This document shows positions 1-64,000 of a stretch of 64,000 bases of DNA, piece by piece. Numbering within the stretch: position 1 is the first letter of the stretch; each line of letters opens with the position of its first letter. The stretch comes from Pseudomonadota bacterium. Its GTDB lineage: Bacteria > Pseudomonadota > Gammaproteobacteria > Steroidobacterales > Steroidobacteraceae. The translations under genes and the position numbers were made by a program. The stretch is taken from positions 2,737 to 66,736 of the forward strand of contig CANGFV010000001.1 in assembly GCA_947453225.1 (NCBI GenBank), in the 5' to 3' direction. The notes below the pieces were generated by a model. It saw only the letters and a list, made by a program, of their open reading frames with translations. It made no database searches and had not been told where the DNA came from.

Positions 1-1
1 G

Positions 2-1630
2 GTCATTCTACATTTATACGAACAATATGGAGATGATTTCCTCAACCATATTAATGGGATGTATTCTTTAGCATTGTGGGATAAAAAACGTAAGCGTTTG
101 GTCATTGCTCGTGATCGACTTGGACAAAAGCCGCTCTATTATCATTTTCTAAATGGTCGTCTAGCTTTCGGCTCAGAGTTGAAGTCGCTGCTTAAGTTGT
201 CTTTCGTCAGCGCCGAAGTTAATTCATCCTCTCTTGGTGATTATCTAGCCATGGGATATGCCTCTGCGCCGAATACTTTGTTAAATGGAATTAAAAAACT
301 ACCCCCTGCATCAAAATTAGTATGGGAGCATGGACGGATTTATATTAGTTCATATTGGCAATTTCCTAGTAAGGTTCAGACCGGTTTAGATAAGGACGAG
401 TGGGCAACGGGTATCCGTGGAGAGTTGGAGCGTGCAGTTAAGGATCATATGATTAGCGATGTACCAATTGGTGCATTTCTTAGCGGTGGCATAGATTCAA
501 GTGCAATCGTGGCATTGATGACTAGATACAGTGCCCGGCCAGTTAATACATACTCGATTGGCTATTTGGGTGGTTCTACTGAGAGTTATTACAATGAGTT
601 GACCTACGCTAAAAAACTGGCCCAGCAATTTGGTACTAATCATACGGAAATAACAGTCAAGCCTCAGACGGCACGTCTGCTTCCAAAACTATTGTGGCAT
701 ATTGAAGAACCCATTTCCGATAGTGCAATGCTGACGACTTTTCTAGTATCCGAGCTTGCGTCTAAGAGCGTAAAGGTCATTCTTTCTGGTGTTGGAGGTG
801 ATGAGCTTTTCGCTGGCTATAGGCGATATTTAGGTGGTCACTACAATCATTATTTACAGCATATTCCTTACTGGCTTCGTAGAAAAATTTTATCTCCGAT
901 CGCGTCTATGTTACCTAGCGGTAGGCAGAATAAACTAATGGACTTATCTCGCTATGCTCGTAGGTTTCTCCAAGCTTCTGAGCACGATTGGCGTGCTCAA
1001 TATCGAATGTATTCTGAAATCACTGGGCGCGATCAGGTTCGGCAGCTAATGCTTTATGACTATTTGCAGCCAGATCGATTTGATGCTGTATTAGGTGAGG
1101 AACAATCTGAAGACGAGCTATTGCGACTGCTGAGGATAGATGCAAATACGCAATTACCTGAGGATCTGCTTTTACTGACTGACAAAATTACCATGGCTAC
1201 CTCAATTGAGTGCCGAGCGCCGTTCCTTGATCATAGGTTAGTAGAAATGGCGGCAGGAATTCCCGCTGCACTCAAGATGCCAAATGGGGAGCTTAAGTCC
1301 TTGCTAAAGTCTTCTTTGGAAGGAGTCTTGCCGCATGAAGTACTGTATCGAAGAAAGCGCGGTTTTGGTGCTCCAATAGGGGCTTGGCTAAAAAACGAGT
1401 TATTGCCAATACGTAATGCCCTTCTTAGCAAATCCGTGGTTGAGTCACGTGGTTTGCTTAATTGGCGGAGTGTACAGAGTGTGATATCTCAGCATGATTC
1501 AAATAGGGAAGACTATTCTGATTTATTGTTTTTGATGCTCAATCTCGAGTTATGGTGTCGTATGTTCTTAGATGGGCGTTCATACGAAGATCTTGGGACT
1601 GAGATGATGGATTTGGCTGGAGCTCAGTGA
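2..1630 (+). CDS. Asparagine synthase (glutamine-hydrolysing) family amidotransferase; 5' end truncated by the window edge
   Basis: The frame is open from base 2 (VILHLYEQYGDDFLNHINGMYSLALWD, a typical AsnB glutaminase-domain segment). PP-loop SGGIDSS is present, and the C-terminal region is AsnB-like (KITMATSIECRAPFLD, KRGFGAP). It lies in an EPS locus. Confidence 0.9.
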   Translation, partial: VILHLYEQYGDDFLNHINGMYSLALWDKKRKRLVIARDRLGQKPLYYHFLNGRLAFGSELKSLLKLSFVSAEVNSSSLGDYLAMGYASAPNTLLNGIKKLPPASKLVWEHGRIYISSYWQFPSKVQTGLDKDEWATGIRGELERAVKDHMISDVPIGAFLSGGIDSSAIVALMTRYSARPVNTYSIGYLGGSTESYYNELTYAKKLAQQFGTNHTEITVKPQTARLLPKLLWHIEEPISDSAMLTTFLVSELASKSVKVILSGVGGDELFAGYRRYLGGHYNHYLQHIPYWLRRKILSPIASMLPSGRQNKLMDLSRYARRFLQASEHDWRAQYRMYSEITGRDQVRQLMLYDYLQPDRFDAVLGEEQSEDELLRLLRIDANTQLPEDLLLLTDKITMATSIECRAPFLDHRLVEMAAGIPAALKMPNGELKSLLKSSLEGVLPHEVLYRRKRGFGAPIGAWLKNELLPIRNALLSKSVVESRGLLNWRSVQSVISQHDSNREDYSDLLFLMLNLELWCRMFLDGRSYEDLGTEMMDLAGAQ

Positions 1631-2781
1631 TAAATAGGGATCGGCCATTGATAGCTCATATTCTATTCCGGCTTGATTATGGCGGAATGGAAAATGGTAT
1701 TGTTAATCTTGTCAACGAATTGCCACATGAACAGTTCCGGCATGTTGTTGTTGCTCTCTCTGAGGCAACTAAATTCAGAGAGAGGATTACACGCAGTGAT
1801 GTTGAGGTCTATGCCCTGCATAAACAGGCCGGTAAAGACTTTTTAGCCTACTGGCGTTTGTATAAGTTGTTAAGACAATTAAAGCCTGATTTAGTGCACA
1901 CTAGGAATATAGGTACTTTGGATTGCGCCGTTATTGCTTGGTTGGCTGGGGTGCCAATTCGTGTTCATGGTGAACATGGCTGGGATGTTCATGATCCTGA
2001 TGGCACTAGTCTAAAGTATATCTGGGTCAGAAGGCTTATTAACCGATTTGTATCACGCTTCATTGCTGTCTCGCAGGATTTGCAAAGCTATCTTGTACAG
2101 GTTGTAGGAATTAATCCTCAAAAAACCATCCATATTTATAATGGTGTTGATACAAAAAAGTTTGTACCCCGTCAAAATGGCATGGCATCAGTGCTTCCTG
2201 CTGGCATATTCCCTATTGGATGTGTGGTCATTGGCAGTGTAACCCGTTTTAATGAGATTAAAGACCCTCTAAACTTGGTGCAGGCATTTATCAGTCTACG
2301 TCGTGACTTGCGTAAGCAGCATGTAAATGTACGCTTATTGATGATTGGCGATGGGCCGCTTCATTCTTTGGCCTTGAATTTACTTCAAGAGGCAGGAGAA
2401 GCTGATGCGGCATGGTTGCCGGGCAGTCGAGATGATATTCCATCATTATTGAAAGAAATGGATGTGTTTGTATTAGGCTCATTAAAAGAAGGGATTTCTA
2501 ATACTCTGCTAGAGTCAATGGCGACTGGTATACCATTGGTGGCAACATTGACTGGAGGAAACATCAATTTGATTGAATCTGGAGTGATGGGGATGTTAGT
2601 GCCAGTTGGTAACCCGCAGGCATTGGCTGATGCATTGCTGTCTTATGTGAAGGATGCTGAATTGAGGCAACGCCATGGCGCCGCGGCACGAGCTCGTGCT
2701 GAGAGCCGCTATTCTTTAGCGAATATGCTGGACGGCTACTCGAATTTATACAGCTCATTGATGCAACGGAAACAGGGGTAA
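1627..2781 (+). CDS. GT4 glycosyltransferase, resembling the PEP-CTERM/EpsH1-system-associated sugar transferase family
   Basis: N-terminus IAHILFRLDYGGMENGIVNLVNEL and the GT-B C-terminal block (GSLKEGISNTLLESMATGIPLVAT). A 4-nt overlap with the upstream gene suggests translational coupling. Confidence 0.85.
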   Translation: MINRDRPLIAHILFRLDYGGMENGIVNLVNELPHEQFRHVVVALSEATKFRERITRSDVEVYALHKQAGKDFLAYWRLYKLLRQLKPDLVHTRNIGTLDCAVIAWLAGVPIRVHGEHGWDVHDPDGTSLKYIWVRRLINRFVSRFIAVSQDLQSYLVQVVGINPQKTIHIYNGVDTKKFVPRQNGMASVLPAGIFPIGCVVIGSVTRFNEIKDPLNLVQAFISLRRDLRKQHVNVRLLMIGDGPLHSLALNLLQEAGEADAAWLPGSRDDIPSLLKEMDVFVLGSLKEGISNTLLESMATGIPLVATLTGGNINLIESGVMGMLVPVGNPQALADALLSYVKDAELRQRHGAAARARAESRYSLANMLDGYSNLYSSLMQRKQG

Positions 2782-2785
2782 GACG

Positions 2786-4681
2786 ATGTGCGGTATTACG
2801 GGCCTGGTTGATCTACGCTCTGAACGTCAAGTTAGTGAGCAATTGTTGCGTGCTATGAACGATTCATTGTTTCACCGAGGCCCCGATGGAGAGGGGTTTC
2901 ATCTCGAACCGGGTGTTGGTTTTGGTCATCGCCGTCTATCCATTATCGATCTTGAGGGTGGAAAACAGCCGCTTTATAACGAAGATCAATCGGTTGTGGT
3001 GACCTTCAATGGAGAAATATTTAATTTCATAGAGGTTGAAAAAGAACTGCTGAGCCGGGGGCATATCTTTCGCACTCGATGTGATACCGAGGTTATTGTC
3101 CATGCCTGGGAAGAATGGGGCGTGGAATGTTTGAAGCGATTTAATGGGATGTTCTCGTTCGCGATTTGGGATCGAAATAAACGCACTCTATTTATCGCGC
3201 GCGATCGTCTGGGCGTTAAACCTTTGTTTTATGCTGAGGTGGATGGTTGGTTAGTATTCGGATCAGAGCTTAAGGCAGTACTAAAACATCCTAATGTTTC
3301 TCGCGATATCGATCCAACTGCCGTAGAAGACTATTTTACTTTTGGTTACGTTCCTGACCCAAAAACAATATACCGGAATATCAAAAAGCTAGAACCCGGC
3401 ACGTATATTTGTCTGCAGCGTGGGCGGCCTATAAAAGTAAATCGTTATTGGGATGTTCCGCTGATGGAAAAGCGTCAAGCTGGTGTTGATTTTTTTGGTA
3501 TACAACAAGAGTTGCGAGATCGTCTCAAAGAATCAGTACGAAAACGTATGGTTGCCGATGTGCCTCTGGGTGCATTCTTATCTGGTGGAATTGACTCAAG
3601 CGCAGTTGTAGCCATGATGCGTGAATTGGGTAACAACAAGATTCTTACCTGCTCAATTGGGTTTAAAGAAGCACAGTATGATGAATCTTTATACGCAAAA
3701 ATGGTTGCCGACGTAAAGCATACTGATCATAAGGCTGAGACTGTTGATTCGTCAGACTACAGTCTGTTAGATAAGCTTGTGGGTATATACGACGAGCCTT
3801 ATGCTGATAGCTCAGCCATTCCTACCTATCGGGTCTGCGAACTTGCTCGCAAGTACGTGACGGTTGCATTGTCTGGTGATGGTGGAGATGAGAGCTTTAT
3901 TGGATATCGTCGCTACCGCTTGATGGCCATGGAGGAATCGCTTCGATCTAAAGTCCCATTAGCGTTGCGGCAAGCAATATTCGGACCTTTAGGTCGCTGG
4001 TACCCAAAGCTTGATTGGGCGCCGCGAATGTTTCGTGCAAAAACAACGCTTCAGGCATTGGCGCGGACTACCGTAGATGCCTATCTACATGGAATTTCCT
4101 TGTCATCAGATGAGATGCGAGGCAGGCTTTTCTCGGCACAGTTCAAGCGTCAGTTGCAGGGATATAGTTCCCGCGAAGTTTTCCACGATCATGTTAAGGA
4201 CAAAACTTTTGAAGATGGGTTGTCTATGGCTCAATACTTAGACTTCAAGACCTATCTGCCTGGTGATATTTTGACTAAGGTAGATCGCGCAAGCATGGCT
4301 CATAGCTTAGAGGTACGCACTCCGTTTCTCGATTATGAGTTTGTCGAGTGGGCGTCTAGTTTGCCGACCGATCTGAAGTTACATCATGGTACCGGTAAGT
4401 ATGTGCTGAAGGAATCGTTGAGAAAGATATTACCCAACGAGGTCTTGTTTCGTAAGAAAATGGGATTTTCGGTGCCAATCGATGTATGGTTTCGAGGGTC
4501 GCTCAATGAGCATATTCGTAAAGCTATGCAGGCGCCGCATTTAAGGGATAGTAGTATTTTTGATGCTAATTATTTGGATCTGATTTTAAGGCAGCATGTA
4601 AGTGGTCAGCGTAATCATAGTGCCGCTCTTTGGTCTTTGTTGATGTTTGAAGGCTTTATGCGTAGTCAGGCCGTCGCATAA
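2786..4681 (+). CDS. Asparagine synthase (glutamine-hydrolysing); exosortase-A-system-type amidotransferase
   Basis: MCGITG N-terminal nucleophile Cys2, PP-loop SGGIDSS, 631 aa, full AsnB architecture. Confidence 0.95.
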   Translation: MCGITGLVDLRSERQVSEQLLRAMNDSLFHRGPDGEGFHLEPGVGFGHRRLSIIDLEGGKQPLYNEDQSVVVTFNGEIFNFIEVEKELLSRGHIFRTRCDTEVIVHAWEEWGVECLKRFNGMFSFAIWDRNKRTLFIARDRLGVKPLFYAEVDGWLVFGSELKAVLKHPNVSRDIDPTAVEDYFTFGYVPDPKTIYRNIKKLEPGTYICLQRGRPIKVNRYWDVPLMEKRQAGVDFFGIQQELRDRLKESVRKRMVADVPLGAFLSGGIDSSAVVAMMRELGNNKILTCSIGFKEAQYDESLYAKMVADVKHTDHKAETVDSSDYSLLDKLVGIYDEPYADSSAIPTYRVCELARKYVTVALSGDGGDESFIGYRRYRLMAMEESLRSKVPLALRQAIFGPLGRWYPKLDWAPRMFRAKTTLQALARTTVDAYLHGISLSSDEMRGRLFSAQFKRQLQGYSSREVFHDHVKDKTFEDGLSMAQYLDFKTYLPGDILTKVDRASMAHSLEVRTPFLDYEFVEWASSLPTDLKLHHGTGKYVLKESLRKILPNEVLFRKKMGFSVPIDVWFRGSLNEHIRKAMQAPHLRDSSIFDANYLDLILRQHVSGQRNHSAALWSLLMFEGFMRSQAVA

Positions 4682-4689
4682 ATTTATCT

Positions 4690-5883
4690 ATGATTCGTTT
4701 GCTCACATTCACAAATTTATATCCAGATCCCGTGAGGCCGCGGCATGGGATTTTCGTTGAGCATCGTCTGCGGAAATTGGTTGCAACAGGCAAGGTTGAG
4801 GCACAGGTTGTTTGCCCAGTACCATGGTGCCCATTGCCTCTAAATAAAAAATGTACGCAATACCGAATACATGATGTTCCATTGAAGGAAGTGCGTGACG
4901 GAATTGTGGTTCATCGTCCACGCTACTGGGTTGTACCGGGTATCACTAGTGCCATTAATCCGTGGAGTATGGCACGTGTCGGTATGGCGATGATCAAAAA
5001 TATCGTCCGCGAAGGATATGACTTTGATGTAATAGACGCGCAGTATGTTTATCCAGATGGTATTGCAGGCGCATTGATCGCCGCCAAATTGGGTAAGCCA
5101 GTTACATTCACAGCCAGGGGTTCAGATGTGAATGTGGCATTACGGCAGGGTATACCTACAAGATGGTTTAGGCATGTGCAGCAGCAAGTTGCAGCATTTA
5201 TTAGTGTTTCTGAGGCGCTTAAAAGTGGGCTGATAAATGCAGGTGCTGATCCAGTGCGTGTACACGTTATTCGTAATGGTGTCGATCTTGAGTTATTTAG
5301 TGAGCGTGACAGGCTATACGTAAAGCAGCGTCTACAGATAAATAAAAAAACAATTCTGTCTGTGGGTAATCTAATTTATGAAAAAGGCCATCATTTGGTG
5401 ATACAGGCTATGACTCAATTACCGCAAGTGGAGTTGATAATCATTGGTAGCGGTATACAGTTGTCATTCCTTCAAAGCTTGGCTATGCGGCTTAATGTTG
5501 CTGATCGTATTCGTTGGGTTTCGCATGTGAACCAATCACAGCTTGCTGAATTCTATTCGGCAGCAGAGGTTACTGTTCTGGCTTCTAGTAGGGAGGGGAT
5601 GCCGAATGTATTGCTGGAGAGTCTTGCTTGCGGCACGCCTGTTGTAGCCACCGATGTCGGGGGGAGTGCGGAGATTGTTGCAGATGCAGCTGCGGGTTTA
5701 TTGATTCAGGAGCATAGTGCCACCGCTATTGCTAAGGCTGTAAAAAAGTTGCTGGACTATCCCTTGGAGCGTGCTGCCACGCGTGCTTATGCACTGCGCT
5801 TCAGTTGGCATAACCCTATTACTCAGCAGGTGGCTTTACTTGAGCAAGTAGTTGCTGAACATAAATTAAAAAGGGCTGGATAA
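4690..5883 (+). CDS. GT4 glycosyltransferase
   Basis: GT-B fold hallmarks: C-terminal SSREGMPNVLLESLACGTPVVATDVGG (EX7E-type block). About 400 aa. Confidence 0.85.
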   Translation: MIRLLTFTNLYPDPVRPRHGIFVEHRLRKLVATGKVEAQVVCPVPWCPLPLNKKCTQYRIHDVPLKEVRDGIVVHRPRYWVVPGITSAINPWSMARVGMAMIKNIVREGYDFDVIDAQYVYPDGIAGALIAAKLGKPVTFTARGSDVNVALRQGIPTRWFRHVQQQVAAFISVSEALKSGLINAGADPVRVHVIRNGVDLELFSERDRLYVKQRLQINKKTILSVGNLIYEKGHHLVIQAMTQLPQVELIIIGSGIQLSFLQSLAMRLNVADRIRWVSHVNQSQLAEFYSAAEVTVLASSREGMPNVLLESLACGTPVVATDVGGSAEIVADAAAGLLIQEHSATAIAKAVKKLLDYPLERAATRAYALRFSWHNPITQQVALLEQVVAEHKLKRAG

Positions 5884-5899
5884 TCTCCTGAGTATATCC

Positions 5900-7102
5900 A
5901 TGCGTATTCTGCACATTTTTGATCATTCTCTACCGGTACAAAGCGGTTATTCATTCCGCAGTGCTGCCATTCTGCGCGAGCAGGCCGCGCGAGGCTGGCA
6001 GACATTTCAAATAACCAGTAGTAAGCAGGGCGAATTCATTCAAGAAATGGAGCGCGCTAGTGGGTTAGACTTTTACCGAACGCCACTCTTGAAGTCATCC
6101 ATTTTTGATCACCCAGCATTAGATCAGATAAATGTCGTTCGCTCGCTACGTCGAAGACTGCGTAAGGTGATTAAGGAGACTCGTCCAAATATATTGCATG
6201 CTCATTCTCCATGCCTAACTGGGTTGGCGGCGCTTGGCTTGGGTGTGCCGCTAGTATACGAGATGCGTTCGTCATGGGAAGATGCAGCCGTATGTAATGG
6301 ACAGACTACTGAAGGTAGTCTTCGTTATCGTTTATCCAGAGGTCTGGAAACTTATCTGTTAAGAAGAGCCAATGCTGTGACCACCATATGCGAGGGGCTA
6401 CGTTTGGATATATGTGAACGTGGTGTACCTCCTGATATCATCACAGTAATTCCTAATGCGGTTGATATTGAAAGATTTTCAAAACCATTACCTTTGAGTG
6501 AGAGCATTCGTGCCCGCTATGGTTTGCAGGGTAAGGCAGTATTAGGATTTGTAGGTTCATTCTATGCCTGGGAAGGATTATCCTTATTAGTTGAGGCGCT
6601 AGCATTATTATTAAAGCAGCGAGATGACGTTATGCTTTTGCTCGTAGGCTCAGGGCCTGACGAGAGTGCAATTAGAACTACGATCGACCGTATGAACTTA
6701 AATGATAAAGTTATCTTGACTGGTCAGGTCAAACAAGCTGAAGTGGATGCTTTGTATTCTGCTGTGGATGTTCTGGTCTATCCGCGCCTGCCTATGCGTC
6801 TGACTGATATGGTGACCCCACTTAAGCCGCTAGAAGCGATGGCACTCTCGAAGGTATTTATCGCTTCTGATGTAGGCGGGCATCGCGAGCTGGTGACTCA
6901 CGAAAAAACTGGAATACTATTCAAGGCAGGTGATGCGCATGCATTGGCTCAGGCCGCTGCTCGCTTATTAAGTGACGCTACATTATCTCAACACTTGGTC
7001 TCGGCTGGCTTATCCTTCGTTCGTGAAGAAAGAACCTGGGCTAAATCAGTCGCGGGTTACGAGCGGGTTTACACTAATCTGTTGCAATTGGGGCAACTCT
7101 AA
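5900..7102 (+). CDS. GT4 glycosyltransferase, resembling the PEP-CTERM/exosortase-A-associated (Daro_2409-like) family
   Basis: N-terminus MRILHIFDHSLPVQSGYSFRSAAILREQAARGW, plus a C-terminal GT-B nucleotide-sugar-binding block (PLKPLEAMALSKVFIASDVGGHRE). Confidence 0.85.
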   Translation: MRILHIFDHSLPVQSGYSFRSAAILREQAARGWQTFQITSSKQGEFIQEMERASGLDFYRTPLLKSSIFDHPALDQINVVRSLRRRLRKVIKETRPNILHAHSPCLTGLAALGLGVPLVYEMRSSWEDAAVCNGQTTEGSLRYRLSRGLETYLLRRANAVTTICEGLRLDICERGVPPDIITVIPNAVDIERFSKPLPLSESIRARYGLQGKAVLGFVGSFYAWEGLSLLVEALALLLKQRDDVMLLLVGSGPDESAIRTTIDRMNLNDKVILTGQVKQAEVDALYSAVDVLVYPRLPMRLTDMVTPLKPLEAMALSKVFIASDVGGHRELVTHEKTGILFKAGDAHALAQAAARLLSDATLSQHLVSAGLSFVREERTWAKSVAGYERVYTNLLQLGQL

Positions 7103-7112
7103 TGGGGCTAGT

Positions 7113-8099
7113 ATGCGGCCATTACCATTGATTAGTCGGTTGGGCTTTAGGGCTGTGGCAAGTCTATTATCCCCTGCCGGTAAGCGGGCATCATTACTAG
7201 TGCTTACCTATCATCGAGTTCTAGCAGAGCCTGATCCATTATTGCCTGATGAGCCGGACGTGGTTCGCTTTTCTGCGCAGATGAACCTGCTGTCATCTCT
7301 GTTCAATGTATTGCCTTTAAGCGAAGCGGTTCAGCGCCTTAAAATGAATTCTTTACCAGAGCGCGCTGTCTGCATTACTTTTGATGATGGCTACGCTAAT
7401 AACCTTGAGTTTGCCCTACCAATCCTTAAGGCGCGTAAGCTTCCGGCAACAGTATTTGTCTCCACTGGTTTTATAGGTGGAGGAATCATGTGGAATGACA
7501 TGATTATTGAGGTGATACGTGCTACAAAAAATGAGCTGGATCTTGGTCATCTAAATCTAGGAGTATATTCACTGGCAGATAATCAGCATCGTCGTGACGC
7601 CATTAATAAGTTGATTAACAAACTTAAGTATCTAAATACTGATGAACGCCTTCAAGCTGTAAGGAAAATCGTCGACCATACTGGTGCGAATATAAAAAAA
7701 GATATAATGATGTCTGAGTTGCAACTAAAAGAATTACATCATGCGGGTATCGAATTAGGTGCTCATACTGTTAATCATCCAATACTTTCAAGGCTGGAGG
7801 ATACTCAGGCGATTAATGAGATAAAAAATAGCAAGGGAGTTCTCGAGGAGATAACTGGAGAATTTATTAGTTGCTTTGCGTATCCCAACGGTCGTCCTGG
7901 TCAAGATTATGAAGCCCGTCATGTGCGTATGGTGAATGACTGCGGATTTTCATATGCTGTTTCCACAGCGTGGGGAGCTGTTCAAAAAAATGCTGATGTG
8001 CTCCAACTGCCTCGTATTGCACCTTGGGATCAGGCTGCAATGCGATACGCCATAAGAATACTGAAAGCATATATCGATCCTGTTTCTGAGACTGCCTAA
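7113..8099 (+). CDS. Polysaccharide deacetylase (NodB homology domain)
   Basis: ITFDDGYANN and GAHTVNHPIL motifs. I moved the start to ATG 7113 (MRPLPLIS...), just after the upstream stop at 7102. The ORF-track start at 6972 would overlap the preceding GT by 131 nt. Confidence 0.85.
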   Translation: MRPLPLISRLGFRAVASLLSPAGKRASLLVLTYHRVLAEPDPLLPDEPDVVRFSAQMNLLSSLFNVLPLSEAVQRLKMNSLPERAVCITFDDGYANNLEFALPILKARKLPATVFVSTGFIGGGIMWNDMIIEVIRATKNELDLGHLNLGVYSLADNQHRRDAINKLINKLKYLNTDERLQAVRKIVDHTGANIKKDIMMSELQLKELHHAGIELGAHTVNHPILSRLEDTQAINEIKNSKGVLEEITGEFISCFAYPNGRPGQDYEARHVRMVNDCGFSYAVSTAWGAVQKNADVLQLPRIAPWDQAAMRYAIRILKAYIDPVSETA

Positions 8100-8165
8100 C
8101 CCTGCAACTTTTTAATGCTTTCAAAAAAAGGGAGGATTACTGTTTTAGTTCTATCCGGCTTTTTG

Positions 8166-10001
8166 TTAATTGGTGATCATAGGGCTTTTAGTATGCTTCT
8201 GCAGCCATGCTTCTAGCATGGCCAAGTCCCAAATCGCATAACCAAAGTATGAGGCGTGTCCTGCTTGATGTTCTTTGATTATGTTGTCAATAAAGTTATT
8301 CTGAATAATTTTTCGTTTCTTCAGGTCATGAAGATACGAGTAGATCATATCTTTCAAAGCTCTGTGCGTTTTTAGCCATAAGCCAAAGGGTAAGCCAAAG
8401 CCGTGTTTTGGTTTGTTGATAATCTCCGCAGGTAAGAAACCTGCCATTGCTTTCTTGTAAAACGATCTTAGCTCCATACCCTCAATTTTTTTGTTGGGTG
8501 GAATTTTAATTGATAAATCGACGACTCGTTGATCGAGCATCGGATAGCTGACTTTGACGCCTGCCAGTTCACACATGGTGCCCACTTTTCGGAGATCATT
8601 ATCCGAAAGAGTAAAGTGCCAGTCGTAGAACAGCATCTGGTGTAGCATGATGTTTGAAGGCGCTAAACGGTAGACATCATCCATTGTGCCAATGGGAGCT
8701 CTTGGGTTAATTGATTTGGCGAATTCAGGCTCGAGCATGGTTTCAGTGCCATTTCGATAGACGAAATTCCATGACTCGAGTCTCTCTGGTAGGGGAATCT
8801 TGGCCTGATCTACGTAACTTCGGAACTTTCGTAAGGGTGTAATCCCCCCGTCTGCTGGAAACATCTTTGAGAGGGGTTCAATTAAGTGGTGTCGCCATGC
8901 TGATGGGATGCGTTGATAAAGCTCAAACACGCTCTGTTTTACATAGCGTTCATTGCCTCCAAAAATTTCATCGCCACCATCTCCGGCCAGTAGGTGGTTG
9001 ATACCCTGTTCCCGGGCCCGTAGTGCGCAAAAGTAAGTGGGCACTGCAGATGAGTTTCCGAAGGGTTCGTCATAGGCTTGAGCGATTAGGGGGAATGCCG
9101 AGACGACGTCCTCAGGAGTGACGTGATATTCAAAGGGCTTGCATTTGAATTGCTTCGAGGCAATCCGTGCATAATGTAGTTCGTCATATGCATCTACACC
9201 AAACCCCATAGAGAATGTTCGGGCGGGTGTCTTACTGACTTTGGCTAGCATACCGGTCACGCTTGAGCTGTCCAGTCCACCACTTAGGAATGCACCGGTG
9301 TGTTCATCAGGTGAGCACTGTTCTACCGCGCTTTGCAGGCCTTGGTGTAGTTCGTCTTTCCAGTCTGCGAAATGGTCTTCTCCTTGCGATTCGATAAACT
9401 TTGGTTGCCAGTAGCGATGCATGGCTAATTGACCCTTTTCAAAGATAGCCATGGTGCCGGGGCGTAGTTTATGAACTCCCTCATAGATCGTATTGGGGGC
9501 AGGAATCATGTGCATGAGCAGAAAGTCGTATAAAGCTTGCTGACTTATGTTGAATTTGCGTAGGGGTGAGTGCGCCAGTGATTCAGCTGAGGTGCCAAAA
9601 CCGATGGCGCCATCACTTACGGTATAGGCCATCCGTTCGATCCCCATGCGGTCGATGGCCAGAACCACCCGGCGTTTTCTAGAGTCGATAAGGGCTAGGC
9701 TAAATCCTCCTTGAATATGGCTTAGGAAGCCATCGCCGAATCGACGATATACATAAAGCAGGGTCTCGGCAGGGGTACCATGTATCGGGTCAGCGCCGGC
9801 GTGGTTCCATTGAGCCTGACCGTTTATGATCGCCACCACGCCCGAGTCACTGGCAATGGAAGGACCCGCTACGGCGTAGCTAAATTGTGGGTCATTAAGT
9901 TTCGGGGTGATGGGCATTGATCCCAGCTCAGTGAGATACTGTTGCCAGCCCAATTGGCCTAAACCAGATCCTGTTATTCCGGCAAATCCCAATAATTTCA
10001 T
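8166..10001 (-). CDS. Asparagine-synthase-family protein lacking the N-terminal catalytic Cys
   Basis: PP-loop SGGLDSS and an AsnB synthetase domain are present (AGDGGDEIFGGNERY). The N-terminus is MKLLGFAGITGSG rather than MCG. Confidence 0.85.
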   Translation of the reverse strand: MKLLGFAGITGSGLGQLGWQQYLTELGSMPITPKLNDPQFSYAVAGPSIASDSGVVAIINGQAQWNHAGADPIHGTPAETLLYVYRRFGDGFLSHIQGGFSLALIDSRKRRVVLAIDRMGIERMAYTVSDGAIGFGTSAESLAHSPLRKFNISQQALYDFLLMHMIPAPNTIYEGVHKLRPGTMAIFEKGQLAMHRYWQPKFIESQGEDHFADWKDELHQGLQSAVEQCSPDEHTGAFLSGGLDSSSVTGMLAKVSKTPARTFSMGFGVDAYDELHYARIASKQFKCKPFEYHVTPEDVVSAFPLIAQAYDEPFGNSSAVPTYFCALRAREQGINHLLAGDGGDEIFGGNERYVKQSVFELYQRIPSAWRHHLIEPLSKMFPADGGITPLRKFRSYVDQAKIPLPERLESWNFVYRNGTETMLEPEFAKSINPRAPIGTMDDVYRLAPSNIMLHQMLFYDWHFTLSDNDLRKVGTMCELAGVKVSYPMLDQRVVDLSIKIPPNKKIEGMELRSFYKKAMAGFLPAEIINKPKHGFGLPFGLWLKTHRALKDMIYSYLHDLKKRKIIQNNFIDNIIKEHQAGHASYFGYAIWDLAMLEAWLQKHTKSPMITN

Positions 10002-10175
10002 TCCTAGAGCCTTTAGTTACACGACAGGGGCGATTAAAGCCCGACTATAATCGGTCTGAAAATGGAAAACTTTGAACTAAATCAGAGGTTAGATATGCCA
10101 TGGTCCGTTATCCTTTCCATAGTCTGCTCAATCGATTGCAAAGAAACTACCAGAAAATAGTGGAGTTTAGTCTGG

Positions 10176-11321
10176 ATGGAAACACTTTTTTGGATACTGG
10201 CTGGATTGATATTCTATGTGTACGCAGGATATCCCGTCTTATTGTGGTTAATGAGAGTCTTAGGTTCAGATAAGTCTGTGTTACTAGGGGCGCTAGAGCC
10301 GACAGTGACGATCCTCATTTCCGCTTACAACGAAGTTGGGGTGATTACAGAGAAAATTAATAATAGCCTCGCCTTAGATTATCCCTCCAAAAAATTAGAG
10401 ATTATCGTTATTTCTGACTGTTCTGATGATGGAACCGATGAGGCCGTTGGGGCGCTGGGGCTGCCTAATGTGAAGTTATTGAGAATGTCAGATCGAAGTG
10501 GGAAAACAATGGGTCTTAATGCGGCATTAAAAGTAGCTATGGGCGAAATTGTTGTATTTTCCGATGCCAATGCCATGTATGAACCTCAATCCTTGCGTCA
10601 TATGGTTCGAAATTTTCACGACCGCACTGTTGGGGCTGTGGTGGGGGAGTCGACCTATGCTGATGATAAGGGTAATGCGCAGGAAAACGAATCACTGTAC
10701 TGGAAATATGAGACTAAAGTTAAGTTGCTCGAAACTGGTGTTGGTTCAGTGGTTGGAGGTGATGGCGCGATCTATGCGATTCGTAAAAACCTGTATCGGC
10801 CAATGCGTGCTGATGCATTATCCGACTTCGTGAATCCTATTCAAATTGTCATGAACGGCTACCGATGTGTATATGAACCCGCAGCTAGATCCATTGAAGA
10901 AGCGACAGATAATCTGGAAAAAGAGTTCCGACGTAAGGTCAGAATAGTGAACCGTGCATGGCGTGCCTTGTGGTCAATACCATCAGTTCTGAATCCATTT
11001 GCATACGGTTTTTTTGCAATCGAAGTGATATCCCATAAATTACTCAGATGGATGGTTCCTGGGATATTGATAGCCTTGTTATTGATTAGTTTACAGCTCA
11101 GTGCCGCAGGGGTGATGTATGGTGTGGCCTTGAGCGCACAGGCGGTACTTTACAGTTGTGCGGCTGGGGGATATTTGATGCGAAAAAGTAACTCCATGCC
11201 AAGAGTTTTTGCTGTTCCATACTATTTTTGCCTTGTAAACTACGCCAGTGCTTTCGGTATTATCGAAGCATTTTGCGGTAAAACGTATACAACATGGAAT
11301 ACACCAAGAACGATCTGCTGA
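10176..11321 (+). CDS. Membrane-anchored GT2 glycosyltransferase (synthase-like topology)
   Basis: N-terminal TM helix; GT-A core (TILISAYNE, SDCSDDGTD, FSDANAM); C-terminal hydrophobic helices after a KLLRW motif. Confidence 0.85.
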   Translation: METLFWILAGLIFYVYAGYPVLLWLMRVLGSDKSVLLGALEPTVTILISAYNEVGVITEKINNSLALDYPSKKLEIIVISDCSDDGTDEAVGALGLPNVKLLRMSDRSGKTMGLNAALKVAMGEIVVFSDANAMYEPQSLRHMVRNFHDRTVGAVVGESTYADDKGNAQENESLYWKYETKVKLLETGVGSVVGGDGAIYAIRKNLYRPMRADALSDFVNPIQIVMNGYRCVYEPAARSIEEATDNLEKEFRRKVRIVNRAWRALWSIPSVLNPFAYGFFAIEVISHKLLRWMVPGILIALLLISLQLSAAGVMYGVALSAQAVLYSCAAGGYLMRKSNSMPRVFAVPYYFCLVNYASAFGIIEAFCGKTYTTWNTPRTIC

Positions 11322-11354
11322 GTTGTGATGAATCAGATCAATGAGTAAGATTAA

Positions 11355-11606
11355 ATGACGACTTTAGAGCAAGTAAGAAATATCTTGCGTGATGCATTAA
11401 GTTTGGGAATAAGGGCGGATGTGCTTGATGCAGCCTCTCCATTGCTGGGCGCTATTCCGGAATTCGACTCGATGGCTGTAGTGGCCGTCCTCACAATGCT
11501 GGAAGATCAGTTCGGCTTTACAGTAGAAGATGATGAGGTTTCGGCTGATGTCTTTCAAACGATGGGTGCACTAGTGGAGTTTGTTGATAGGAAGTTGGGT
11601 GCGTGA
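11355..11606 (+). CDS. Acyl carrier protein
   Basis: 83 aa, acidic, with phosphopantetheine-site motif FDSMAVV. A 4-nt overlap links it to the downstream hydrolase gene. Confidence 0.8.
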   Translation: MTTLEQVRNILRDALSLGIRADVLDAASPLLGAIPEFDSMAVVAVLTMLEDQFGFTVEDDEVSADVFQTMGALVEFVDRKLGA

Positions 11607-12418
11607 AGCGTGCACAAGTATCTGCTGAGTTTATTGGAGAGGCTGGTCAGCGTATTTTTGTATTAGCGCATCATCCTGAGCAATTTTCGGGAAGGTGCGT
11701 GCTTGTTTGTCCTCCATTTTCGGAAGAAATGAACAAGTCTCGTAGAATGCTAACTGAGTTGGCCCAGCATCTGGTTCAAGGAAATATTGGGCTAGTCATA
11801 CCTGATTTATATGGGACCGGTGATAGTGAGGGAGACTACGTAGATGCTAGCGTGACTCGCTGGACGGATGACCTGGCTCAGACAGAAAAATGGGTAGAAA
11901 GCCGGGGATGGCGAATTGAATCAATTCTAGGTATTCGGTTCGGATGTTTACTGGCAACAAATTATGCCGCCAAATTTACTAAACCCAAGGCGAGTTTGGT
12001 GTTCTGGCAACCTGTACTTGATGGTCGAAAGGCGCTCGATCAGTTCTTACGCTTAAGAGTAGCCGCCTCTTTGATGGCTGACATAAAAGAAACCGTGAGT
12101 GGCTTGAAAGATCGGATTGCTACTGATAAGACCTTAGAGATTGCAGGTTATTCAATTTCAGAGCAAATGGCCAAAGAAATGGAAGTTTTAAAATTAGACG
12201 ATGGCATAAACAAAACAACGGAAAAATTACATTGGTTTGAGGTGTTGCGTGATGCTGATGCGGTTATGCCGCTGCCAGTAGAAAAGACGATTGAGAAAAT
12301 TGCAAATGTAAATTTACAGGCTGTGGTAGGTGATCAGTTCTGGGTCTCAACTGAAATTACTGTTAATCGTGAGTTGATCAATAAAACAACAATCTTATTG
12401 AGTGATGTTGGGCCATGA
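11603..12418 (+). CDS. Alpha/beta-hydrolase-fold protein, resembling exosortase-A-system-associated hydrolase 2
   Basis: Alpha/beta-fold pattern (VLVCPPFSEEMNKSRR ... ILGIRFGCLLA). It sits between the ACP and hydrolase 1 genes and overlaps both. Confidence 0.7.
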   Translation: MKRAQVSAEFIGEAGQRIFVLAHHPEQFSGRCVLVCPPFSEEMNKSRRMLTELAQHLVQGNIGLVIPDLYGTGDSEGDYVDASVTRWTDDLAQTEKWVESRGWRIESILGIRFGCLLATNYAAKFTKPKASLVFWQPVLDGRKALDQFLRLRVAASLMADIKETVSGLKDRIATDKTLEIAGYSISEQMAKEMEVLKLDDGINKTTEKLHWFEVLRDADAVMPLPVEKTIEKIANVNLQAVVGDQFWVSTEITVNRELINKTTILLSDVGP

Positions 12419-13263
12419 ATGAGTCAGTGGTCAATTTTGATTGTCATAGTGATCGGCTAATCGGAATTTTGCATCAACCGCTTGGGGCTCAAAATAAAAT
12501 AGGTGTCGTTATTGTTGTTGGAGGCCCGCAGTATCGAGTAGGTAGTCATCGACAATTCACTATCATGGCTCGTGCCTTCGCTGCGGCGGGGTACCCAACT
12601 TTACGTTTTGATTATAGGGGGATGGGCGATAGTGAAGGTGAGTTTAAAGGGTTTGAATATATTGACGATGATATTAAATCCGCTATAGACGCCTTGGTTA
12701 GGGAAAGTCCAAAAATTGATGGTGTCGTGCTTTGGGGATTATGTGATGCTGCTTCGGCCTGCTTAATTTATGCTAATCAAAAAGATGAGCGAGTGAAGGG
12801 AATGATCTTGGCAAACCCGTGGGTCAGAACTGCTTCTGGGGAGGCCAAGGCTTATATAAAGCATTATTATCTTCAAAGGGTTTTGCAGAGGTCGTTCTGG
12901 ATCAAATTATTTTCCGGGTCATTTAAATTTAAAAAATCAATTTTTAAGTTGTTATTTCTTGCTAAGAATTCTCGTGTTCATAGCTGTGGCTATTCTCTAA
13001 TAAAAAATTCTTATATAGATAGGATGCTTGCTGGCTTTGAATCAAGTGATTTGATGTTTTTATTTTTAATTTCAGATAATGATCTGACGGCTAAAGAATT
13101 TATTGAGCATACAAGAAATTGTGTTTCTTGGAAAAACACTATTTCTATTTCAAAAAAAAGTTCTCATGTTTTGATGGAAAAGTCAGACCATACTTTTTCA
13201 AGTCGAGATTCTTTAAATTCTATGGTTGCGCGCTGTATTGAATGGATTGGCTGTCTGCATTAA
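12415..13263 (+). CDS. Alpha/beta-hydrolase-fold protein, resembling exosortase-A-system-associated hydrolase 1
   Basis: VVIVVGGPQYRVGSHRQF, nucleophile elbow VVLWGLCDAASA, and late SDNDL and SDHTF motifs. The 3' third of the gene is conspicuously AT-rich. Confidence 0.75.
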   Translation: MNESVVNFDCHSDRLIGILHQPLGAQNKIGVVIVVGGPQYRVGSHRQFTIMARAFAAAGYPTLRFDYRGMGDSEGEFKGFEYIDDDIKSAIDALVRESPKIDGVVLWGLCDAASACLIYANQKDERVKGMILANPWVRTASGEAKAYIKHYYLQRVLQRSFWIKLFSGSFKFKKSIFKLLFLAKNSRVHSCGYSLIKNSYIDRMLAGFESSDLMFLFLISDNDLTAKEFIEHTRNCVSWKNTISISKKSSHVLMEKSDHTFSSRDSLNSMVARCIEWIGCLH

Positions 13264-13296
13264 AGGCAATCTTCTGTATTATAAGTTTATAAAAGA

Positions 13297-14349
13297 ATGA
13301 TTAAATACGTGAAAAATATCGAAGAAGTTAGGGATTATTTAGTAAGTTGCGAGCGCGACTTTTTTAATAGCTATGAATGGTATTCTAATTTCGTTGCAAA
13401 CGTAATTGCTGTTGATAAAGATCAGTATCGGTTTATTTGTTGTTTCCATGATGATAAGGATTGGTTCTCTATAGTCCCTGTTAGGCTAAAAAAAGAAAAA
13501 TTTGGATTTAGTGTTACCAGTTTAACTAATTACTATTCGCCAAAATATAAAATTCTTACTAATGGCTTGGCGCCGGATCGATTGGATCTGGTTTTGGAAT
13601 GCTTAGATGGGCTTGCTCCAAGCTGGGGTAAATTCACAATTGATTCACTAGATGAGGCAGACTGTTCTGAGTTAAAAAAGTCTGTTAATTTCTTTAAATA
13701 CCCATCAAGCAGGCTGTTTCATTTTGCCAATTGGTATCTCCCAGTGTTGGGGCGAACTTACGATGAGTATTTTTCTGAATTGTCACCCCGTGTTAAAAAT
13801 ACAGTTACAAGAAAATATAGAGCTTTCGAAAAGCTAGAGAATGCTGAAATTAAGATTTTTAAAGCTTTAGATAAGGTTGAAGCTGCAATAAATGATTTCC
13901 AAGCGGTATACAAAAACAGCTGGAAGCGCCCGGAGCCGTATCCAGAGTTTATTCCCGGATTAATTAAATTAGCTGCTGAGCAGCAAGCCTTAAGGTTAGG
14001 GATTATATATTTAAGGGGTGTTCCTATTGCCGCCCAGTTATGGTTTGTTGCTGATCAGACAGCATATATTTTTAAACTGGCTTACGATGAAGAATACAAA
14101 AAATACTCTGCAGGCACTATTTTGACTGCATCATTGATGAGACATGTTATTGATATAGATAAGGTAGAAGTGGTTGACTTTTTGTCTGGTGACGATGAGT
14201 ACAAAAAAGAGTGGATGTCATGTCGACGTGAACGCTTCTCGATTTGCTTTTATAACTTTTGGTCAATTTATGGGGCGTATATGGCAACGCTTGCTTTTTT
14301 AAGATTTTTTCTAAGCGCTTCAGGGTATATACGTAGGCTATGCAGATAG
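13297..14349 (+). CDS. FemAB-like / GNAT-fold acyltransferase (BioF2-like acetyltransferase domain type)
   Basis: About 350 aa. C-terminal block YIFKLAYDEEYKKYSAGTILTASLMRHVIDIDKVEVVDFLSGDDEYKKEW is typical of the CelD/FemAB-like family found in PEP-CTERM EPS loci. Confidence 0.7.
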   Translation: MIKYVKNIEEVRDYLVSCERDFFNSYEWYSNFVANVIAVDKDQYRFICCFHDDKDWFSIVPVRLKKEKFGFSVTSLTNYYSPKYKILTNGLAPDRLDLVLECLDGLAPSWGKFTIDSLDEADCSELKKSVNFFKYPSSRLFHFANWYLPVLGRTYDEYFSELSPRVKNTVTRKYRAFEKLENAEIKIFKALDKVEAAINDFQAVYKNSWKRPEPYPEFIPGLIKLAAEQQALRLGIIYLRGVPIAAQLWFVADQTAYIFKLAYDEEYKKYSAGTILTASLMRHVIDIDKVEVVDFLSGDDEYKKEWMSCRRERFSICFYNFWSIYGAYMATLAFLRFFLSASGYIRRLCR

Positions 14350-14477
14350 CTAATCATTTCTACTGTATTCATGTCGAAAATATGATTGATATCACATAAT
14401 GAAAATGGAAAGTTGATTCGCTTAGATATATTGTGTAAAAGGAAGCGGTAAAATCTCATTAGATACAGAGGTTTAAA

Positions 14478-15737
14478 ATGAATCGTCGTGAAGTTCTGGC
14501 TGGATCTTTACTATCCATGCTAGTGAGGCCGTCAGGTTTTGCAAGTGCCGCTGTGCCTTGTCCTCCGACTTCCCTCTCCCTTGATAAGGGGGACGTTGCT
14601 TATGCTACTACTTCATGCTTTTCTGGAGTTCCTCCGCTCTGGTATCAAAATATGCCAGACGCTACTTGGTCTAGCATAGCGTCTGTAGGAACTATAGATT
14701 CAGTAAAACCAGCTTTGCATCCCGGTGGCGTATATGAATCAAATGGTCCTATTATTGCTTGGGGTGGCGCAGCTTTTGATACTAAACGATCTGCCTTGAT
14801 GATTGGTTCTCAAGGTGGGCATGGGGATTATTATGGCAATGAAATGTATTCATTGTTAATTAACCAGAGTCAGCCTGTATGGCAGCGTATAACAGCGCCT
14901 AGATATGCATTTAATTCAACTGAGCCTTATATGGATGATATGTCCCCTCGTGCGGTACATAGCGGATCACAAATAGTATATGCAGAGAATGTAGACAAAT
15001 ATGTGTTAGCTATGATGCCTTTCATGGCGCCAAATGGAAATTCATCTAGAAAATTATTTGCATTTGACTGTAATACAAAAACTTGGGGAGAGATGCAATC
15101 TCCTCCATCAGGGGATTCTGGCTATGCGACAGGGTCACAAGACGCTTATGGTGGGAGTTGTTATGATCCTGTGACGCGTTCTATTTGGATGGTTCAGTCA
15201 TCCTCGTGGAGATCAACTTGTAGATTTGATCCTTCTACTGGTTTATATACTGTATTTGATATTTTCAATAACCAGGGTTTTGATGGGGTTGCAGCCTTGT
15301 CACCATCAAAAAGAATAATGATTTATTTAAACGGGCATGTACATGGGCATGATGGTAGTTTCGTTTGGCTAGATCTGAATAAACCAGAGGCAGGCTGGCA
15401 AACCGCAGCATCAATTTCTGGGTCTCCACTAAGTGGTAGAGGATCATCTCTTGTTTGGCATGAAGGTTCTTCTGCCTTTGTTGGATGGAGAGGCTCTGGG
15501 GCTGGGCTTGTCAAGTTGGTTCCTCCTAGTAACCTTTATTCAGGCGACTGGAGGTGGGTGGATATTAGTCCCGGTAGTTCAAATAAGATAAGTCCGACGA
15601 AAGCAAATAATACTGGCACCTATGGTCGTTTTGCGCTTGCAACAAATATTTCAAACTCAGGTCGTGACTGCCTTATCTTAATCAATGCATCAACAGAGCC
15701 AACGTTTGTGTTTAAATTGCCGGTTGGCGGGTTATAA
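14478..15737 (+). CDS. Secreted protein of unknown function with a Tat-type signal; possibly beta-propeller/Kelch-like
   Basis: MNRREVLAGSLLSMLVRPSGFASA (RR-x-hydrophobic motif, then an h-region and AxA). A good RBS (agaggt) lies upstream. Recurring Gly/Trp-rich strand-like segments are present. Confidence 0.6.
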   Translation: MNRREVLAGSLLSMLVRPSGFASAAVPCPPTSLSLDKGDVAYATTSCFSGVPPLWYQNMPDATWSSIASVGTIDSVKPALHPGGVYESNGPIIAWGGAAFDTKRSALMIGSQGGHGDYYGNEMYSLLINQSQPVWQRITAPRYAFNSTEPYMDDMSPRAVHSGSQIVYAENVDKYVLAMMPFMAPNGNSSRKLFAFDCNTKTWGEMQSPPSGDSGYATGSQDAYGGSCYDPVTRSIWMVQSSSWRSTCRFDPSTGLYTVFDIFNNQGFDGVAALSPSKRIMIYLNGHVHGHDGSFVWLDLNKPEAGWQTAASISGSPLSGRGSSLVWHEGSSAFVGWRGSGAGLVKLVPPSNLYSGDWRWVDISPGSSNKISPTKANNTGTYGRFALATNISNSGRDCLILINASTEPTFVFKLPVGGL

Positions 15738-15811
15738 AAAATAGCTCGACAACTTCGGCATCGTTTTGCTGATACGGATTGACCTAAATTAATTGTGGAA
15801 ATTAAAAGATT

Positions 15812-16597
15812 ATGAATTTCATTACCTCCACAATAAAAAATTATTTATTCTGTGATTCTTTTTTTTTTAAAAAAGATAAAATCAAGTCAATAAAAATAAT
15901 CGTTTTAGTTTTTTTATTTTCCGTGCAGCCAGTGCATGGGTATGATTTTGTTCCTTCTGAATCGGAATGGCTTAGTTGGCCAGACTATTGCAAGGCTAGG
16001 TACGTCACTCTCCCCATTGGTGAAAGCTCTGAGTGGGCTCGTGAGGTTAGTCAGGAAAGAATTGCTTTAGCGCGTAAAAGTATTGGTGACGTATTCACAC
16101 ATGTGCATCACTATTGTGCAGGAGCAGCTTGGGTTAATAGAGCAAACATATCATTTGATGATGCCGAAAAAAAAGAGTTTTATCGAAAGGCAATCGATGA
16201 AATATCATACGTTCTAGAGAGGGTTGATAATAGTCAGCCAATAGTTAGCTCTATGATGATAAGGATTGCACAGGCTTATGAGGGATCTGGTGATTCATTA
16301 AATGCTGAAAGATTTTATTGGAATTCGGTTAAATTCTTTGCAGAGGATGGGTCAACCTACGCTTCTCTTGCGCTTTTTTTAAGAAAGAATAAAAGACTTT
16401 TAGAGGCGAGTCAGGTATTAACTGAGGGAGATGCTATTACTGAAGGAAATAGTGTGGATATCAACATAATGATGGCGCATGTTTTACTAGAATTAGGGCA
16501 AGGAAGAGACGCAGTAGCCTATGCGAAAAAAGCCTATACAATGGGTTATCCTCTCCCAAACTTAAAAGAAAAGTTAATAGAACTGAGCTTGTGGTAA
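15812..16597 (+). CDS. Hypothetical exported or membrane-anchored protein with TPR-like helical repeats
   Basis: Hydrophobic segment IKIIVLVFLFSVQPVHG. The C-terminal half has helical repeat character (AQAYEGSGDSLNAERFYWNSV..., AHVLLELGQGRDAVAYAKKAY). The start codon is uncertain. Confidence 0.45.
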   Translation: MNFITSTIKNYLFCDSFFFKKDKIKSIKIIVLVFLFSVQPVHGYDFVPSESEWLSWPDYCKARYVTLPIGESSEWAREVSQERIALARKSIGDVFTHVHHYCAGAAWVNRANISFDDAEKKEFYRKAIDEISYVLERVDNSQPIVSSMMIRIAQAYEGSGDSLNAERFYWNSVKFFAEDGSTYASLALFLRKNKRLLEASQVLTEGDAITEGNSVDINIMMAHVLLELGQGRDAVAYAKKAYTMGYPLPNLKEKLIELSLW

Positions 16598-16609
16598 AAA
16601 ATCTTTGGC

Positions 16610-17881
16610 ATGTATAAATCTACTCTTTCTGATCCTATGAAAAAAAGAGTGCTATTTGTTGCATTCCATTTTCCTCCAATACAGGGTAGCACTGGAGTAA
16701 TTAGAACCCTGTCCTTTGTTAATAATCTTAGTGAGAGCGGGCAGGATTGTGCTGTAATGACTGTGTTGCCTTCTGTGTATGAGGCAAAAAACAAATTAAA
16801 CTACACTCTATTAAATAAAAAAATTAAAATATTCAGAAGTGTTTGTTTCGACGCAAAAAAAACATTTTCTATATTCGGCAAGTATCCGCTTTTTCTAAGT
16901 ATTCCGGACCGATGGCAGTCATGGATTCCTTTTGCAATTCTAGATTATCTGGTTAGAGTTCGTAGATGGAAGCCTGACGTAATAATTTCTACATATCCAA
17001 TTGCAAGCGCACACTGGATAGCATACTTCATACACAGAATTACTGGTATTCCATGGGTTGTTGATCTAAGAGATCCCATGGCGCAGGATGGCTACCCTTC
17101 AGAAAAAAAAATTCATAGCGCATTTTTAAAATTAGAGGAAAAAATATTTACCTTTGCCAGTAAGGTTATATGCACAACGCCTGGTTCGAGGCTTCTCTAC
17201 CGAAATAGATACCCATTATTTCCAGAAAGCAACCTAGTTACCATCACTAATGGATATGAAGAGGAGGTTTTTCCTGAGTTAGTTTCAAAGCAGCATAAAA
17301 AAGCTAATGTTGTTAAGATTTTGCATAGCGGTTCTTTGCAGATTGAAGAGCGTAATCCACAAACATTCTTCCAGGCTTTATCTGAGTTAATTGCCGATAA
17401 TCTGCTTAAATCCAGAGTCGAAGTAACATTCAGGGCTGCGGGTGACTATGCTTTATATGAAAAGCTAGTTGTCGATTTTAATTTGGAAGATATGGTTTTT
17501 TTTAAACCGGCAATTTCTTACAAAGAAGCAACTGAGGAAATGCTTGATGCGGATATTCTTCTTTTGTTACAAGGTGGCTCCTGTAAATTCCAGATTCCAG
17601 CGAAGGTGTATGAGTATTTTTATGCACGTAAACCAATATTGGCTCTAACGGATCTCTCTAGTGATGCAGGTAATTTGTTAAGAGAAATGGATTTTTCTTG
17701 TGTGGCTAATATTGAGGATAAAAAAGAAATTAAATTAAATATTATTCAATGCGTAAATGAGCTAGAGTATGAAAAGTCAAAGTTGCCTTCCGCTGATAGG
17801 ATTAGTCTGTACTCTAGACGTAACTTAACTGCCCAGCTTTCTTATCAGCTTGATGATCTTATTAAAGATAAATATCAATAG
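16610..17881 (+). CDS. GT-B-fold (GT4-like) glycosyltransferase
   Basis: KKRVLFVAFHFPPIQGSTGVIRTLSF N-terminal domain, and a C-terminal PAKVYEYFYARKPILALT block. The alternative start at 16637 (MKKRVLF) is equally plausible. AT-rich composition. Confidence 0.7.
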   Translation: MYKSTLSDPMKKRVLFVAFHFPPIQGSTGVIRTLSFVNNLSESGQDCAVMTVLPSVYEAKNKLNYTLLNKKIKIFRSVCFDAKKTFSIFGKYPLFLSIPDRWQSWIPFAILDYLVRVRRWKPDVIISTYPIASAHWIAYFIHRITGIPWVVDLRDPMAQDGYPSEKKIHSAFLKLEEKIFTFASKVICTTPGSRLLYRNRYPLFPESNLVTITNGYEEEVFPELVSKQHKKANVVKILHSGSLQIEERNPQTFFQALSELIADNLLKSRVEVTFRAAGDYALYEKLVVDFNLEDMVFFKPAISYKEATEEMLDADILLLLQGGSCKFQIPAKVYEYFYARKPILALTDLSSDAGNLLREMDFSCVANIEDKKEIKLNIIQCVNELEYEKSKLPSADRISLYSRRNLTAQLSYQLDDLIKDKYQ

Positions 17882-17984
17882 CTGTTGACAAAATAAATTT
17901 AATTAAATTCGGTTATTGCAATATACCACTGCTCTATCTCTGATTTTTCTGGCATTTCAGATAAGTGTTAGAAGCCATAATTTC

Positions 17985-19157
17985 TTAGCCATCTACAACT
18001 TCTTTAGAGCCATTCCAAGGGTAATTAGAGGGCAAAGTTGTGTTTGGATATGGAATCGCATGACCACCAGGAAAGGTAATTGGATTATCCGAGCAAATAA
18101 TCTCGCTGTAACAGGCAAATGTGTCAACGCTCGGCCATGCGCCTTCCCATGCATTTTCGGTACGAGGTAATAGCTGAATTCCTGTGTAACCGTTGTTGCC
18201 AAGACGAGCATCAGTAGTTCCACCCCAGAGTAAAGGTGCTTGACCATATGGCGCAGACCACACTTTTATCATGCCTGTCCCGTTATATGTTCTGTTAACG
18301 TAAACTTCGTATACAGTCCACCCGTTAGATTCTATTCTTGGGTAATAGTTACTGGAAGGAGTCCATCCATACTGAACTTTTCCGAATCTATTAGCTAGCT
18401 CAGTGCTATTTGCTGGTCTGCTGGTGTTTGCGGGGTCTGCGTTATAAAAAACATGATGAGTATAATTGCTTAGGAAAAGGCCGGACTCATTAGTCCATCC
18501 TGCCGAGCACTTGGATGTTCCTGACGCAGAGGCAGAACTCCATCGGTATAACCCAGGATATGGACCGATGTTATCTCTAAAGAGTACAACCTCGTTTACG
18601 CCAAGGTCGGCAGCATTTCCATAACTTTGGTTTGGCATTGCAATAATGCAAATCTTAGAGCCATTAGCATAAGACCAATTGGCCCAAGTGGAATCTGCGT
18701 ACAACGCGAACTGAAAGTAAAATGAGTCTTTTTTTGTATTCTGAGTTTTAGTGCCAACGCCATCGAAAGAGAAATTCCATGATCCCCCGGCTTCATTCGC
18801 GCCCTCGGCTGAAAACAGATTGGAACGAAGGGATTTTCCACTTAGTTTCACTGATTCTTCAAGTTCGACTTTGTATCTTCCGGAGTTACCATATTTATCG
18901 TTAGCATATGCAGTCTGGTATGCTGCGTTTATTAAAGCATCTCTATTGGAAAATTCAGAAAAATCAGTAGCATAAAAAACGCCACTGCCCGTGGATCTTG
19001 CTTGCCAGTCCGCCCGTGATGGTATTAGGGAGCAGTTCGACGATGCTGTTGATCCGCCAATTACGGAAACCGATGCGGGAGGGCAGGGGGCTCCTCTAGC
19101 TCCCTCAGTTCCAAGAATCGTAGCTGTGCTTGCCAATAAAAACTTTCTGCGATTCAT
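17985..19157 (-). CDS. Secreted protein of unknown function with a Tat-type signal; possibly a jelly-roll (lectin/lyase-like) fold
   Basis: MNRRKFLLASTATILGTEGARGA signal followed by PCPPASVS. Rich in Trp, Tyr, Asn and Gly, with beta-strand character (WTVYEVYVNRTYNGTGMIKVW). Confidence 0.6.
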   Translation of the reverse strand: MNRRKFLLASTATILGTEGARGAPCPPASVSVIGGSTASSNCSLIPSRADWQARSTGSGVFYATDFSEFSNRDALINAAYQTAYANDKYGNSGRYKVELEESVKLSGKSLRSNLFSAEGANEAGGSWNFSFDGVGTKTQNTKKDSFYFQFALYADSTWANWSYANGSKICIIAMPNQSYGNAADLGVNEVVLFRDNIGPYPGLYRWSSASASGTSKCSAGWTNESGLFLSNYTHHVFYNADPANTSRPANSTELANRFGKVQYGWTPSSNYYPRIESNGWTVYEVYVNRTYNGTGMIKVWSAPYGQAPLLWGGTTDARLGNNGYTGIQLLPRTENAWEGAWPSVDTFACYSEIICSDNPITFPGGHAIPYPNTTLPSNYPWNGSKEVVDG

Positions 19158-19463
19158 GAGAGCACCTTAACTGTTAAGTTGCTGTTGATAATATCAAAAA
19201 AATCAGTTGATCTAATTCTAAGTCGCGATTATCCCAAATTTCATGGGATTTTACTGTGACCTGCCTCAAGTTTTATTTAAGGGAATATGAGTAGTACGAT
19301 GGCCAATCATTAAGTCCATCCGCTACTCAAACTGGGGGGACGTCGTTAGTTCAGTCTTTAGTTATAAGGCCGATATCTAATATTGGGACGGCAACTGTTG
19401 CTTCTATAGTAACGATTACTAAAAAGAAAACAATGGTATATGGAATCAGGGATTTATACATTT

Positions 19464-20777
19464 CTAGCTAATAGCAGGAACCTTATCTCTGGCCTTTGGG
19501 TTTTGGTTAGGGTTATTGTTCTTGTTCGCAAGGTGCAAGCAAACGATCAAAAGTGAGGCAAGCCAGATACGAATTTCAGATTTTAGGTAGTCAACAAACA
19601 TGTCGCCAATCATTATTGCGGCAATCATTCCGACCAGGCCTGGGGTTATATTTCCGATTAGTCCGGTCTTGTTTTTTGAGCTTTTTAACAATTTTATTGC
19701 CATGGCTGACATCCAATAAAAATACATTAGATAGAAGGCAATGCCGAAGATGCCTTGTTCAACTAATAATGATAAAACTGTGTTGTGAGATGATCTGCCT
19801 CGGTTATCTTTAGTCCCTGTAAGGTATTTGTCGTCTAAGTATTGAGGGCTCAAAACGGCTGTGCAGCGATGTCCGCAGCCAAATGGATGACTCTTGAACA
19901 TGTCCAGTTGAGCTTTGGCAATTACAAGTCGGCTACTACCCGTGTCAACTCCTTCGACTTGTTCGCCGACTGCTTTCAATGTGTTCATTCGGTCCCAAAA
20001 GGCTTGGTTGGTTAGTGCAAAAAAGCCGAGTACTGCGAGTATGGAAAGTGCTCTAATGAGCCAACGATGATTTTTTTGTGTACATAGGTTAAAGGTCAAT
20101 CCACCTACCGCTGCTGCTAAAAATGCGCTACGGCTAGAGGTTAATATCAGTGCGTTGGCTACAAACGGCATACATAAAGTAATTAGTACTTTTTCCTTTA
20201 ATTTTGCGGTTAGGAAAATTGATGCCCCGATAAAAAGGGCAGACACCATTTGTAATGCTCCAGCATTGGCTTCATTGATGTCAGATCCTCCAAAACTCTC
20301 GAATCGACCTCCATCATATTCTGTATCAGCAACCCAGCCAAGGTAAGTACATCCTAGGATGTGTGCCCATAAGAACCAGTGAAGATGTTTCTCGGAATCA
20401 ATGGTTGTCGTAATAAGCCAAATGAGCATGGCGTACTTTATGTATAGAGCAATCAGTTCACTATGAGTTGTAGGGTCGAGAGCCCATGAGTATTGAACCA
20501 AAAGCCAAATACAAAATAAGCTGTAGCCAATAATGATGCTTTTTCTCCCCTCAGACTTATTTACCTGCGTTTTTTTCTTGTGTATTACGATGGCTACCAT
20601 CGTTACTAAGGCGGCTATTAACGACCAGCGCATGTCTGGGAGCATTGCTCCCCACCACCTTGAGGGTGGATGTAGGTAGTAGGTTGCAACGTAGGTTATA
20701 AGACCGAAAATCGGATGTCTTATAAAAGCGAGGCAGCACCCAATAATAAAACATGCAAAAAAGACGATACCAGTCAT
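19464..20777 (-). CDS. O-antigen ligase / Wzy-like polytopic membrane protein (exosortase-A-associated O-glycosylation-ligase-like)
   Basis: About 10 or more hydrophobic helices with a large periplasmic-type loop. Central block LTSSRSAFLAAAVGGL is typical of the Wzy_C/O-antigen-ligase domain. Confidence 0.75.
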   Translation of the reverse strand: MTGIVFFACFIIGCCLAFIRHPIFGLITYVATYYLHPPSRWWGAMLPDMRWSLIAALVTMVAIVIHKKKTQVNKSEGRKSIIIGYSLFCIWLLVQYSWALDPTTHSELIALYIKYAMLIWLITTTIDSEKHLHWFLWAHILGCTYLGWVADTEYDGGRFESFGGSDINEANAGALQMVSALFIGASIFLTAKLKEKVLITLCMPFVANALILTSSRSAFLAAAVGGLTFNLCTQKNHRWLIRALSILAVLGFFALTNQAFWDRMNTLKAVGEQVEGVDTGSSRLVIAKAQLDMFKSHPFGCGHRCTAVLSPQYLDDKYLTGTKDNRGRSSHNTVLSLLVEQGIFGIAFYLMYFYWMSAMAIKLLKSSKNKTGLIGNITPGLVGMIAAIMIGDMFVDYLKSEIRIWLASLLIVCLHLANKNNNPNQNPKARDKVPAIS

Positions 20778-20800
20778 TATGGATGCTTCTTTGGGTGTAT

Positions 20801-22039
20801 TTATACTAACAATTCAGCGGGTTCTGGATGACTCAAAAACTTCAATGGGCTTGCTGTAAATCCATAAGCGCCCGATTGAAGTACTGCAACCAAGTCGCCT
20901 TCTTCGGCCTCAGCTAATTCCATACGATCAGCCAGTAAATCGAGTGGTGTGCATAAGGGGCCGACTACTGAGGCAATTTCTCGTTTATTGCCCTGAATAC
21001 GATTAGCAATAACCACTGGATAATTTTTACGTATCACTTGTCCAAAATTACCGGAAGCGGCGAGGTGGTGATGCAGTCCACCGTCGGTGACTAGATACAC
21101 TTGTCCACGAGAAATCTTACGATCATTTACTTTGCACACATAGATACCGGCTTCTCCTACCAGATAGCGACCTAATTCTATAATGAGTCTTGCCTGAGGC
21201 AGGGCGTGTCGAGCATGGGTAACTAGACTTTGAAAGTGTTCCTGCAATGAAATCAGATCCAGTATTTGTTCACCAGGAAAATAGGGAATGCCAAATCCAC
21301 CGCCAATATTTAGATGAGTCACTGGACCAGAGGCATGTTTAGCTAGTTCGATAGCAAGGTTCAGTGTTTTTGTTTGAGCCTCAATAATAGAGTCGGGGCG
21401 TAAATTCTGTGAACCGCTGTAAATATGGAATCCGCAAAATTCCAATTGAGTGGTTGCAAGATCGCGTAGTACTTGAGGTACTCGTTCAGCGTCGATACCA
21501 AACTGCTTTGGTCCGCCGCCCATCTTCATGCCTGAAGCCTTTAACTCAAAGTCGGGATTAACGCGAATAGCGATTCGGGTTTTACGGCCTGTGGTTTTGG
21601 CATATTGATTAAGAATTCGAATTTCGCGTTCAGATTCCACATGTACGGTAATACCTGCTACTGCTGCGCGGTGGAGTTCAGACTCTGTTTTTCCTGGGCC
21701 CGCCAGGCTTATGTCTTGTGGATGCGCACCAGCATCTAGAGCAACATCCATTTCTTGAGTGGAAGCAACATCTACGCCGTCAGTTAAGGACACCATGTGT
21801 CTTACCACTGCAGACATCGGATTGGCTTTCATAGCGTAGTTAAGCGCTATATCTTTAGGCAGGATGGCACGTAACTGCTCAATTTTGCGTGTCATGACGC
21901 TTTTGTCGTACACATAAAATGGGGTGCGGCCAACTTCTGCTGCAATTTGCGATATTTTGTGTCCGCCAACGACCAACTCGTCATCCTTGACGCTGAACCA
22001 GGGATGTGGGGCATGTTGAGCGCTGATAAAAATGCTCAT
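20801..22039 (-). CDS. PLP-dependent decarboxylase (DAP/ornithine decarboxylase fold), exosortase-A-associated type
   Basis: PLP-Lys motif YAMKANP, GGGFGIPY glycine loop, C-terminal beta-barrel with VVGPLCTPLD. A 4-nt overlap links it to the upstream ligase gene. Confidence 0.9.
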   Translation of the reverse strand: MSIFISAQHAPHPWFSVKDDELVVGGHKISQIAAEVGRTPFYVYDKSVMTRKIEQLRAILPKDIALNYAMKANPMSAVVRHMVSLTDGVDVASTQEMDVALDAGAHPQDISLAGPGKTESELHRAAVAGITVHVESEREIRILNQYAKTTGRKTRIAIRVNPDFELKASGMKMGGGPKQFGIDAERVPQVLRDLATTQLEFCGFHIYSGSQNLRPDSIIEAQTKTLNLAIELAKHASGPVTHLNIGGGFGIPYFPGEQILDLISLQEHFQSLVTHARHALPQARLIIELGRYLVGEAGIYVCKVNDRKISRGQVYLVTDGGLHHHLAASGNFGQVIRKNYPVVIANRIQGNKREIASVVGPLCTPLDLLADRMELAEAEEGDLVAVLQSGAYGFTASPLKFLSHPEPAELLV

Positions 22040-23631
22040 GCTTTACTTCCCTCGAAAAGAGTTCCTAGTTCAGTCGCAATACGGGGGCGGTCATACTTTC
22101 CATTTGGGTTGCGGGGAAGTGTGTCTCTGTATTCAATTTTTGCAGGCACCATGAATGCAGGAAGTTGTTTTTTGCACTCATTGAGAAGTTTAGTGGTGTC
22201 TTCTGCAATGCCAGGTGCGGTTGCGGCTACAACTACAATGGCCTGTCCTAGTGTTGGGTGCGGCACGCCAACCGCTGCCGCATCTGCAACTAAGCCAGTG
22301 GCAAAGATGACCTCTTCAATTTCACTCGGGCTGACGCGATAACCGGATGTTTTAATCATTTCGTCTGTACGACCTACAAAATAGAGATATCCATCTTCAT
22401 CCATTTTCACGGTATCTCCAGACCACACGGCCATTTCGGTCAGCACCAGACCGGTATCTTGGTTGGGTACGGGTTTGTATCGTTCGCCTGTTTTGATCGG
22501 ATCATTCCAGTAGCCTAGGGCCACTAAAGAACCGCGATGCACCAATTCACCTGGTTCGTGCGCAGCGCATGGACTGCCATCCGGTCTGACTACCATGATT
22601 TCTGCGTTAGGAATAGCTTTGCCCATCGAGCCTGGACGCCGGTCGATTTCTTCAGGCGGTAGATACGTTGATCTAAAAGCTTCAGTGAGGCCGTACATCA
22701 AGTAGGGTTTGGTGCTGGGTAGCGTTGAGCGCAGTTTAGCAAGAGTAGCGTTGGGCATGGCTCCACCTGAGTTGGTGATATACCGTAATGATTGTTTGGC
22801 TTCTTCCGGCCAGTCGAGGTCAGCCAACTGAGACCACAGGGGCGGAACACCGGCCAACCCCGTGATTTTATCTTTGGCGACTAGGTTAATAATGTCGCGT
22901 GGAAAGAGGTAGTCCATTAGGGTCACACTTGCCCCTACGTGAAACGCAGTAGTGAGTTGACTAAATCCATAATCGAATGACAGTGGTAGCACAGCCAGTA
23001 GTCGATCATCGGGTGTGTTGCCTAAATACTGCGCCACACTATGTGCGCCGGTCACCATGTTCCTGTGAGATAGAACAACGCCTTTAGGTTTTCCAGTGCT
23101 GCCTGAGGTGTAGAGGATGGCTGCCATGTCGGTGTCAATGACCCGATGTCTTTGCATGTTAGGTGCGGCGTCTATTGCGGTTTGCCAATTACATATTGCA
23201 TAGGGGGCAGTAGAGTTGACAGACTGGTTTGTTGTCTTATCAACCAGAATGACCTGTCGTAAGTCATGACAGGTGTTTAAGGTCTCTTTAAGAAGCTCGA
23301 ATCGATCGTTTGAGGTAACTAAGGCTCGCACATTGCAATCACGAAGAATGTGCTCGACTTGAGCAGGTTTAAGTACGGGATTGATAGGAACAAATACGCA
23401 GCCTGCCGCAACGGTACCAAAAATACTGACTACAGTTTCATATTGCTTCGGTAGGAAGATAGCGACGCGCTCTTGACGGTTGAGGTCGAGTGCCAATATC
23501 GCATTACAAAACGAATCTATGTAGTCCTGAAGCGCTCCATAAGTATAGGCCGACTGACGATGTCGAATAGCTATCCTATCAGGGGCATTTGCTGAGGAAA
23601 TTTCCGTTAGTTCATGGAGCAGAGTGGTCAT
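22036..23631 (-). CDS. AMP-forming acyl-CoA/acyl-ACP ligase (adenylate-forming superfamily), exosortase-A-associated type
   Basis: AMP-binding signature LYTSGSTGKPKGV; YGLTE; GDTVKMDEDGYLYFVGRTDEMIKTSGYRVSPSEIE; C-terminal PRNPNGK. Confidence 0.9.
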   Translation of the reverse strand: MTTLLHELTEISSANAPDRIAIRHRQSAYTYGALQDYIDSFCNAILALDLNRQERVAIFLPKQYETVVSIFGTVAAGCVFVPINPVLKPAQVEHILRDCNVRALVTSNDRFELLKETLNTCHDLRQVILVDKTTNQSVNSTAPYAICNWQTAIDAAPNMQRHRVIDTDMAAILYTSGSTGKPKGVVLSHRNMVTGAHSVAQYLGNTPDDRLLAVLPLSFDYGFSQLTTAFHVGASVTLMDYLFPRDIINLVAKDKITGLAGVPPLWSQLADLDWPEEAKQSLRYITNSGGAMPNATLAKLRSTLPSTKPYLMYGLTEAFRSTYLPPEEIDRRPGSMGKAIPNAEIMVVRPDGSPCAAHEPGELVHRGSLVALGYWNDPIKTGERYKPVPNQDTGLVLTEMAVWSGDTVKMDEDGYLYFVGRTDEMIKTSGYRVSPSEIEEVIFATGLVADAAAVGVPHPTLGQAIVVVAATAPGIAEDTTKLLNECKKQLPAFMVPAKIEYRDTLPRNPNGKYDRPRIATELGTLFEGSKA

Positions 23632-23839
23632 TATTAATTGCTATATGTTAACTTGCTTCAAATCTGTATCCTTGACCATTGATATATTCATTTTAATTCT
23701 CTCATTTTACTGAATTTTTGTATGATTGCTCGGCAGGGTTTTACATATCTATCTAGAAACACTGGATTTAACTATTATTAATTATAGGTTGTATGGACAT
23801 GTTGTTCTCAAAAACAAATGGATTATTTAGGGGGCTTTA

Positions 23840-24934
23840 ATGTCAGCGCAGGAGTCAGTGCTAAGATTTATCGCATTCTACCTGCCGCAGTTTCATCCAA
23901 TTAAAGAAAATGATGAGTGGTGGGGTAAGGGATTTACAGAGTGGACAAATACGGGTAAAGCGCGTCGGCGTTTTATTGGACATTATCAGCCGCACGTTCC
24001 TGCTGATCTTGGATACTATGATTTAAGGGTACCAGAAGTTCGTGTGGCTCAGGCAGAGCTCGCTAGATCATATGGTATAGAAGGGTTTTGCTATTACCAC
24101 TATTGGTTTGGCGATGGACGTAGACTGCTAGAAAAGCCATTTCAAGAGGTTCTAGCATCTAGTCAGCCAGATTATCCGTTCTGTCTCTGCTGGGCTAATG
24201 ATACCTGGACAGGTATTTGGCATGGCGCACCAGACCGCACATTGATTGAACAGAAATATCCTGGCGCTCATGATGATGAGGCTCATTTTGCTGCCTTGCT
24301 ACCCGCATTTAGGGATAAACGATATATCCGTATTGACGGCAAGCCCATATTTATAGTGTGGAGGCCTTTCGGTTTCCCGAATCCATTGGCCACCGTTAAT
24401 CGTTGGAGGTTAATGGCAAAGGAAGCGGGTTTGCCGGGCTTATATCTTGTTGGGATTTTTAGGCCGGGTGGAGGGCAGCCTGAGGATTACGGATTTAATG
24501 CCTCGGTGCATAATGATAATCCACAACTTCGCCCATGGGGAACATGGAAGAATCCGATGAAGCTTGCCTACTATGCTTTACAAAGAAAGTTGGGTATACC
24601 TACTGTGTATTCATATAAGAAGGCAATTGATACCTTTTTACCTAAGCAAATGCCTGATACTAGGTATCCATCTGTAATACATAGCTGGGATAACACTCCC
24701 CGAAGTGGTGTTAATGGTTTAGTGCTGAAAGATTCGTCACCCGAGTTGTTTAGAGTTGCGCTCCGTCGAGCCATCGAAATCATTAAAGATCGACATCCAC
24801 AAAACAAAATTATTTTCCTAAAATCATGGAATGAATGGGCCGAGGGAAATCATCTAGAGCCAGACTTGAGGGATGGGCATGCTTATTTGCAGGTTATATT
24901 GGATGAATATTTAAATAATTCCGTAGGCTGCTAA
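23840..24934 (+). CDS. WbsX-like glycosyl hydrolase/transferase family protein (GH99-like fold)
   Basis: FIAFYLPQFHPIKENDEWWGKGFTEWTN N-terminal signature and the C-terminal SWNEWAEGNHLEPD motif. Confidence 0.8.
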   Translation: MSAQESVLRFIAFYLPQFHPIKENDEWWGKGFTEWTNTGKARRRFIGHYQPHVPADLGYYDLRVPEVRVAQAELARSYGIEGFCYYHYWFGDGRRLLEKPFQEVLASSQPDYPFCLCWANDTWTGIWHGAPDRTLIEQKYPGAHDDEAHFAALLPAFRDKRYIRIDGKPIFIVWRPFGFPNPLATVNRWRLMAKEAGLPGLYLVGIFRPGGGQPEDYGFNASVHNDNPQLRPWGTWKNPMKLAYYALQRKLGIPTVYSYKKAIDTFLPKQMPDTRYPSVIHSWDNTPRSGVNGLVLKDSSPELFRVALRRAIEIIKDRHPQNKIIFLKSWNEWAEGNHLEPDLRDGHAYLQVILDEYLNNSVGC

Positions 24935-24953
24935 TTTAGGGGGGGGCGTTAAG

Positions 24954-25865
24954 GTGGTGAATAAAGTGCGAGAGTTGAGTGTTGCTGTAATTATTCCAAC
25001 CATGTGTACTAGCGCTAGAGCTGATTTATTAGAGCGTGCTATAGATAGTGTATTTTTTAATAAAGAACTGTTGATCCAAGTTATTGTTGTTGTTAATGGT
25101 GATAAGTTCGACAAAGATTTGGTTCACAAGCTGATGAATGATGATAGGTTGTTAATCTTAAAGCAGGTTGCTGCAAATGTTTCTATGGCTAGGCTGTTTG
25201 GTTTATCTCATTCAAATTCAGAGTATTTCTGTTTCTTGGATGATGATGATGAGTTTCTGCCAAATGGTCTTATGTTGAGGGCCAATTACCTTCATGGTCA
25301 TCCGGAAATAGATGTTTTAGTTACAAATGGGGTAATACATAAGGGTGATTCATCGGTGTCATTTATTAATGAAGATGAATATAAAGATATTAATGTTGAA
25401 TTTGCGCTAAGTCACATGAATTGGTTCGCATCACCGGCATCTATGTTTAGAGCAAAATCTGTAGACAGAGAGTTTTTTAATTTTAATTTAAAATATTTTG
25501 AGTGGACGTATCTGCTATTGCTGCTGGTAGAAAAGAAAATACAAATACAGTATGTGACTCATAAAACCTTTATAAAATATGAAAATAATAAAGATTCTGT
25601 ATCAAAAAGTATTGAATATGCAAAGGCTTATCCTGATTTTTTATTAAGCCTCGGCGTGATTAAATTGCCTTCTAAAATTAGGAAGATTTTAGATAAAAAG
25701 TATATAAATGCTCTTCATGGGTTGTCTGAAATATATCTACACGAAGGTAATAGAAAAGACGCTTGGTTGACCCATCTTAAATGTATTAAAAAAGGGGGGG
25801 TGGTCATACCTTTCGTACACGCGTCACTTAATAAGTTCTCTGGTGTGAATGGATTTGATTCTTAG
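24954..25865 (+). CDS. GT2 glycosyltransferase
   Basis: GT-A motifs SVAVIIPTM and FLDDDDEF (DXD). GTG start as given by the ORF track. AT-rich. Confidence 0.8.
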   Translation: MVNKVRELSVAVIIPTMCTSARADLLERAIDSVFFNKELLIQVIVVVNGDKFDKDLVHKLMNDDRLLILKQVAANVSMARLFGLSHSNSEYFCFLDDDDEFLPNGLMLRANYLHGHPEIDVLVTNGVIHKGDSSVSFINEDEYKDINVEFALSHMNWFASPASMFRAKSVDREFFNFNLKYFEWTYLLLLLVEKKIQIQYVTHKTFIKYENNKDSVSKSIEYAKAYPDFLLSLGVIKLPSKIRKILDKKYINALHGLSEIYLHEGNRKDAWLTHLKCIKKGGVVIPFVHASLNKFSGVNGFDS

Positions 25866-27296
25866 TAAAACACGGGATTCAATGCCTTCTGGTCTACCGA
25901 CGATTGCCCACAGTGCATAAATTGCGAGTATGTAAATCATCATTCCTGTTATGGTTAGAAAAGCCAAGTAATAAATGCTTTCTTTACTGTATGGGTAGAT
26001 ATATTTTTTAATTGATATTAGTAGATAGAGCATCATCAGGCTGGATATGGTTGGCCGCCAAATGCATGTGGTAAATTCCTTAATTCGCACATTGATGAGA
26101 TTAAATAAATTTCTTAAATTAAATGGGATGATAGTAATTGTGGCGGCAAGTAATGATAAAGCTGCTCCTTGAGGGCCTAAATAGTGTGTTCCAATAAAGA
26201 ATCCAGGGATTAGAATTAAGACGTAATAGGTGTAATACTTTGTTATTGTTTTTGGTATTCCTAGTGCGTAATACACTGATCCTACGTTGCTTGTTAGTGC
26301 CTGCATCATTCCATAAAAACATAGCATTTTGATAAGTGGTATTGCTTCCAGCCATTTATTTCCCAATAAAGTTGGAACTAATATGTCTGCTATTGAGGTA
26401 ATGCCTAGTGCTGCGGGTATAGCTATAAAGCCTACGCTCTCTAGAACTAATAAATATCCGGCCTTAAGTTCTTCGGTACCCATTTTTGCATAGGCAGGGA
26501 AAACGGCTCTATTAATTGGGGCAACTAATTCTGTTGTAGGTAAATTAGATATTTCATATGCAACGTTATAAATACCTAGTGAGGCCGGCCCGTTTGATTT
26601 GCCAATAATAAAGTCGCCAATTCTGTTTGATGCGAATTGCAAAATATTGGTAGAAAAGCTCCATGCCGAGAAGCTCATTAGTTCATTTCTCTTTGATAGG
26701 GACAGCTTTGGTCTATATGAATTTAGAATATAGCTGAGTAATGTCCCAACGGTTCGGCCTATTAAGATACCTAGAGCAAGTGCCCAGTAACTGCGTAATG
26801 TGACTGCAAGAATCAGTGTTAATACTGTGGCTATGAGTCTTTTTGAGATTAAAAATACAAATTCTTTGTGGAATTGCATTTCTTTTCTGAATGCTACAAT
26901 GCCGATATTTTCAAGAGAACCTACTAGTGGGCTTAACGCCAGTAGATACAAAAGATCTTTGAGGCGCGGTTCGTTGTAAAACGATGCTGCAGGCTGTGCT
27001 AAAGTTACTACGAGCACGCTAGCTAAAAGGCCTACGATCACGTTAAATGTCCATGCGGTGTCATAGTGGGTTCTGTCGCAATCTTTGCGCTGTATTAGTG
27101 CGATATCAAAGCTAAACGACCCTAGCACTTCGAGGATGGCAATGGTTGCTGTAGCAATAGAAACAATACCAAAGTCGGCTGGCATCAGTATTCGAGCCAG
27201 AAATAACATGCTGAACAATCCGATGGATCGCTCTAGCAGTTTAAATAGCACCATCCATGCGGCACCTTTGGCCATTTTTGAATGTAATGAGCTCAA
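25824..27296 (-). CDS. wzx: Wzx-type oligosaccharide flippase (MOP superfamily)
   Basis: 490 aa, about 12-14 TM helices. N-terminus KGAAWMVLFKLLERSIGLFSMLFLARILMPADFGI is typical of polysaccharide-biosynthesis flippases. Confidence 0.85.
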   Translation of the reverse strand: MSSLHSKMAKGAAWMVLFKLLERSIGLFSMLFLARILMPADFGIVSIATATIAILEVLGSFSFDIALIQRKDCDRTHYDTAWTFNVIVGLLASVLVVTLAQPAASFYNEPRLKDLLYLLALSPLVGSLENIGIVAFRKEMQFHKEFVFLISKRLIATVLTLILAVTLRSYWALALGILIGRTVGTLLSYILNSYRPKLSLSKRNELMSFSAWSFSTNILQFASNRIGDFIIGKSNGPASLGIYNVAYEISNLPTTELVAPINRAVFPAYAKMGTEELKAGYLLVLESVGFIAIPAALGITSIADILVPTLLGNKWLEAIPLIKMLCFYGMMQALTSNVGSVYYALGIPKTITKYYTYYVLILIPGFFIGTHYLGPQGAALSLLAATITIIPFNLRNLFNLINVRIKEFTTCIWRPTISSLMMLYLLISIKKYIYPYSKESIYYLAFLTITGMMIYILAIYALWAIVGRPEGIESRVLLRIKSIHTRELIK

Positions 27297-27344
27297 CTGT
27301 ATTCCTTTGCTTCCCTATTAAATTATTTTGAAATAGCTTGTTGA

Positions 27345-28457
27345 TCAAATACTGGCTAATTTCTTTAGCGCAACTACGCATCGAGACGCTGTGTTGCCAT
27401 CCCAATGTTCTGGTCGTTTGCCAGTAACCCACTTTCCATTCAATACTTCATCTATGTTTTTAGCAAGTGTACTGGGTGTTACTAAACGATTTGAACCTTC
27501 GGTCAGTGTAATGGGGCGTTCTGTGTTTTCACGTAATGTTAGGCACGGAATGCCTAAATAAGTGCTTTCTTCTTGCACGCCGCCTGAGTCAGTAACTACT
27601 GCTTTCGCACTGCTGACCAAATTCATAAATTGAATGTACCCAAGCGGTTCGGTCAGTTGAATGGCGTTTGCTTGTTCTAGTTGATTTAACAGTCCAAATT
27701 CTTGAAGTCGCTTGCGGGTCCGCGGATGCACGGCAAAGACCAGGGGTAGTTTTGTAGAAATATGAACCAACTGATCCACTAGGGTTTTAAGTACATTGGG
27801 ATCATCCACATTGGAGGGTCGATGTAGGGTAAGAATGCCATATTTTCCTGCCTCAAGTCCCATGCTTACGCGCGTCTGATCAGCTTCAATCTGTGGTCTA
27901 ACCATCACATAAGAATCAATCATGATGTTTCCGACGCGTTCTATACGATCGGCGGGTACGCCTTCAGCCAATAAATTTTCATCGGCATCTGGTGAGGGGG
28001 TCCACAATACATCTGAAATTGCATCTGTAACCAAGCGGTTGATTTCTTCTGGCATGTGTCGATCGCGACTGCGTAAACCGGCTTCAAGATGAATGACGGG
28101 AATCCATAATTTAGTACCCACTATCGCACAAGCCGCTGTTGAGTTGACGTCGCCGACAACAATGATCCAATCGGGCTTTTCAGTCATGCATACTTTTTCG
28201 TAAGCGATCATTACACCGCCAGTTTGTTCAGCGTGCGTACCGCTTCCTACGCCTAGGTGAATATGGGGCTGTGGCATATTCAGATCGCGGAAGAACGCAT
28301 CGGACATATTAGGGTCGTAATGTTGTCCCGTATGTACCAATTTAGGTGCACACCACGATTCACGAGACAGCGCGTGATAGAGCGGCGCGATTTTCATGAA
28401 ATTAGGTCGCGCAGCTGCAATCAAGTGGATGACGAGTGGTTTTTTATGGTTGTTCAT
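27345..28457 (-). CDS. wecB: UDP-N-acetylglucosamine 2-epimerase (non-hydrolysing)
   Basis: Full-length match to the WecB pattern (ARPNFMKIAPL, VHTGQHYD, GDVNSTAA, HLEAGLRS, PEEINR, TDSGGVQEE). Confidence 0.95.
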   Translation of the reverse strand: MNNHKKPLVIHLIAAARPNFMKIAPLYHALSRESWCAPKLVHTGQHYDPNMSDAFFRDLNMPQPHIHLGVGSGTHAEQTGGVMIAYEKVCMTEKPDWIIVVGDVNSTAACAIVGTKLWIPVIHLEAGLRSRDRHMPEEINRLVTDAISDVLWTPSPDADENLLAEGVPADRIERVGNIMIDSYVMVRPQIEADQTRVSMGLEAGKYGILTLHRPSNVDDPNVLKTLVDQLVHISTKLPLVFAVHPRTRKRLQEFGLLNQLEQANAIQLTEPLGYIQFMNLVSSAKAVVTDSGGVQEESTYLGIPCLTLRENTERPITLTEGSNRLVTPSTLAKNIDEVLNGKWVTGKRPEHWDGNTASRCVVALKKLASI

Positions 28458-28599
28458 AGTCTTGAATTATAGGTGGGTCGCTTAGTTAAAATTCAGACAT
28501 CGGTCACAAACAGCGTAATGCTTCTATATTTAGGTGTCTATTTGGTGCTGTGATTAAAGTGGGTTGTGTTGAGTGGCTGGTTGCGACAATTTGGTGGCC

Positions 28600-28634
28600 T
28601 AAAAGAATAGGCGTGTAACTTTCGCTACACGCCT
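28600..28634 (-). terminator. Rho-independent terminator downstream of rne
   Basis: Read on the minus strand: GGCGTGTA-GCGAAAGT-TACACGCC hairpin (8 bp) followed by TATTCTTTT, about 50 nt after the rne stop. Confidence 0.65.
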
Positions 28635-28681
28635 TTGTCTTAGGTAAGAGTGGTGAACTTTATTCCTTGTCCATGCTCAAG

Positions 28682-30925
28682 CTATTCGTTAGAAGCGTTC
28701 GAGCTTGGTGCTGGAGCTGGGGTAAAGCTCTCGCGTGACTCATGAGGACGAGGGTTAGATTCGTGGCTACTCAAGTCTCGAGAGTGCGTTGCGAACTCAC
28801 TACCGCCTGAGGGTGCTCCGGTGTCGCTGTTGCCTGTATTTTCAGCGTTGCCGTTAAATGGCCGGCCTTCACCGCCTCGGCCACGACCGCCACGACGGCG
28901 ACGGTTGCGACGCCCACGCAGTCCGCGGCCACCGGGCACGGCACCTTCATTAGAGAAGTTTTCTACCGGTTCTTGATGCTGCGTTGTAGCTGCTTGTGGC
29001 AGATCCTCGGAACCCGGTGGGTTTGTTCGTTGAGGCACCGCACGATCACGTTGAGGCTTGGCCTGTTGATCGTCGCGCTGTTGCCGCTGGTTTGGAGCGC
29101 CATCCCGACGATTGTCGCGTCTTGCGCCATCGCGGTTATTGCGTGGTCCACGTCGATCATAACGGCCGCGTGAGTGATCACCGCGATCTTGTCGGGCATG
29201 TGAAGTTGTGGATTTGGTCGGTATAGATTCGCTACTGCCATTGCCAAACAGTGCACGCCAAATGGCGACAAAAAGACCGACCTTTTCTTGCTCCGGACTT
29301 GGTACCGACGGCTGTACAGGAGGAATAGGCGCAATCGTCGTCACTGCAGGTTGAGCGGCTACGTGCTTGTGTTCGGCTCGATTGGCAACCGCATTCACAT
29401 CAATCGAAGGCTGCTGAGCCATTTTGTAGCTGGTGTTAGCGTTCTCGGTGAGTTGTATTTCGTCCTCACGTACGCGGCGAATTTCATAGGCCGGCGTTTC
29501 CATGTACTTGTTAGGCACCAAGATCACTTCGGTTTTTGTTTTGCTCTCAAATTCTTGCAGCGTTGCGCGCTTTTCATTGATGAGATAAGTCGCTACATCG
29601 ACAGGTAGTTGAGCGATGACCTTGGCGGTACGTTCTTTGCGTGCTTCTTCGCCGATCAGGCGCAGCAAGGTCAGTGCTAGCGATTCAACACTACGGATTT
29701 TGCCTTGACCTTCGCAGCGTGGACAGGAGTGATGCGTGGCTTCAGTAATAGAGGGACGTAGGCGCTGACGTGATAGTTCCAGCAAGCCAAAGCGTGAAAT
29801 GCGACCCAGTTGAATACGTGCGCGATCTTGCTTTACTGCATCACGCAGACGATCTTCAACAGCGCGTTGATTCTTTGTCGACTCCATATCAATAAAGTCG
29901 ATAACGATTAGTCCGCCAATATCGCGCAGACGTAATTGACGAGCAATTTCATCGGCCGCTTCTAAGTTGGTATTGGTGGCTGTGGTTTCGATGTCACCGC
30001 CGCGGGTGGCGCGTGCTGAGTTGATGTCGATGGCGACCAGGGCTTCGGTTTGATCAATCACGATCGAACCGCCTGACGGCAGAGTCAGGGTACGAGCATG
30101 CGCAGATTCAATCTGATTTTCGATTTGGTAGCGTGTGAATAGCGGTACTTCATCTTCGTAGAGTTTCAGTTTGCGCAAGCTGTTAGGCATGAAGCGCTGC
30201 ATATACTCTTGGCCTTCAGCAAAAACGCTTGGGCTGTCGACTAAAACTTCGCCTACATCATCACCCAAGTAATCACGTAGCGCGCGAATGACGGGCTTGG
30301 ATTCTTGATAAATCAGGAACGGGGCAGGGCGAGTGGCGGCTTCTTGAATGGCCTGCCATACGGCTTGCATGTTGTTGACGTCCCACTGCAATTCTTCTGC
30401 AGAGCGACCCACGCCAGCGGTACGCACAATGGCGCCCATGCCTTCTGGCAGTTGCACGCTGTCCAGTGCTTCACGTAGTTGATCGCGGTCTTCGCCTTCA
30501 ATACGGCGAGACACACCTCCGGCGCGGGCATTGTTGGGCATCAGCACCAAAAAGCGACCGGCCAGACTGATGAAGGTGGTTAAGGCAGCGCCCTTGTTGC
30601 CGCGCTCTTCCTTTTCCACTTGTACGATGAGTTCCTGACCTTCGGTAACGAGGTCGCGGATGTTACGGCTGCTGGCGCTGCTGCCTTCCTTGAAATATTC
30701 CTTGGAAATTTCTTTCAAGGGTAGGAAGCCATGGCGTTCGGAGCCATAGTCGACAAAGCAGGCTTCTAGGCTGGCTTCGACGCGGGTAATGCGGCCTTTG
30801 TAGATATTGGCTTTCTTTTGTTCGCGGGAGGCAAGTTCAATAGCGAGATCATAAATACGTTGTCCGTCTACCAGTGCAACGCGCAACTCCTCGTCCTGAG
30901 TTGCATTTACTAACATTCTTTTCAT
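28682..30925 (-). CDS. rne: Ribonuclease E
   Basis: MKRMLVNATQDEELRVALVDGQRIYDL N-terminus, S1 domain, catalytic DNase-I-like region (VAIDINSARATRGGDIETTA), Zn-link CPRCEGQG, and an Arg/Pro-rich low-complexity C-terminal tail. Confidence 0.97.
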   Translation of the reverse strand: MKRMLVNATQDEELRVALVDGQRIYDLAIELASREQKKANIYKGRITRVEASLEACFVDYGSERHGFLPLKEISKEYFKEGSSASSRNIRDLVTEGQELIVQVEKEERGNKGAALTTFISLAGRFLVLMPNNARAGGVSRRIEGEDRDQLREALDSVQLPEGMGAIVRTAGVGRSAEELQWDVNNMQAVWQAIQEAATRPAPFLIYQESKPVIRALRDYLGDDVGEVLVDSPSVFAEGQEYMQRFMPNSLRKLKLYEDEVPLFTRYQIENQIESAHARTLTLPSGGSIVIDQTEALVAIDINSARATRGGDIETTATNTNLEAADEIARQLRLRDIGGLIVIDFIDMESTKNQRAVEDRLRDAVKQDRARIQLGRISRFGLLELSRQRLRPSITEATHHSCPRCEGQGKIRSVESLALTLLRLIGEEARKERTAKVIAQLPVDVATYLINEKRATLQEFESKTKTEVILVPNKYMETPAYEIRRVREDEIQLTENANTSYKMAQQPSIDVNAVANRAEHKHVAAQPAVTTIAPIPPVQPSVPSPEQEKVGLFVAIWRALFGNGSSESIPTKSTTSHARQDRGDHSRGRYDRRGPRNNRDGARRDNRRDGAPNQRQQRDDQQAKPQRDRAVPQRTNPPGSEDLPQAATTQHQEPVENFSNEGAVPGGRGLRGRRNRRRRGGRGRGGEGRPFNGNAENTGNSDTGAPSGGSEFATHSRDLSSHESNPRPHESRESFTPAPAPSSNASNE

Positions 30926-31300
30926 GGGCCCCTACTTGTGTAGTTGGGAGGCCGTGGAAGGGCGCAAGACAGGTGCAGTGTGACGGTGAGGATGGGAGCA
31001 GCTTCGTTTGATTGTTTTTTTCGCCCGTATTCACTCGGGTGAGGGTTCAATCGAATCAGCGTTTCCAACTGCTGACCTAGGCCAGCGGTGATAAACGAAC
31101 CTGGGCAGAGAGCCTTCAAGGTTATCTATCGCTTTAAAATCCTGCCGAAGTTTGCGGCCTGCCCGGTGCGCTGTTTTCACTGACCCAACGCCCGAGTTGC
31201 GGGTTTGGCGTCAACGTTCCAGTCGGCCGAGCGATGGTTCTGATGGGCTCGTAGCCTGTTTACACAGAACCAACTAAGATGCGGTTCCCGTTGTTTTGGC
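30926..31300 (-). promoter_or_regulatory. Probable long structured rne 5' leader
   Basis: A GC-rich non-coding gap of about 600 bp separates rne from the divergent rluC, far longer than a simple promoter needs. Enterobacterial rne has a long autoregulatory 5' UTR. The extent and promoter position are not determined here. Confidence 0.4.
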
Positions 31301-31529
31301 TGACCTTAATTGATGGGCTCAGGCTTAAACGGTCGGTGGCCGCGTATAATCGTTCTTGGCGGCGCTTGGTGGCGCTGGCCAACAAGTCACCTAAGAAGCG
31401 AACTGCGTGCGACTATAGCACGCATTTTCGTGTAATCAATGGCTTACGCTGTGTAAGTTGTATTTCTGTTTAATTTTTGCGCAGGCTGACCTAGCTATTG
31501 TTGGTCGGTTTTAGGTTGTGGCAGGTGTA

Positions 31530-32546
31530 ATGACAATTTCTCCCCGTCTTGCTTCAGATTCCAGTTCGCCAGCCAAGGTGGGTCAAGGGGTGACTTATGT
31601 CGATGCCGTTGAGGGCGATGTCGGTCAGCGGCTCGATAATTACTTGCTGCGTATCTTAAAAAACGTACCTAAAAGCCATATTTACCGTGTGGTTCGCAAG
31701 GGTGAGGTTCGCATTAACGGCAAGCGCGCCAAGCCGGAAACTCGTCTGGCGCTGGGCGATAAGGTACGTATCCCGCCCATTCATGTGGATCAAGCGCCGC
31801 CGCGTTCTGTGCCTTCCCAGGCGTTACAGCAGTTCATTACCGATGCCATCCTCTTTGAGGATAAGGATCTGTTGATTGTTAATAAGCCGCCAGGCGTGGC
31901 GGTACATGGCGGTAGTGGCTTGGCGTTTGGCGTGATTGAAGCGTTACGTGCGGCGCGCCCCGAATTGATCGAACTAGAACTCGTGCACCGCTTAGATCGC
32001 GACACCAGCGGGGTGTTGCTAATTGCCAAACGACGGGCGGCGCTGCGTGAATTGCATGCGGCGATGCGTGAGCGGGAAATGACTAAGCGCTATCTAGCGT
32101 TAGTGTGCGGACGCTGGGAGCTAGGCAAAAAGCGCATCGATCTGCCGTTACTGACCAACCAAAAGCAGGGTGGCGAGCGCATGGTCAGGGTGCATCCCGA
32201 GGGGGTCTCTGCCCTGAGTACCTTTGTGCCAGAACAGCATTTCGGAAAACACGCGAGTCTAATGGCCATCGAAATTGGTACGGGTCGAACGCACCAAATT
32301 AGGGTGCATTCCGCCTATGCAGGTCACCCCGTGGCGGGCGATGAAAAATATGGCAATAAGGCAGGTAATGAGGCGCTAAAAGTCTTTGGTCTCAAGCGTA
32401 TGTTCCTGCACGCCCAGTCGCTGGAATTTATTCACCCCAGTACCGGACAGGTATTTAGTATCAGTGCGCCGCTCAGTGATGAGCTGACTCAAGTGCTGGA
32501 GAACCTTAAAAATGCATCTGCCAAGGGTCGGCGATCTGAGGCTTAA
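31530..32546 (+). CDS. rluC: 23S rRNA pseudouridine synthase RluC
   Basis: S4 domain (GQRLDNYLLRILKNVPKSHIYRVVRKGEVRING) and RluA-family catalytic motif HRLDRDTSGVLL. It is divergent from rne, as in E. coli. The alternative GTG start at 31518 is possible. Confidence 0.9.
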   Translation: MTISPRLASDSSSPAKVGQGVTYVDAVEGDVGQRLDNYLLRILKNVPKSHIYRVVRKGEVRINGKRAKPETRLALGDKVRIPPIHVDQAPPRSVPSQALQQFITDAILFEDKDLLIVNKPPGVAVHGGSGLAFGVIEALRAARPELIELELVHRLDRDTSGVLLIAKRRAALRELHAAMREREMTKRYLALVCGRWELGKKRIDLPLLTNQKQGGERMVRVHPEGVSALSTFVPEQHFGKHASLMAIEIGTGRTHQIRVHSAYAGHPVAGDEKYGNKAGNEALKVFGLKRMFLHAQSLEFIHPSTGQVFSISAPLSDELTQVLENLKNASAKGRRSEA

Positions 32547-32559
32547 GCTCGTCCTAGAC

Positions 32560-33168
32560 TTAAGGGATAGACAGCCCCGCCCGGCGTAGCGCGCCACACA
32601 GCCAGATTAGGGGTAGGCCGGTCAGGGCGGTTGGGTCTTGAGAGTCAATGCGCTCAAATAGACTGATGCCGAGCGCTTCAGCTTTGAACGATCCGGCACA
32701 GTCTAAGGGCTGATCTGCGGCGATATAGCGGCTAATTTCCTCATCGCTGAGGGTTCTAAATCGCACCACAGTGGTATCAATGTGTGCCTCATGCTGCTGA
32801 TGATGGGGGTCGATGACGTGCACGGCGGTGTAAAACGTTACCTGACCGCCGCTGGCGGCCTTCAGTTGGGCGGTGGCCGCTTCAATGGTGCCGGGCTTAC
32901 CTAGAATCTGCGTGCCCCTTACTGCGGCTTGGTCAGAGCCGATGACGATACTGTCTGGATAGCGCTGCGCCACGGCCTCGGCTTTCTGGCGTGCGAGCCG
33001 GTGAACTAGGCTGGTGACATCCTCATTGGGTAGCAGTTCCTCGTTTATTCCCGGAGAATGCACGGTAAATGGCACTTGTAGCCGTTCCAGTAGTTGCCGT
33101 CGATAAATAGAGGTCGAGGCTAGAACTAAGGCGTTGGGGCTAAGCGGGGTTTTACGGAAGTTATTCAC
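32560..33168 (-). CDS. maf: Maf-family nucleoside-triphosphate pyrophosphatase (YceF-like)
   Basis: LVLASTSIYRRQLLERL N-terminus, GSDQ, and the C-terminal AGSFKAE...GL motif. It sits next to yceD-rpmF, as in E. coli. Confidence 0.9.
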   Translation of the reverse strand: MNNFRKTPLSPNALVLASTSIYRRQLLERLQVPFTVHSPGINEELLPNEDVTSLVHRLARQKAEAVAQRYPDSIVIGSDQAAVRGTQILGKPGTIEAATAQLKAASGGQVTFYTAVHVIDPHHQQHEAHIDTTVVRFRTLSDEEISRYIAADQPLDCAGSFKAEALGISLFERIDSQDPTALTGLPLIWLCGALRRAGLSIP

Positions 33169-33264
33169 TGTGCTGAATCCATAATTGATCCCTTAGAAAA
33201 AACAAGGGTTTAAGCATTGGAAGGTTTTGACAGGGCAGAGGCTCGCACCTATGATACGCGCCCC

Positions 33265-33837
33265 ATGTTGAGCCCCCCTGCCGAACTGAATGCTCCCACC
33301 CCTTCGACGGTGTTGGATGCGGAAGTTCTGGCGCACGGCGGGCTGACATGGGAGGGTGAGTTTAACGGTACTCGCTTTGCACGTCTGCAAGGTGTGGCAC
33401 TGTCAGAAACTCCTCGGGTGAGGGTACGACTGTCTTTTGCCTTGCTGGATCAGCGTCCAGTGGTGCATGGCACGTTACTCACCGAGTTTGAGTTGGTGTG
33501 TCAGCGCTGTTTGGGTGCTATGCGCTATCCGGTGTCGGAGCAGTTTGAGTTGATGCTCATTGCGAGCAATACCGAACTAGAGCGTGTGCCTGAGTTGTAC
33601 GAGCCGTGGGTCTCAAATGTGCAGCGACTGAATTTGTTTGAGTTGGTGGAAGAGCAATTGTTGTTGGCGTTGCCTTTGATCGCTAAACATGCCACTGAGC
33701 AAGAGTGTGTGCAGGTAGCGCCCGAAGTATTTGTGGATTCGTCAGCGGTTGCGGTAGATATAGAAGTACCGCAGTCGCAGCAGAGTGATGCAGTGCAGCG
33801 ACCATTCGGAAATTTACGCGATTTGTTGCGTAAATGA
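33265..33837 (+). CDS. yceD: YceD (DUF177) ribosome-associated protein
   Basis: Conserved CQRCL Cys motif and an acidic C-terminus. It lies immediately upstream of rpmF. I chose ATG 33265; the ORF-track start at 33217 is a TTG. Confidence 0.8.
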   Translation: MLSPPAELNAPTPSTVLDAEVLAHGGLTWEGEFNGTRFARLQGVALSETPRVRVRLSFALLDQRPVVHGTLLTEFELVCQRCLGAMRYPVSEQFELMLIASNTELERVPELYEPWVSNVQRLNLFELVEEQLLLALPLIAKHATEQECVQVAPEVFVDSSAVAVDIEVPQSQQSDAVQRPFGNLRDLLRK

Positions 33838-33895
33838 TTTAAGTCGATTCGCATCGCGTTGAGAACAGTGTTTGGAATTTTGTAGAGAGTAGATC

Positions 33896-34087
33896 ATGCC
33901 CGTTCAAAAAAGTCGTAGAACTCCTTCCACTCGCGGTATGCGCCGTTCGCATGATGGGTTGACTGCGCCCACGTTGTCTGTCGATAAGACTTCTGGTGAA
34001 ACGCATACTCGTCATCGTATTACGCCAGATGGTTTCTATCGCGGTAAGAAAGTAATCGAAACCCGCGAAGACAAGCAGGCTGAGTAA
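33896..34087 (+). CDS. rpmF: 50S ribosomal protein L32
   Basis: [22 protein letters not shown] matches the L32 N-terminal signature. 63 aa. Confidence 0.95.
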
Positions 34088-34101
34088 GATTGTTGCTTGC
34101 C

Positions 34102-34130
34102 GCAATGAGTAATGTCATTGCGTTTGTTTG
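34102..34130 (+). terminator. Hairpin plus T-tract after rpmF (terminator or attenuator)
   Basis: GCAATGA-GTAATG-TCATTGC followed by GTTTGTTTG, between the rpmF stop and the preferred plsX start (34170). Confidence 0.5.
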
Positions 34131-34169
34131 CCCGCCGCAACTCAGATCAAAAAATTATTTATTTTGAGT

Positions 34170-35189
34170 ATGCAGCCAGACCAGCGACTTAGTATCGCAA
34201 TTGATGCGATGGGTGGCGATCATGGGCCATCCGTTACTGTGCCCGCGGCACTTTCGGTGCTTGCCGAAAATCCTAATATCCAAATCATTTTGGTGGGACA
34301 GCAGTCTCTGCTGTCGGCTCTGATTGCCAAGCGCGTCAGTGAATTTGGCGATCGTTTGCGTATTCAGCATGCTGAGCAAGTGGTGGCGATGGATGAGCGT
34401 CCGCAAGATGCCATGCGCAAGAAAAAAGATTCATCTATGCGCGTGGCGTTAAATTTATTGGAGTCGGGCGACGCTATGGCGTGTGTCAGTGCGGGTAATA
34501 CCGGTGCATTAATGGCTACGGCTCGCTTTGTCTTAAGAACTATTACAGGTATTGATCGTCCTGCGATTTTGTCGCGTATCCCCACGCATCATGGATATAC
34601 GCATATGCTGGACTTAGGTGCGAATGCTGATTGTACGCCTGAGCATTTATTTCAATTTGCAGTGATGGGTGCGGTAGTTGCCACCGATCCGCAGCATTTG
34701 CCTAAGCCGCGCGTGGGCTTACTGAATATTGGTTCTGAAGACATCAAAGGTAATGAATTGGTACAGCAAGCCGCTAAGTTGCTGGAGCAAAGTACACTCA
34801 ACTACATTGGCTTTATTGAAGGTAATGATATTTTCAGTGGCAATGTTGATGTTGTGGTTACCGATGGCTTTACGGGTAATGTGGCGCTGAAGACCATGGA
34901 GGGCGTGGCAAGAATGATCAGCGGTGCGATGAAGCGTGAATATACGCGTAACCCGCTGCGTCGCTTAGGTGCGTTAGTGTCAATGCCGGTTTTGAAGGCC
35001 ATCAAAAAACGTTTTGACCCCGGTCAGCATAATGGCGCGAGTATGGTGGGCTTGAATGGCGTAGTCATTAAAAGCCATGGCAGCGCCGATGCGGAGGCAT
35101 TTGCTAATGCCATACGAGTTGCTATTGTTGAAGCACGTCAAGGCGTACCTTCGCAAGTCAGCCAATTATTACAGGAACAAGGTCAATGA
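34170..35189 (+). CDS. plsX: Phosphate acyltransferase PlsX
   Basis: IAIDAMGGDHGP motif, GNTGA and GFTGNV motifs. I chose start ATG 34170 (MQPDQRLSIAID) so that the gene does not overlap the rpmF terminator. Confidence 0.95.
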   Translation: MQPDQRLSIAIDAMGGDHGPSVTVPAALSVLAENPNIQIILVGQQSLLSALIAKRVSEFGDRLRIQHAEQVVAMDERPQDAMRKKKDSSMRVALNLLESGDAMACVSAGNTGALMATARFVLRTITGIDRPAILSRIPTHHGYTHMLDLGANADCTPEHLFQFAVMGAVVATDPQHLPKPRVGLLNIGSEDIKGNELVQQAAKLLEQSTLNYIGFIEGNDIFSGNVDVVVTDGFTGNVALKTMEGVARMISGAMKREYTRNPLRRLGALVSMPVLKAIKKRFDPGQHNGASMVGLNGVVIKSHGSADAEAFANAIRVAIVEARQGVPSQVSQLLQEQGQ

Positions 35190-36163
35190 CTATCTTTTCA
35201 AAGTTAGTGGGTACGGGTTCTTATTTGCCTGAGAAAGTGCTCACCAATGCCGATCTTGAAAAGATGGTGGATACCACTGATGAATGGATCAGAGAGCGTA
35301 CCGGCATTGAGCGTCGTCATATCGTTGGAGACAATGAAACCACCTGTGATATGGCCGAACAGGCCTCGCTGCGTGCGATGAAGGCCGCAGGCGTCACTGC
35401 CGCAGATATTGATTTAATTGTTGTGGGTACAACTACGCCCGATCAGCAATTTCCTAACACGGGGTGTTTGTTGCAGCAGCGGCTTGGCATTTTTGGGCCT
35501 CCGGCGATTCAACTTGAAGCGGCATGCTCTAGTTTTATTTATGCACTCAGCGTTGCTGATAAGTTTATTCGTTTGGGTGATGCCAAGTGTGCATTGGTGG
35601 TGGGTGCCGAATGTCTCACTCGTTTGGTGGATTGGAAAGATCGCAACACCTGTGTGTTGTTTGGGGATGGCGCAGGTGCAGTAATTCTCAAAGCATCCAA
35701 TGAGCCCGGCATTCTTTCAACCCACTTGCATGCCAGTGGCGATTACGCTGATTTACTGTTTTATCCTACGGGACCTGCCAAGCCTTACAACCCAAATGTA
35801 TCTGAGTCTGCGCAGTGCGCCATACAAATGAAGGGCAAGGAAGTATTCAAAGTTGCGGTGAATAAATTAGGTGATGCGGTAGATGAAGTGCTCGCTGCAA
35901 ATACTTTAGATAAGAGCGCCATCGACTGGTTGGTGCCGCATCAAGCCAATATGCGCATTATTCAGGGCATTGCCAAAAAGTTGGATCTGCCGATGGAGCG
36001 CGTGATTGTTACCGTTCAGGATCAGGGCAATACCTCGGCCGCCTCAGTACCACTAGCGCTAGATACGGGAATCCGCGATGGTCGTATCAAGCCTGGTTCG
36101 CTAATCTTGCTCGAAGCCTTTGGTGGCGGATTTACTTGGGGCTCAGCGCTAGTTCGCATCTAA
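35186..36163 (+). CDS. fabH: 3-oxoacyl-ACP synthase III
   Basis: TTDEWIRERTGIERR, active-site AACSSF (Cys), HQAN (His) and GNTSAAS (Asn) motifs. A 4-nt overlap links it to plsX. Confidence 0.95.
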   Translation: MTIFSKLVGTGSYLPEKVLTNADLEKMVDTTDEWIRERTGIERRHIVGDNETTCDMAEQASLRAMKAAGVTAADIDLIVVGTTTPDQQFPNTGCLLQQRLGIFGPPAIQLEAACSSFIYALSVADKFIRLGDAKCALVVGAECLTRLVDWKDRNTCVLFGDGAGAVILKASNEPGILSTHLHASGDYADLLFYPTGPAKPYNPNVSESAQCAIQMKGKEVFKVAVNKLGDAVDEVLAANTLDKSAIDWLVPHQANMRIIQGIAKKLDLPMERVIVTVQDQGNTSAASVPLALDTGIRDGRIKPGSLILLEAFGGGFTWGSALVRI

Positions 36164-36205
36164 CAAATCTTCAGCGCTGTTCGATCCTTAAGAGGTCGCA
36201 AGCGC

Positions 36206-37126
36206 ATGAACAGTACTCAGCAGCATTTATTGCTATTGTTTTTTTCAGCGAACGTAGCAGCTGCGACTTTTCCGTTACCGTCCCCGCAAGATGCGCTCAT
36301 TGGACACATGCAGTATGCGACGGTGCATGAAGAAGATACGCTGCTTTCTATCGGCAGAAAGTACGGTATCGGCTATCAACAAGTCATTGCTGCCAATCCT
36401 AATGTAGACGTCTGGCTGCCCACGGTAGGCTTGCGCGTGGTGATTCCTAGTGTGTACTTGCTGCCCAATGCGCCGCGATATGGCATTGTGATTAATCTTG
36501 CAGAGCAGCGGTTGTATTTTTATCCCAAGCCGGCAGCAGGGCAGCCGCCAACGGTTGAAACATTTCCTATCAGTGTAGGTAAGGCTCAGTGGGGTACGCC
36601 ATTAGGAAAGACTCGCGTAATAGAAAAACAAATGCATCCCACGTGGTATCCGACAGAATCAGTACGCAAAGAGCATGCCGATCGCGGTGAGACTTTGCCT
36701 AAAGCAGTGTTGCCAGGACCTAACAATCCTCTAGGTGACTATGCACTACGGTTAGATATTGCAGGCGGCGCGTATTTAATTCATGGCACCAATAAACCTA
36801 TTGCGATTGGTATGGCGGTGACGCACGGCTGTATACGTATGTTGCCTGAAGATATTGCGCTACTGTTTGAAGAGGTTGCGGTAGGTACGCAAGTTACGCT
36901 GATTAATCAGCCGTATACCATGGGTTGGTTGGGTCAACAGTTATATGTGCAGCGTCATGAGGTTGATCAACAGCGGACTAAAACAGTTGCGCACAACCTG
37001 ATGGCACTCACAAGTTTGTATGTGACTGCAACTCAACATCGTTCAGTAAAGATGGATTGGCATGATGCAGAGCAGCAGTTTACAAAGGCTTCAGCCATAC
37101 CAGTACAAATCAGGTTACTGCAATAA
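36206..37126 (+). CDS. L,D-transpeptidase (YkuD domain), with ErfK/YbiS/YcfS-like architecture
   Basis: Signal peptide, a LysM-like segment (HEEDTLLSIGRKYGIGYQQVIAANPNVD), GIVINLAEQRLYFYPK, and catalytic HGT...VTHGCIRM. Confidence 0.9.
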   Translation: MNSTQQHLLLLFFSANVAAATFPLPSPQDALIGHMQYATVHEEDTLLSIGRKYGIGYQQVIAANPNVDVWLPTVGLRVVIPSVYLLPNAPRYGIVINLAEQRLYFYPKPAAGQPPTVETFPISVGKAQWGTPLGKTRVIEKQMHPTWYPTESVRKEHADRGETLPKAVLPGPNNPLGDYALRLDIAGGAYLIHGTNKPIAIGMAVTHGCIRMLPEDIALLFEEVAVGTQVTLINQPYTMGWLGQQLYVQRHEVDQQRTKTVAHNLMALTSLYVTATQHRSVKMDWHDAEQQFTKASAIPVQIRLLQ

Positions 37127-37194
37127 AGCCACTACATTGAAGCGAATAGACAAGAAGTCACTTTCCGCTGTGACTTCAGTAGTGTATGTAAAAT

Positions 37195-37527
37195 TTACTT
37201 CGAGACTGATTGCTTAAACATACGATCCAACTTCACATTGGTTGCATCAACTCCAGATTGCGCGTTTTTAGCAGCTTGTAGCGCCTGGTTTGCAGTATTC
37301 AAGGCTTTATCTGCGGTAGCTTGGGCGTTATTGGCTGCCTTATTGGCATTGGCGGCTGAAGTATTTGCAGCATCTGCCGAAGCTTTGGCTGCGGCTGCTT
37401 CTTGGCTGGCTTTGTTGGCCGTAGCACGAACTTCATCCAACGCCTTGGTATTTTGGCAGCCAGTCAGCGTGATGAGCGCGCATACAGTTGTGCCTAATAA
37501 TGATGGTTTCAGGGTAGATGTTTTCAT
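37195..37527 (-). CDS. OprI/Lpp-like alanine-zipper outer-membrane lipoprotein with C-terminal Lys
   Basis: Start at MKTSTL. Lipobox LTGC. The mature part is an Ala/Asn/Gln-rich coiled coil ending ...LDRMFKQSVSK (compare E. coli Lpp ...YRK and P. aeruginosa OprI ...SRK). Confidence 0.7.
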   Translation of the reverse strand: MKTSTLKPSLLGTTVCALITLTGCQNTKALDEVRATANKASQEAAAAKASADAANTSAANANKAANNAQATADKALNTANQALQAAKNAQSGVDATNVKLDRMFKQSVSK

Positions 37528-37735
37528 CGGGAAATCCTCTGTTAATGCTGAGTGATGAATCACGCCTTCCCATCATCTGCTGTTCAGAAGAATGACAAGA
37601 CGGCGTAATGCAAAGTCATGACTCAGTGTGCCTTGAATTACTAAGGCATGAGGATTAGGAAAATTATTTATCAGGCTAGGGAGTAGCCCTAAAAAGAAAT
37701 GCAGTGGTAATGAATTTGGACGGCTTTTATGGTGG

Positions 37736-38131
37736 CTACCAGCAGCCTGTGCGCGCACCAGAAGAGGTAATAGTAAATGTTATGCAGCCAGTATCTGCAT
37801 GTTGAGTTGATGAATTAGGTGCGGTCGCAGTCGCAGTGAATGCTGGGTCTGTGGCCAAGCTGATACTAAGATCGTAATAACCTCCGGCGGTTTTAGAATT
37901 ATTGAACCCTAGGGCACTTAGGTTGTTGGTATAGGTAGAGTTTTGAAGAAAATACTTCTCTTCAGCCACTTGTATTTGCAGCAAAGCCGCTGTTGCCTCT
38001 GTTCGCCGCGCTTTCCGAATATGAGTGGTATAGCTTGGGTAGGCCACCGCAGCTAAGATGGCCACAATGGCAACCACAGCCATGAGTTCGATTAGAGTCA
38101 TCCCGCTATTTTTAGCGCATCTTTTGGTCAT
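37736..38131 (-). CDS. pilE: Type IV pilin-like protein PilE (minor pilin)
   Basis: Prepilin leader MTKRCAKNSG followed by MTLIELMAVVAIVAILAAVAYPSY (class III signal, Glu5). Last gene of the minor-pilin operon. The start was trimmed to avoid overlap with pilY1. Confidence 0.85.
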   Translation of the reverse strand: MTKRCAKNSGMTLIELMAVVAIVAILAAVAYPSYTTHIRKARRTEATAALLQIQVAEEKYFLQNSTYTNNLSALGFNNSKTAGGYYDLSISLATDPAFTATATAPNSSTQHADTGCITFTITSSGARTGCW

Positions 38132-38157
38132 AGATTTGTCATCTTTTAAAATGCGCA

Positions 38158-41100
38158 TTAGTTTGAACCTACTTCGCGCCAATAGGTTTTTATCTTTGAG
38201 CCGAACTCAACACAGCTGTTAAGAATGGATACGCCGGATAAGCAGCCAGTGGATAAAGCGGAAGCACTCGAGCTACTGGAACTGCTGGAGCTTCCCGAGG
38301 TGCCGGAGCTGGCTGAATTGCTCGAACTAGAGTTTGAATTATCTGTACGTACAATTTTGCTCGCATTGATTGAGCTAATCTGTGTGGGTAAACCTGTAGT
38401 GTTGAATGTCTCGAATAAACTATTGAAGTAGGTGGTCCCGGTAGCCAGTTTTATAGCATAGGAACGTGATGTTCCGGTTGTTGGTTGGCATGCGATTGCG
38501 CTCGAGCCCGGTATGAAAGTAGTAAACATTACTGATCCATTCAGCGTACTGGATTGTGCAAGCGATTTCTCAGTTGAAGATAGTAAGAACTTCCAGCCGC
38601 TAGTACTCATGGTGGCAGGTTCTGTCGTACCAGAAATCACCGTTAGGTCACTGTCTTTAATTTTCGTCAGTGATTGATATTGCGAATGGGTTAATGAACC
38701 AAGATTGTAGTCTCGGATAGTGTAAAACCGATCATTAGTCGTGACATTTGATTTTGGCATTGAGCGATCTCCAGAACCAATGGCAATGTTGTAGTAATAG
38801 CTAGTACCATCACTGCTGAGAACTTTGGCGACGTCTGGAGCATTAAAAAAAGTTCGGTTATTAATAATGTCGCCATTGGTTGGCGTCGATACACCCTTAG
38901 CACCGAGAGATGCGATAACGCCTCCTGTTGCTAGATTGCTTGCGGTATTGCCATTTGTTATATCGATTCTCCATAACTGTCCTGCGATGTCGCCCGCATA
39001 TAATCTATCAGTGAAGTTGTCATTATCAGTATCAATGGTCGTGACATTGCTTGGAATGGCATGAGTCATGTCGGCCAGTTTTAGGTTGGCATTTGCGTCA
39101 GATGAATAGCCTGCGCTCCACAAAAGCGTGCCTCGGATAGCATCCACCATATAAATGGCATTGCCGTAAGCATCTCCGGCGGCGATATACCCTTGGCTTT
39201 CTTCGCTGGCATCATAGCCGCCACCAAATATGAGAACAAGCTTCTGTGAATTTTGTGTAGCGCCATTGATTTTCACTCTTGCAAGTGTGGGTGCAGACCA
39301 AGACTGGCTAACCTTGGGTAAAGTGCTATAACCTAGGCTCCACATAAACTTTGGATTGGTTTTGTTAGTGACATCAAGAGCGTAGTAGTTTGAACCTCCA
39401 CGTCCTTGGCTGAAATATAAAATAACTCTATCTCCATCGGCAGTATCGACAATACCGTTGTTATTAACATCGTATTTTAAGACTCGAAGATCACCGTCTA
39501 GGGAGTAGTGCTTTGTTGCAACATCATTATCGATATAGATATTTTTTAAATCAGAAAGTAACTCTTGGGGAATGAAAGACCATTGCTCGATTCCAGTTAC
39601 AACATCAACTGCATGTAAGAAACCATCATTAGTGGCCAAGAAAACAATCGCATCGTTGAGTTTGTCGGTAGCGGTCGTTGCTGAACTACTGTTGCCATAA
39701 ATAACAACTGCGGGTTGTGAATGGATTGGATCACCCATGGATTTACGTACGTCAGTTTGGCTGCTGCTTCCATCTCCATTGGTATCCCCTCTTGTCCAGT
39801 TAATAAGGAAATCTTTACAGGAGGGCGTTGAGCTGGAAGTACAAGATGAGTTTGTTAGCCCGCTAGATACACCTAAGAGCGATGAGGTAATAGCTGTATT
39901 GGATGCTTTAAACAAATGCCCTGAGAGGGCGGCAGGACTTGCAGGTGTGTTGCTGCCGATATAAGTGTAGACATTTCTGGAGGAGGAGCCATTAGGATTT
40001 GGTAATAGATTGGCTGCACCACCCTTGGTGGTCAAATCCTCATTGAGGTCTGTACTCGCTTGCCAGAAATCTGAAGCTGTATTTTTGAAGAAGCCAGTTG
40101 CGGTATCGATGGCACTAGTGGTTTCGTCAGCTAGTCCCGTAGAGAGATTTTTACCGACTACGGCTAAATGAGTGCTGCCTCCCTCAGTGATATTGCGCAT
40201 CTTAAATTTTTTAAGATTGCCGTCCCAGTGAGTGGTTGTACTAGGTTTGAACATGGCAATGTACATGTCCTCAAGAATCTGAGTCTTATTGAAAGAATTT
40301 ACAGCGACGCTTGGCGTTACAAATGTTGCGCTGGTGTCAGCAACGGTTTCGGCAAGAATGCTGTCGAAAGCGCTAGATAAGGTAGAGATATCGCCTGCAG
40401 TCTTAAATTGACCACCGCCAGCAGTAGCAGCGGCAGTGAGATAATTAACGTCAGTTTGGTTGGTTACATCACTACCGAAGCCAATGAAGTGGGTCTTAAC
40501 AGAAGATATGTTTCCACTGATTAGATTATGTGTATACATATAGCCAGCGAGTTTATCTAAACAATTACCACTGCCATTACCGGCAGGTCCGCCGCTACCA
40601 GTGGGGCAACTGGCTCCTGTTAGTGCCTGAATTTCATCATTAGCATCTGTATCACTAGTCGGCTCACCGTCAGTAAGGTAAATAATGTGGTTATTTGCGG
40701 CGCAGACAGAGTCATTATCTAGTGGAGTGTCGTATGTATTACTAGTAAGTAGATTGTTAGTGCGTGAACTGGCAACGCTGGGATAGTTAATTGTTGTAGT
40801 AATGGACGTGTTATTGGTATGTGTTGCCGCAGTAGTGCCATTGACACCACGGATTACCGTAATATCGCTGCCATCAATTCTAGTTATGGTCATCTGCTCA
40901 GAATCAATTTGAAAAGTAATGCCGGCAATTAAATTCACGGGGCTTTGTATGCTAATTTGGGTGCTGGTACTGGATATAATGGCGCTACTTAAAAATAGGG
41001 TATTTATGGTTGCTCCATTGCTGTGAGTGGCAGCAGTGGTGCTGTTATAAGCCCTTGTGACAGTCAGATTGTTGCTGCTTATTGCGGTGATTTTCATCCG

Positions 41101-42246
41101 TTCTGAGTCAATTAGAATGACATCATTAACTGCTAAATAAGTTGCGCTCTGTACGCTAATTGATGTGGTAGTTGTTGAAGTAATTGAAGAGTTGAGTTGA
41201 TAGTTATTAAACGTGCAGCTGCCCGCATTGTCTGTATTTGGGTTAATAATTAGGCTGCATATTTTAGAGCTGTTGCCATACTTAACTGTACCGCCCTTAA
41301 GATAGAGATAGGCCTCATACAAGGTTTCGGAGAGTGGTGTTGAGCCACTAGGTTGAAAAGCATTAACAGTGGTTTTAAGCGAGCTGGCATAGGATGAGTC
41401 AAGGAGTTTAATGGGCTGCATCACCATACCTCCGCTGGCGTTGCTGTCGTAGCGCAATAACCCAACTTTCGCGCCAGTGTCTGTAATTTGATCAACAAGA
41501 GTGGTTACTGCAGATTTGACATCGTCCATTCGCGACCTATTTTCTGCGACGGGAGGTGATTTTTTGTATCTAATATAATTGGGTGAAAAGAACAGGTACT
41601 GACCGCCAATGTTGCCGCCCCCCCACCACTGGCTACCAGAAGAAGTGGTCCACCAAAGGCTTGTTGTACTGCTGTTGTTACCCGTTTTCGGATATTTATT
41701 GTCTACCGTTGAATTGCTCTGACCATATTGTCCATTATCCGCTTTACATTCTACGGCGTAACTAGGTGTGGTAGAGGTAAGGTTAGAACTCCAAGTATAG
41801 TTGTTACCACTTTTAATGATTTGAATGAAGTAGTCGGTTGTGCCGTAATAACCGACTGGCCCCGATAGTGCATCAAGTGCAGCCTTACAATATAGATATG
41901 AATTTTTATTGAAAGACTTTAAACCAGTAGCGCTACATGAGGTGGGTGCATTGCCATTAGATAATGGCCAATAGTACACATTACTGTCGCTACAGCCAGC
42001 GCCATTATCTGAATAACTAGTGCTCGAGTTGTATGGTTGATAGGTCGTTGTAGTTGTTGAATTCATACTGCCTGATGTATCTAGAATGAGCAAAATGTTG
42101 GCATTAATTGGACTTTGGCTGTTGGAACCGCCTCCGAAGAAAACCTCAGTATCATCGGCACGGGCGCTTGGAGGAGAAATTACTGTCAGCAATAAACAAA
42201 TTAGGCAGTAACTTAGTTTAGTGAGTGTGGTGGGTCGGCTGTTCAT
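38158..42246 (-). CDS. pilY1: PilY1-family type IV pilus tip-associated adhesin with an N-terminal vWA domain
   Basis: Signal peptide; MIDAS-like LILDTSGSM; C-terminal PilY1/PilC propeller signature DTDNDNFTDRLYAGDIAGQLWRIDI (Ca-binding-loop type). It lies between pilX and pilE. Confidence 0.9.
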   Translation of the reverse strand: MNSRPTTLTKLSYCLICLLLTVISPPSARADDTEVFFGGGSNSQSPINANILLILDTSGSMNSTTTTTYQPYNSSTSYSDNGAGCSDSNVYYWPLSNGNAPTSCSATGLKSFNKNSYLYCKAALDALSGPVGYYGTTDYFIQIIKSGNNYTWSSNLTSTTPSYAVECKADNGQYGQSNSTVDNKYPKTGNNSSTTSLWWTTSSGSQWWGGGNIGGQYLFFSPNYIRYKKSPPVAENRSRMDDVKSAVTTLVDQITDTGAKVGLLRYDSNASGGMVMQPIKLLDSSYASSLKTTVNAFQPSGSTPLSETLYEAYLYLKGGTVKYGNSSKICSLIINPNTDNAGSCTFNNYQLNSSITSTTTTSISVQSATYLAVNDVILIDSERMKITAISSNNLTVTRAYNSTTAATHSNGATINTLFLSSAIISSTSTQISIQSPVNLIAGITFQIDSEQMTITRIDGSDITVIRGVNGTTAATHTNNTSITTTINYPSVASSRTNNLLTSNTYDTPLDNDSVCAANNHIIYLTDGEPTSDTDANDEIQALTGASCPTGSGGPAGNGSGNCLDKLAGYMYTHNLISGNISSVKTHFIGFGSDVTNQTDVNYLTAAATAGGGQFKTAGDISTLSSAFDSILAETVADTSATFVTPSVAVNSFNKTQILEDMYIAMFKPSTTTHWDGNLKKFKMRNITEGGSTHLAVVGKNLSTGLADETTSAIDTATGFFKNTASDFWQASTDLNEDLTTKGGAANLLPNPNGSSSRNVYTYIGSNTPASPAALSGHLFKASNTAITSSLLGVSSGLTNSSCTSSSTPSCKDFLINWTRGDTNGDGSSSQTDVRKSMGDPIHSQPAVVIYGNSSSATTATDKLNDAIVFLATNDGFLHAVDVVTGIEQWSFIPQELLSDLKNIYIDNDVATKHYSLDGDLRVLKYDVNNNGIVDTADGDRVILYFSQGRGGSNYYALDVTNKTNPKFMWSLGYSTLPKVSQSWSAPTLARVKINGATQNSQKLVLIFGGGYDASEESQGYIAAGDAYGNAIYMVDAIRGTLLWSAGYSSDANANLKLADMTHAIPSNVTTIDTDNDNFTDRLYAGDIAGQLWRIDITNGNTASNLATGGVIASLGAKGVSTPTNGDIINNRTFFNAPDVAKVLSSDGTSYYYNIAIGSGDRSMPKSNVTTNDRFYTIRDYNLGSLTHSQYQSLTKIKDSDLTVISGTTEPATMSTSGWKFLLSSTEKSLAQSSTLNGSVMFTTFIPGSSAIACQPTTGTSRSYAIKLATGTTYFNSLFETFNTTGLPTQISSINASKIVRTDNSNSSSSNSASSGTSGSSSSSSSSSASALSTGCLSGVSILNSCVEFGSKIKTYWREVGSN
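40795..41163 (-). repeat. Tandem duplication of a ~55-aa module inside pilY1
   Basis: SISVQSATYLAVNDVILIDSERMKITAISSNNLTVTRAYNSTTAATHSNGATIN versus QISIQSPVNLIAGITFQIDSEQMTITRIDGSDITVIRGVNGTTAATHTNNTSIT. Shared pattern: IS.QS...L......IDSE.M.IT.I.....TV.R..N.TTAATH.N. Confidence 0.8.
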
Positions 42247-42283
42247 GCTTTAACCTATGGTGATTTCAATAGAGTTAAATTTG

Positions 42284-42772
42284 CTAGCAGGTGCTGTCTA
42301 AATTTGTAGTCGTACTGCAAGCATTTTCATCGTATGTCAATTCGTTTGATCGTTTAACGACCTCATATATTTCTTGCATAACTTTCGCTGACGATGAGCG
42401 TTCTGCGGTTCCTGTTGAGGTTATATGGTAGTAGACTGCACCAAAAGTTCCTTCACTATTGCCAAGCGATGTCATCTCGACTTTACCGCTATTTGCTAGG
42501 TCGATTGTGTAGCTATATAAATTATTTGATTTGGTAAATGGGAAAGTTTCTGGTGCGTCAAAATTACCATTCTTTATCGCATCAGCAAGCCCAGCTTCGG
42601 CATTTGCTAGGGCTCGTGTCCGATACTGCTCATTGCCAGCCATGATCAAATCTAGCGTAGCGGTATTCATGCTAGAGATGGCAAGTAGGCTCAGGGCAAC
42701 GAGTAGGATTAGTGCAACAATGAGTGCAGCGCCTCTGTGTTTTGAATGAGATGAGATAATAAAAGTACTCAT
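42284..42772 (-). CDS. pilX: Type IV pilus minor pilin PilX
   Basis: RGAALIVALILLVALSLLAISSMNTATLDLIMAGNEQ matches the PilX N-terminal domain pattern. Position in the operon is consistent. Confidence 0.8.
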   Translation of the reverse strand: MSTFIISSHSKHRGAALIVALILLVALSLLAISSMNTATLDLIMAGNEQYRTRALANAEAGLADAIKNGNFDAPETFPFTKSNNLYSYTIDLANSGKVEMTSLGNSEGTFGAVYYHITSTGTAERSSSAKVMQEIYEVVKRSNELTYDENACSTTTNLDSTC

Positions 42773-42795
42773 TAGAATAGTAAGTCTTATATGTT

Positions 42796-43767
42796 TTAAG
42801 CGTTGCGTATAAAAATTGTCTTTGCGATTAATATTCTGCGGAAGTGATCATTCGGTGCGTAATTTGATCTATCTGCATATGAGTAGGTTCGATCATCGGT
42901 AAATGACATGTCTTGTTTGTCGCTTCTTACCAGTAGCCATACGCGTACCGATACGATACGACCTGTAGTGGGCAGATCGTTAGGTGAAACATAGCGAACT
43001 ACACTTGGTGTGTCAGAAGGACCGGTGCCATTATCCCATCCGAGTTCAATCTGCATGTCTTCTACACCAGTAATAATTTCAGTGTCGATAAAAGATGGCC
43101 CTGAGCTCAGAGTTTGTCGACGTAAAGATGGCGTGCTATTGTCTTGATCAGAGTGCTGATTAATATAGTAACCGTTAGTAATTAGATCTCTAATCTCGCC
43201 ATTTGTGCAGGTTGCGGAGCTGCTTTTAATAAGCGTCAATGCGCCTCTTGTTGAGCAGACTTGTATTTTGTTGCCATCTGGAGTTGAAGGTATATCAGTC
43301 GCAATCACGCGGCGGACTGTGAGGCTATCTGCAGTAGTTGATGCTGTATTATCCTTTGCAGGGCATGTAAGAATGCTCCCATTGTGGCTTAAGTAGCCGG
43401 TGTTAGTTGCCTCGATATATTTGTTAACATCGGTTGCATAGTCGGCGCCACAATAATTTGAGCTATTGCTTGCGCCTATAGTGGTGCGGGCGTTTTTATT
43501 TACAAAGCCTGAGCTGCTGCTGTTAAATCCCCAGTAGCTGGCCATACGAACATCGGCTTCCATGATGCTCATCGCATATCGCGCAGTTTCCTGTAGGCGT
43601 GCAGCGGTGTCATCTACATCGCTGGTTTTCTTGGTGTTGATGTATAAAGTTGTTGCGCCTAGAACGAGAAAGAGACCAATAGTCATCGCGACCATAATTT
43701 CAATAAGGTTCACACCTTGTTGAAAACGGTCGCTTAATTTGCTTGGTAGAATATGTTGCTTGATCAT
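42796..43767 (-). CDS. pilW: Type IV pilus minor pilin PilW
   Basis: Prepilin-type N-terminus QQG/VNLIEIMVAMTIGLFLVLG. Size (323 aa) and position are typical of PilW. Confidence 0.85.
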   Translation of the reverse strand: MIKQHILPSKLSDRFQQGVNLIEIMVAMTIGLFLVLGATTLYINTKKTSDVDDTAARLQETARYAMSIMEADVRMASYWGFNSSSSGFVNKNARTTIGASNSSNYCGADYATDVNKYIEATNTGYLSHNGSILTCPAKDNTASTTADSLTVRRVIATDIPSTPDGNKIQVCSTRGALTLIKSSSATCTNGEIRDLITNGYYINQHSDQDNSTPSLRRQTLSSGPSFIDTEIITGVEDMQIELGWDNGTGPSDTPSVVRYVSPNDLPTTGRIVSVRVWLLVRSDKQDMSFTDDRTYSYADRSNYAPNDHFRRILIAKTIFIRNA

Positions 43768-43775
43768 CTGGTGTT

Positions 43776-44297
43776 CTACACCTGTATTTGAAGCGTGTAG
43801 GTCAAATCGCCGCTATTCTTTTCTTGCCAAATTAGGTCGATCGTTACAGTTGCGGGTGTTGTGGAAGTAGCGGCAGTTACGGTGATGCTGCGTGACACCA
43901 GGCCGGGTAAGTTCATTCCTCTTGTTGTGTCATAAATCATATTATCCCATTGGTATTTATCATAGAGTGCTATCTGTGCGGCCGAACAAATTACAGTTGT
44001 TGTAGAACAATCGGGGTTAGGTAATGCAGTTTTAGTAGTAGATATTGTTAGGGCATAGTTATTTAATCCACTTGGATTAGCGCGAATACGGTCGGCCATA
44101 TCTTGCGCAAGGATGACTGCTTTCATTCTGGATAGAGAGGTTGTTTTTGCTTGTAGAGCGGTAACGTATAAAGAAGCAATACCGAGAAGACCAACGCTTA
44201 AGATGACGAGTGCAACTAATACTTCAATAAGTCCGACGCCTTTTTGAATCGATAATTTGCTTTGTTTACAAGTATGCGTGATAGGTGTAATTCTCAT
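43776..44297 (-). CDS. pilV: Type IV pilus minor pilin PilV
   Basis: QKG/VGLIEVLVALVILSVGLLGIASL N-terminus. 173 aa. Confidence 0.85.
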   Translation of the reverse strand: MRITPITHTCKQSKLSIQKGVGLIEVLVALVILSVGLLGIASLYVTALQAKTTSLSRMKAVILAQDMADRIRANPSGLNNYALTISTTKTALPNPDCSTTTVICSAAQIALYDKYQWDNMIYDTTRGMNLPGLVSRSITVTAATSTTPATVTIDLIWQEKNSGDLTYTLQIQV

Positions 44298-44300
44298 AAG

Positions 44301-44936
44301 TTAGCCTCCCGCATAGCATGTGGACTTAAGGCTTTGCATGGTCAAGCGATTAAGTAGGCTGTTTATATTGACTATCGTCGTTAGGATCTTTGCTCGACCA
44401 GTCGCAGTAATATCTAAAGCTCTGGCTACAGATTGGGCAGTGCTTGTGTTTGTGCTGCCACTCCCATCCACGTTCTTGCGAGAGTCGCAGATCACAACAG
44501 TATCCATATGATTGGCTGAAGCTGGGTAGCCAGATGAATTATAGGAGAGGGATTTATTTTGATCAGCCAATAAGTATATTTTTGATGAATCTACAGTTTT
44601 TGAGTCAATGATTGTTTCAGCTGAGTCTTTAATTTCGTCTTTGTCAGTGTCTGCAAATACAATCCATCCTGTTGGCGTTCCTGTCGTACAGGCAGAAGAT
44701 GAATCTGTAAAACAGATTGCAACATTCGCTTGTCGTTTGAGTGCCTCGCTACGCGCTAATTGAAATGAGCTCATTAACGATTGAGCCGTGCTTTTAATTC
44801 GATTATTCAGAATGAAGGTTCTGAAGTTGGGCACAGCAACCGTCGCCAAGATAGCGACGATCGAAACCGTGATCACTAACTCTATGAGCGTAAAGCCAAT
44901 TTGCGGGCGTATATTGCTGCGGCAATCTATTTTCAT
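44301..44936 (-). CDS. fimT: GspH/FimT-family minor pilin (FimT/FimU)
   Basis: Start at MKIDCRSNIRPQIG/FTLIELVITVSIVAILATVAVPNF. The 297-aa ORF-track version runs through the lexA promoter and into lexA, so it is not credible. Confidence 0.8.
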   Translation of the reverse strand: MKIDCRSNIRPQIGFTLIELVITVSIVAILATVAVPNFRTFILNNRIKSTAQSLMSSFQLARSEALKRQANVAICFTDSSSACTTGTPTGWIVFADTDKDEIKDSAETIIDSKTVDSSKIYLLADQNKSLSYNSSGYPASANHMDTVVICDSRKNVDGSGSTNTSTAQSVARALDITATGRAKILTTIVNINSLLNRLTMQSLKSTCYAGG

Positions 44937-45064
44937 GCGCGCGACTGTACCCGAACCTTGCGGTGAAGATGGGGATGTCCGATATTCGGTCGGCTGTGGC
45001 AGATAAGCGGTTGCACTAGGGTTAGGGGTAGGTCGAGTCAGCGCTTGCCATTTCAAATGGGGTG

Positions 45065-45097
45065 CTGTATAAAAACACATACTGTGTATTTGGCCAC
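45065..45097. promoter_or_regulatory. Two adjacent SOS-box-like (LexA operator) sites upstream of lexA
   Basis: CTGTATAAAAACACAT (45065-45080) and CTGTGTATTTGGCCAC (45082-45097), compared with the consensus CTGT-N8-ACAG. The CTGT halves are perfect; the distal halves are imperfect (ACAT, CCAC). The sites lie 50-85 nt upstream of the lexA ATG. Confidence 0.45.
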
Positions 45098-45147
45098 GTG
45101 CCCAAAAGGTTCGAAATAGGCCGGTTATCCTAACTTTGGGGGCGTCT

Positions 45148-45777
45148 ATGTCCGAACAGCTCACTCCGCGCCAAGCGCAAATTCTTCGCTTCATTCAGGA
45201 CACGCTGGGTGAGTCGGGCATGCCGCCCACCCGTGCCGAAATTGCTCAGGCGTTTAAGTTCAAGTCAGCTAATGCAGCTGAAGAGCATCTGCGAGCGATG
45301 GCGCGTAAAGGGGTGCTTGAGTTACTGCCTGGCGCATCGCGGGGTATTCAGCTTAAAGATGAGTTGCGTGAAGAAGTCGGGCTGCCGCTGATTGGTCGAG
45401 TGGCCGCCGGTCATCCCATTTTGGCTGAGCAAAACATCCAAGCGCATTACCAGATTGACCCCAAGCTATTCCATCCTCGACCGCATTATTTGCTCAAAGT
45501 GCGTGGCATGAGTATGAAAAATATCGGCATCATGGATGGTGATTTGGTGGCGGTACATCGCACGCCCGAGGTGCGTAATCGTCAGGTGGTGGTAGCGCGT
45601 CTTGAGGAAGATGTCACGGTGAAGCGTTACAAGCAGGTGGGTTCAGTTGTTTGGTTGATGCCAGAAAATGAGGATTTTGAGCCGATTAAGGTGGATATTC
45701 GTGAGCAGCCTTTAATCATTGAGGGTGTGGTTGTGGGTGTGTTGCGCACCGGTGACTCAGCGGGTTTATTGCAGTAA
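45148..45777 (+). CDS. lexA: LexA repressor
   Basis: [14 protein letters not shown] wHTH N-terminus, Ala-Gly cleavage site (RVAAGHP), and S24 peptidase Ser (RGMSM) and Lys (VKRY). ATG at 45148. Confidence 0.95.
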
Positions 45778-45909
45778 TTGATGATTTTGTAACGTGCTTT
45801 GCTTTGGGTAGACCGTAGTGGTCAGGCTGTCTCACTGCGGCAACGCTTGCACAATCGTCACTATCTCGCCACACTCTATTGATCAGAGTGATTGGCAAGA
45901 TCGAAATAG

Positions 45910-47016
45910 ATGACGGAAAAATCCACATGTCTCGCTTTTGCTGCAGATCAGGCTTCGCGGCAGCGTCTTGAAAAATGGTTGGGGTCTCTAGGTCATGAGT
46001 TGATCTGGGTGGCAGACCTCAATCAATTACATTCCCATCCTGCAGTTGAATACAGCCAGTTGTTGTTTGTTCATGTGGCGAATCAATCCGCTCTGGAGTC
46101 GTGTCGTATCTTGCGCACGCATTTGTCCACGGCGCTAATTCCGCAAGTGGCTGTGGTGGATTCTGATCAGTGGCGTATGGCTGCATATGAAGCGGGCATG
46201 GATGCGGTATTTTTAACGACAGCGCAATCTCAAGATATTCAGGCGCAACTGGATGCCTTATTAGTGCGTAGATATTTCTTGCAGCAAGGTATGGCGCAAC
46301 AAATTAAAGCCGCTGAACAAGGGCGAGTTCAAGTTAGAAACGTGTTTTCACGTTATGTGTCGCCTCAAGTAGTAGATCGTCTGCTGACCGGTTCTACTGA
46401 CATTATCCAAGGTGATATAGGGCAAAAGCTTAATGCCTCAGTTCTATTTGCTGATATGCGCGGTTTCACTGCCGTGGCTGAACAATTAAGTGCCACGCAG
46501 GTGTTCGAATTACTCAATGAGTTTTTTGCCTTACTCACTTCAGTGGCAGTACAGCATGCGGGAACAGTCTTTAACATGGCCGGTGACTCATTGATGGTGG
46601 GTTTTGGCGTGCCTGTGCCTCAAGCAGATGCATCAGCACGGTCGATTCGTGCTGCGTGTGAGATGCAGGCTGGATTTGTGTCACTGGCCGAGCAATGGAC
46701 ACAAAGATACGGCGTCGAAACGGGACTGGGCATTGGCATCAATCACGGTGAAGTGATTGCTGGCAATATTGGTTCAGCACAGTACATGAGTTACACGCTA
46801 ATTGGCGATACGGTAAATATTGCAGCACGGTTGAGTCAGCGTGCGCGAGCCGGTGAAGTGCTGTTTACGCGTGGATTGCAGCAATCGCTAGAGCTGTCTG
46901 GCGTTGAGCTTGCTGTGCCTGTCATTAGTTTGCCGCCTTTAACCCTACGCGGCAGAAGTAACCCTATTGATATTTATTGCGTACCTACTGATAGTCGCAT
47001 TGAGTTACCTGTTTAG
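45910..47016 (+). CDS. Class III adenylate/guanylate cyclase with an N-terminal receiver-like (apparently non-phosphorylatable) domain
   Basis: CYCc domain: ASVLFADMRGFTAVAE ... NMAGDSLMVGFGVP ... GINHGEVIAGNIGS ... YTLIGDTVNIAARL. The N-terminal ~120 aa have a CheY-like alternating pattern, with LLFVHV where the acceptor Asp is expected. Confidence 0.85.
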   Translation: MTEKSTCLAFAADQASRQRLEKWLGSLGHELIWVADLNQLHSHPAVEYSQLLFVHVANQSALESCRILRTHLSTALIPQVAVVDSDQWRMAAYEAGMDAVFLTTAQSQDIQAQLDALLVRRYFLQQGMAQQIKAAEQGRVQVRNVFSRYVSPQVVDRLLTGSTDIIQGDIGQKLNASVLFADMRGFTAVAEQLSATQVFELLNEFFALLTSVAVQHAGTVFNMAGDSLMVGFGVPVPQADASARSIRAACEMQAGFVSLAEQWTQRYGVETGLGIGINHGEVIAGNIGSAQYMSYTLIGDTVNIAARLSQRARAGEVLFTRGLQQSLELSGVELAVPVISLPPLTLRGRSNPIDIYCVPTDSRIELPV

Positions 47017-47169
47017 AGTGATTAGTAAGATCTAATCGCTGCGTATGGCGATATTTCTGATGCTAATAACTATAAAAATAGATCTATAAACTAATCAAAA
47101 TACAAGTCTTGTTGGTGGCGTGCCGTTTCTGCATAGTGAGCGACTTATTTCTGTCTGAATAAGGTCGCC

Positions 47170-49539
47170 ATGCTGCCCTCGATTGAATCGCGTATTGCTA
47201 AAGAGTTATTGGTTAAGCCCACGCAAGTGGCAGCTGCGGTAGCGTTATTGGATGAAGGTGCAACAGTGCCCTTCATAGCGCGATATCGTAAGGAAGTGAC
47301 TGATGGCCTAGACGATACACAGCTGCGTACCTTGCAGGAACGACTGTTGTATCTGCGCGAATTAGAAGAACGCCGTGCGGCGATCTTAAAAAGTATTGCC
47401 GACCAGCAAAAGCTCACGCCTGAGCTGCAGGCCAGTATTCAAGCGGCAGAAACCAAGCAAACCCTCGAAGATTTATATTTACCTTACAAGCCAAAGCGTA
47501 GAACCAAGGCACAAATTGCGCGCGAGGCTGGTCTGGAGGCATTGGCGGACGCGTTGTTATCGAATCCTGCGCTCAGCCCAGAAGGTGAGGCCGAGAAATA
47601 TCTCAAGCCCGAGTTTACAAATGCTGAGGGGGATAAAAACCCTGGGGTTCCAGATGTGAAGGCGGCGCTGGAAGGTGCGCGACAGATTCTTATGGAACGC
47701 TTTGCCGAGGATGCAACTTTGTTAGGTTCACTTCGTGAACATATGCAGTCCAATGGTGTGATGCTTGCCAAGCTCGTTGAAGGCAAAGAGGCTGAAGGTG
47801 CAAAGTTTCGTGACTATTTTGAATACAGTGAAGCACTAAAAGAAATTCCCTCGCATCGTGCGCTGGCGTTATTTCGTGGTCGAACTGAAGAAATTCTGCG
47901 TTTGGCGCTCAAGCTACCAGAAGAACTATCGGCCGATGCTAAACCCTCGGATGTGCATGCGTGTGAACGCAAGATTGCGGCACGATTTGGTATTACTGAT
48001 CAGGCACGCCCTGCGGATGCGTGGTTGGCGCAAACGGTTCGTTGGACTTGGCAGGTGAAAGTGTCATGGCAGATTGAAAGTGAACTTTTTACTGCGTTGC
48101 GTGAGTCAGCGGAAGAAGAGGCGATTCGTGTGTTTGCGCGTAATCTGCACGACTTATTGCTAGCGGCGCCCGCGGGACGGCATGTCACGATGGGTTTAGA
48201 TCCTGGGATTCGTACGGGTGTTAAAGTCGCCGTGGTGGATCACACCGGCAAAGTACTTGATACCTCGACGGTTTATCCACATCAACCGCGTAATGATTGG
48301 GACGGTGCGCTACATACACTAGCCTTACTTATTATTAAGCACAAAGTTGACTTAATTAGTATTGGTAATGGCACGGCTTCGCGTGAAACTGACAAGTTGG
48401 CGGCTGAGCTCATCAAAAAATTACCTGATCTTAAATTAACCAAGCTAGTGGTTTCAGAGGCAGGGGCTTCTGTGTATTCCGCATCAGAATTGGCTTCGAA
48501 AGAATTGCCAGATCTTGATGTAAGTTTACGCGGTGCGGTATCTATTGCGCGTCGGTTACAAGATCCGTTGGCTGAGTTAGTGAAGATTGATCCAAAATCT
48601 ATTGGTGTCGGTCAGTATCAACATGATGTGAATCAAAGTAGGTTGGCACGTTCGTTGGATGCAGTAGTAGAAGACTGCGTGAATGCAGTGGGTGTGGATG
48701 TGAATACCGCCTCTCCAGCATTGCTGGCAAGAATTTCCGGTTTGTCGTCGTCTATTGCTGAGAATGTGGTGAGCTTTCGTAATCAGCATGGCGCGTTTAA
48801 GTCGCGTGCTGAGTTGCTTAAAGTGCCACGATTGGGCGCGAAAACTTATGAACAAGCGGCTGGCTTTTTGCGCGTTATGAGTGGAGATAACCCACTCGAT
48901 GCTTCAGCGGTGCATCCTGAAGCATATCCATTGGTGGAACGAATCTTGGCTGATCTGCAAAAGCCAATTAAATCAGTGATGGGAGATGTTACGACGCTTA
49001 AAGCGATCAACGCGCCTAAATATACCGATGACAAATTTGGCCTGCCGACGGTGCGAGATATTATCAAAGAATTAGAAAAGCCCGGCCGTGATCCGCGTCC
49101 TGAATTTAAGACGGCAGAATTTAAGGAAGGTGTTGAAGAAATTGCAGATCTCAAGCCAAGTATGGTGCTTGAAGGCGTGATTACCAATGTGACTAATTTT
49201 GGTGCCTTCGTCGATATTGGCGTACATCAAGATGGTTTGGTACATATCTCAATGCTGTCGAATAAGTTCATCAAAGATCCACGTGAAGTAGTGAAAGCCG
49301 GTGAGGTAGTTAAGGTGAAGGTGTTGGAAGTAGATGCACCTAGAAAGCGAATTGCTTTGACCATGCGACTTGAGGATTCACCAGTACGAGCTGCGCCATC
49401 GGGCGCTACAGGTCGACCCCAAAATTCTAGTGAACGTCGGCAGTCGGCACGTCAACCCACGCGAGCACAAGAATCTAATTCAAGTGTGGGTGGTGGCATG
49501 ATGGCGGATGCCCTGTTGAAGGCACTGGGTAAGAAATAA
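47170..49539 (+). CDS. tex: Tex (YhgF) transcription accessory protein with a C-terminal S1 domain
   Basis: N-terminus [34 protein letters not shown], a YqgF/RuvC-like region ([16 protein letters not shown]), HhH, and an S1 domain ([17 protein letters not shown]). Confidence 0.95.
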
Positions 49540-49564
49540 ATATCGGTTGCAACCCGTGGCAAGT

Positions 49565-49813
49565 TTATGGCTTGCCATCACCGGGCAAATGATCAGGGTT
49601 GAAGTTTAAAATTTCGCAAATTCTTACAGCGACATTGATCAGTGTTTGCGCGCACGGTTCACAACCGCCACCACAACACAGCGGCCATTGCTGCATCGGC
49701 ATCGCAAATAAAGGCCGCACACAAGGCGCGTAGTAATCGGGCATCCCCAGTTCGCTACTGGCTTGGGCTAGCGCTTGATTAAATTCGGTGGAGTGATTAT
49801 CGAATGGCTGCAT
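49565..49813 (-). CDS. Small Cys-rich protein (CCGGGCEPC motif; Oxidored-like-domain type)
   Basis: 82-aa ORF with PLCCGGGCEPCAQTL, reminiscent of the CC-x-SGC-x-x-C Oxidored-like domain. Coding status is not otherwise supported. Confidence 0.4.
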   Translation of the reverse strand: MQPFDNHSTEFNQALAQASSELGMPDYYAPCVRPLFAMPMQQWPLCCGGGCEPCAQTLINVAVRICEILNFNPDHLPGDGKP

Positions 49814-50081
49814 GCCGTTAATAATAATAAAAATAATGTCTTATGACGATTGATTACGTGATTGCTATCCCATCAAATATTACCCGTAAGAAAAATATCA
49901 CTCTGCCAGTGTGAATAATTAAGTGGAAGCCAGTCTGAGGTTAGGTATCCGTCACAATTGCTGGGCAGACGTGAATTATCAATGATAAGAACAGCCTATG
50001 TTGGATCCGCTAGGCCGAGTAATTGAGGTGCTGGTTCATGAGTGGATCAGCTGAATTGACTAATTTATCTGGAGACTACTT

Positions 50082-50249
50082 ATGAGTATTAAGAATTTGA
50101 TGATGGCTTTCATCCGTGAAGAAGAAGGGCTGACCATGGTTGAATATGCGGTTGCCGGTGGGCTCATTGCTGCAGGATTGGTTGTTATATTTACTAATCT
50201 TGGCACTGCGATAACGGCAAAGATACAGGAGATCATTGACGCTCTTTAA
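50082..50249 (+). CDS. flp: Flp/Fap family pilin (Tad pilus major subunit)
   Basis: 55-aa ORF missing from the track (under 60 aa): MSIKNLMMAFIREEEG/LTMVEYAVAGGLIAAGLVVIFTNLGTAITAKIQEIIDAL. It has the Flp motif G-XXXX-EY, a hydrophobic helix, and RBS ggaga 6 nt upstream. It lies directly upstream of the prepilin peptidase gene. Confidence 0.8.
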   Translation: MSIKNLMMAFIREEEGLTMVEYAVAGGLIAAGLVVIFTNLGTAITAKIQEIIDAL

Positions 50250-50278
50250 TCCCTTGGGGGTGAGTGTCGAGACTGTGG

Positions 50279-50318
50279 TTGGCATTCAGTCTGTCTCTTG
50301 AATGCCAATCTTTCTATT
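50279..50318 (+). terminator. Hairpin plus T-rich tract after flp (likely attenuating terminator)
   Basis: TTGGCATTCA-GTCTGTCTCT-TGAATGCCAA (10-bp perfect stem) followed by TCTTTCTATT. It sits between flp and cpaA. Confidence 0.6.
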
Positions 50319-50328
50319 GTGAATAGAT

Positions 50329-50895
50329 ATGAATATGAAAATTATAGGTAGTGGGATATTAATTATTTATGTCTTGTCTGCCGCTGCCGTTGATTTAACG
50401 AAGCACCGAATACCTAACTGGTTGTCTGGTATGGCGGGTATTTTAGCGTTGCTATTTCAAACATTATTTTTTGGGTTTTCAGGATTTCTAGATTCTTTTT
50501 TAGGATGTCTCGTTGGCTTCTCCATATTTTTCCCTTTTTATTTGTGGAGGGCTTTTGGCGCCGGGGATGTGAAGGCCATGGCAGTGATTGGGATGTTTCT
50601 GGGTCCTAAAGGCGCGCTATTTGCTTCTTTGGCAACGTTAATTGCAGGTAGTCTGATCGGTCTGGTTTATTTATGGCGATCCAGTGGTTCTGTACAAAGA
50701 ACATGGCATCGTTTTCTGGGTATTGTCCTGTCTCCGTTTGTGTTGTTAAGTAGCAAGGCATCTACAATTCCCGTGCCGTTTGCTGCATACAATTTTGAAG
50801 GCAAGTCGCAAGATAAGTTTCCTTATGGCGTCTCTATTGCTGTAGGAACTTTGGTATCGCTTTGGTATACAGGCGCCATGTCATATTTTAATTAA
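50329..50895 (+). CDS. cpaA: Flp prepilin peptidase (A24 family, CpaA/TadV)
   Basis: Polytopic membrane protein with the two catalytic Asp contexts AAVDLTKHRIPN and GAGDVKAM. Confidence 0.85.
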   Translation: MNMKIIGSGILIIYVLSAAAVDLTKHRIPNWLSGMAGILALLFQTLFFGFSGFLDSFLGCLVGFSIFFPFYLWRAFGAGDVKAMAVIGMFLGPKGALFASLATLIAGSLIGLVYLWRSSGSVQRTWHRFLGIVLSPFVLLSSKASTIPVPFAAYNFEGKSQDKFPYGVSIAVGTLVSLWYTGAMSYFN

Positions 50896-51173
50896 GAGTT
50901 TTGATCGCGCAATGAGACTTTTCTTCTCTAAAAATAATGAAGAGTTGGCTTGTGCAATCTATTCTTAAATTTTAATAAATACAAATTTTCGTATTCGTAT
51001 TTTTCTCACCCGTCTTGATAAAAGTTATCTGGTTTTATGACCAGGCTGCGCCAATAAAAATTTGGAGTTCTCATCCAATAAGCTCTGTGGATCACCTATG
51101 TCAGGTTAGTGTGATTACGTACAGACAGCGCTAATGTATTTCATCACGATGTCAATCATATTCGAGGATTGTT

Positions 51174-52013
51174 GTGATGCTAAAAATACGCGGTTGGTAC
51201 ATGGTGGTCATCTCTCTGATTCTAGGACTTATCGCTGCTTGGTTGGCTAGCGAGTGGCTTGGTAATAAAGCCCTATTAGTTGAAGCTAAGAATGCGGATG
51301 TGAACGTTGCGGTCGCCGCAACGGAAATTCCCTACGGTACTACGATCGAATCCAAGCATGTCAATTTGATAAAAATTCGTAAAGGTACTGAAATTGGTGC
51401 TTACTTCACAGCTGCCGATCAGGTGGTCGGTCAAGTGGCCAAGCAGAAGTTGCTTTCAGGGGAGATCTTGCTCAAGGACAAATTTACTGAGTCTGGTGCA
51501 GGTAGCACATTGGCGGCTTTAATCCGACCCCAAATGCGAGCAGTGACAGTTCGCGTTGATGATGTTGTGGGTGTCGCAGGGTTCTTGCTTCCTGGTAATC
51601 ATGTCGATGTGATGGCAGCACGAAAAGTAGAAGACCGTGCGACGACTCGAACCATACTTTCAGATCTAAACGTCTTAGCAGTTGATCAGACCTCGGGTGT
51701 TGATAAAAACGAGCCAGTCGTGGTGCGCGCTGTAACGCTAGAAGTGACGCCGCAGCAAGCTGAGATCCTCATGCGCGCACGCGAGGAGGGGCGCATTCAG
51801 CTTACCTTGAGAAATCCAAATGATTTTTCTGTGTTGCCAGAAGCGGTTGAGGTTGAAAAGCCCATTGAGAAGAAGGTTGAACAACAGGTAGCTACCGCTC
51901 CAATGGTGCCCTCAAGACGGGTACGTGCTGTCACTCCTGCTGTGCAAGTCAAGATAGAGCCTGAAGTTACAGTAATTCGTGGCACGTATGTCAATGGCGT
52001 GCCGTCGAAATAA
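51174..52013 (+). CDS. cpaB: Flp pilus assembly protein CpaB/RcpC
   Basis: N-terminal TM anchor and SAF-like domain (VAVAATEIPYGTTIE). RcpC region RAVTVRVDDVVGVAGFLLPGNHVDV ... NVLAVDQ ... VTLEVTPQQAEIL. Confidence 0.85.
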   Translation: MMLKIRGWYMVVISLILGLIAAWLASEWLGNKALLVEAKNADVNVAVAATEIPYGTTIESKHVNLIKIRKGTEIGAYFTAADQVVGQVAKQKLLSGEILLKDKFTESGAGSTLAALIRPQMRAVTVRVDDVVGVAGFLLPGNHVDVMAARKVEDRATTRTILSDLNVLAVDQTSGVDKNEPVVVRAVTLEVTPQQAEILMRAREEGRIQLTLRNPNDFSVLPEAVEVEKPIEKKVEQQVATAPMVPSRRVRAVTPAVQVKIEPEVTVIRGTYVNGVPSK

Positions 52014-52058
52014 TTAAGTTTATATCTTACTAATAGTGAATTTATAGGAAGCCGCTCA

Positions 52059-53606
52059 ATGAGTATTAAGCACATATCGTTAATATTCGGAATAACTTTA
52101 CTTGGTTTGTTTCTTGGGCCGGATGTTTTGTTCGCGCAGGATACTTCTGAGCAGGTGATTCACGCCGGGCGAAATACATCGGTACAAGTGCCCATATATA
52201 AAAGTCGTGTGATTGTTGTGTCGGCGCCTATCAAGCGCGTTTCGGTGGGTAATCCAGATATTGCTGATGTGTTAGTACTCGGTGCTGATGATTTATATAT
52301 CCTGGGCAAAGACCTGGGTAGTACCAACGTTTTGTTATGGGATAAGAACGATGTGCTTATTAGTTCATTACAAGTGTCCATCACTCATGATCTTGAAGGG
52401 TTGCATAACCAGTTATTAGCTGTATTGCCCGACGAAAAAATTGGTGTCGCTAGTGTACAGCGTGATTTGGTACTGTCAGGACGATTAACTAATGTGATGA
52501 ATATGGATGCTGCCTTAAAGCTTGCTAATTCATTCTTAGAACAGGCGGCAACTGCAAAAGAAAAGATTATGTTTTCGCAGCAAAAAACCAATGGTTCTGG
52601 AGATGGCGCTAGTGGAGATAAGCATGCCGGTCAGGTCATTAACCTGATGACCATTGGCGGCCGTTCCCAGCAGGTGATGTTGCAGGTCAAGGTGGCCGAA
52701 GTTAATCGCGATGCTGTGAAAAACATGAATGCACAAATGAATGCAATGAAGAGCGGATCAAAAATTTCAGTCGGTGCAGTCAATGGAGGTGCGACCTTTC
52801 CCGATGTAGTATTTGCGGATGGTCTCAATCACTCAGTGCTTGGTACCCAGATGCCTTGGGGTCCGGCAGTAAATTCATTTACACCGAACATGTCGACCAT
52901 CACTAATGCTGGAATCTTTGCTAGTTATTTGGGTAGTGGCATTGCCGCCAATTTAGTGCTTGATGCGTATCAGGATAAGGGCTTGGCCAAAATTCTGGCT
53001 GAGCCGACGTTAACTACTTTGTCAGGCCAAGATGCGCAATTTCTCTCTGGGGGTAGTTTTCCGATTCCGGTTTCAACAGGCAACAATGCGGTAGGTGTCG
53101 AATTTAAGGATTATGGAGTTAAGTTGCAGTTTTTGCCTCTGGTGTTGGATGGAGACCGGATTAACTTAAAGCTCAATATCAGTGTCAGTGAGTTAGGTCA
53201 AAGTACCGCATTGAAAGTCGCTGCAGGTACCACTGCATTATTCAATATCCCATCGCTCACTGAACGCCGTGCCATGTCTACCGTAGAGTTGTTAGATGGA
53301 CAGAGCATCAGTATTGCCGGATTGATGAATGAAAACATGCGCACATCGATTAGTAAGTTCCCATGGCTTGGTGATGTGCCTATTCTGGGCGCGCTATTTC
53401 GCTCGCAGCAATTTCAGAAAGGTCAGACCGAGTTGATGATTATCGTCACCGCAACGCTGGCAAAACCAATGATGCCTGGGGACATGAAATTACCCACCGA
53501 TTCAGTGATTGAGCCCACAGACAATCAATTTTTCTTTGGTGGAAAAATTGAAGGTTCGGTCACTTCGGCTCCATCTAATCAGTCGACAGACACCAACGCG
53601 AAATAA
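52059..53606 (+). CDS. cpaC: Tad secretin CpaC/RcpA
   Basis: Signal peptide, BON/N-domain (VSVGNPDIADVLVL), and secretin C-domain (LAEPTLTTLSGQDAQFLSGGSFPIPV ... FPWLGDVPILGALFRS). Confidence 0.9.
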   Translation: MSIKHISLIFGITLLGLFLGPDVLFAQDTSEQVIHAGRNTSVQVPIYKSRVIVVSAPIKRVSVGNPDIADVLVLGADDLYILGKDLGSTNVLLWDKNDVLISSLQVSITHDLEGLHNQLLAVLPDEKIGVASVQRDLVLSGRLTNVMNMDAALKLANSFLEQAATAKEKIMFSQQKTNGSGDGASGDKHAGQVINLMTIGGRSQQVMLQVKVAEVNRDAVKNMNAQMNAMKSGSKISVGAVNGGATFPDVVFADGLNHSVLGTQMPWGPAVNSFTPNMSTITNAGIFASYLGSGIAANLVLDAYQDKGLAKILAEPTLTTLSGQDAQFLSGGSFPIPVSTGNNAVGVEFKDYGVKLQFLPLVLDGDRINLKLNISVSELGQSTALKVAAGTTALFNIPSLTERRAMSTVELLDGQSISIAGLMNENMRTSISKFPWLGDVPILGALFRSQQFQKGQTELMIIVTATLAKPMMPGDMKLPTDSVIEPTDNQFFFGGKIEGSVTSAPSNQSTDTNAK

Positions 53607-53620
53607 AGTAGGTCATAGCT

Positions 53621-53926
53621 ATGCGTACTCACCGTTATTGCAAATCGTTCAATGCTGTTTCAATGATTACTACTGTTGTATTCGCAGTGCCCCAGCTTTC
53701 TGGATGTGCGGATACCCCACATGCGGATGCGGCGTATGGTGCAGCGTACCGTCAAATGATTCAACAGCAGACGGTCAATCCTGAGGCCGCAATCAATCCA
53801 CCGGTCCAAGTACTGGAGGAAGCGGATGCTCAGCGGCTTAGTGAAGCATTAGAGGTCTACCGTGGCGATGTGGGTAAAGGAACCGCCGAGGTAAAACGGA
53901 CTTTGCAATTTGATGTCGGTAAGTAA
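53621..53926 (+). CDS. Small lipoprotein of unknown function, at the RcpB position after the secretin
   Basis: Lipobox LSGC after a hydrophobic segment. 101 aa. Tightly spaced between cpaC and tadG. Confidence 0.5.
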   Translation: MRTHRYCKSFNAVSMITTVVFAVPQLSGCADTPHADAAYGAAYRQMIQQQTVNPEAAINPPVQVLEEADAQRLSEALEVYRGDVGKGTAEVKRTLQFDVGK

Positions 53927-53934
53927 TTTATAAC

Positions 53935-55245
53935 ATGGAAATGGCGTGCATACTCTTACAGGCGTCTGCTTCACCTTTGCGCCAAGTTAGTGTGGCGCGA
54001 CAGCGCGGTGTCGTTACGGTATTGATGGCAATTAGTCTGCTCGCACTATTGGTCATGGTGGGTTTAGCGTTGGATACCGGCAACATTATGATTAATAAAA
54101 CGCGCCTCCAAAATGCGGTGGATGCAGCCGCATTAGCCGCCGCCAAGCGGTTTGATGAAATGGGTAATGCAGCCTCAGCAACCGACGAAGCTAAGAATGT
54201 ATTTTTGCTTAATGCGACTGCTAATGGGAATACAGCGCTTAAAGAGGCTTGGAAATCGGGTGCCGGTTCAATTCAGCTTGAGGTTAAGTATTCAACAACT
54301 CTACCCCCGTTTACTAGCAATACGACTCAAGGCCCCTATGTCAGAGTCAGGGCTTCTGGCTTTCAGGTGGATACTTGGTTGGTCCATTTGGTCGGTGTAG
54401 AACATGCCACGCTTTCTACCTCTGCGGTGGCGGGTCCGCAACCGGTGTCTACTGTGCACAATCCCGTGCCGTTAATGGTTTGTGGTGATCCAGCAGCAGG
54501 TGAGGGTAATCATTGGGGCTATACCCTTAATCAGGTGGTGGTACTGAAGAACTCAGATACGAGCTGTGGTTCGGCGGTGGGCAAGGGTAATTTCCAGTTG
54601 CTAGCTCTGGGTGGGACAGGTGCCGATCAGGTCAGAAACAATCTCGCTGGGGGCTTCGATCAGCCGGTTTCGGCGGGCAGTACGGTGCTAACAGAACCTG
54701 GAAATGTCGTTGGGCCAGTTCTACAAGGATTAAACACGCGCTTTGGGAGTTACCAAGGATCAATGCATGGTTTGGAGGCCATCTATCCGCCGGATGTCAT
54801 TATAGATCAGCAGCCTAATCCAGGGTTGTCTACCCAGTGCGTGAGTGGTCAACAGCGGATCAAGCTAGGTAGTAAGGAAATTACTAGTAGCAATATCGAT
54901 GAATTATACAATTACAGCGACTATACCTCTGATCTGGCTAATCCCGCCGTGTACGACTATCAGCCCCACAGCAATAGCGGCATCGGTGCCTACGATCGAA
55001 GAATGCTCGCAGTACCGGTAGTTAATTGTGAAAACACCAGTGGGGGTAGGGGCTCTGTCCCTGTGCTCGGTTTTGGGTGTTTCTGGCTCCTGCAACCGAT
55101 TCTGAAGGGGGGAAGTAGTTCCTATATATACGGTGAGTTTGTTGAAGAGTGTGCGGTCTCAGGCTCTGGAGGAGCAGGGACAGGAAGTCTTGATGGGCCA
55201 CACATCATTGTGTTGTACAACGATCCATTGGGGACAGGCTCATGA
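53935..55245 (+). CDS. tadG: TadG-like pseudopilin / Flp pilus assembly protein
   Basis: QRGVVTVLMAISLLALLVMVGLALDTGNIMINKTRLQNAVDAAALAAA matches the TadE/G-like N-terminal domain pattern. 436 aa. Confidence 0.75.
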   Translation: MEMACILLQASASPLRQVSVARQRGVVTVLMAISLLALLVMVGLALDTGNIMINKTRLQNAVDAAALAAAKRFDEMGNAASATDEAKNVFLLNATANGNTALKEAWKSGAGSIQLEVKYSTTLPPFTSNTTQGPYVRVRASGFQVDTWLVHLVGVEHATLSTSAVAGPQPVSTVHNPVPLMVCGDPAAGEGNHWGYTLNQVVVLKNSDTSCGSAVGKGNFQLLALGGTGADQVRNNLAGGFDQPVSAGSTVLTEPGNVVGPVLQGLNTRFGSYQGSMHGLEAIYPPDVIIDQQPNPGLSTQCVSGQQRIKLGSKEITSSNIDELYNYSDYTSDLANPAVYDYQPHSNSGIGAYDRRMLAVPVVNCENTSGGRGSVPVLGFGCFWLLQPILKGGSSSYIYGEFVEECAVSGSGGAGTGSLDGPHIIVLYNDPLGTGS

Positions 55246-55709
55246 AGCAGGATGCGCTCTTATTAAACCCGCGCTTACAGAGCGGCACAGCTCTGGTTGA
55301 GTTTGCCATAGCGCTACCGATCTTGCTTTTGCTGATGTTGGCGGTGGCGGAATTAGGGCGCTGCTTATACCAATATAACTCGCTGAATAAACAAGTACGC
55401 AATGCTGTGCGATATGTATCGGCTAATGCACGAGTGGGCTCGACCGGCGTGATTGATATCAGTGACGAGGTACGAAGCACAGCTAAACACCTTACTGTAT
55501 TTGGTACATTAAGTAATGATCAGGAGTTATTACCAGGACTTTCTATTGATGATGTCATCGTAGAAGAAACAACACCTGAGTATGTGTTGGTCACGGTCGA
55601 TTATGACTACCAACCCATGATCAGCTATGCGCTACCGACCTTTGGCTTGGGAGACGACCTCAGTTTGGGGTTGACGCTTCAAGCCAGTGTGGTGATGAGA
55701 GCGATATAA
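55242..55709 (+). CDS. tadE: TadE-like pseudopilin
   Basis: SGTALVEFAIALPILLLLMLAVAELGR (TadE N-terminal motif: G/xxxVEF plus a hydrophobic helix). Confidence 0.8.
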   Translation: MKQDALLLNPRLQSGTALVEFAIALPILLLLMLAVAELGRCLYQYNSLNKQVRNAVRYVSANARVGSTGVIDISDEVRSTAKHLTVFGTLSNDQELLPGLSIDDVIVEETTPEYVLVTVDYDYQPMISYALPTFGLGDDLSLGLTLQASVVMRAI

Positions 55710-56180
55710 ATGAATAAAAAACAACAAGGAACTACCCTCGTAGAATTTGCCTTAATAGTTGCGGGTCTATTGCTGCTACTGTTTTTTATTATTGAGCTTG
55801 GGCGAGCTCTATTTGTCTATAACGCATTAGCTGAAGGCACCCGTAGAGGGGCGCGACTGGCAGTAGTGTGCCCTATGAGCGAGATAGAAAAAATTAAATC
55901 TGCGGTGATATTTGGAAATGATGGCAGTAGCCTGATTGCGCAAGGACTGACCACAGCAAACGTACAAGTCTCTTATTTAAATACGCAAGACAAAGAAGAG
56001 GCTGACGGAGATAACGTTAGTTATGTGCGTGTGAAAATTATCAATTATAACCATCCATTTTTGGTTCCGTTTATTGAGTATTCGGGTAATGGACTATTGT
56101 CTGTTCCGGAATTTACGGCAGTGATTCCACGTGAAAGTTTGGGGTATGCGCCTACGACGAAAGAATATCCGCCTTGTTAA
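55710..56180 (+). CDS. TadE/TadF-like pseudopilin (second copy)
   Basis: QGTTLVEFALIVAGLLLLLFFIIELGRAL. 156 aa. Confidence 0.75.
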   Translation: MNKKQQGTTLVEFALIVAGLLLLLFFIIELGRALFVYNALAEGTRRGARLAVVCPMSEIEKIKSAVIFGNDGSSLIAQGLTTANVQVSYLNTQDKEEADGDNVSYVRVKIINYNHPFLVPFIEYSGNGLLSVPEFTAVIPRESLGYAPTTKEYPPC

Positions 56181-56195
56181 TATCGTGAGGAAAGT

Positions 56196-57398
56196 ATGGC
56201 AAACAAATTAATTATTTTGCTGGTCTCGAAGAAAGCGGGATCGGTCGATGCCTTAGAAAATATGTTGCGAGGCATAGGGTATGACTTGGTCGAGCACAAG
56301 TTATTAGCTCAAAACGGCAAGGAGCATATCTTTACAGCACAGAAGACTCCAGAAACTATCATAGTACGGGTAAGTGAACATTGGCATGAAGAACTCGAGT
56401 CAATTAGCGCTATGGATATTGGGCAGAGGCCAGCGTTAATTGTAGTGTCAGATATTTCAGACGCTGAAATGCTACGGTTGGCGCTGCATTCAGGGGCGCT
56501 GGACTTATTAACCTTGCCGCTGATCAAAGATGAGTTAATAAAACTACTAGGTCGATTGGGTGCGCCTAAACCAGTTGCTGAACCACGTGAGCAATCCAGG
56601 GTGATTTCGTTTATGAATACTCATGGCGGATGTGGATCAAGTTTTCTGGCGATGAATACTGCTCATGTGCTGGCTTCTAAATTCCAACGCCGAGTCGCAC
56701 TGATGGATTTAGAGCTGCAATTTGGCACGTTGCCGTTTTATCTGGATATCTACCCTAAGCGGGGCATCTCTCAGGCGTTGGAAAATTTAGACACCATTGA
56801 TGAGGTAGCCATCAAGGGGTATTTCACCAGTCATGCTTCAGGGGTAGATGTGCTCAGTAATGGCGTAGATCCGGGGGTGATTTGTAAAGATATTAGTCCG
56901 GAAAAAGTAACTGAACTAATAAAAATAGTGAGACGAGCCTATGAGTTTTTAATTATAGATATGCCGCGTCATCTTGAGCCAATGACCAAATTTACCATTA
57001 TGAATTCATCTCATGTGGTCTTAGTTATGCAGCAATCAGTGATCTCAATGGCTTGTGCAAGCAAGATTCTGAATTGCCTGCGTCATGAGATGGGACTGAG
57101 TGAAAATCAGTTGTTTTTAGTAATTAATCGATATGATCCTAAGGCATCGGTGTCCATTGAAGACATCAAAGATACTTTGAAAATCACAGATCCGCTGACC
57201 ATTGCTAGTGATTATGACTTTGTCTCTGAGTGTGTTAATTCAGGCACGCCAGCACTCACTCTAAATGCCAACAATGAAGTTTCTAGGTCAATTTTTAATT
57301 TAACTTCAAGGGTTAGTGATATTCCTATGCCAGAGTTAGGTGGTGGCTTCCTCAAGAAGCTGGCTTCTTATGTCGTTGTCAATGGTAGAGCTGGGTAG
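56196..57398 (+). CDS. tadZ: TadZ/CpaE: ParA/MinD-like ATPase with an N-terminal receiver-like domain
   Basis: N-terminal CheY-like fold (LIILLVS ... ALIVVSD ... GALDLLTLP) and a deviant Walker A region ([18 protein letters not shown]). It lies upstream of the CpaF ATPase gene. Confidence 0.8.
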
Positions 57399-57402
57399 CG
57401 CC

Positions 57403-58752
57403 ATGGTTGTCAGCCCAGAATCAATAACCAATGTTGCAACTACCGACGCGAGTAAAAACTCGGTTGAGAGTATGCGCCCACTGAGTCCCGCTGAGCGGGA
57501 ATGGAAGGAAAATGTTTATCAAAAATTATTGAAAGCAGTCGACCTGACCATGCTATCTAAGGCGCAAAGTCGTGACGCATATAAGCGTGTGCAAGAGGTT
57601 TGTGAAGGATTTCTAGCTGAGCAGCGCGTGCCGTTGAGCGTTGTATCGAGGCAACGTGTTATCAATAGTATTGCAGATGAAGTGCTAGGGCTAGGGCCGC
57701 TAGAACCGCTCATGGCCGACAGAGAAATTACTGATATTTTGGTTAACGGGGCTAATAATGTCTATGTTGAGCGGTTTGGTAAATTAGAGCGCACTCAAAT
57801 CATATTCAATAATGAAGCGCATTTAATGAACATTATTGATCGAATTGTTACCGGAGTCGGTCGGCGTATTGATGAGTCGTCACCGATGGTCGATGCACGC
57901 TTGAAAGATGGTTCGCGAGTCAATGCCATTATTCCACCATTAGCTATTGATGGTGCGGCTTTGTCGATCCGCCGTTTTGACCCTGAACGCTTGGGTATTG
58001 CTGACTTGGTCAAGTCAGGCACCCTGAGTGAAGACCTGGTTAAGGTATTGGAGGCAATGGTTAGAGCGCGTCTAAATATTGTGGTTTCCGGTGGTACGGG
58101 TTCAGGAAAAACCACATTACTGAATTTGATGTCTGGCTTTATTCCGGTTAGTGAGCGGATTGTGACCGTTGAAGATTCAGCAGAGTTGCAATTACAGCAG
58201 CCTCATGTGGTTCGTTTAGAAACCCGTCCCCCGAATATTGAAGGTCATGGAATGGTCACCCAGCGTGATTTGGTTCGAAATAGTTTGCGAATGCGTCCCG
58301 ACCGTATCGTGCTTGGTGAAGTCCGGGGAGGTGAAGCGCTGGATATGTTGCAAGCGATGAACACTGGTCACGATGGGTCGTTAACAACAATTCATGCTAA
58401 TAGTCCTCGGGATGCCTTAGTGCGTATCGAAAACTTGGTCTCTATGAGTGGTGTTTCTTTCCCGATTTCTGCATTGCGTCGGCAAATCACTGCGGCAGTT
58501 AATGTGCTGATTCATATCGAACGCATGCTCGATGGTCATCGCCGAGTGGTCAGTTTGGTCGAAGTCAATGACATGGAAGGGGAAATGATTACCTTATCTG
58601 AAATATTCTCTTTTGATCGACGAGGCGTGGATACTTCAGGAAGGGTCATAGGTGCATTAATTCCAACAGGGATTGTTCCAAATTTTATGAAGCGCTTATC
58701 AGAACGAGGTGTGGAGTTGCCGCTTCGGGTATTCCAACAAGATAAACATTGA
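57403..58752 (+). CDS. cpaF: Tad secretion ATPase CpaF/TadA
   Basis: EITDILVNG; Walker [10 protein letters not shown]; [10 protein letters not shown]; Walker B/His box ([36 protein letters not shown]). ATG 57403 was chosen, just after the tadZ stop. Confidence 0.95.
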
Positions 58753-58764
58753 TTGGTGCAGTGA

Positions 58765-59745
58765 ATGAATATCAATTCTGGTGTTTTGACATTTATTATT
58801 CTGGTATTCCTTGCCGGATTCTTACTCTCGCAAGGGTCGGTCATACCAGTATTAAAAAACTACAGTAAATTCCGTAAGCGCGTTCGACTGCGCCTGCAGA
58901 CCCTTGCTAAGTCCGCGGAGGGTGTGGGCGGTGACTCAATTATTCGTCAGAAGTATTTGCACGCACTATCTCCTATTGAGCGTCAGTTGGAAGCGCTGCC
59001 TGGAATGGAGAGGCTGAGTCATCTCATTCAGCAAGCCGGTAAAAAGTATGCAGCATATCAAGTGATACTGTTTTCTTTGGGAGTTTGTCTCTGCGTTGGG
59101 GTGTTGTCTTGGATGATATTACGGACTTGGCAATTAGCTGTATTAGGTATGCTGATATCACTACTGGCGCCACTCTACTACATACACCATGAGTGCATGA
59201 AGCGTTTTGCAAGATTCGAGGAGCAGTTGCCGGAAGCGATTGATTTAATGCAGCGTGCGCTCAAAGCCGGACATCCGTTTACTCAGACGCTTAAATTGGT
59301 GTCTGAAAGTATGGATGAGCCGATTGCAACTGAGTTCGCTACTACTTTCTCTGATATTAGTTATGGTGGAGATGTGCGTAGAGCTATGCTGGGGTTGTTG
59401 GATCGTATGCCTAGTGTTTCCGTAATGATGCTCACCACTGCTGTGTCCCTGCAGCGGGATACCGGTGGTGATTTGGCTGAATCTCTGGGGCAAATCAGTG
59501 CAGTGATTCGCAATCGATTTAAGTTTAATAGAAAAGTAAAAACATTGTCTGCAGAGGGACGCCTTTCGGGTTACATCTTGGTGCTGATGCCGGTGGCGTT
59601 GTTTGTTTTTATGTGGCTGTTTTCTCGTGAGTATATTGGTCGATTATTAAATCATCCTAAGGGAATGGTACTGATTCAGTCTGCTGTTGCTCTAGCTATC
59701 TTAGGGATTATATGGATTAAGCGGTTAATTCGTATCGAGGCTTGA
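58765..59745 (+). CDS. tadB: Tad inner-membrane platform protein TadB
   Basis: T2SS-F-like domain (LPEAIDLMQRALKAGHPFTQTL) flanked by TM helices. Confidence 0.85.
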   Translation: MNINSGVLTFIILVFLAGFLLSQGSVIPVLKNYSKFRKRVRLRLQTLAKSAEGVGGDSIIRQKYLHALSPIERQLEALPGMERLSHLIQQAGKKYAAYQVILFSLGVCLCVGVLSWMILRTWQLAVLGMLISLLAPLYYIHHECMKRFARFEEQLPEAIDLMQRALKAGHPFTQTLKLVSESMDEPIATEFATTFSDISYGGDVRRAMLGLLDRMPSVSVMMLTTAVSLQRDTGGDLAESLGQISAVIRNRFKFNRKVKTLSAEGRLSGYILVLMPVALFVFMWLFSREYIGRLLNHPKGMVLIQSAVALAILGIIWIKRLIRIEA

Positions 59746-59751
59746 CTGACT

Positions 59752-60708
59752 ATGAATACCTTTACGCAGTTATTTTCTTCTTGGGGTCCAGATATCTGGT
59801 CTAGTGATCTGCTGTTTATCCTCTTAGCGATGGTCTCGGTTTTCATTTTTGCTATGGGTTTTTTGTTGATACTCTCCGGTATTAACGTTCAGTTACGTCG
59901 CCGCATTGCAGCGGTTACGGGCGATCCAATGACAGTGTTGCCCGCCTTTGAACACATGTCTAGATTGATGCGATTCCTATCAGTATTCCTGATGCCTAGA
60001 CGTACCGCAGCTAAAGATCATGTGCGTAAGCAATTGCTTTATGCGGGGTTTAATTCCGTCAATATGGTCAGTATTTATTTCGGGGCTAAATTATTCTTAT
60101 TTTTACTGTTCTTCTTCGCGGCAGGGGTATTGCTACCCATCTTGTTTGTGCTTTCTAAGCTACAGATTCTTTTGTTGGCGTGTCTATCTGGTTATATAGG
60201 GGCTTTGCTACTCAGCATTTGGTTGGATTGGCGGGTGAATGTTAGGCAGAAAAAACTACGGTTTGCGTTGCCAGATGCACTGGACTTATTAGTGGTCTGT
60301 GTCGAATCCGGTTTGGGGATTGCACCAGCAATTCAAAGGGTCGCTGAGGAGATTGATATTAGTCATCCTGAGCTGGCCGCTGAATTGGAGACTGTTAATG
60401 CAGAAATGCGTGCTGGTCTTGATCGTGGTATGGCGCTGGCATCATTGGGTACGCGGACGGGTCTCGCGGAGATTCGAGGATTTACCAGTTTGCTAGCGCA
60501 AACAATGCAATTTGGTGGAAGTATTGGCGCCACATTGCGGGTGTATTCAGCTGACTTTCGCGATCGCCGACTGCAGGCTGCTGAAGAGCAGGCAGCCAAA
60601 GTTTCTACCAAAATGATCTTTCCACTAGTGCTGTGTATCTTCCCGTCGTTTTTTCTGGTGGCGATCGGGCCAGCAGTGATTGCGCTAATGGATGCTTTCT
60701 CCAAGTAG
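59752..60708 (+). CDS. tadC: Tad inner-membrane platform protein TadC
   Basis: Second T2SS-F-like protein (LPDALDLLVVCVESGLGIAPAIQRVAEE). C-terminal TM helices. Confidence 0.85.
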   Translation: MNTFTQLFSSWGPDIWSSDLLFILLAMVSVFIFAMGFLLILSGINVQLRRRIAAVTGDPMTVLPAFEHMSRLMRFLSVFLMPRRTAAKDHVRKQLLYAGFNSVNMVSIYFGAKLFLFLLFFFAAGVLLPILFVLSKLQILLLACLSGYIGALLLSIWLDWRVNVRQKKLRFALPDALDLLVVCVESGLGIAPAIQRVAEEIDISHPELAAELETVNAEMRAGLDRGMALASLGTRTGLAEIRGFTSLLAQTMQFGGSIGATLRVYSADFRDRRLQAAEEQAAKVSTKMIFPLVLCIFPSFFLVAIGPAVIALMDAFSK

Positions 60709-60722
60709 AGAAAGTGCTTTAG

Positions 60723-61631
60723 TTACAAAGGCAATGCAGCTTCATAAAGAATCACTGCATCACCGGTAATGCGCACTGACTGTGTGACTGAACCTGTGCA
60801 AGTAACATTTACTCGTACGCTACCTGGACGGCCTACGGATTCACCTTGATGCCCTGTGAAGCTGAGCTCTCCCTTTTCGATGGGCACGATATTGTGTGCA
60901 ACTAAATAAGCACCAAGCATGCCATGTGCATTACCACTGACCGGATCTTCGGGAATACCAATCGCGGGGCAGAACATGCGAGACACGGTGGTGAGTTGAC
61001 CGTGCTGATCAGGTTCATTTAGTGCGAAGACAAAATAGCCTTCAGCACCAATGTGTGGCGTGAGGCGTGCCAGTTCGTTCATGTCTGGTTTGATTGAGGC
61101 CAGTAGCTCTGGTGAACGTAGACCAATGAGAAGTCGTGAGCCACCCTTGGTTAAAATTTGCAGTGGGCAATCGTGATGGAGGTTGGGGCTGGAAATACCC
61201 AGCGCGTCGAGTACTTGGATGCGATGATTTTCAGATAGGGCGGGCCCAAGTGAAGCGGGGCTAATGTTCATGCTGATGCGAAAATCACCATCAACTTCAG
61301 CAATATCAACCGCTGCAATACCGCCGCTACTGTACTGTCGCACAGTACCCTTGGTGCGTAGGCCGCATTTAGCAAGTACATAGTGCGTTGCAAGGGTGAC
61401 GTGTCCTACGAATGCCACTTCGTGTTCAGGCGTAAAAAATCTTACTTGTAAGTCGTGATCCTTGCCTTCCGGTGAGAGCACAAATGCCGTTTCACCATTG
61501 AGTTCCGTGGCGATGGTTTGCATTTGTTCATCGCTGAGTTCATCAGCATCAAGTACAACACGGGCAGGGTTACCGCAAAAGAGTTGACGAGTGAAGGTAT
61601 CAACGTGGAACAGACGGCAGTGCTTAGGCAT
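60723..61631 (-). CDS. PhzF-family (phenazine-biosynthesis-like) isomerase/epimerase-fold protein
   Basis: LFHVDTFTRQLFCGNPARVV N-terminus with the ETAFV motif, and a second-half DAP-epimerase-like repeat (MFCPAIGIPEDPVSGNAHG). ATG 61631 is preceded by GGAG. Confidence 0.85.
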   Translation of the reverse strand: MPKHCRLFHVDTFTRQLFCGNPARVVLDADELSDEQMQTIATELNGETAFVLSPEGKDHDLQVRFFTPEHEVAFVGHVTLATHYVLAKCGLRTKGTVRQYSSGGIAAVDIAEVDGDFRISMNISPASLGPALSENHRIQVLDALGISSPNLHHDCPLQILTKGGSRLLIGLRSPELLASIKPDMNELARLTPHIGAEGYFVFALNEPDQHGQLTTVSRMFCPAIGIPEDPVSGNAHGMLGAYLVAHNIVPIEKGELSFTGHQGESVGRPGSVRVNVTCTGSVTQSVRITGDAVILYEAALPL

Positions 61632-61749
61632 GGAAGCTCCAAAAAAAATAAACAGGCAGATCAAAAGTGCCTGTGGAGGTGCCTTTTATCGCTGAATCAT
61701 GGGCTGCCGTCAATCCGTGTTGGCATGTGGGTGGAATATCACTACAATT

Positions 61750-61865
61750 GCTCTCGCCTAAGGGGTGGTCTGATTGACCTGAGATGCCGAATCGCAGTGT
61801 AAATGCTGCATATCGGTAAACCCTTTGAACCTGATCCGGTTAGTACCGGCGTAGGAAGTAGGTCA
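61750..61865 (+). promoter_or_regulatory. TPP (THI-box) riboswitch
   Basis: AGGGGTGG...CCTGAGA...(variable P3 hairpin CCGAATCGCAG/CTGCATATCGG)...AAACCCTTTGAACCTGATCCGGTTAGTACCGGCGTAGGAAG reproduces the conserved THI-element core (GGGGUG, CUGAGA, ACCCUUUGAACCUGAUCYGGNUARUACCRGCGUAGGRA). It lies about 85 nt upstream of the receptor ATG. Confidence 0.85.
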
Positions 61866-61945
61866 AAAACAGAGCAGAGTCCTGCCTGATTTCCTCTCAG
61901 CCTAAGCTTGATACCGGGTCTTCGTTTTAACTAATGAGGATCTGT

Positions 61946-64000
61946 ATGCGTTTATCTGTCTTTAAACCGATTGCCTGTGCCAGTTTTCTGGTACTGCCTA
62001 TCATCACCCATGCAGCCGAAGAAACCCTGCTTGAAGAAGTAGTCGTCACGGCCACGTTGCGTCCTCAGTCACTACAGGACGTGCCCAGTAGCGTTACGGT
62101 GTTGGATTCACAAACCCTTAAAGATGCCGGCCAGCAGCACCTCCAAGATGTGCTGGGATTGGTGCCGAATTTGAATTGGTCTGCAGGTACATCTAGACCA
62201 CGGTATTTTCAGATAAGAGGTATTGGTGAATTAGATCAGTATCAAGGCGCACCAAACCCGTCGGTAGGCTTTTTGATTGATGACATAGATTTCAGTGGCT
62301 TGGGCGGTTTAGCTACATTGATTGACGTTGATCAGATTGAAGTGTTACGCGGACCACAGGGTACAGCTTATGGGGCAAATGCTTTGGGTGGTCTTATTAA
62401 GATTAAGACACGCGAACCAGCGCCAGTTTATGAGCTTTCAACAGAAGTCGGTACCGCAACTTACGGGACGAGTAGTTTAGGGCTTGTTGCTGGTGGTCCT
62501 GTGTCAATTGGTGGATCGGAAAGCGCTTTTCGCTTGGTTGCACAAAAGTACCGTAGTGACGGATTTATAAAGAATAACTTTCTCGGTAAGGACGATACCA
62601 ATGGTTTTGATGAAACTACATTGCGTGGTAAGGCCAGATTAGACATTGGAGATGAACTTAAATTAGATATTTCTGGCCTATATGTGAATCAAGATAATGG
62701 TTATGACGCATGGGCGATTGATAATTCACGCATAACAAGATCTGACAACTCTGGGCGTGATGCTCAGTGTTCAAAGGCAATTGATGCTCATGCCACATAC
62801 AAGGGCTGGGCGGGATTGAATCTCGAAAGTATTACAACTTATGCGGATACAAACCAGGTTTATAACTTCGATGCAGATTGGGGGAACGATCAGTTCTGGT
62901 TGTCCCCGCCTTATTCTACTGCTTATAACTATTTTTCTGATTTTCTACGTGAAAGAATCACCCGAAGCCAGGAATTTCGGTTTACATCTAAGAATGAAGC
63001 CAAGAAGAAAGGCGATTTAGCTTGGGTGAGTGGCTTGTATGTTATGAACTCGAGTGAGAACTATAAGGACAGCGAGTTCTCCGGATCGCCCATACCATAT
63101 GTTGTAGATAGCGCATACTCTGCTACTAATACTGCAATATACGGTCAAGTTGATTATAAGTTTAGCGATAGATCAGTTGTTTCTTTTGGTGTGCGCGATG
63201 AATATCGCGCCACTGATTATTCGGATACCGAGGGAACTGCATTTTCTCCTGATGAGAATTTGGTGGGCGGAAATATCTCAATAGAGCATGATTTGAGTGA
63301 CGAACATAATCTCTATGCGACTATCTCTCGTGGATATAAGGCTGGTGGAGTAAATATCGGCCAAGGCATTGAAGATAATTTAAGAAGTTTCTCTAAGGAA
63401 ACACTATGGGGAGCAGAGGTTGGTGATCGTGGTTGGTGGCTTTCAAAAAAGCTTTCAACTGATGTCTCCTTATTCTACATGAAGCGTATTGGTGAGCAGG
63501 TGGTTAGTAGTTTGCAAGATTCTCCAACTAATCCGGCAAGGTACGTGTTTATTACTGATAATGCTAATCATGGGATCAATTATGGAGTTGAAGCTGACAT
63601 CAATTATGAAGCTAAGAATAATCTAGATTTTTTCAGCACAGTTTCACTGCTTCAAACTCACATTTATGGTTACCAGCGCCCTAGAACAACTGAAGTTGTT
63701 GACGGGCGAGAGCAGGCTCATTCGCCTAAATACCAGTTTTCTGTTGGTGCGGATTGGCATTCTCCATCAGGTTTGATGGCTCGAATTGATGTTACTGGAA
63801 AAGGAAGTTTCTATTTTGATACCAGCCATGACCAAATTTCATCTTCATATCAGTTGCTTAATGCCAAAGTGGGTTATGAGTCGGATAAATACGCTTTTTA
63901 TTTATGGGGTAAGAATTTACTTGATAAAAACTATGCTATTCGCGGGTTTTGCTTTGGCAATGAGCCACCAGATTGGTCTCCTAAGTTGTATCTGCAAAAA
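61946..64000 (+). CDS. TonB-dependent outer-membrane receptor; 3' end truncated by the window edge
   Basis: Not in the ORF track because no stop is reached. ATG 61946 follows RBS GAGGA. Signal peptide ends ...ITHAAEE. TonB box/plug: EEVVVTATLRPQSLQDVPSSVTVLDSQTLKD, RGIGE, IEVLRGPQGTAYGANALGGLIKIKT. I did not check every codon, but spot checks of this frame found no stop through base 64000. Confidence 0.9.
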   Translation, partial: MRLSVFKPIACASFLVLPIITHAAEETLLEEVVVTATLRPQSLQDVPSSVTVLDSQTLKDAGQQHLQDVLGLVPNLNWSAGTSRPRYFQIRGIGELDQYQGAPNPSVGFLIDDIDFSGLGGLATLIDVDQIEVLRGPQGTAYGANALGGLIKIKTREPAPVYELSTEVGTATYGTSSLGLVAGGPVSIGGSESAFRLVAQKYRSDGFIKNNFLGKDDTNGFDETTLRGKARLDIGDELKLDISGLYVNQDNGYDAWAIDNSRITRSDNSGRDAQCSKAIDAHATYKGWAGLNLESITTYADTNQVYNFDADWGNDQFWLSPPYSTAYNYFSDFLRERITRSQEFRFTSKNEAKKKGDLAWVSGLYVMNSSENYKDSEFSGSPIPYVVDSAYSATNTAIYGQVDYKFSDRSVVSFGVRDEYRATDYSDTEGTAFSPDENLVGGNISIEHDLSDEHNLYATISRGYKAGGVNIGQGIEDNLRSFSKETLWGAEVGDRGWWLSKKLSTDVSLFYMKRIGEQVVSSLQDSPTNPARYVFITDNANHGINYGVEADINYEAKNNLDFFSTVSLLQTHIYGYQRPRTTEVVDGREQAHSPKYQFSVGADWHSPSGLMARIDVTGKGSFYFDTSHDQISSSYQLLNAKVGYESDKYAFYLWGKNLLDKNYAIRGFCFGNEPPDWSPKLYLQK

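Follow-up and report, generated by a model that had tools for sequence, protein, structure and literature searches.

The DNA analysed here, a 64,000-nt stretch of a Steroidobacteraceae contig (hereafter the window), raises the question of what a carrier-protein gene cassette makes inside an exopolysaccharide (EPS) locus. An earlier note on this DNA had placed the cassette within catalogued exosortase-A-associated families whose substrate and product are not established. The genes are indeed already catalogued and the gene set is widespread, and a literature search likewise turned up no publication on what it uses or makes; novelty lies only in the chemistry proposed here. We put at about even the chances that the cassette encodes a cytoplasmic carrier-protein pathway in which an omega-amino-acyl thioester is formed and then passed on to the exopolysaccharide pathway, and we infer a substrate, an acceptor and a product for it.

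The locus and its gene neighbourhood

An ORF check of the window recovered all seven ORFs of the earlier note, whose coordinates, strands, 4-nt overlaps and quoted motifs are correct. The ACP gene overlaps the hydrolase 2 gene by 4 nt (GTGA), hydrolase 2 overlaps hydrolase 1 by 4 nt (ATGA) and, on the minus strand, the ligase overlaps the decarboxylase by 4 nt (ATGA). The locus around the cassette is an XrtA-type EPS locus, in which we found the markers PrsT, TIGR03027, TIGR03007, TIGR03018, TIGR03006, TIGR03108, stp2 and stp3. In profile searches against NCBIfam and Pfam, judged by curated cut-offs, four of the six proposed exosortase-A-associated families were exceeded (TIGR03098–TIGR03101), making the ligase, the decarboxylase and hydrolases 1 and 2 members, while the FemAB-like and O-glycosylation-ligase-like assignments failed. 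Comparative genomics alone defines these four families, and no reaction is assigned to them.

We then took 47 related loci and counted the genes up to 10 kb from the decarboxylase. The ligase–decarboxylase pair forms the stable core, with the ligase directly upstream in 39 loci; the ACP–hydrolase 2–hydrolase 1 group often lies divergently beside this core. The carrier gene is present in 26/47 loci (55%), divergent from the ligase in 14, and 18/47 have neither the ACP nor hydrolase 1 in range. Two genes missing from the earlier gene list accompany the decarboxylase more consistently than do the GNAT and the Wzy_C membrane protein that the list included. The first is a 611-aa AsnB-like amide synthetase paralogue (8166–10001, minus strand; PF00733, 252 bits), found in 21/47 loci and directly after the decarboxylase in eight. 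It scores only 275 bits against TIGR03108 (cut-off 817) and begins MKLLGFAGI rather than the MCGI of the canonical paralogue; the glutaminase Cys is not conserved among its orthologues. The second is a 423-aa GT4-like protein (16610–17881, plus strand; N-terminal domain of PF13579 and PF13439), present in 17/47 loci and typically near hydrolase 1. No XrtA-specific NCBIfam model scores above cut-off for the carrier protein, the AsnB-like paralogue or the GT4-like gene.

The cassette had been described as split into two arms, which is accurate as a layout. The split is not a disruption. The intervening genes recur next to the cassette in related loci: the 419-aa, 261-aa and GT4-like ORFs do so in L004, L013, L015 and L054, which are Steroidobacteraceae-type and Acidobacteriaceae loci. 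Two of these ORFs, between the arms (14478–16597, plus strand), are lineage-specific and match no curated family; the 419-aa ORF carries a twin-arginine-like signal and a CPP motif, and the 261-aa ORF a membrane anchor and a TPR-like C terminus.

Proposed loading and decarboxylation on the carrier

The stand-alone adenylating ligase (531 aa; 22036–23631, minus strand) scores 793 bits against TIGR03098 (cut-off 592) and contains the motif ILYTSGSTGKPKGV. Its top solved relatives are NRPS adenylation domains (LgrA, 252 bits; 3wvn, 193 bits) and beta-aminoacyl-ACP synthetases, with CoA ligases ranking below them; 3wvn and 3wv4, both among these relatives, are presumably VinN entries. Residues D220, S224, M312, R320 and K512, equivalent to GrsA positions 235, 239, 322, 330 and 517, are invariant among 70 family members. 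The Asp at GrsA position 235 is the residue that contacts the amino group of the substrate in adenylation enzymes (PMC11284099). Judged by its sequence, the ligase resembles NRPS adenylation enzymes, and both its amine-binding Asp and its pocket Arg are invariant; we infer the role of R320 from its position only. We propose that it loads an amino-dicarboxylic acid onto the carrier protein. That it loads this dedicated carrier, as had been suggested, is probable, the two genes being divergent neighbours in the 14 loci noted above.

The carrier (83 aa; 11355–11606, plus strand) matches PF00550 at 24.8 bits (cut-off 20.8), with Ser39 in the DSM of an EFDSMAV motif that appears as conserved PELDSMAV across 33 homologues. 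One homologue has a solved structure (PDB 2LKI, E 1.7e-23), aligns end to end with the window carrier and keeps the DSM serine. It was deposited as a 'putative uncharacterized protein', its PDB record is a structure naming neither function nor partner, and a literature search found no paper on it.

The ligase gene overlaps that of a fold-type III PLP decarboxylase (412 aa; 20801–22039, minus strand), which scores 613 bits against TIGR03099 (cut-off 478) and contains YAMKANP. Its closest solved relative is BtrK (7ru7/2j66, 'L-glutamyl-[BtrI ACP] decarboxylase') at 265 bits and 39.7% identity, against 176 bits and 34.2% for the best DAP decarboxylase; identity to BtrK is thus only about 40%, and the margin above DAP decarboxylases is moderate. 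The window enzyme and BtrK also have in common a DGG[LM]HHH..AS motif and a six-residue insertion, where LysA has DAGMNDLIRPS. BtrK works only on ACP-bound Glu (PMC7857480) and VinO only on ACP-bound 3-methyl-Asp (PMC11284099). Because the nearest solved relative acts on a carrier-bound substrate, the order is most likely loading, then decarboxylation on the carrier. The earlier statement that the decarboxylase makes or modifies an amine can thus be sharpened: we propose that it acts on the carrier-bound amino acid.

In the resulting model, the ligase would activate an amino acid bearing a second carboxylate and attach it to the carrier's phosphopantetheine. The likeliest substrates would be L-aspartate via its beta-carboxyl or L-glutamate via its gamma-carboxyl, and longer amino-dicarboxylates are possible. 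The PLP decarboxylase, if it acts as its homologues BtrK and VinO do, would then remove the free alpha-carboxyl, yielding beta-alanyl-S-carrier or 4-aminobutyryl-S-carrier.

A more classical assignment would have a fatty-acyl or acyl-CoA ligase acylate the carrier for polymer or protein lipidation, with the decarboxylase acting separately on free DAP, ornithine or lysine to give an amine. The database name 'acyl-CoA ligase' is in its favour, as are the scores of long-chain fatty-acid CoA ligase NCBIfam models for the ligase (313 bits, above the 269 bits of the amino-acid adenylation model) and of the lysA model TIGR01048 for the decarboxylase (259 bits), but every one of these scores, including that of the adenylation model, lies below its curated cut-off. 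The ranking of solved structures, with NRPS adenylation domains and BtrK on top, the invariant amine-binding Asp and the replacement of the LysA NDLIRPS by the BtrK-type motif and insertion all argue against it. So do the overlap of the two genes in the window and their adjacency in the related loci, and we regard this assignment as improbable.

The hydrolase pair and comparison with known pathways

Following decarboxylation on the carrier, the proposed pathway would require a transfer step, for which the two hydrolase-fold proteins are candidates. Their family membership was recognised before; what had gone unnoticed is that, by conserved residues, only one of them has a nucleophile, a Cys. 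Hydrolase 1 (282 aa; 12415–13263, plus strand; TIGR03100, 296 bits, cut-off 168) is an alpha/beta-hydrolase whose GLCD aligns to the GLS of serine esterases. Its Cys110, Asp223 and His259 are invariant in 33 sequences and occupy canonical triad positions in an AF2 model (pLDDT 87.3). Hydrolase 2 (271 aa; 11603–12418, plus strand; TIGR03101, 214.3 bits, cut-off 202.75) has an invariant R112 at the strand–elbow–helix position of the nucleophile and no conserved His. Its AF2 model (pLDDT 93.6) has lipase and feruloyl-esterase types as nearest folds, and Foldseek searches with both models returned generic esterase neighbours only. Fusions with hydrolase 2 on the N-terminal side of hydrolase 1 occur in L040, in L049 and in 12 of the best 150 representatives (~8%).

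The conserved residues and gene fusions suggest transfer rather than hydrolysis. The acyl group would move onto Cys110 of hydrolase 1 as a thioester, making hydrolase 1 a putative thioester-accepting acyltransferase, and hydrolase 2 would be its non-catalytic partner in a heteromeric complex. The carrier-pathway proteins have no membrane-spanning stretch in a hydropathy scan and no evident signal peptide.

Three known systems resemble parts of this scheme. Butirosin biosynthesis in Bacillus circulans (BtrI/BtrJ/BtrK) likewise uses a dedicated small carrier, an acidic amino acid loaded by its side-chain carboxyl and a fold-type III PLP decarboxylase acting on the carrier-bound substrate, with the product passed to a sugar amine. 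It differs in that the loader BtrJ is an ATP-grasp enzyme rather than an adenylating ligase, its transfer and deprotection proteins BtrH and BtrG are unrelated to the Cys-hydrolase/pseudo-hydrolase pair, and its product is an antibiotic, whereas the context in the window is a matrix polysaccharide. Adenylating ligases paired with dedicated carrier proteins also put amino acids on cell-envelope polymers in the Dlt (DltA/DltC) and AlmEFG systems. These lack a decarboxylase and transfer through a membrane MBOAT or LpxL-type acyltransferase, whereas the window cassette has a decarboxylase and a soluble Cys alpha/beta-hydrolase pair. In macrolactam starter-unit pathways (VinN/VinL/VinO for vicenistatin, FlvN for fluvirucin), an ANL-type enzyme loads 3-methyl-Asp or Asp via the beta-carboxyl onto a stand-alone ACP, and the ACP-bound product is the substrate of a PLP decarboxylase (PMC11284099), as proposed here. 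Those pathways require VinM as a second ligase, VinK as a dipeptidyl transferase and a PKS, and the window has none of these; VinJ is a Ser amidohydrolase, and the context is polyketide biosynthesis. Both the BtrK and VinO pathways shield the new amine by a second aminoacylation, and the window locus has no second ligase.

Possible destinations of the omega-amino-acyl group

The neighbouring genes hint that the acceptor may be an EPS precursor in the cytoplasm, such as an amino sugar that has been de-N-acetylated within the lipid-linked repeat unit. The same chemistry could serve a different destination, in which the omega-amino-acyl amine is the nucleophile for XrtA and PEP-CTERM proteins become covalently linked to the polysaccharide, much as Fem-built peptide bridges serve sortase. 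The predicted product has a terminal primary amine, curators class the four families as XrtA-associated and their members lie here in an XrtA-type locus, and two core XrtA genes, for a FemAB-family protein and a deacetylase, are on the same contig. Against this, the window and the 10 kb upstream of it yielded neither an xrtA gene nor a PEP-CTERM tail, and a literature search found no published evidence of exosortase transfer to an amine; we consider this destination unlikely.

The earlier note favoured another ending, in which the moiety is released by the FemAB-like and hydrolase proteins and then coupled extracellularly by an O-antigen-ligase-like membrane protein. All the genes concerned are grouped in the window, but two of them fail the XrtA family models. 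The FemAB-like candidate is a 350-aa GNAT (Acetyltransf_6; 13297–14349, plus strand) that matches PF13480 at 91.6 bits (cut-off 22) and for which no solved sequence relative was found. We rejected it as a member of the XrtA FemAB family: TIGR03019 does not match it, not even at E 0.01. The true TIGR03019 protein (363 bits), with which it shares 19% identity, is encoded on the same contig ~1.4 kb before the window begins (L002:6943-8022). The GNAT accompanies the decarboxylase within 10 kb in 5/47 loci (11%), and we propose it as an optional accessory acyl- or aminoacyl-transferase. The membrane protein (437 aa, about 9 TM; 19464–20777, minus strand) matches PF04932 (Wzy_C) at 68 bits (cut-off 31.7), reaches 96 bits against TIGR03097, below the 188-bit cut-off for the O-glycosylation-ligase-like family, and is found no more than 10 kb from the decarboxylase in 4/47 loci (9%). 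It is more simply a polymerase than an extracellular coupler because the locus encodes just one other multi-spanning membrane protein, the Wzx flippase, leaving the Wzy_C protein as the sole polymerase candidate of a Wzx/Wzy-type locus. It is probably the EPS repeat-unit polymerase, outside the carrier pathway, and release with extracellular coupling is, in our judgement, highly unlikely.

Least likely of all, and barely credible, is that the hydrolase pair builds a short polyamide from the omega-aminoacyl thioester. In combining a thioester-active Cys-Asp-His alpha/beta-hydrolase with a non-catalytic partner that is obligate, it would resemble the class III PHA synthase PhaC/PhaE, but no PHA synthase is among the top 50 Foldseek neighbours of either hydrolase model and nothing else speaks for polymerisation.

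Under the preferred reading, transfer of a carrier-made omega-amino-acyl group to the exopolysaccharide pathway, further amide-bond steps might fall to the glutaminase-dead AsnB-like amide synthetase and, in loci that have it, to the GNAT. If this reading is true, the XrtA-type biofilm polysaccharide would gain a non-carbohydrate, amine-bearing decoration.

The carrier-protein cassette and its locus

The seven open reading frames named in the earlier note are all present, with coordinates and strands exactly as described, in a window that derives from a 163-kb metagenomic contig. The plus-strand arm encodes an 83-aa carrier protein (ACP, 11355-11606), two proteins of alpha/beta-hydrolase fold, hydrolase 2 (11603-12418) and hydrolase 1 (12415-13263), and a GNAT (13297-14349). 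The minus-strand arm encodes an adenylating ligase (22036-23631), a PLP decarboxylase (20801-22039) and a Wzy_C membrane protein (19464-20777). Overlaps of 4 nt (GTGA, ATGA and ATGA) were borne out, and the quoted motifs occur in the encoded proteins. When scored against NCBIfam cut-offs, the proposed membership in six XrtA-associated families held for the ligase (TIGR03098, 793.2 against a curated 592.35 bits, with residues 4-520 matching the full-length model, 1-516), the decarboxylase (TIGR03099, 613 against a curated 478.45 bits), hydrolase 1 (TIGR03100, 296.5 against 168.45 bits) and, narrowly, hydrolase 2 (TIGR03101, 214.3 against 202.75 bits), and failed for the GNAT and the Wzy_C protein.

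In Pfam the GNAT matches PF13480; it gave no match to TIGR03019 (cut-off 260.35 bits) even at E 0.01. The true TIGR03019 member, a FemAB protein scoring 363 bits, is encoded a short way before the window start, at 6943-8022 of locus L002, which is the same contig with its upstream stretch included; it adjoins the XrtA deacetylase (TIGR03006) and shares 19% identity with the cassette GNAT, for which no solved sequence relative was found. The Wzy_C protein scores 96.1 bits with TIGR03097, a putative O-glycosylation ligase family with a cut-off of 188.1 bits. The suggestion that it couples the product outside the cell thus loses its footing: apart from the flippase, this protein (~9 TM) is alone in the locus in spanning the membrane several times, and the locus otherwise carries Wzx/Wzy parts, so it is most simply the repeat-unit polymerase.

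The surroundings of the cassette are those of a typical XrtA-type EPS locus, with PrsT, an export protein, a chain-length determinant, a tyrosine kinase, an amidotransferase (TIGR03108), stp2 and stp3, then a Wzx flippase and WecB, ending at ~28457 before rne. A further eight marker families of the XrtA system are represented, with scores above or close to the respective cut-offs; neither an xrtA gene nor a PEP-CTERM tail was seen in the 64-kb window and the 10 kb upstream (74 kb in all). Asparagine-synthase-like reading frames at 59-1630, 2786-4681, 8166-10001 (minus strand) and L002:8070-10004 amount to three distinct genes, the first being the 3′ part of the last, cut by the window start. 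The XrtA amidotransferase cut-off is passed by 2786-4681 only (972 against 817 bits). The AsnB paralogue at 8166-10001 lacks the N-terminal catalytic Cys (MKLLGFAGI, compared with MCGI in the neighbouring TIGR03108 protein), and this residue is not conserved among its orthologues; the paralogue is probably an ATP-dependent amide synthetase that works without glutamine. Two proteins without an assigned family, of 419 aa (14478-15737, plus strand) and 390 aa (17985-19157, minus strand), each begin with a twin-arginine-like sequence (MNRR..L), after which comes a CPP motif, and are probably exported enzymes acting on the polymer; the 419-aa protein was found again in related loci.

Homologues of the decarboxylase turned up in at least 549 loci in a pattern scan of species-representative genomes. 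The 80 loci analysed here belong to Gamma- and Betaproteobacteria, plus a single Acidobacteriaceae MAG. Neighbours within 10 kb of the decarboxylase were counted in those 47 loci that extend 8 kb or more to either side of it. The ligase is present in 91% of these and directly upstream of the decarboxylase in 39. The ACP occurs in 55%, and in 14 loci it diverges from the ligase. Hydrolase 1 and the AsnB paralogue each occur in 45%, hydrolase 2 in 40% and a GT4-like protein (16610-17881 in the window) in 36%; the GNAT and the Wzy_C protein occur in 11% and 9%. The most frequent layout, found mostly in betaproteobacterial loci, places ACP, hydrolase 2 and hydrolase 1 in that order on one side and ligase and decarboxylase, at times followed by the AsnB-like gene, divergently on the other. 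In L020, L039 and L057, which with L022 come from Thauera and Rhodocyclaceae, an AsnB-like paralogue sits between ligase and decarboxylase instead of after the decarboxylase, an insertion that links this gene to the pair; in L022 the search within 10 kb found no ligase. When reading frames were clustered across the 80 loci, most of what emerged was shadow ORFs. Genuine further neighbours encode a sugar aminotransferase-like protein, a beta-helix protein, a small GNAT and the TIGR03013 priming transferase, and none of these resembles a second ligase or a phosphopantetheinyl transferase.

The two arms that had been described as a split cassette do exist, and they are a lineage layout, not a disruption: the convergent arrangement recurs with the same intervening genes in the Steroidobacteraceae-type loci L004 and L054, and partly in L013 and L015. 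An unrelated insertion as the source of the low-GC middle block (14478-17881, GC 0.36-0.44) was rejected, since three of its genes recur with the cassette in relatives. GC falls to 0.36-0.38 over hydrolase 1, the GNAT, a 261-aa reading frame and the GT4-like gene (12415-17881), against 0.43-0.49 elsewhere in the locus, and this stretch resembles the variable centre of O-antigen-type loci.

Several features lie outside the EPS locus. A type IV pilus minor-pilin operon (38158-45194, minus strand; GspH/FimU-like, Tt1218-like pilin, PilW, PilX) ends in a 1362-aa protein that gave no Pfam or NCBIfam match and lies at the position expected of PilY1. A Tad/Flp-type pilus set at 52059-60708 (plus strand) comprises a secretin, CpaE-like and TadA-like ATPases and two 320-aa membrane-protein-sized reading frames, and an adenylate/guanylate cyclase-domain protein is encoded at 45910-47016. 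At 35186-37126, an L,D-transpeptidase gene directly follows fabH, itself after plsX, in place of the usual fabD-fabG-acpP.

Predicted loading and on-carrier decarboxylation

By its family description, a TIGR03098 gene adjoins a TIGR03099 decarboxylase, and in the window the two overlap by 4 nt. Among solved structures, the top relatives of the ligase are NRPS adenylation domains (LgrA, 252 bits), together with 3wvn/3wv4 (193 bits), presumably VinN of vicenistatin biosynthesis, the loader of 3-methyl-Asp via its beta-carboxyl. Several 'beta-aminoacyl-ACP synthetases' rank next, with malonyl-CoA synthetase (167 bits) and FadD5 (150 bits) lower. The family models give a caveat: the ligase scores 268.9 bits with the amino-acid adenylation model TIGR01733, under its cut-off of 317.4 bits, and generic fatty-acid CoA ligase models score it higher, at 313 bits, also under cut-off. 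An alignment of a GrsA fragment with 70 members of the family, taken from related loci, served to number residues by motif. In this motif-based GrsA numbering, Asp 235 (D220), Ser 239, Met 322, Arg 330 (R320) and Lys 517 (K512) are invariant, and positions 236, 278, 299 and 301 occur in two variants, A/A/A/T and Y/G/T/S. [quoted passage not shown] The ligase looks like an amino-acid loader, and the invariant pocket Arg would fit a second, anionic group on its substrate.

The decarboxylase scores 259 bits with the lysA model TIGR01048, under that model's cut-off of 297.9 bits. Its top solved relatives are the BtrK entries 7ru7 and 2j66 (E 8e-78, 265 bits, 39.7% identity), named 'L-glutamyl-[BtrI acyl-carrier protein] decarboxylase', and the best DAP decarboxylase, 2p3e, follows at E 1e-50 (176 bits, 34.2% identity). 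BtrK and the window enzyme share DGG(L/M)HHH(L)AAS and a common 6-residue insertion after it, at a site where LysA reads DAGMNDLIRPS. In butirosin biosynthesis, BtrK decarboxylates Glu only as a thioester on BtrI (PMC7857480), and VinO shows the same requirement with its carrier-bound substrate, 3-methylaspartyl-VinL (PMC11284099). A dedicated carrier and a loading enzyme, which accompany enzymes of this type, are both encoded in the window. By these comparisons the decarboxylase resembles a carrier-dependent, BtrK/VinO-type enzyme and is nearer to BtrK than to decarboxylases of free substrates. Its identity to counterparts from Steroidobacteraceae and Sinobacteraceae MAGs is at most 69% among the matches listed. 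In a locus of Candidatus Accumulibacter proximus (L034:12560-18535), another ligase (312 bits) and decarboxylase (270 bits), both more distant, sit a few kb downstream of the canonical pair and may belong to a related pathway with another substrate.

A putative Cys enzyme and its pseudo-enzyme partner

Hydrolase 1 carries GLCD where serine esterases carry GLS. Its C110, D223 and H259 are invariant across 33 homologues and occupy canonical triad positions in the AF2 model (pLDDT 87.3), after the strand at 103-109, after the strand at 214-220 and before the last helix, respectively. In hydrolase 2 (AF2, pLDDT 93.6) the corresponding elbow position is occupied by an invariant Arg, R112. An FxEEMNKxR motif is likewise invariant, and the homologue alignment contains no conserved His. 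The residue patterns indicate that the two 'hydrolases' are one predicted Cys enzyme and one predicted pseudo-enzyme. Foldseek searches with both models returned lipase, feruloyl-esterase and monoglyceride-lipase folds (TM 0.6-0.76) and no specific functional relative.

The hydrolase 2 profile matches 1416 representative proteins at E <= 1e-30. Fusions in the order hydrolase 2-hydrolase 1 occur in two of the 80 loci (L040 and L049) and, by exhaustive profile search, in 12 of the best 150 representatives, and every one of these 12 keeps GLRxG, GLCDA and DHTFS. The fusion of the two proteins argues for a single complex, and a Cys nucleophile, forming a thioester intermediate, would favour transfer over hydrolysis.

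A proposed pathway and its consequences

In agreement with the earlier note's statement that substrate and product had not been established, the literature search found no paper that assigns TIGR03098-03101 a reaction, and the full-text search returned nothing on these families, on the biochemistry of the cassette or on 2LKI, the PDB structure homologous to the carrier protein. The four families are already catalogued and very common, and their definition is by comparative genomics only; the BtrK name itself already appears in one automated MAG annotation. What is new here is the reading as BtrK/VinO-type on-carrier decarboxylation, the pairing of a Cys enzyme with a pseudo-enzyme, and a revised list of core and optional parts.

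We propose that an amino-dicarboxylate would be attached to the carrier via its side-chain carboxyl, with Asp having the closest precedent for this enzyme type and Glu that of BtrK, and decarboxylated there to beta-alanyl- or 4-aminobutyryl-S-carrier; homology, conserved residues and gene coupling point to these two steps. The 4-aminobutyryl thioester cyclises easily, and butirosin biosynthesis protects it by a second aminoacylation. No enzyme for such protection is evident in the window cassette, which favours beta-alanyl. The acyl group would then pass to Cys110 of hydrolase 1 by transthioesterification inside the hydrolase 2/hydrolase 1 complex, as the conserved residues and the fusions suggest. 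Finally, the group may be delivered to a cytoplasmic EPS precursor, with the GNAT and the AsnB-like enzyme providing optional further amide-forming steps, a step suggested by gene neighbourhood. A hydropathy scan found no membrane-spanning stretch, and no signal peptide is evident, in the ligase, carrier, decarboxylase, hydrolases, GNAT or AsnB paralogue, so the chemistry should be cytoplasmic and precede Wzx flipping.

A more far-reaching version holds that the cassette adds an omega-amino-acyl spacer to the EPS repeat unit, whose free amine resolves the exosortase A acyl-enzyme and so ties PEP-CTERM proteins covalently to the polysaccharide. We consider this improbable; if true, Gram-negative bacteria would have their own equivalent of the Fem-bridge/sortase arrangement, with carrier-protein chemistry in place of aminoacyl-tRNA.

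On-carrier decarboxylation followed by transfer through a Cys-hydrolase/pseudo-hydrolase pair, although it is inferred, turns the unanswered question of what these families do into one that is directly testable. In many bacteria of environmental and wastewater origin, XrtA-type loci are the basis of floc and biofilm formation. If the proposed pathway is right, the matrix polymer should carry an amine-bearing substituent that is not a sugar, and this would alter the polymer's charge and its potential for cross-linking.

Follow-up and report, generated by a model that had tools for sequence, protein, structure and literature searches.

Short signals shared by otherwise unrelated exported proteins, among them the lipobox, LPXTG, PEP-CTERM and GlyGly-CTERM, have each led to the identification of a dedicated handling machine. 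In phage tail fibres, tailspikes and depolymerases, the different receptor-binding or depolymerase domains of one phage are docked to the virion by an N-terminal peptide that they have in common. PEP-CTERM is the signal of exosortase sorting, and the XrtA-type polysaccharide pathway is what makes bacteria of soil and wastewater form flocs and biofilms. In the window (the whole stretch of 64,000 nucleotides that was analysed), an exopolysaccharide (EPS) locus of this type contains two genes, A and B, whose products share their N-termini. We consider, with a probability of about 0.5, that both carry a modular N-terminal cassette, composed of a Tat-type signal and a disulfide-closable hairpin, which would act as a common handle for their different cargos.

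Two tagged genes in an exosortase-A locus

Both open reading frames are found at the coordinates of Table 1 with N-termini exactly as quoted in the first-pass annotation, so that the shared N-terminus reported there is real. Each is preceded by a Shine-Dalgarno sequence (AGAGG ahead of the ATG of A, AAGGTG ahead of that of B), with spacings of 6-8 nt. The TPR protein and the glycosyltransferase described between them are also present, and the surrounding locus is indeed an EPS one, namely an XrtA/PEP-CTERM exopolysaccharide cassette: hydr1_PEP, hydr2_PEP, ligase_PEP_1 and dCO2ase_PEP1 all exceed their curated cutoffs, and the XrtA-system amidotransferase TIGR03108 (972 bits) and stp2/stp3 glycosyltransferases are further markers. 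No names for A, B or the TPR protein were found in public sources.

Table 1. Coordinates of genes A and B, of their N-terminal segments and of neighbouring genes in the window.
Feature	Position	Strand	Remarks
Gene A, 419 aa: leader, tag and putative Kelch-like beta-propeller cargo	14478..15737	+	ORF
A leader, aa 1-25, MNRREVLAGSLLSMLVRPSGFASAA	14478..14552	+	RR n-region, h-region, A-S-A c-region
A tag, putative hairpin, aa 27-47, PCPPTSLSLDKGDVAYATTSC	14556..14618	+	C-x18-C variant, C28...C47
A cargo domain, aa 48-419	14619..15737	+	viral-contig relatives align from about residue 50 on
Gene B, 390 aa: leader, tag and putative beta-sandwich, lyase-like cargo	17985..19157	-	ORF
B leader, aa 1-23, MNRRKFLLASTATILGTEGARGA	19089..19157	-	RR leader
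B tag, putative hairpin, aa 24-42, PCPPASVSVIGGSTASSNC	19032..19088	-	canonical C-x16-C, C25...C42
Hydrolase 2 and hydrolase 1, exosortase A system-associated	11603..13263	+	TIGR03101 214 bits, TIGR03100 296 bits, both above cutoff
GNAT (Acetyltransf_6, FemAB-like) protein	13297..14349	+	module-conserved
Small exported TPR protein	15812..16597	+	member of a conserved family with C-terminal GYPLPGLRxKL
GT4 glycosyltransferase	16610..17881	+	module-conserved
Wzy_C / PEP_O_lig_1-like membrane protein	19464..20777	-	PF04932 9e-19; TIGR03097 96 bits, below cutoff
PLP decarboxylase and acyl-CoA ligase, exosortase A system-associated	20801..23631	-	TIGR03099 613 bits; TIGR03098 793 bits

A leader and a Cys-bounded segment shared by unlike proteins

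In a BLASTP comparison, the alignment is limited to residues 1-46 of A and 1-43 of B (E 3e-4 for this single comparison), without any other aligned region, in agreement with the divergence claimed beyond the N-terminus. The RR-x-(F/V)-L motif occurs in both proteins (NRREVLA in A, NRRKFLL in B) within a signal peptide whose n-region contains the RR, whose h-region is 11 residues long and whose c-region is of the AxA type. Regarding the PCPP-x-S segment proposed in the first-pass annotation, it is shared and conserved, but the Pro before the Cys and the Ser of x-S vary across carriers, and the shared segment extends past PCPP to a second Cys (C47 in A, C42 in B). The tag so defined has in A and B the consensus P-C-P-P-x-x-[LV]-S-[VLI]-x-G-G-x6-C after the RR leader, the RR, the C-P-P, the Ser three residues beyond that of x-S, the G-G and the second Cys being invariant across carriers. 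It forms a putative hairpin of 18-20 residues with a Cys at both ends, spaced as C-x16-C in 37 of 39 carriers, and always directly adjoins the signal peptide. The first Cys of the tag, beside a rigid Pro-Pro, is 3-5 residues away from the predicted mature N-terminus, and the second strand of the tag reads (T/S)(S/T)A(S/T)T. The tag was not modelled with confidence by AF2 (N-terminal pLDDT <35 in the models of both A and B).

The tag is retained in the orthologues of A (P0002, 58% identical) and B (P0009, 64%), and a profile search of 1.84 billion representative proteins returned 41 matches at E<=1e-3, about 35 of these protein clusters being genuine N-terminal matches. A degenerate DNA pattern, for which <1 chance match was estimated, recovered 45 in-frame copies in 38 stretches of species-representative genomes, all of them MAGs and mostly of Steroidobacteraceae and other Gamma/Betaproteobacteria, as well as 109 stretches in metagenomes, both sets together amounting to 136 tagged ORFs. 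The gap length is in frame in 45/45 of the genome matches (random expectation 6/16); PCPP, GG and the spacing are forced by construction in the pattern-derived set, and only the profile-derived set is unbiased for them. Two further carriers, divergent in sequence, were found in syntenic loci. The same pattern had 0 matches in 2.9 million viral contigs, and a word-indexed search of 5.8 billion proteins with a 45-sequence tag profile gave 786 candidates, none of them scoring. The larger substrate family for which the first-pass annotation proposed a search does exist, with at least six protein families from uncultured bacteria carrying the tag, and the PCPP segment is no coincidence, being kept in orthologues and present on many other proteins. 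Neither a curated family describing the tag nor, in literature searches, a paper on it was found. That A and B merely contain two signal peptides resembling each other by chance is extremely improbable. Signal peptides are short and alike in composition, and the lone pairwise E-value would leave room for such a reading, but the conservation in orthologues, the profile matches and the pattern matches, all in frame, at ORF starts and with exact spacing, effectively rule it out.

Among the family leaders, the second position after RR is F in 68/78 and the third is L, I or V in 71/78. Of eight typical leaders, four reach 17.4-21.5 bits with TIGR01409 (cutoff 16.7 bits) and the other four 13.2-16.0 bits. 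With PF10518, the best score is that of P0009, at 12.8 bits, below the cutoff of 22.7 bits. Since the leaders of A and B in the window registered no match with TIGR01409 or Pfam TAT_signal, their use of Tat is predicted from RR-x-(F/V)-L and family homology. When the tag profile is compared with the PDB, the best matches of its leader half are the Tat signals of CueO (E 0.005), NapA and NirK, and its hairpin half has no match. A lipoprotein reading is ruled out by a Pro at -1 in 74/76 leaders and by A, S or T, not Leu, at -3, and an FGE/sulfatase C-x-P-x-R motif was discarded by eye, Arg being absent at +4. PEP-CTERM is absent from A and B, whose C-termini (...KLPVGGL and ...EVVDG, respectively) are soluble sequence, and which have no match in NCBIfam, the source of the PEP-CTERM model TIGR02595.

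As the 5' DNA of A and B shows no similarity beyond the shared codons, recent DNA copying of the tag between them is ruled out. At variable positions, the tags of A and B'-type proteins from the same locus are nonetheless more alike than those from different loci (0.42 vs 0.30; n = 7, two related MAGs included), a similarity reached by 146/10,000 random draws and of which gene conversion could be the source.

Cargos, phage relatives and gene neighbours

Carriers differ widely in their cargos, which include a Kelch-like propeller type (A), lyase-like jelly rolls (B, B'), a 250-aa type and an RGLX-like type, together with GH12-like and PL-like singletons and unknowns. Neither A nor B has a Pfam or NCBIfam family, the Kelch_6 match to A (E 0.039) being below cutoff. 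The AF2 model of A, of low confidence and built on a shallow alignment (pLDDT 55, pTM 0.63), is all-beta with repeated strand quartets, and its Foldseek matches to Keap1 and KLHL Kelch domains (E ~1e-7, target-normalised TM 0.5-0.6) suggest, with low confidence, a Kelch-like propeller; phage virion-structural and tail-fibre-type proteins are matched as well. For B, the model is poor (pLDDT 43, shallow alignment), and the best Foldseek matches of this model, the PL14, PL36 and PL20 lyases (E 5e-5 to 2e-4; 5gmt 5e-5, 6kzk 1.8e-4, 2zzj 2.2e-4), would point, also with low confidence, to a polysaccharide-lyase-like jelly roll. Other cargos have sub-threshold GH12, Polysacc_lyase and PcRGLX matches, and no significant match to PDB sequences was obtained in profile searches with the B', 250-aa and A families. 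The roles of EPS depolymerase or lyase initially suggested would fit these weak resemblances and the occurrence of relatives on phage contigs.

Alignment by hhalign is confined to columns 1-58 between the A and B' families (99.1%) and to columns 1-50 between the 250-aa type and B' (99.3%), with nothing credible between the A and B cargos. Homology is thus found only in leader plus tag, which rules out that the cargos are remote paralogues with an ordinarily inherited N-terminus. Genes of the A and B' types are often in tandem and at times fused, B' proteins end in a conserved ...PCP(Q/A)(V/A), and a gene of the 250-aa type can be the only tagged one of its locus; other Cys are absent in 4/21 complete proteins of this last type, which counts for a disulfide within the tag. 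In apparent fusion proteins (P0008; L008, 1122 aa; L058) the tag is absent at the internal junction.

Viral contigs contain relatives of the A (29 contigs), B, B' and 250-aa cargos, all without the tag; they were seen only in IMG/VR and metagenomic phage contigs, with no match in GenBank phages by tblastn with A and B and nothing in PHROGs with the cellular cargos. In each of three arrays, phage or phage-like, the cargos encoded together have an N-terminal peptide of their own in common, joined at the boundary of the tag (MTKNVTSKVWVRPNTNGRRYSK in L008, L009 and L007; MSWDI.Y.T in L066; M.I..SL.Y in L074). Untagged viral relatives and untagged fusion junctions argue that the tag goes with export and not with catalysis, and the presence of cargo domains in phages behind phage-specific N-terminal adaptors clearly exemplifies host–phage domain exchange with swapping of targeting modules.

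Markers of the XrtA cassette or of EPS synthesis accompany 57 of the 65 tagged loci of at least 5 kb, and a Wzy_C protein 21 of these 65; gene order is syntenic in L001, L003 and L010. These results show a conserved module that behaves as a modular unit, is confined to cellular copies and is linked with XrtA-type loci. The small TPR gene adjoins A-type tagged genes in 7/11 A-containing blocks, 1/13 B'-only blocks and 0/6 blocks of the 250-aa type, its adjacency tracking the A-type cargo and not the tag; its reading as a universal tag receptor was accordingly downgraded, and this small periplasmic protein is a weak candidate for a partner of the tag. Unbiased neighbour clustering gave EPS-cassette genes only, with no recurrent handler gene beside tagged genes, and no recurrent protease or oxidoreductase, nor any recurrent secretin, T2SS or outer-membrane gene, was found near them.

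Possible roles of the tag and its known counterparts

The predicted cleavage site, the putative disulfide, the proposed handle function and the presumed enzyme activities of the tagged proteins can be combined into one scheme. In XrtA-type exopolysaccharide loci, many unrelated polysaccharide-active domains would be fused to a cassette consisting of a twin-arginine-type signal, (K/N)RR-(D/E)-F-(L/I), whose h-region is mildly hydrophobic and whose c-region is small-x-small, and, two to five residues on, the 18-residue C-P-P-x-x-[LV]-S-[VLI]-x-G-G-x6-C. Tat would export the folded cargo, signal peptidase I would cleave just upstream of (K/R)-P-C-P-P, and in the periplasm the two Cys would close a beta-hairpin formed by a strand, the G-G turn and the Ser/Thr-rich strand. 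Remaining at the mature N-terminus as a handle common to the cargos, this hairpin would allow a shared cellular component to recognise, retain or pass on the tagged enzymes, and the cargos, relatives of phage proteins, would most likely bind the polysaccharide of their own locus, trim it or modify it. We entertain, tentatively, the more specific idea that the tag is the recognition signal of a hitherto unrecognised many-to-one sorting or tethering system, whose dedicated cellular component would bind the Cys hairpin or process it covalently.

A less elaborate view, which we judge rather unlikely, is passive inheritance of a leader and a disulfide-stapled, protease-resistant spacer, spread by recombination and having no specific partner. 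Tat substrates need an accessible cleavage site before the folded domain, and this counts for a spacer, as do the constant position of the tag beside the signal peptide, the lack of a recurrent handler gene and the same-locus tag similarity, compatible with gene conversion. A spacer, however, requires no invariant C-P-P, G-G and exact C-x16-C across otherwise dissimilar cargo families, and the 5' DNA of A and B lacks traces of recent exchange.

Distinctly improbable, in turn, is that the tag is a covalent-modification site through which the enzyme is anchored after export to the membrane, the matrix or a partner, be it by unusual thiol acylation or a thioether at the first Cys, by an intermolecular disulfide between A-type and B'-type partners, similar to that of the IgG-hinge CPPC, or through the neighbouring Wzy_C/'PEP_O_lig' protein, which would O-glycosylate the Ser/Thr-rich strand. 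The invariant Cys near the predicted mature N-terminus, beside Pro-Pro, the composition of the second strand, the tandem or fused A-type and B'-type genes, the conserved B' end and the frequency of Wzy_C, whose score with TIGR03097 ('putative O-glycosylation ligase, exosortase A system-associated') is below cutoff, would all suit it, but the lipobox is absent, the 250-aa type stands alone and Wzy_C is equally explained as an EPS polymerase. We regard as quite doubtful a second secretion step, in which the hairpin would guide folded enzymes past the outer membrane, or onto surface or matrix, via a secretion or EPS-export channel. Some Tat substrates, such as P. aeruginosa PlcH, are secreted onward by the T2SS, the cargos look like enzymes acting on an extracellular polymer, and their relatives on phage contigs, together with the virion-like matches of the A model, would be consistent with it; against it stand the neighbourhoods without recurrent secretin, T2SS or outer-membrane genes, the many EPS operons that encode periplasmic trimming enzymes, and the fact that, to our knowledge, T2SS signals are conformational and not linear tags.

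Should the tag be the recognition signal of such a sorting or tethering system, periplasm, cell surface or matrix would be armed with phage-related glycan-active enzymes through the RR-leader/PCPP hairpin, and this system, tied to XrtA-type loci, would represent an N-terminal counterpart of PEP-CTERM/exosortase sorting. By the tag, a set of protein families so far uncharacterised would also be recognised as exported and as partners in XrtA-type polysaccharide synthesis, the whole substrate set being easy to find and test with the regular expression and the profile.

Among known systems, Tat signals (TIGR01409/PF10518) share with the tag leader the RR-x-F-L core, the moderately hydrophobic h-region and the small-x-small c-region, but they stop at the cleavage site, whereas in tagged proteins a strictly conserved 18-residue Cys-bounded segment travels with the leader on the mature side. 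Like the lipobox, the Bacteroidetes lipoprotein export signal and YSIRK, the tag is a short motif beside a signal peptide on many unrelated proteins per genome, and lipobox-type signals also have a key Cys near the mature N-terminus. The tag departs from the lipobox in its -1 Pro, the absence of Leu at -3, its second Cys at fixed spacing and its G-G turn, and, unlike for these adjacent sorting motifs, we know of no enzyme processing it. PEP-CTERM/XrtA resembles it in gene neighbourhoods, in serving many cargos with one short signal and in a membrane-proximal topology of motif, hydrophobic stretch and basic cluster, PEP-CTERM being, on the contrary, C-terminal and membrane-spanning, and the tag N-terminal behind a cleavable leader.

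The phage adaptor peptides described above occupy the same domain boundary as the tag, but without signal sequence or CPP...C motif. Dockerins and T9SS C-terminal domains, small common modules on many different carbohydrate-active domains used for assembly or secretion, are larger (60-100 aa), usually C-terminal, unrelated in sequence and have known receptors. Regarding the cargos, AlgL, PslG, PelA and BcsZ are likewise polysaccharide-cleaving enzymes encoded in the biosynthetic locus of their own polymer, although unrelated in sequence, with Sec signals and no common tag; by analogy, the tagged cargos likely have a role akin to that of EPS-operon periplasmic glycosidases and lyases. Overall, the tag displays the signature of the signals with known handling machines, in that its core is invariant and its spacing fixed, its cargos are many and unrelated, a genome contains several copies of it, and both its phylogenetic and its genomic context are restricted.

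Two secreted proteins with a common N-terminal module

Both A and B, the two secreted proteins of the window, carry a Shine-Dalgarno sequence 6-8 nt ahead of their ATG, and their N-termini were read exactly as quoted in the first-pass annotation, which had described a Tat-type leader and a PCPP-x-S motif common to them. Similarity by pairwise BLASTP is confined to the first 46 residues of A and the first 43 of B (E 3e-4, 35% identity), in agreement with the divergence claimed to follow this segment. Since the 5' DNA of the two genes is alike only at codons of conserved residues, a recent DNA copy between them is ruled out. Both proteins are rare, with 5-6 relatives each among 5.8 billion sequences, and their full-length orthologues keep leader and motif, as seen in P0002 (58% identical to A; ...AETAPCPPSQLSLSGKLASTSYTSC) and P0009 (64% identical to B; ...TRSAPCPPSTVSITGGSIANSNC); the PCPP segment is therefore present in other homologues. 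The orthologue loci are syntenic with the window (GNAT, A, TPR, GT4, B-type, Wzy_C), and two much more divergent carriers lie in the syntenic loci L001 (...GAISCPPSSVSITGGIPSRTTC) and L003 (...ATKACPPNILSAYQGTTSTTSC). In all six carriers the RR pair, C-P-P, a single Ser and a further Cys are invariant, and PCPP-x-S therefore needs correction: C-P-P stands, but neither the Pro ahead of the Cys nor the Ser at x+1 is constant, and the motif reaches as far as this second Cys. P0013, a 60-aa fragment in the representative library closely related to the A leader, has Phe for the first tag Cys (MNRREVLAGSFLFMLIRPSGSTNAAVPFPPASLQLDGG...C), which would reflect either an error in sequencing or natural variation that abolishes the Cys pair.

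Four N-termini served to build a 45-position tag profile, which had 41 matches at E<=1e-3 among 1.84 billion representative proteins; 4 of the matches are repeat artefacts and ~35 are proteins aligned over the whole profile at their extreme N-terminus. The Cys pair is exactly 17 positions apart (C-x16-C) in 37/39 carriers, C-x18-C being displayed only by A and its orthologue, and the module, namely leader plus tag, has the consensus MKRR(D/E)F(L/I)-h-region-(A/G)(Q/A)(A/S/T)(K/R)-P-C-P-P-x-x-(V/L)-S-(V/A/I)-x-G-G-(T/S)(S/T)(A/V)(S/T)(T/S)x-C. The full module was also written as a degenerate DNA pattern (~43 bits, with <1 chance match expected in 596 Gb by our estimate). This pattern occurs 45 times in species-representative genomes, on 38 stretches and each time with a gap length divisible by three, as well as in 109 metagenome stretches, and had no match in 2.9 million viral contigs. 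Pattern and profile together thus recovered the larger tag-sharing set whose search had been proposed. Chance as the origin of the common N-terminus is excluded. The genome matches are all MAGs, mostly Steroidobacteraceae and unclassified Gammaproteobacteria, but also Ramlibacter, Rubrivivax and other Betaproteobacteria; the few short tag-bearing contigs binned to other phyla are probably mis-binned.

Coordinates of the features (window positions unless a fetched locus is named)
Feature	Location	Strand	Remarks
A	14478-15737	+	419 aa
B	17985-19157	-	390 aa
Small TPR	15812-16597	+	Cys placed differently, subtype with the L014 copy
Small TPR homologues	L014, L023, L025, L029, L033, L034, L038, L040, L041, L045, L046, L048
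Asparagine-synthase-like paralogue	59-1630
Asparagine-synthase-like paralogue	2786-4681
Asparagine-synthase-like paralogue	8166-10001	-
Divergent carrier, B' cargo	L001 14685-15932	-	conserved B' C-terminus
Divergent carrier	L003 5249-6484	+
B' protein	L034 106-1347		conserved B' C-terminus
Tagged ~430-aa class	L041 1510-2793	-
Tagged ~430-aa class	L042 2236-3537	+
Tagged ~430-aa class	L043 4109-5410	-
Predicted lipoprotein	L084 6144-6680	-	~178 aa
Same-strand array	L008 3481-8754; L009 1715-4108; L007 1321-1638		tightly packed, A-like and B'-like proteins

Leader type and cargo families

The RR pair is followed by D/E, then by F in 68/78 leaders and by L/I/V in 71/78, residues which fit the Tat core. 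TIGR01409 scored above its curated cutoff for 4/8 typical leaders and just below it for the other 4, Pfam TAT_signal stayed sub-threshold for all leaders, and against PDB sequences the first 24 profile positions best matched the CueO signal (E 0.005), followed by NapA, copper nitrite reductase and a "Twin-arginine translocation pathway signal" protein, the hairpin half having no match there. The residue pattern, the TIGR01409 passes and these PDB matches make Tat export a well-supported prediction for the family. The leaders of A and B themselves had no registering TIGR01409 match, so that for these two proteins the Tat-like reading of the first-pass annotation is supported by homology with the family. 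A Pro at -1 of the tag Cys in 74/76 leads us to reject a lipobox.

Annotated locally, the fetched loci contain 136 tagged ORFs, distributed among B' cargo (55, C-terminal ...FIPCPQV), A-type (29), a ~250-aa type (24), a ~700-aa type with a weak PcRGLX_1st match (6), a second propeller type (3), unknown cargo (8) and truncated ORFs (10). The profile set adds B-type P0032, GH12-like P0016 and Polysacc_lyase-like P0024 as carriers, with weak sub-threshold Pfam matches. Profile-profile comparison aligned the A and B' families over columns 1-58 only (99.1%) and the 250-aa type with B' over columns 1-50 only (99.3%), with nothing credible between A and B cargos; B and B' additionally share the segment ADW..RS.G.GV...F after the module. 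Homology between cargo families is thus confined to the module, apart from this B/B' segment, and remote paralogy of A and B is therefore ruled out, which bears out the proposal of one N-terminal tag on two different domains.

The ~430-aa class, dissimilar to the other cargo classes and lacking a Pfam match, carries the variant ...PCPPP(M/T)L(E/G)SDGG.(S/Q)(A/V)QNPC. The B' C-termini are conserved as FI(P/A)CP(Q/A)(V/A), with Cys 3-4 residues from the end, and echo the N-terminal PCPP.

Cargo folds and phage relatives

A and B matched no family in Pfam or NCBIfam, the sole trace being Kelch_6 for A (E 0.039). AF2 models from shallow alignments were weak for both A (pLDDT 55, pTM 0.63) and B (pLDDT 43). 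The A model is all-beta, its strands recurring in quartets, and is similar to Kelch propellers (E ~1e-7) and, in BFVD, to phage proteins of the virion-structural and tail-fibre type. The best matches of B are jelly-roll lyases PL14, PL36 and PL20; the propeller-like and jelly-roll-like descriptions made by eye thus agree with these matches, but at low model confidence.

Leaderless relatives of the cargos are phage-borne or phage-like. P0006 adjoins portal, Mu-F-like and capsid genes, and A-type relatives, similar from ~residue 50 onward, occur in 29 IMG/VR contigs and adjoin relatives of B (L071), B' (L055, L058, L066) and the 250-aa type (L074); none of these phage-side loci or A-type relatives has a tag-like motif, the tag being restricted to cellular copies. 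Apparent fusions of B'/B and A domains, in P0008, the 1122-aa protein of L008 and L058, are also devoid of a tag at their junction. Three phage or phage-like arrays have their own short N-terminal peptide common to the co-encoded cargos, namely MTKNVTSKVWVRPNTNGRRYSK (L008, L009, L007), MSWDI(K/L)Y(Q/K)T (L066) and M.I..SL.Y(K/R) (L074). Phage peptide and cellular tag share an identical junction, just before AP.WF (A-type) or ADW..RS (B-type), so that the cargo set is common to phages and cells, with an N-terminal module swapped by system.

The proteins of the L008/L009/L007 array each begin with the non-signal peptide MTK(N/D)VTSKVWVRPNTNGRRYSK, and the 1122-aa protein upstream in L008 fuses B'-like and A-like domains. 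The array, probably one of phage tail fibres or depolymerases, was not found in IMG/VR.

Genomic neighbourhood and interpretation

The gene order A, small TPR, GT4 glycosyltransferase, B is preceded in the window by a GNAT/FemAB-like gene and followed by a Wzy_C/PEP_O_lig-like one, in a locus that also holds hydrolases 2 and 1 (TIGR03101, TIGR03100), a PLP decarboxylase (TIGR03099), an acyl-CoA ligase (TIGR03098) and, upstream, XrtA-system amidotransferases and stp2/stp3 glycosyltransferases; the whole is an XrtA/exosortase-A exopolysaccharide (EPS) locus. Among 65 tagged loci with a length of 5 kb or more, 57 contain at least one EPS/XrtA-cassette marker. Amidotransferases (AsnSyn-like) are the commonest neighbours (30/65), with hydrolase 1/2 and small TPR genes in 26/65 each, Wzy_C in 21/65 and GT4 in 12/65. 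In 24 loci there is more than one tagged gene, a tandem pair of B' and A being typical, and the 250-aa type adjoins a Wzx-type flippase.

Of the three asparagine-synthase-like paralogues in the window, the XrtA-system amidotransferase cutoff is reached by 2786-4681 only, the other two being short of the model's N-terminal ~100-120 residues, much of the glutaminase domain. G+C at 12000-18000 (hydrolase-GNAT-A-TPR-GT4) is 0.37-0.40, lower than in the flanks (0.44-0.48) or at 28-34 kb (0.51-0.54), and the tagged-gene module may have been horizontally acquired. Fifteen tagged loci encode a predicted lipoprotein of ~178 aa that contains an FN3-like stretch (LVGYRIYYGTTSS).

The small TPR proteins form a distinct exported family with Sec-type signal peptides, two conserved Cys (positions kept in 13-14/16 members) and a C-terminal GYPLPGLRxKL; they match no specific curated family, apart from a weak PrsT C-terminal match. 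Adjacent to 7/11 A-containing, 1/13 B'-only and 0/6 250-aa-type blocks, they therefore follow the A cargo and not the tag.

The interpretation with the best support is that of a modular cassette at the N-terminus, in which a Tat-type signal would be followed, past its putative cleavage site, by a disulfide-closable beta-hairpin that the mature protein would retain as a common handle; the cassette is attached to phage-related, probably polysaccharide-active domains serving XrtA-type EPS loci. The cassette's conservation, its modularity, its confinement to cellular copies and its tie to these loci are demonstrated, and the Tat route, cleavage site, disulfide, handle role and enzyme activities of the cargos are inferences. 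A rival is that leader and spacer are passive, well adapted and spread by recombination. A and B' tags within one locus are somewhat more alike at variable positions (0.42 vs 0.30 between loci; reached by 146/10,000 random draws, n = 7), which is weak evidence, compatible with gene conversion as well as with a shared partner. The tag could also be a site of covalent modification or of intermolecular disulfides; its cysteines are the only ones in 4/21 complete 250-aa-type proteins and, provided that they become oxidised, this favours a disulfide within the hairpin. A second-step secretion signal is a further rival; unbiased clustering of all neighbouring ORFs gave no recurrent secretion component, protease or oxidoreductase near tagged genes.

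The tag and most cargos are without a model in Pfam, NCBIfam or PHROG, and neither names for these proteins in public sources nor a literature description of the tag were found; the motif, its pairing with a Tat leader, the substrate set and the tie to XrtA loci thus appear undescribed. As one conserved motif common to many proteins, the tag belongs with the known sorting or processing motifs adjacent to signal peptides.
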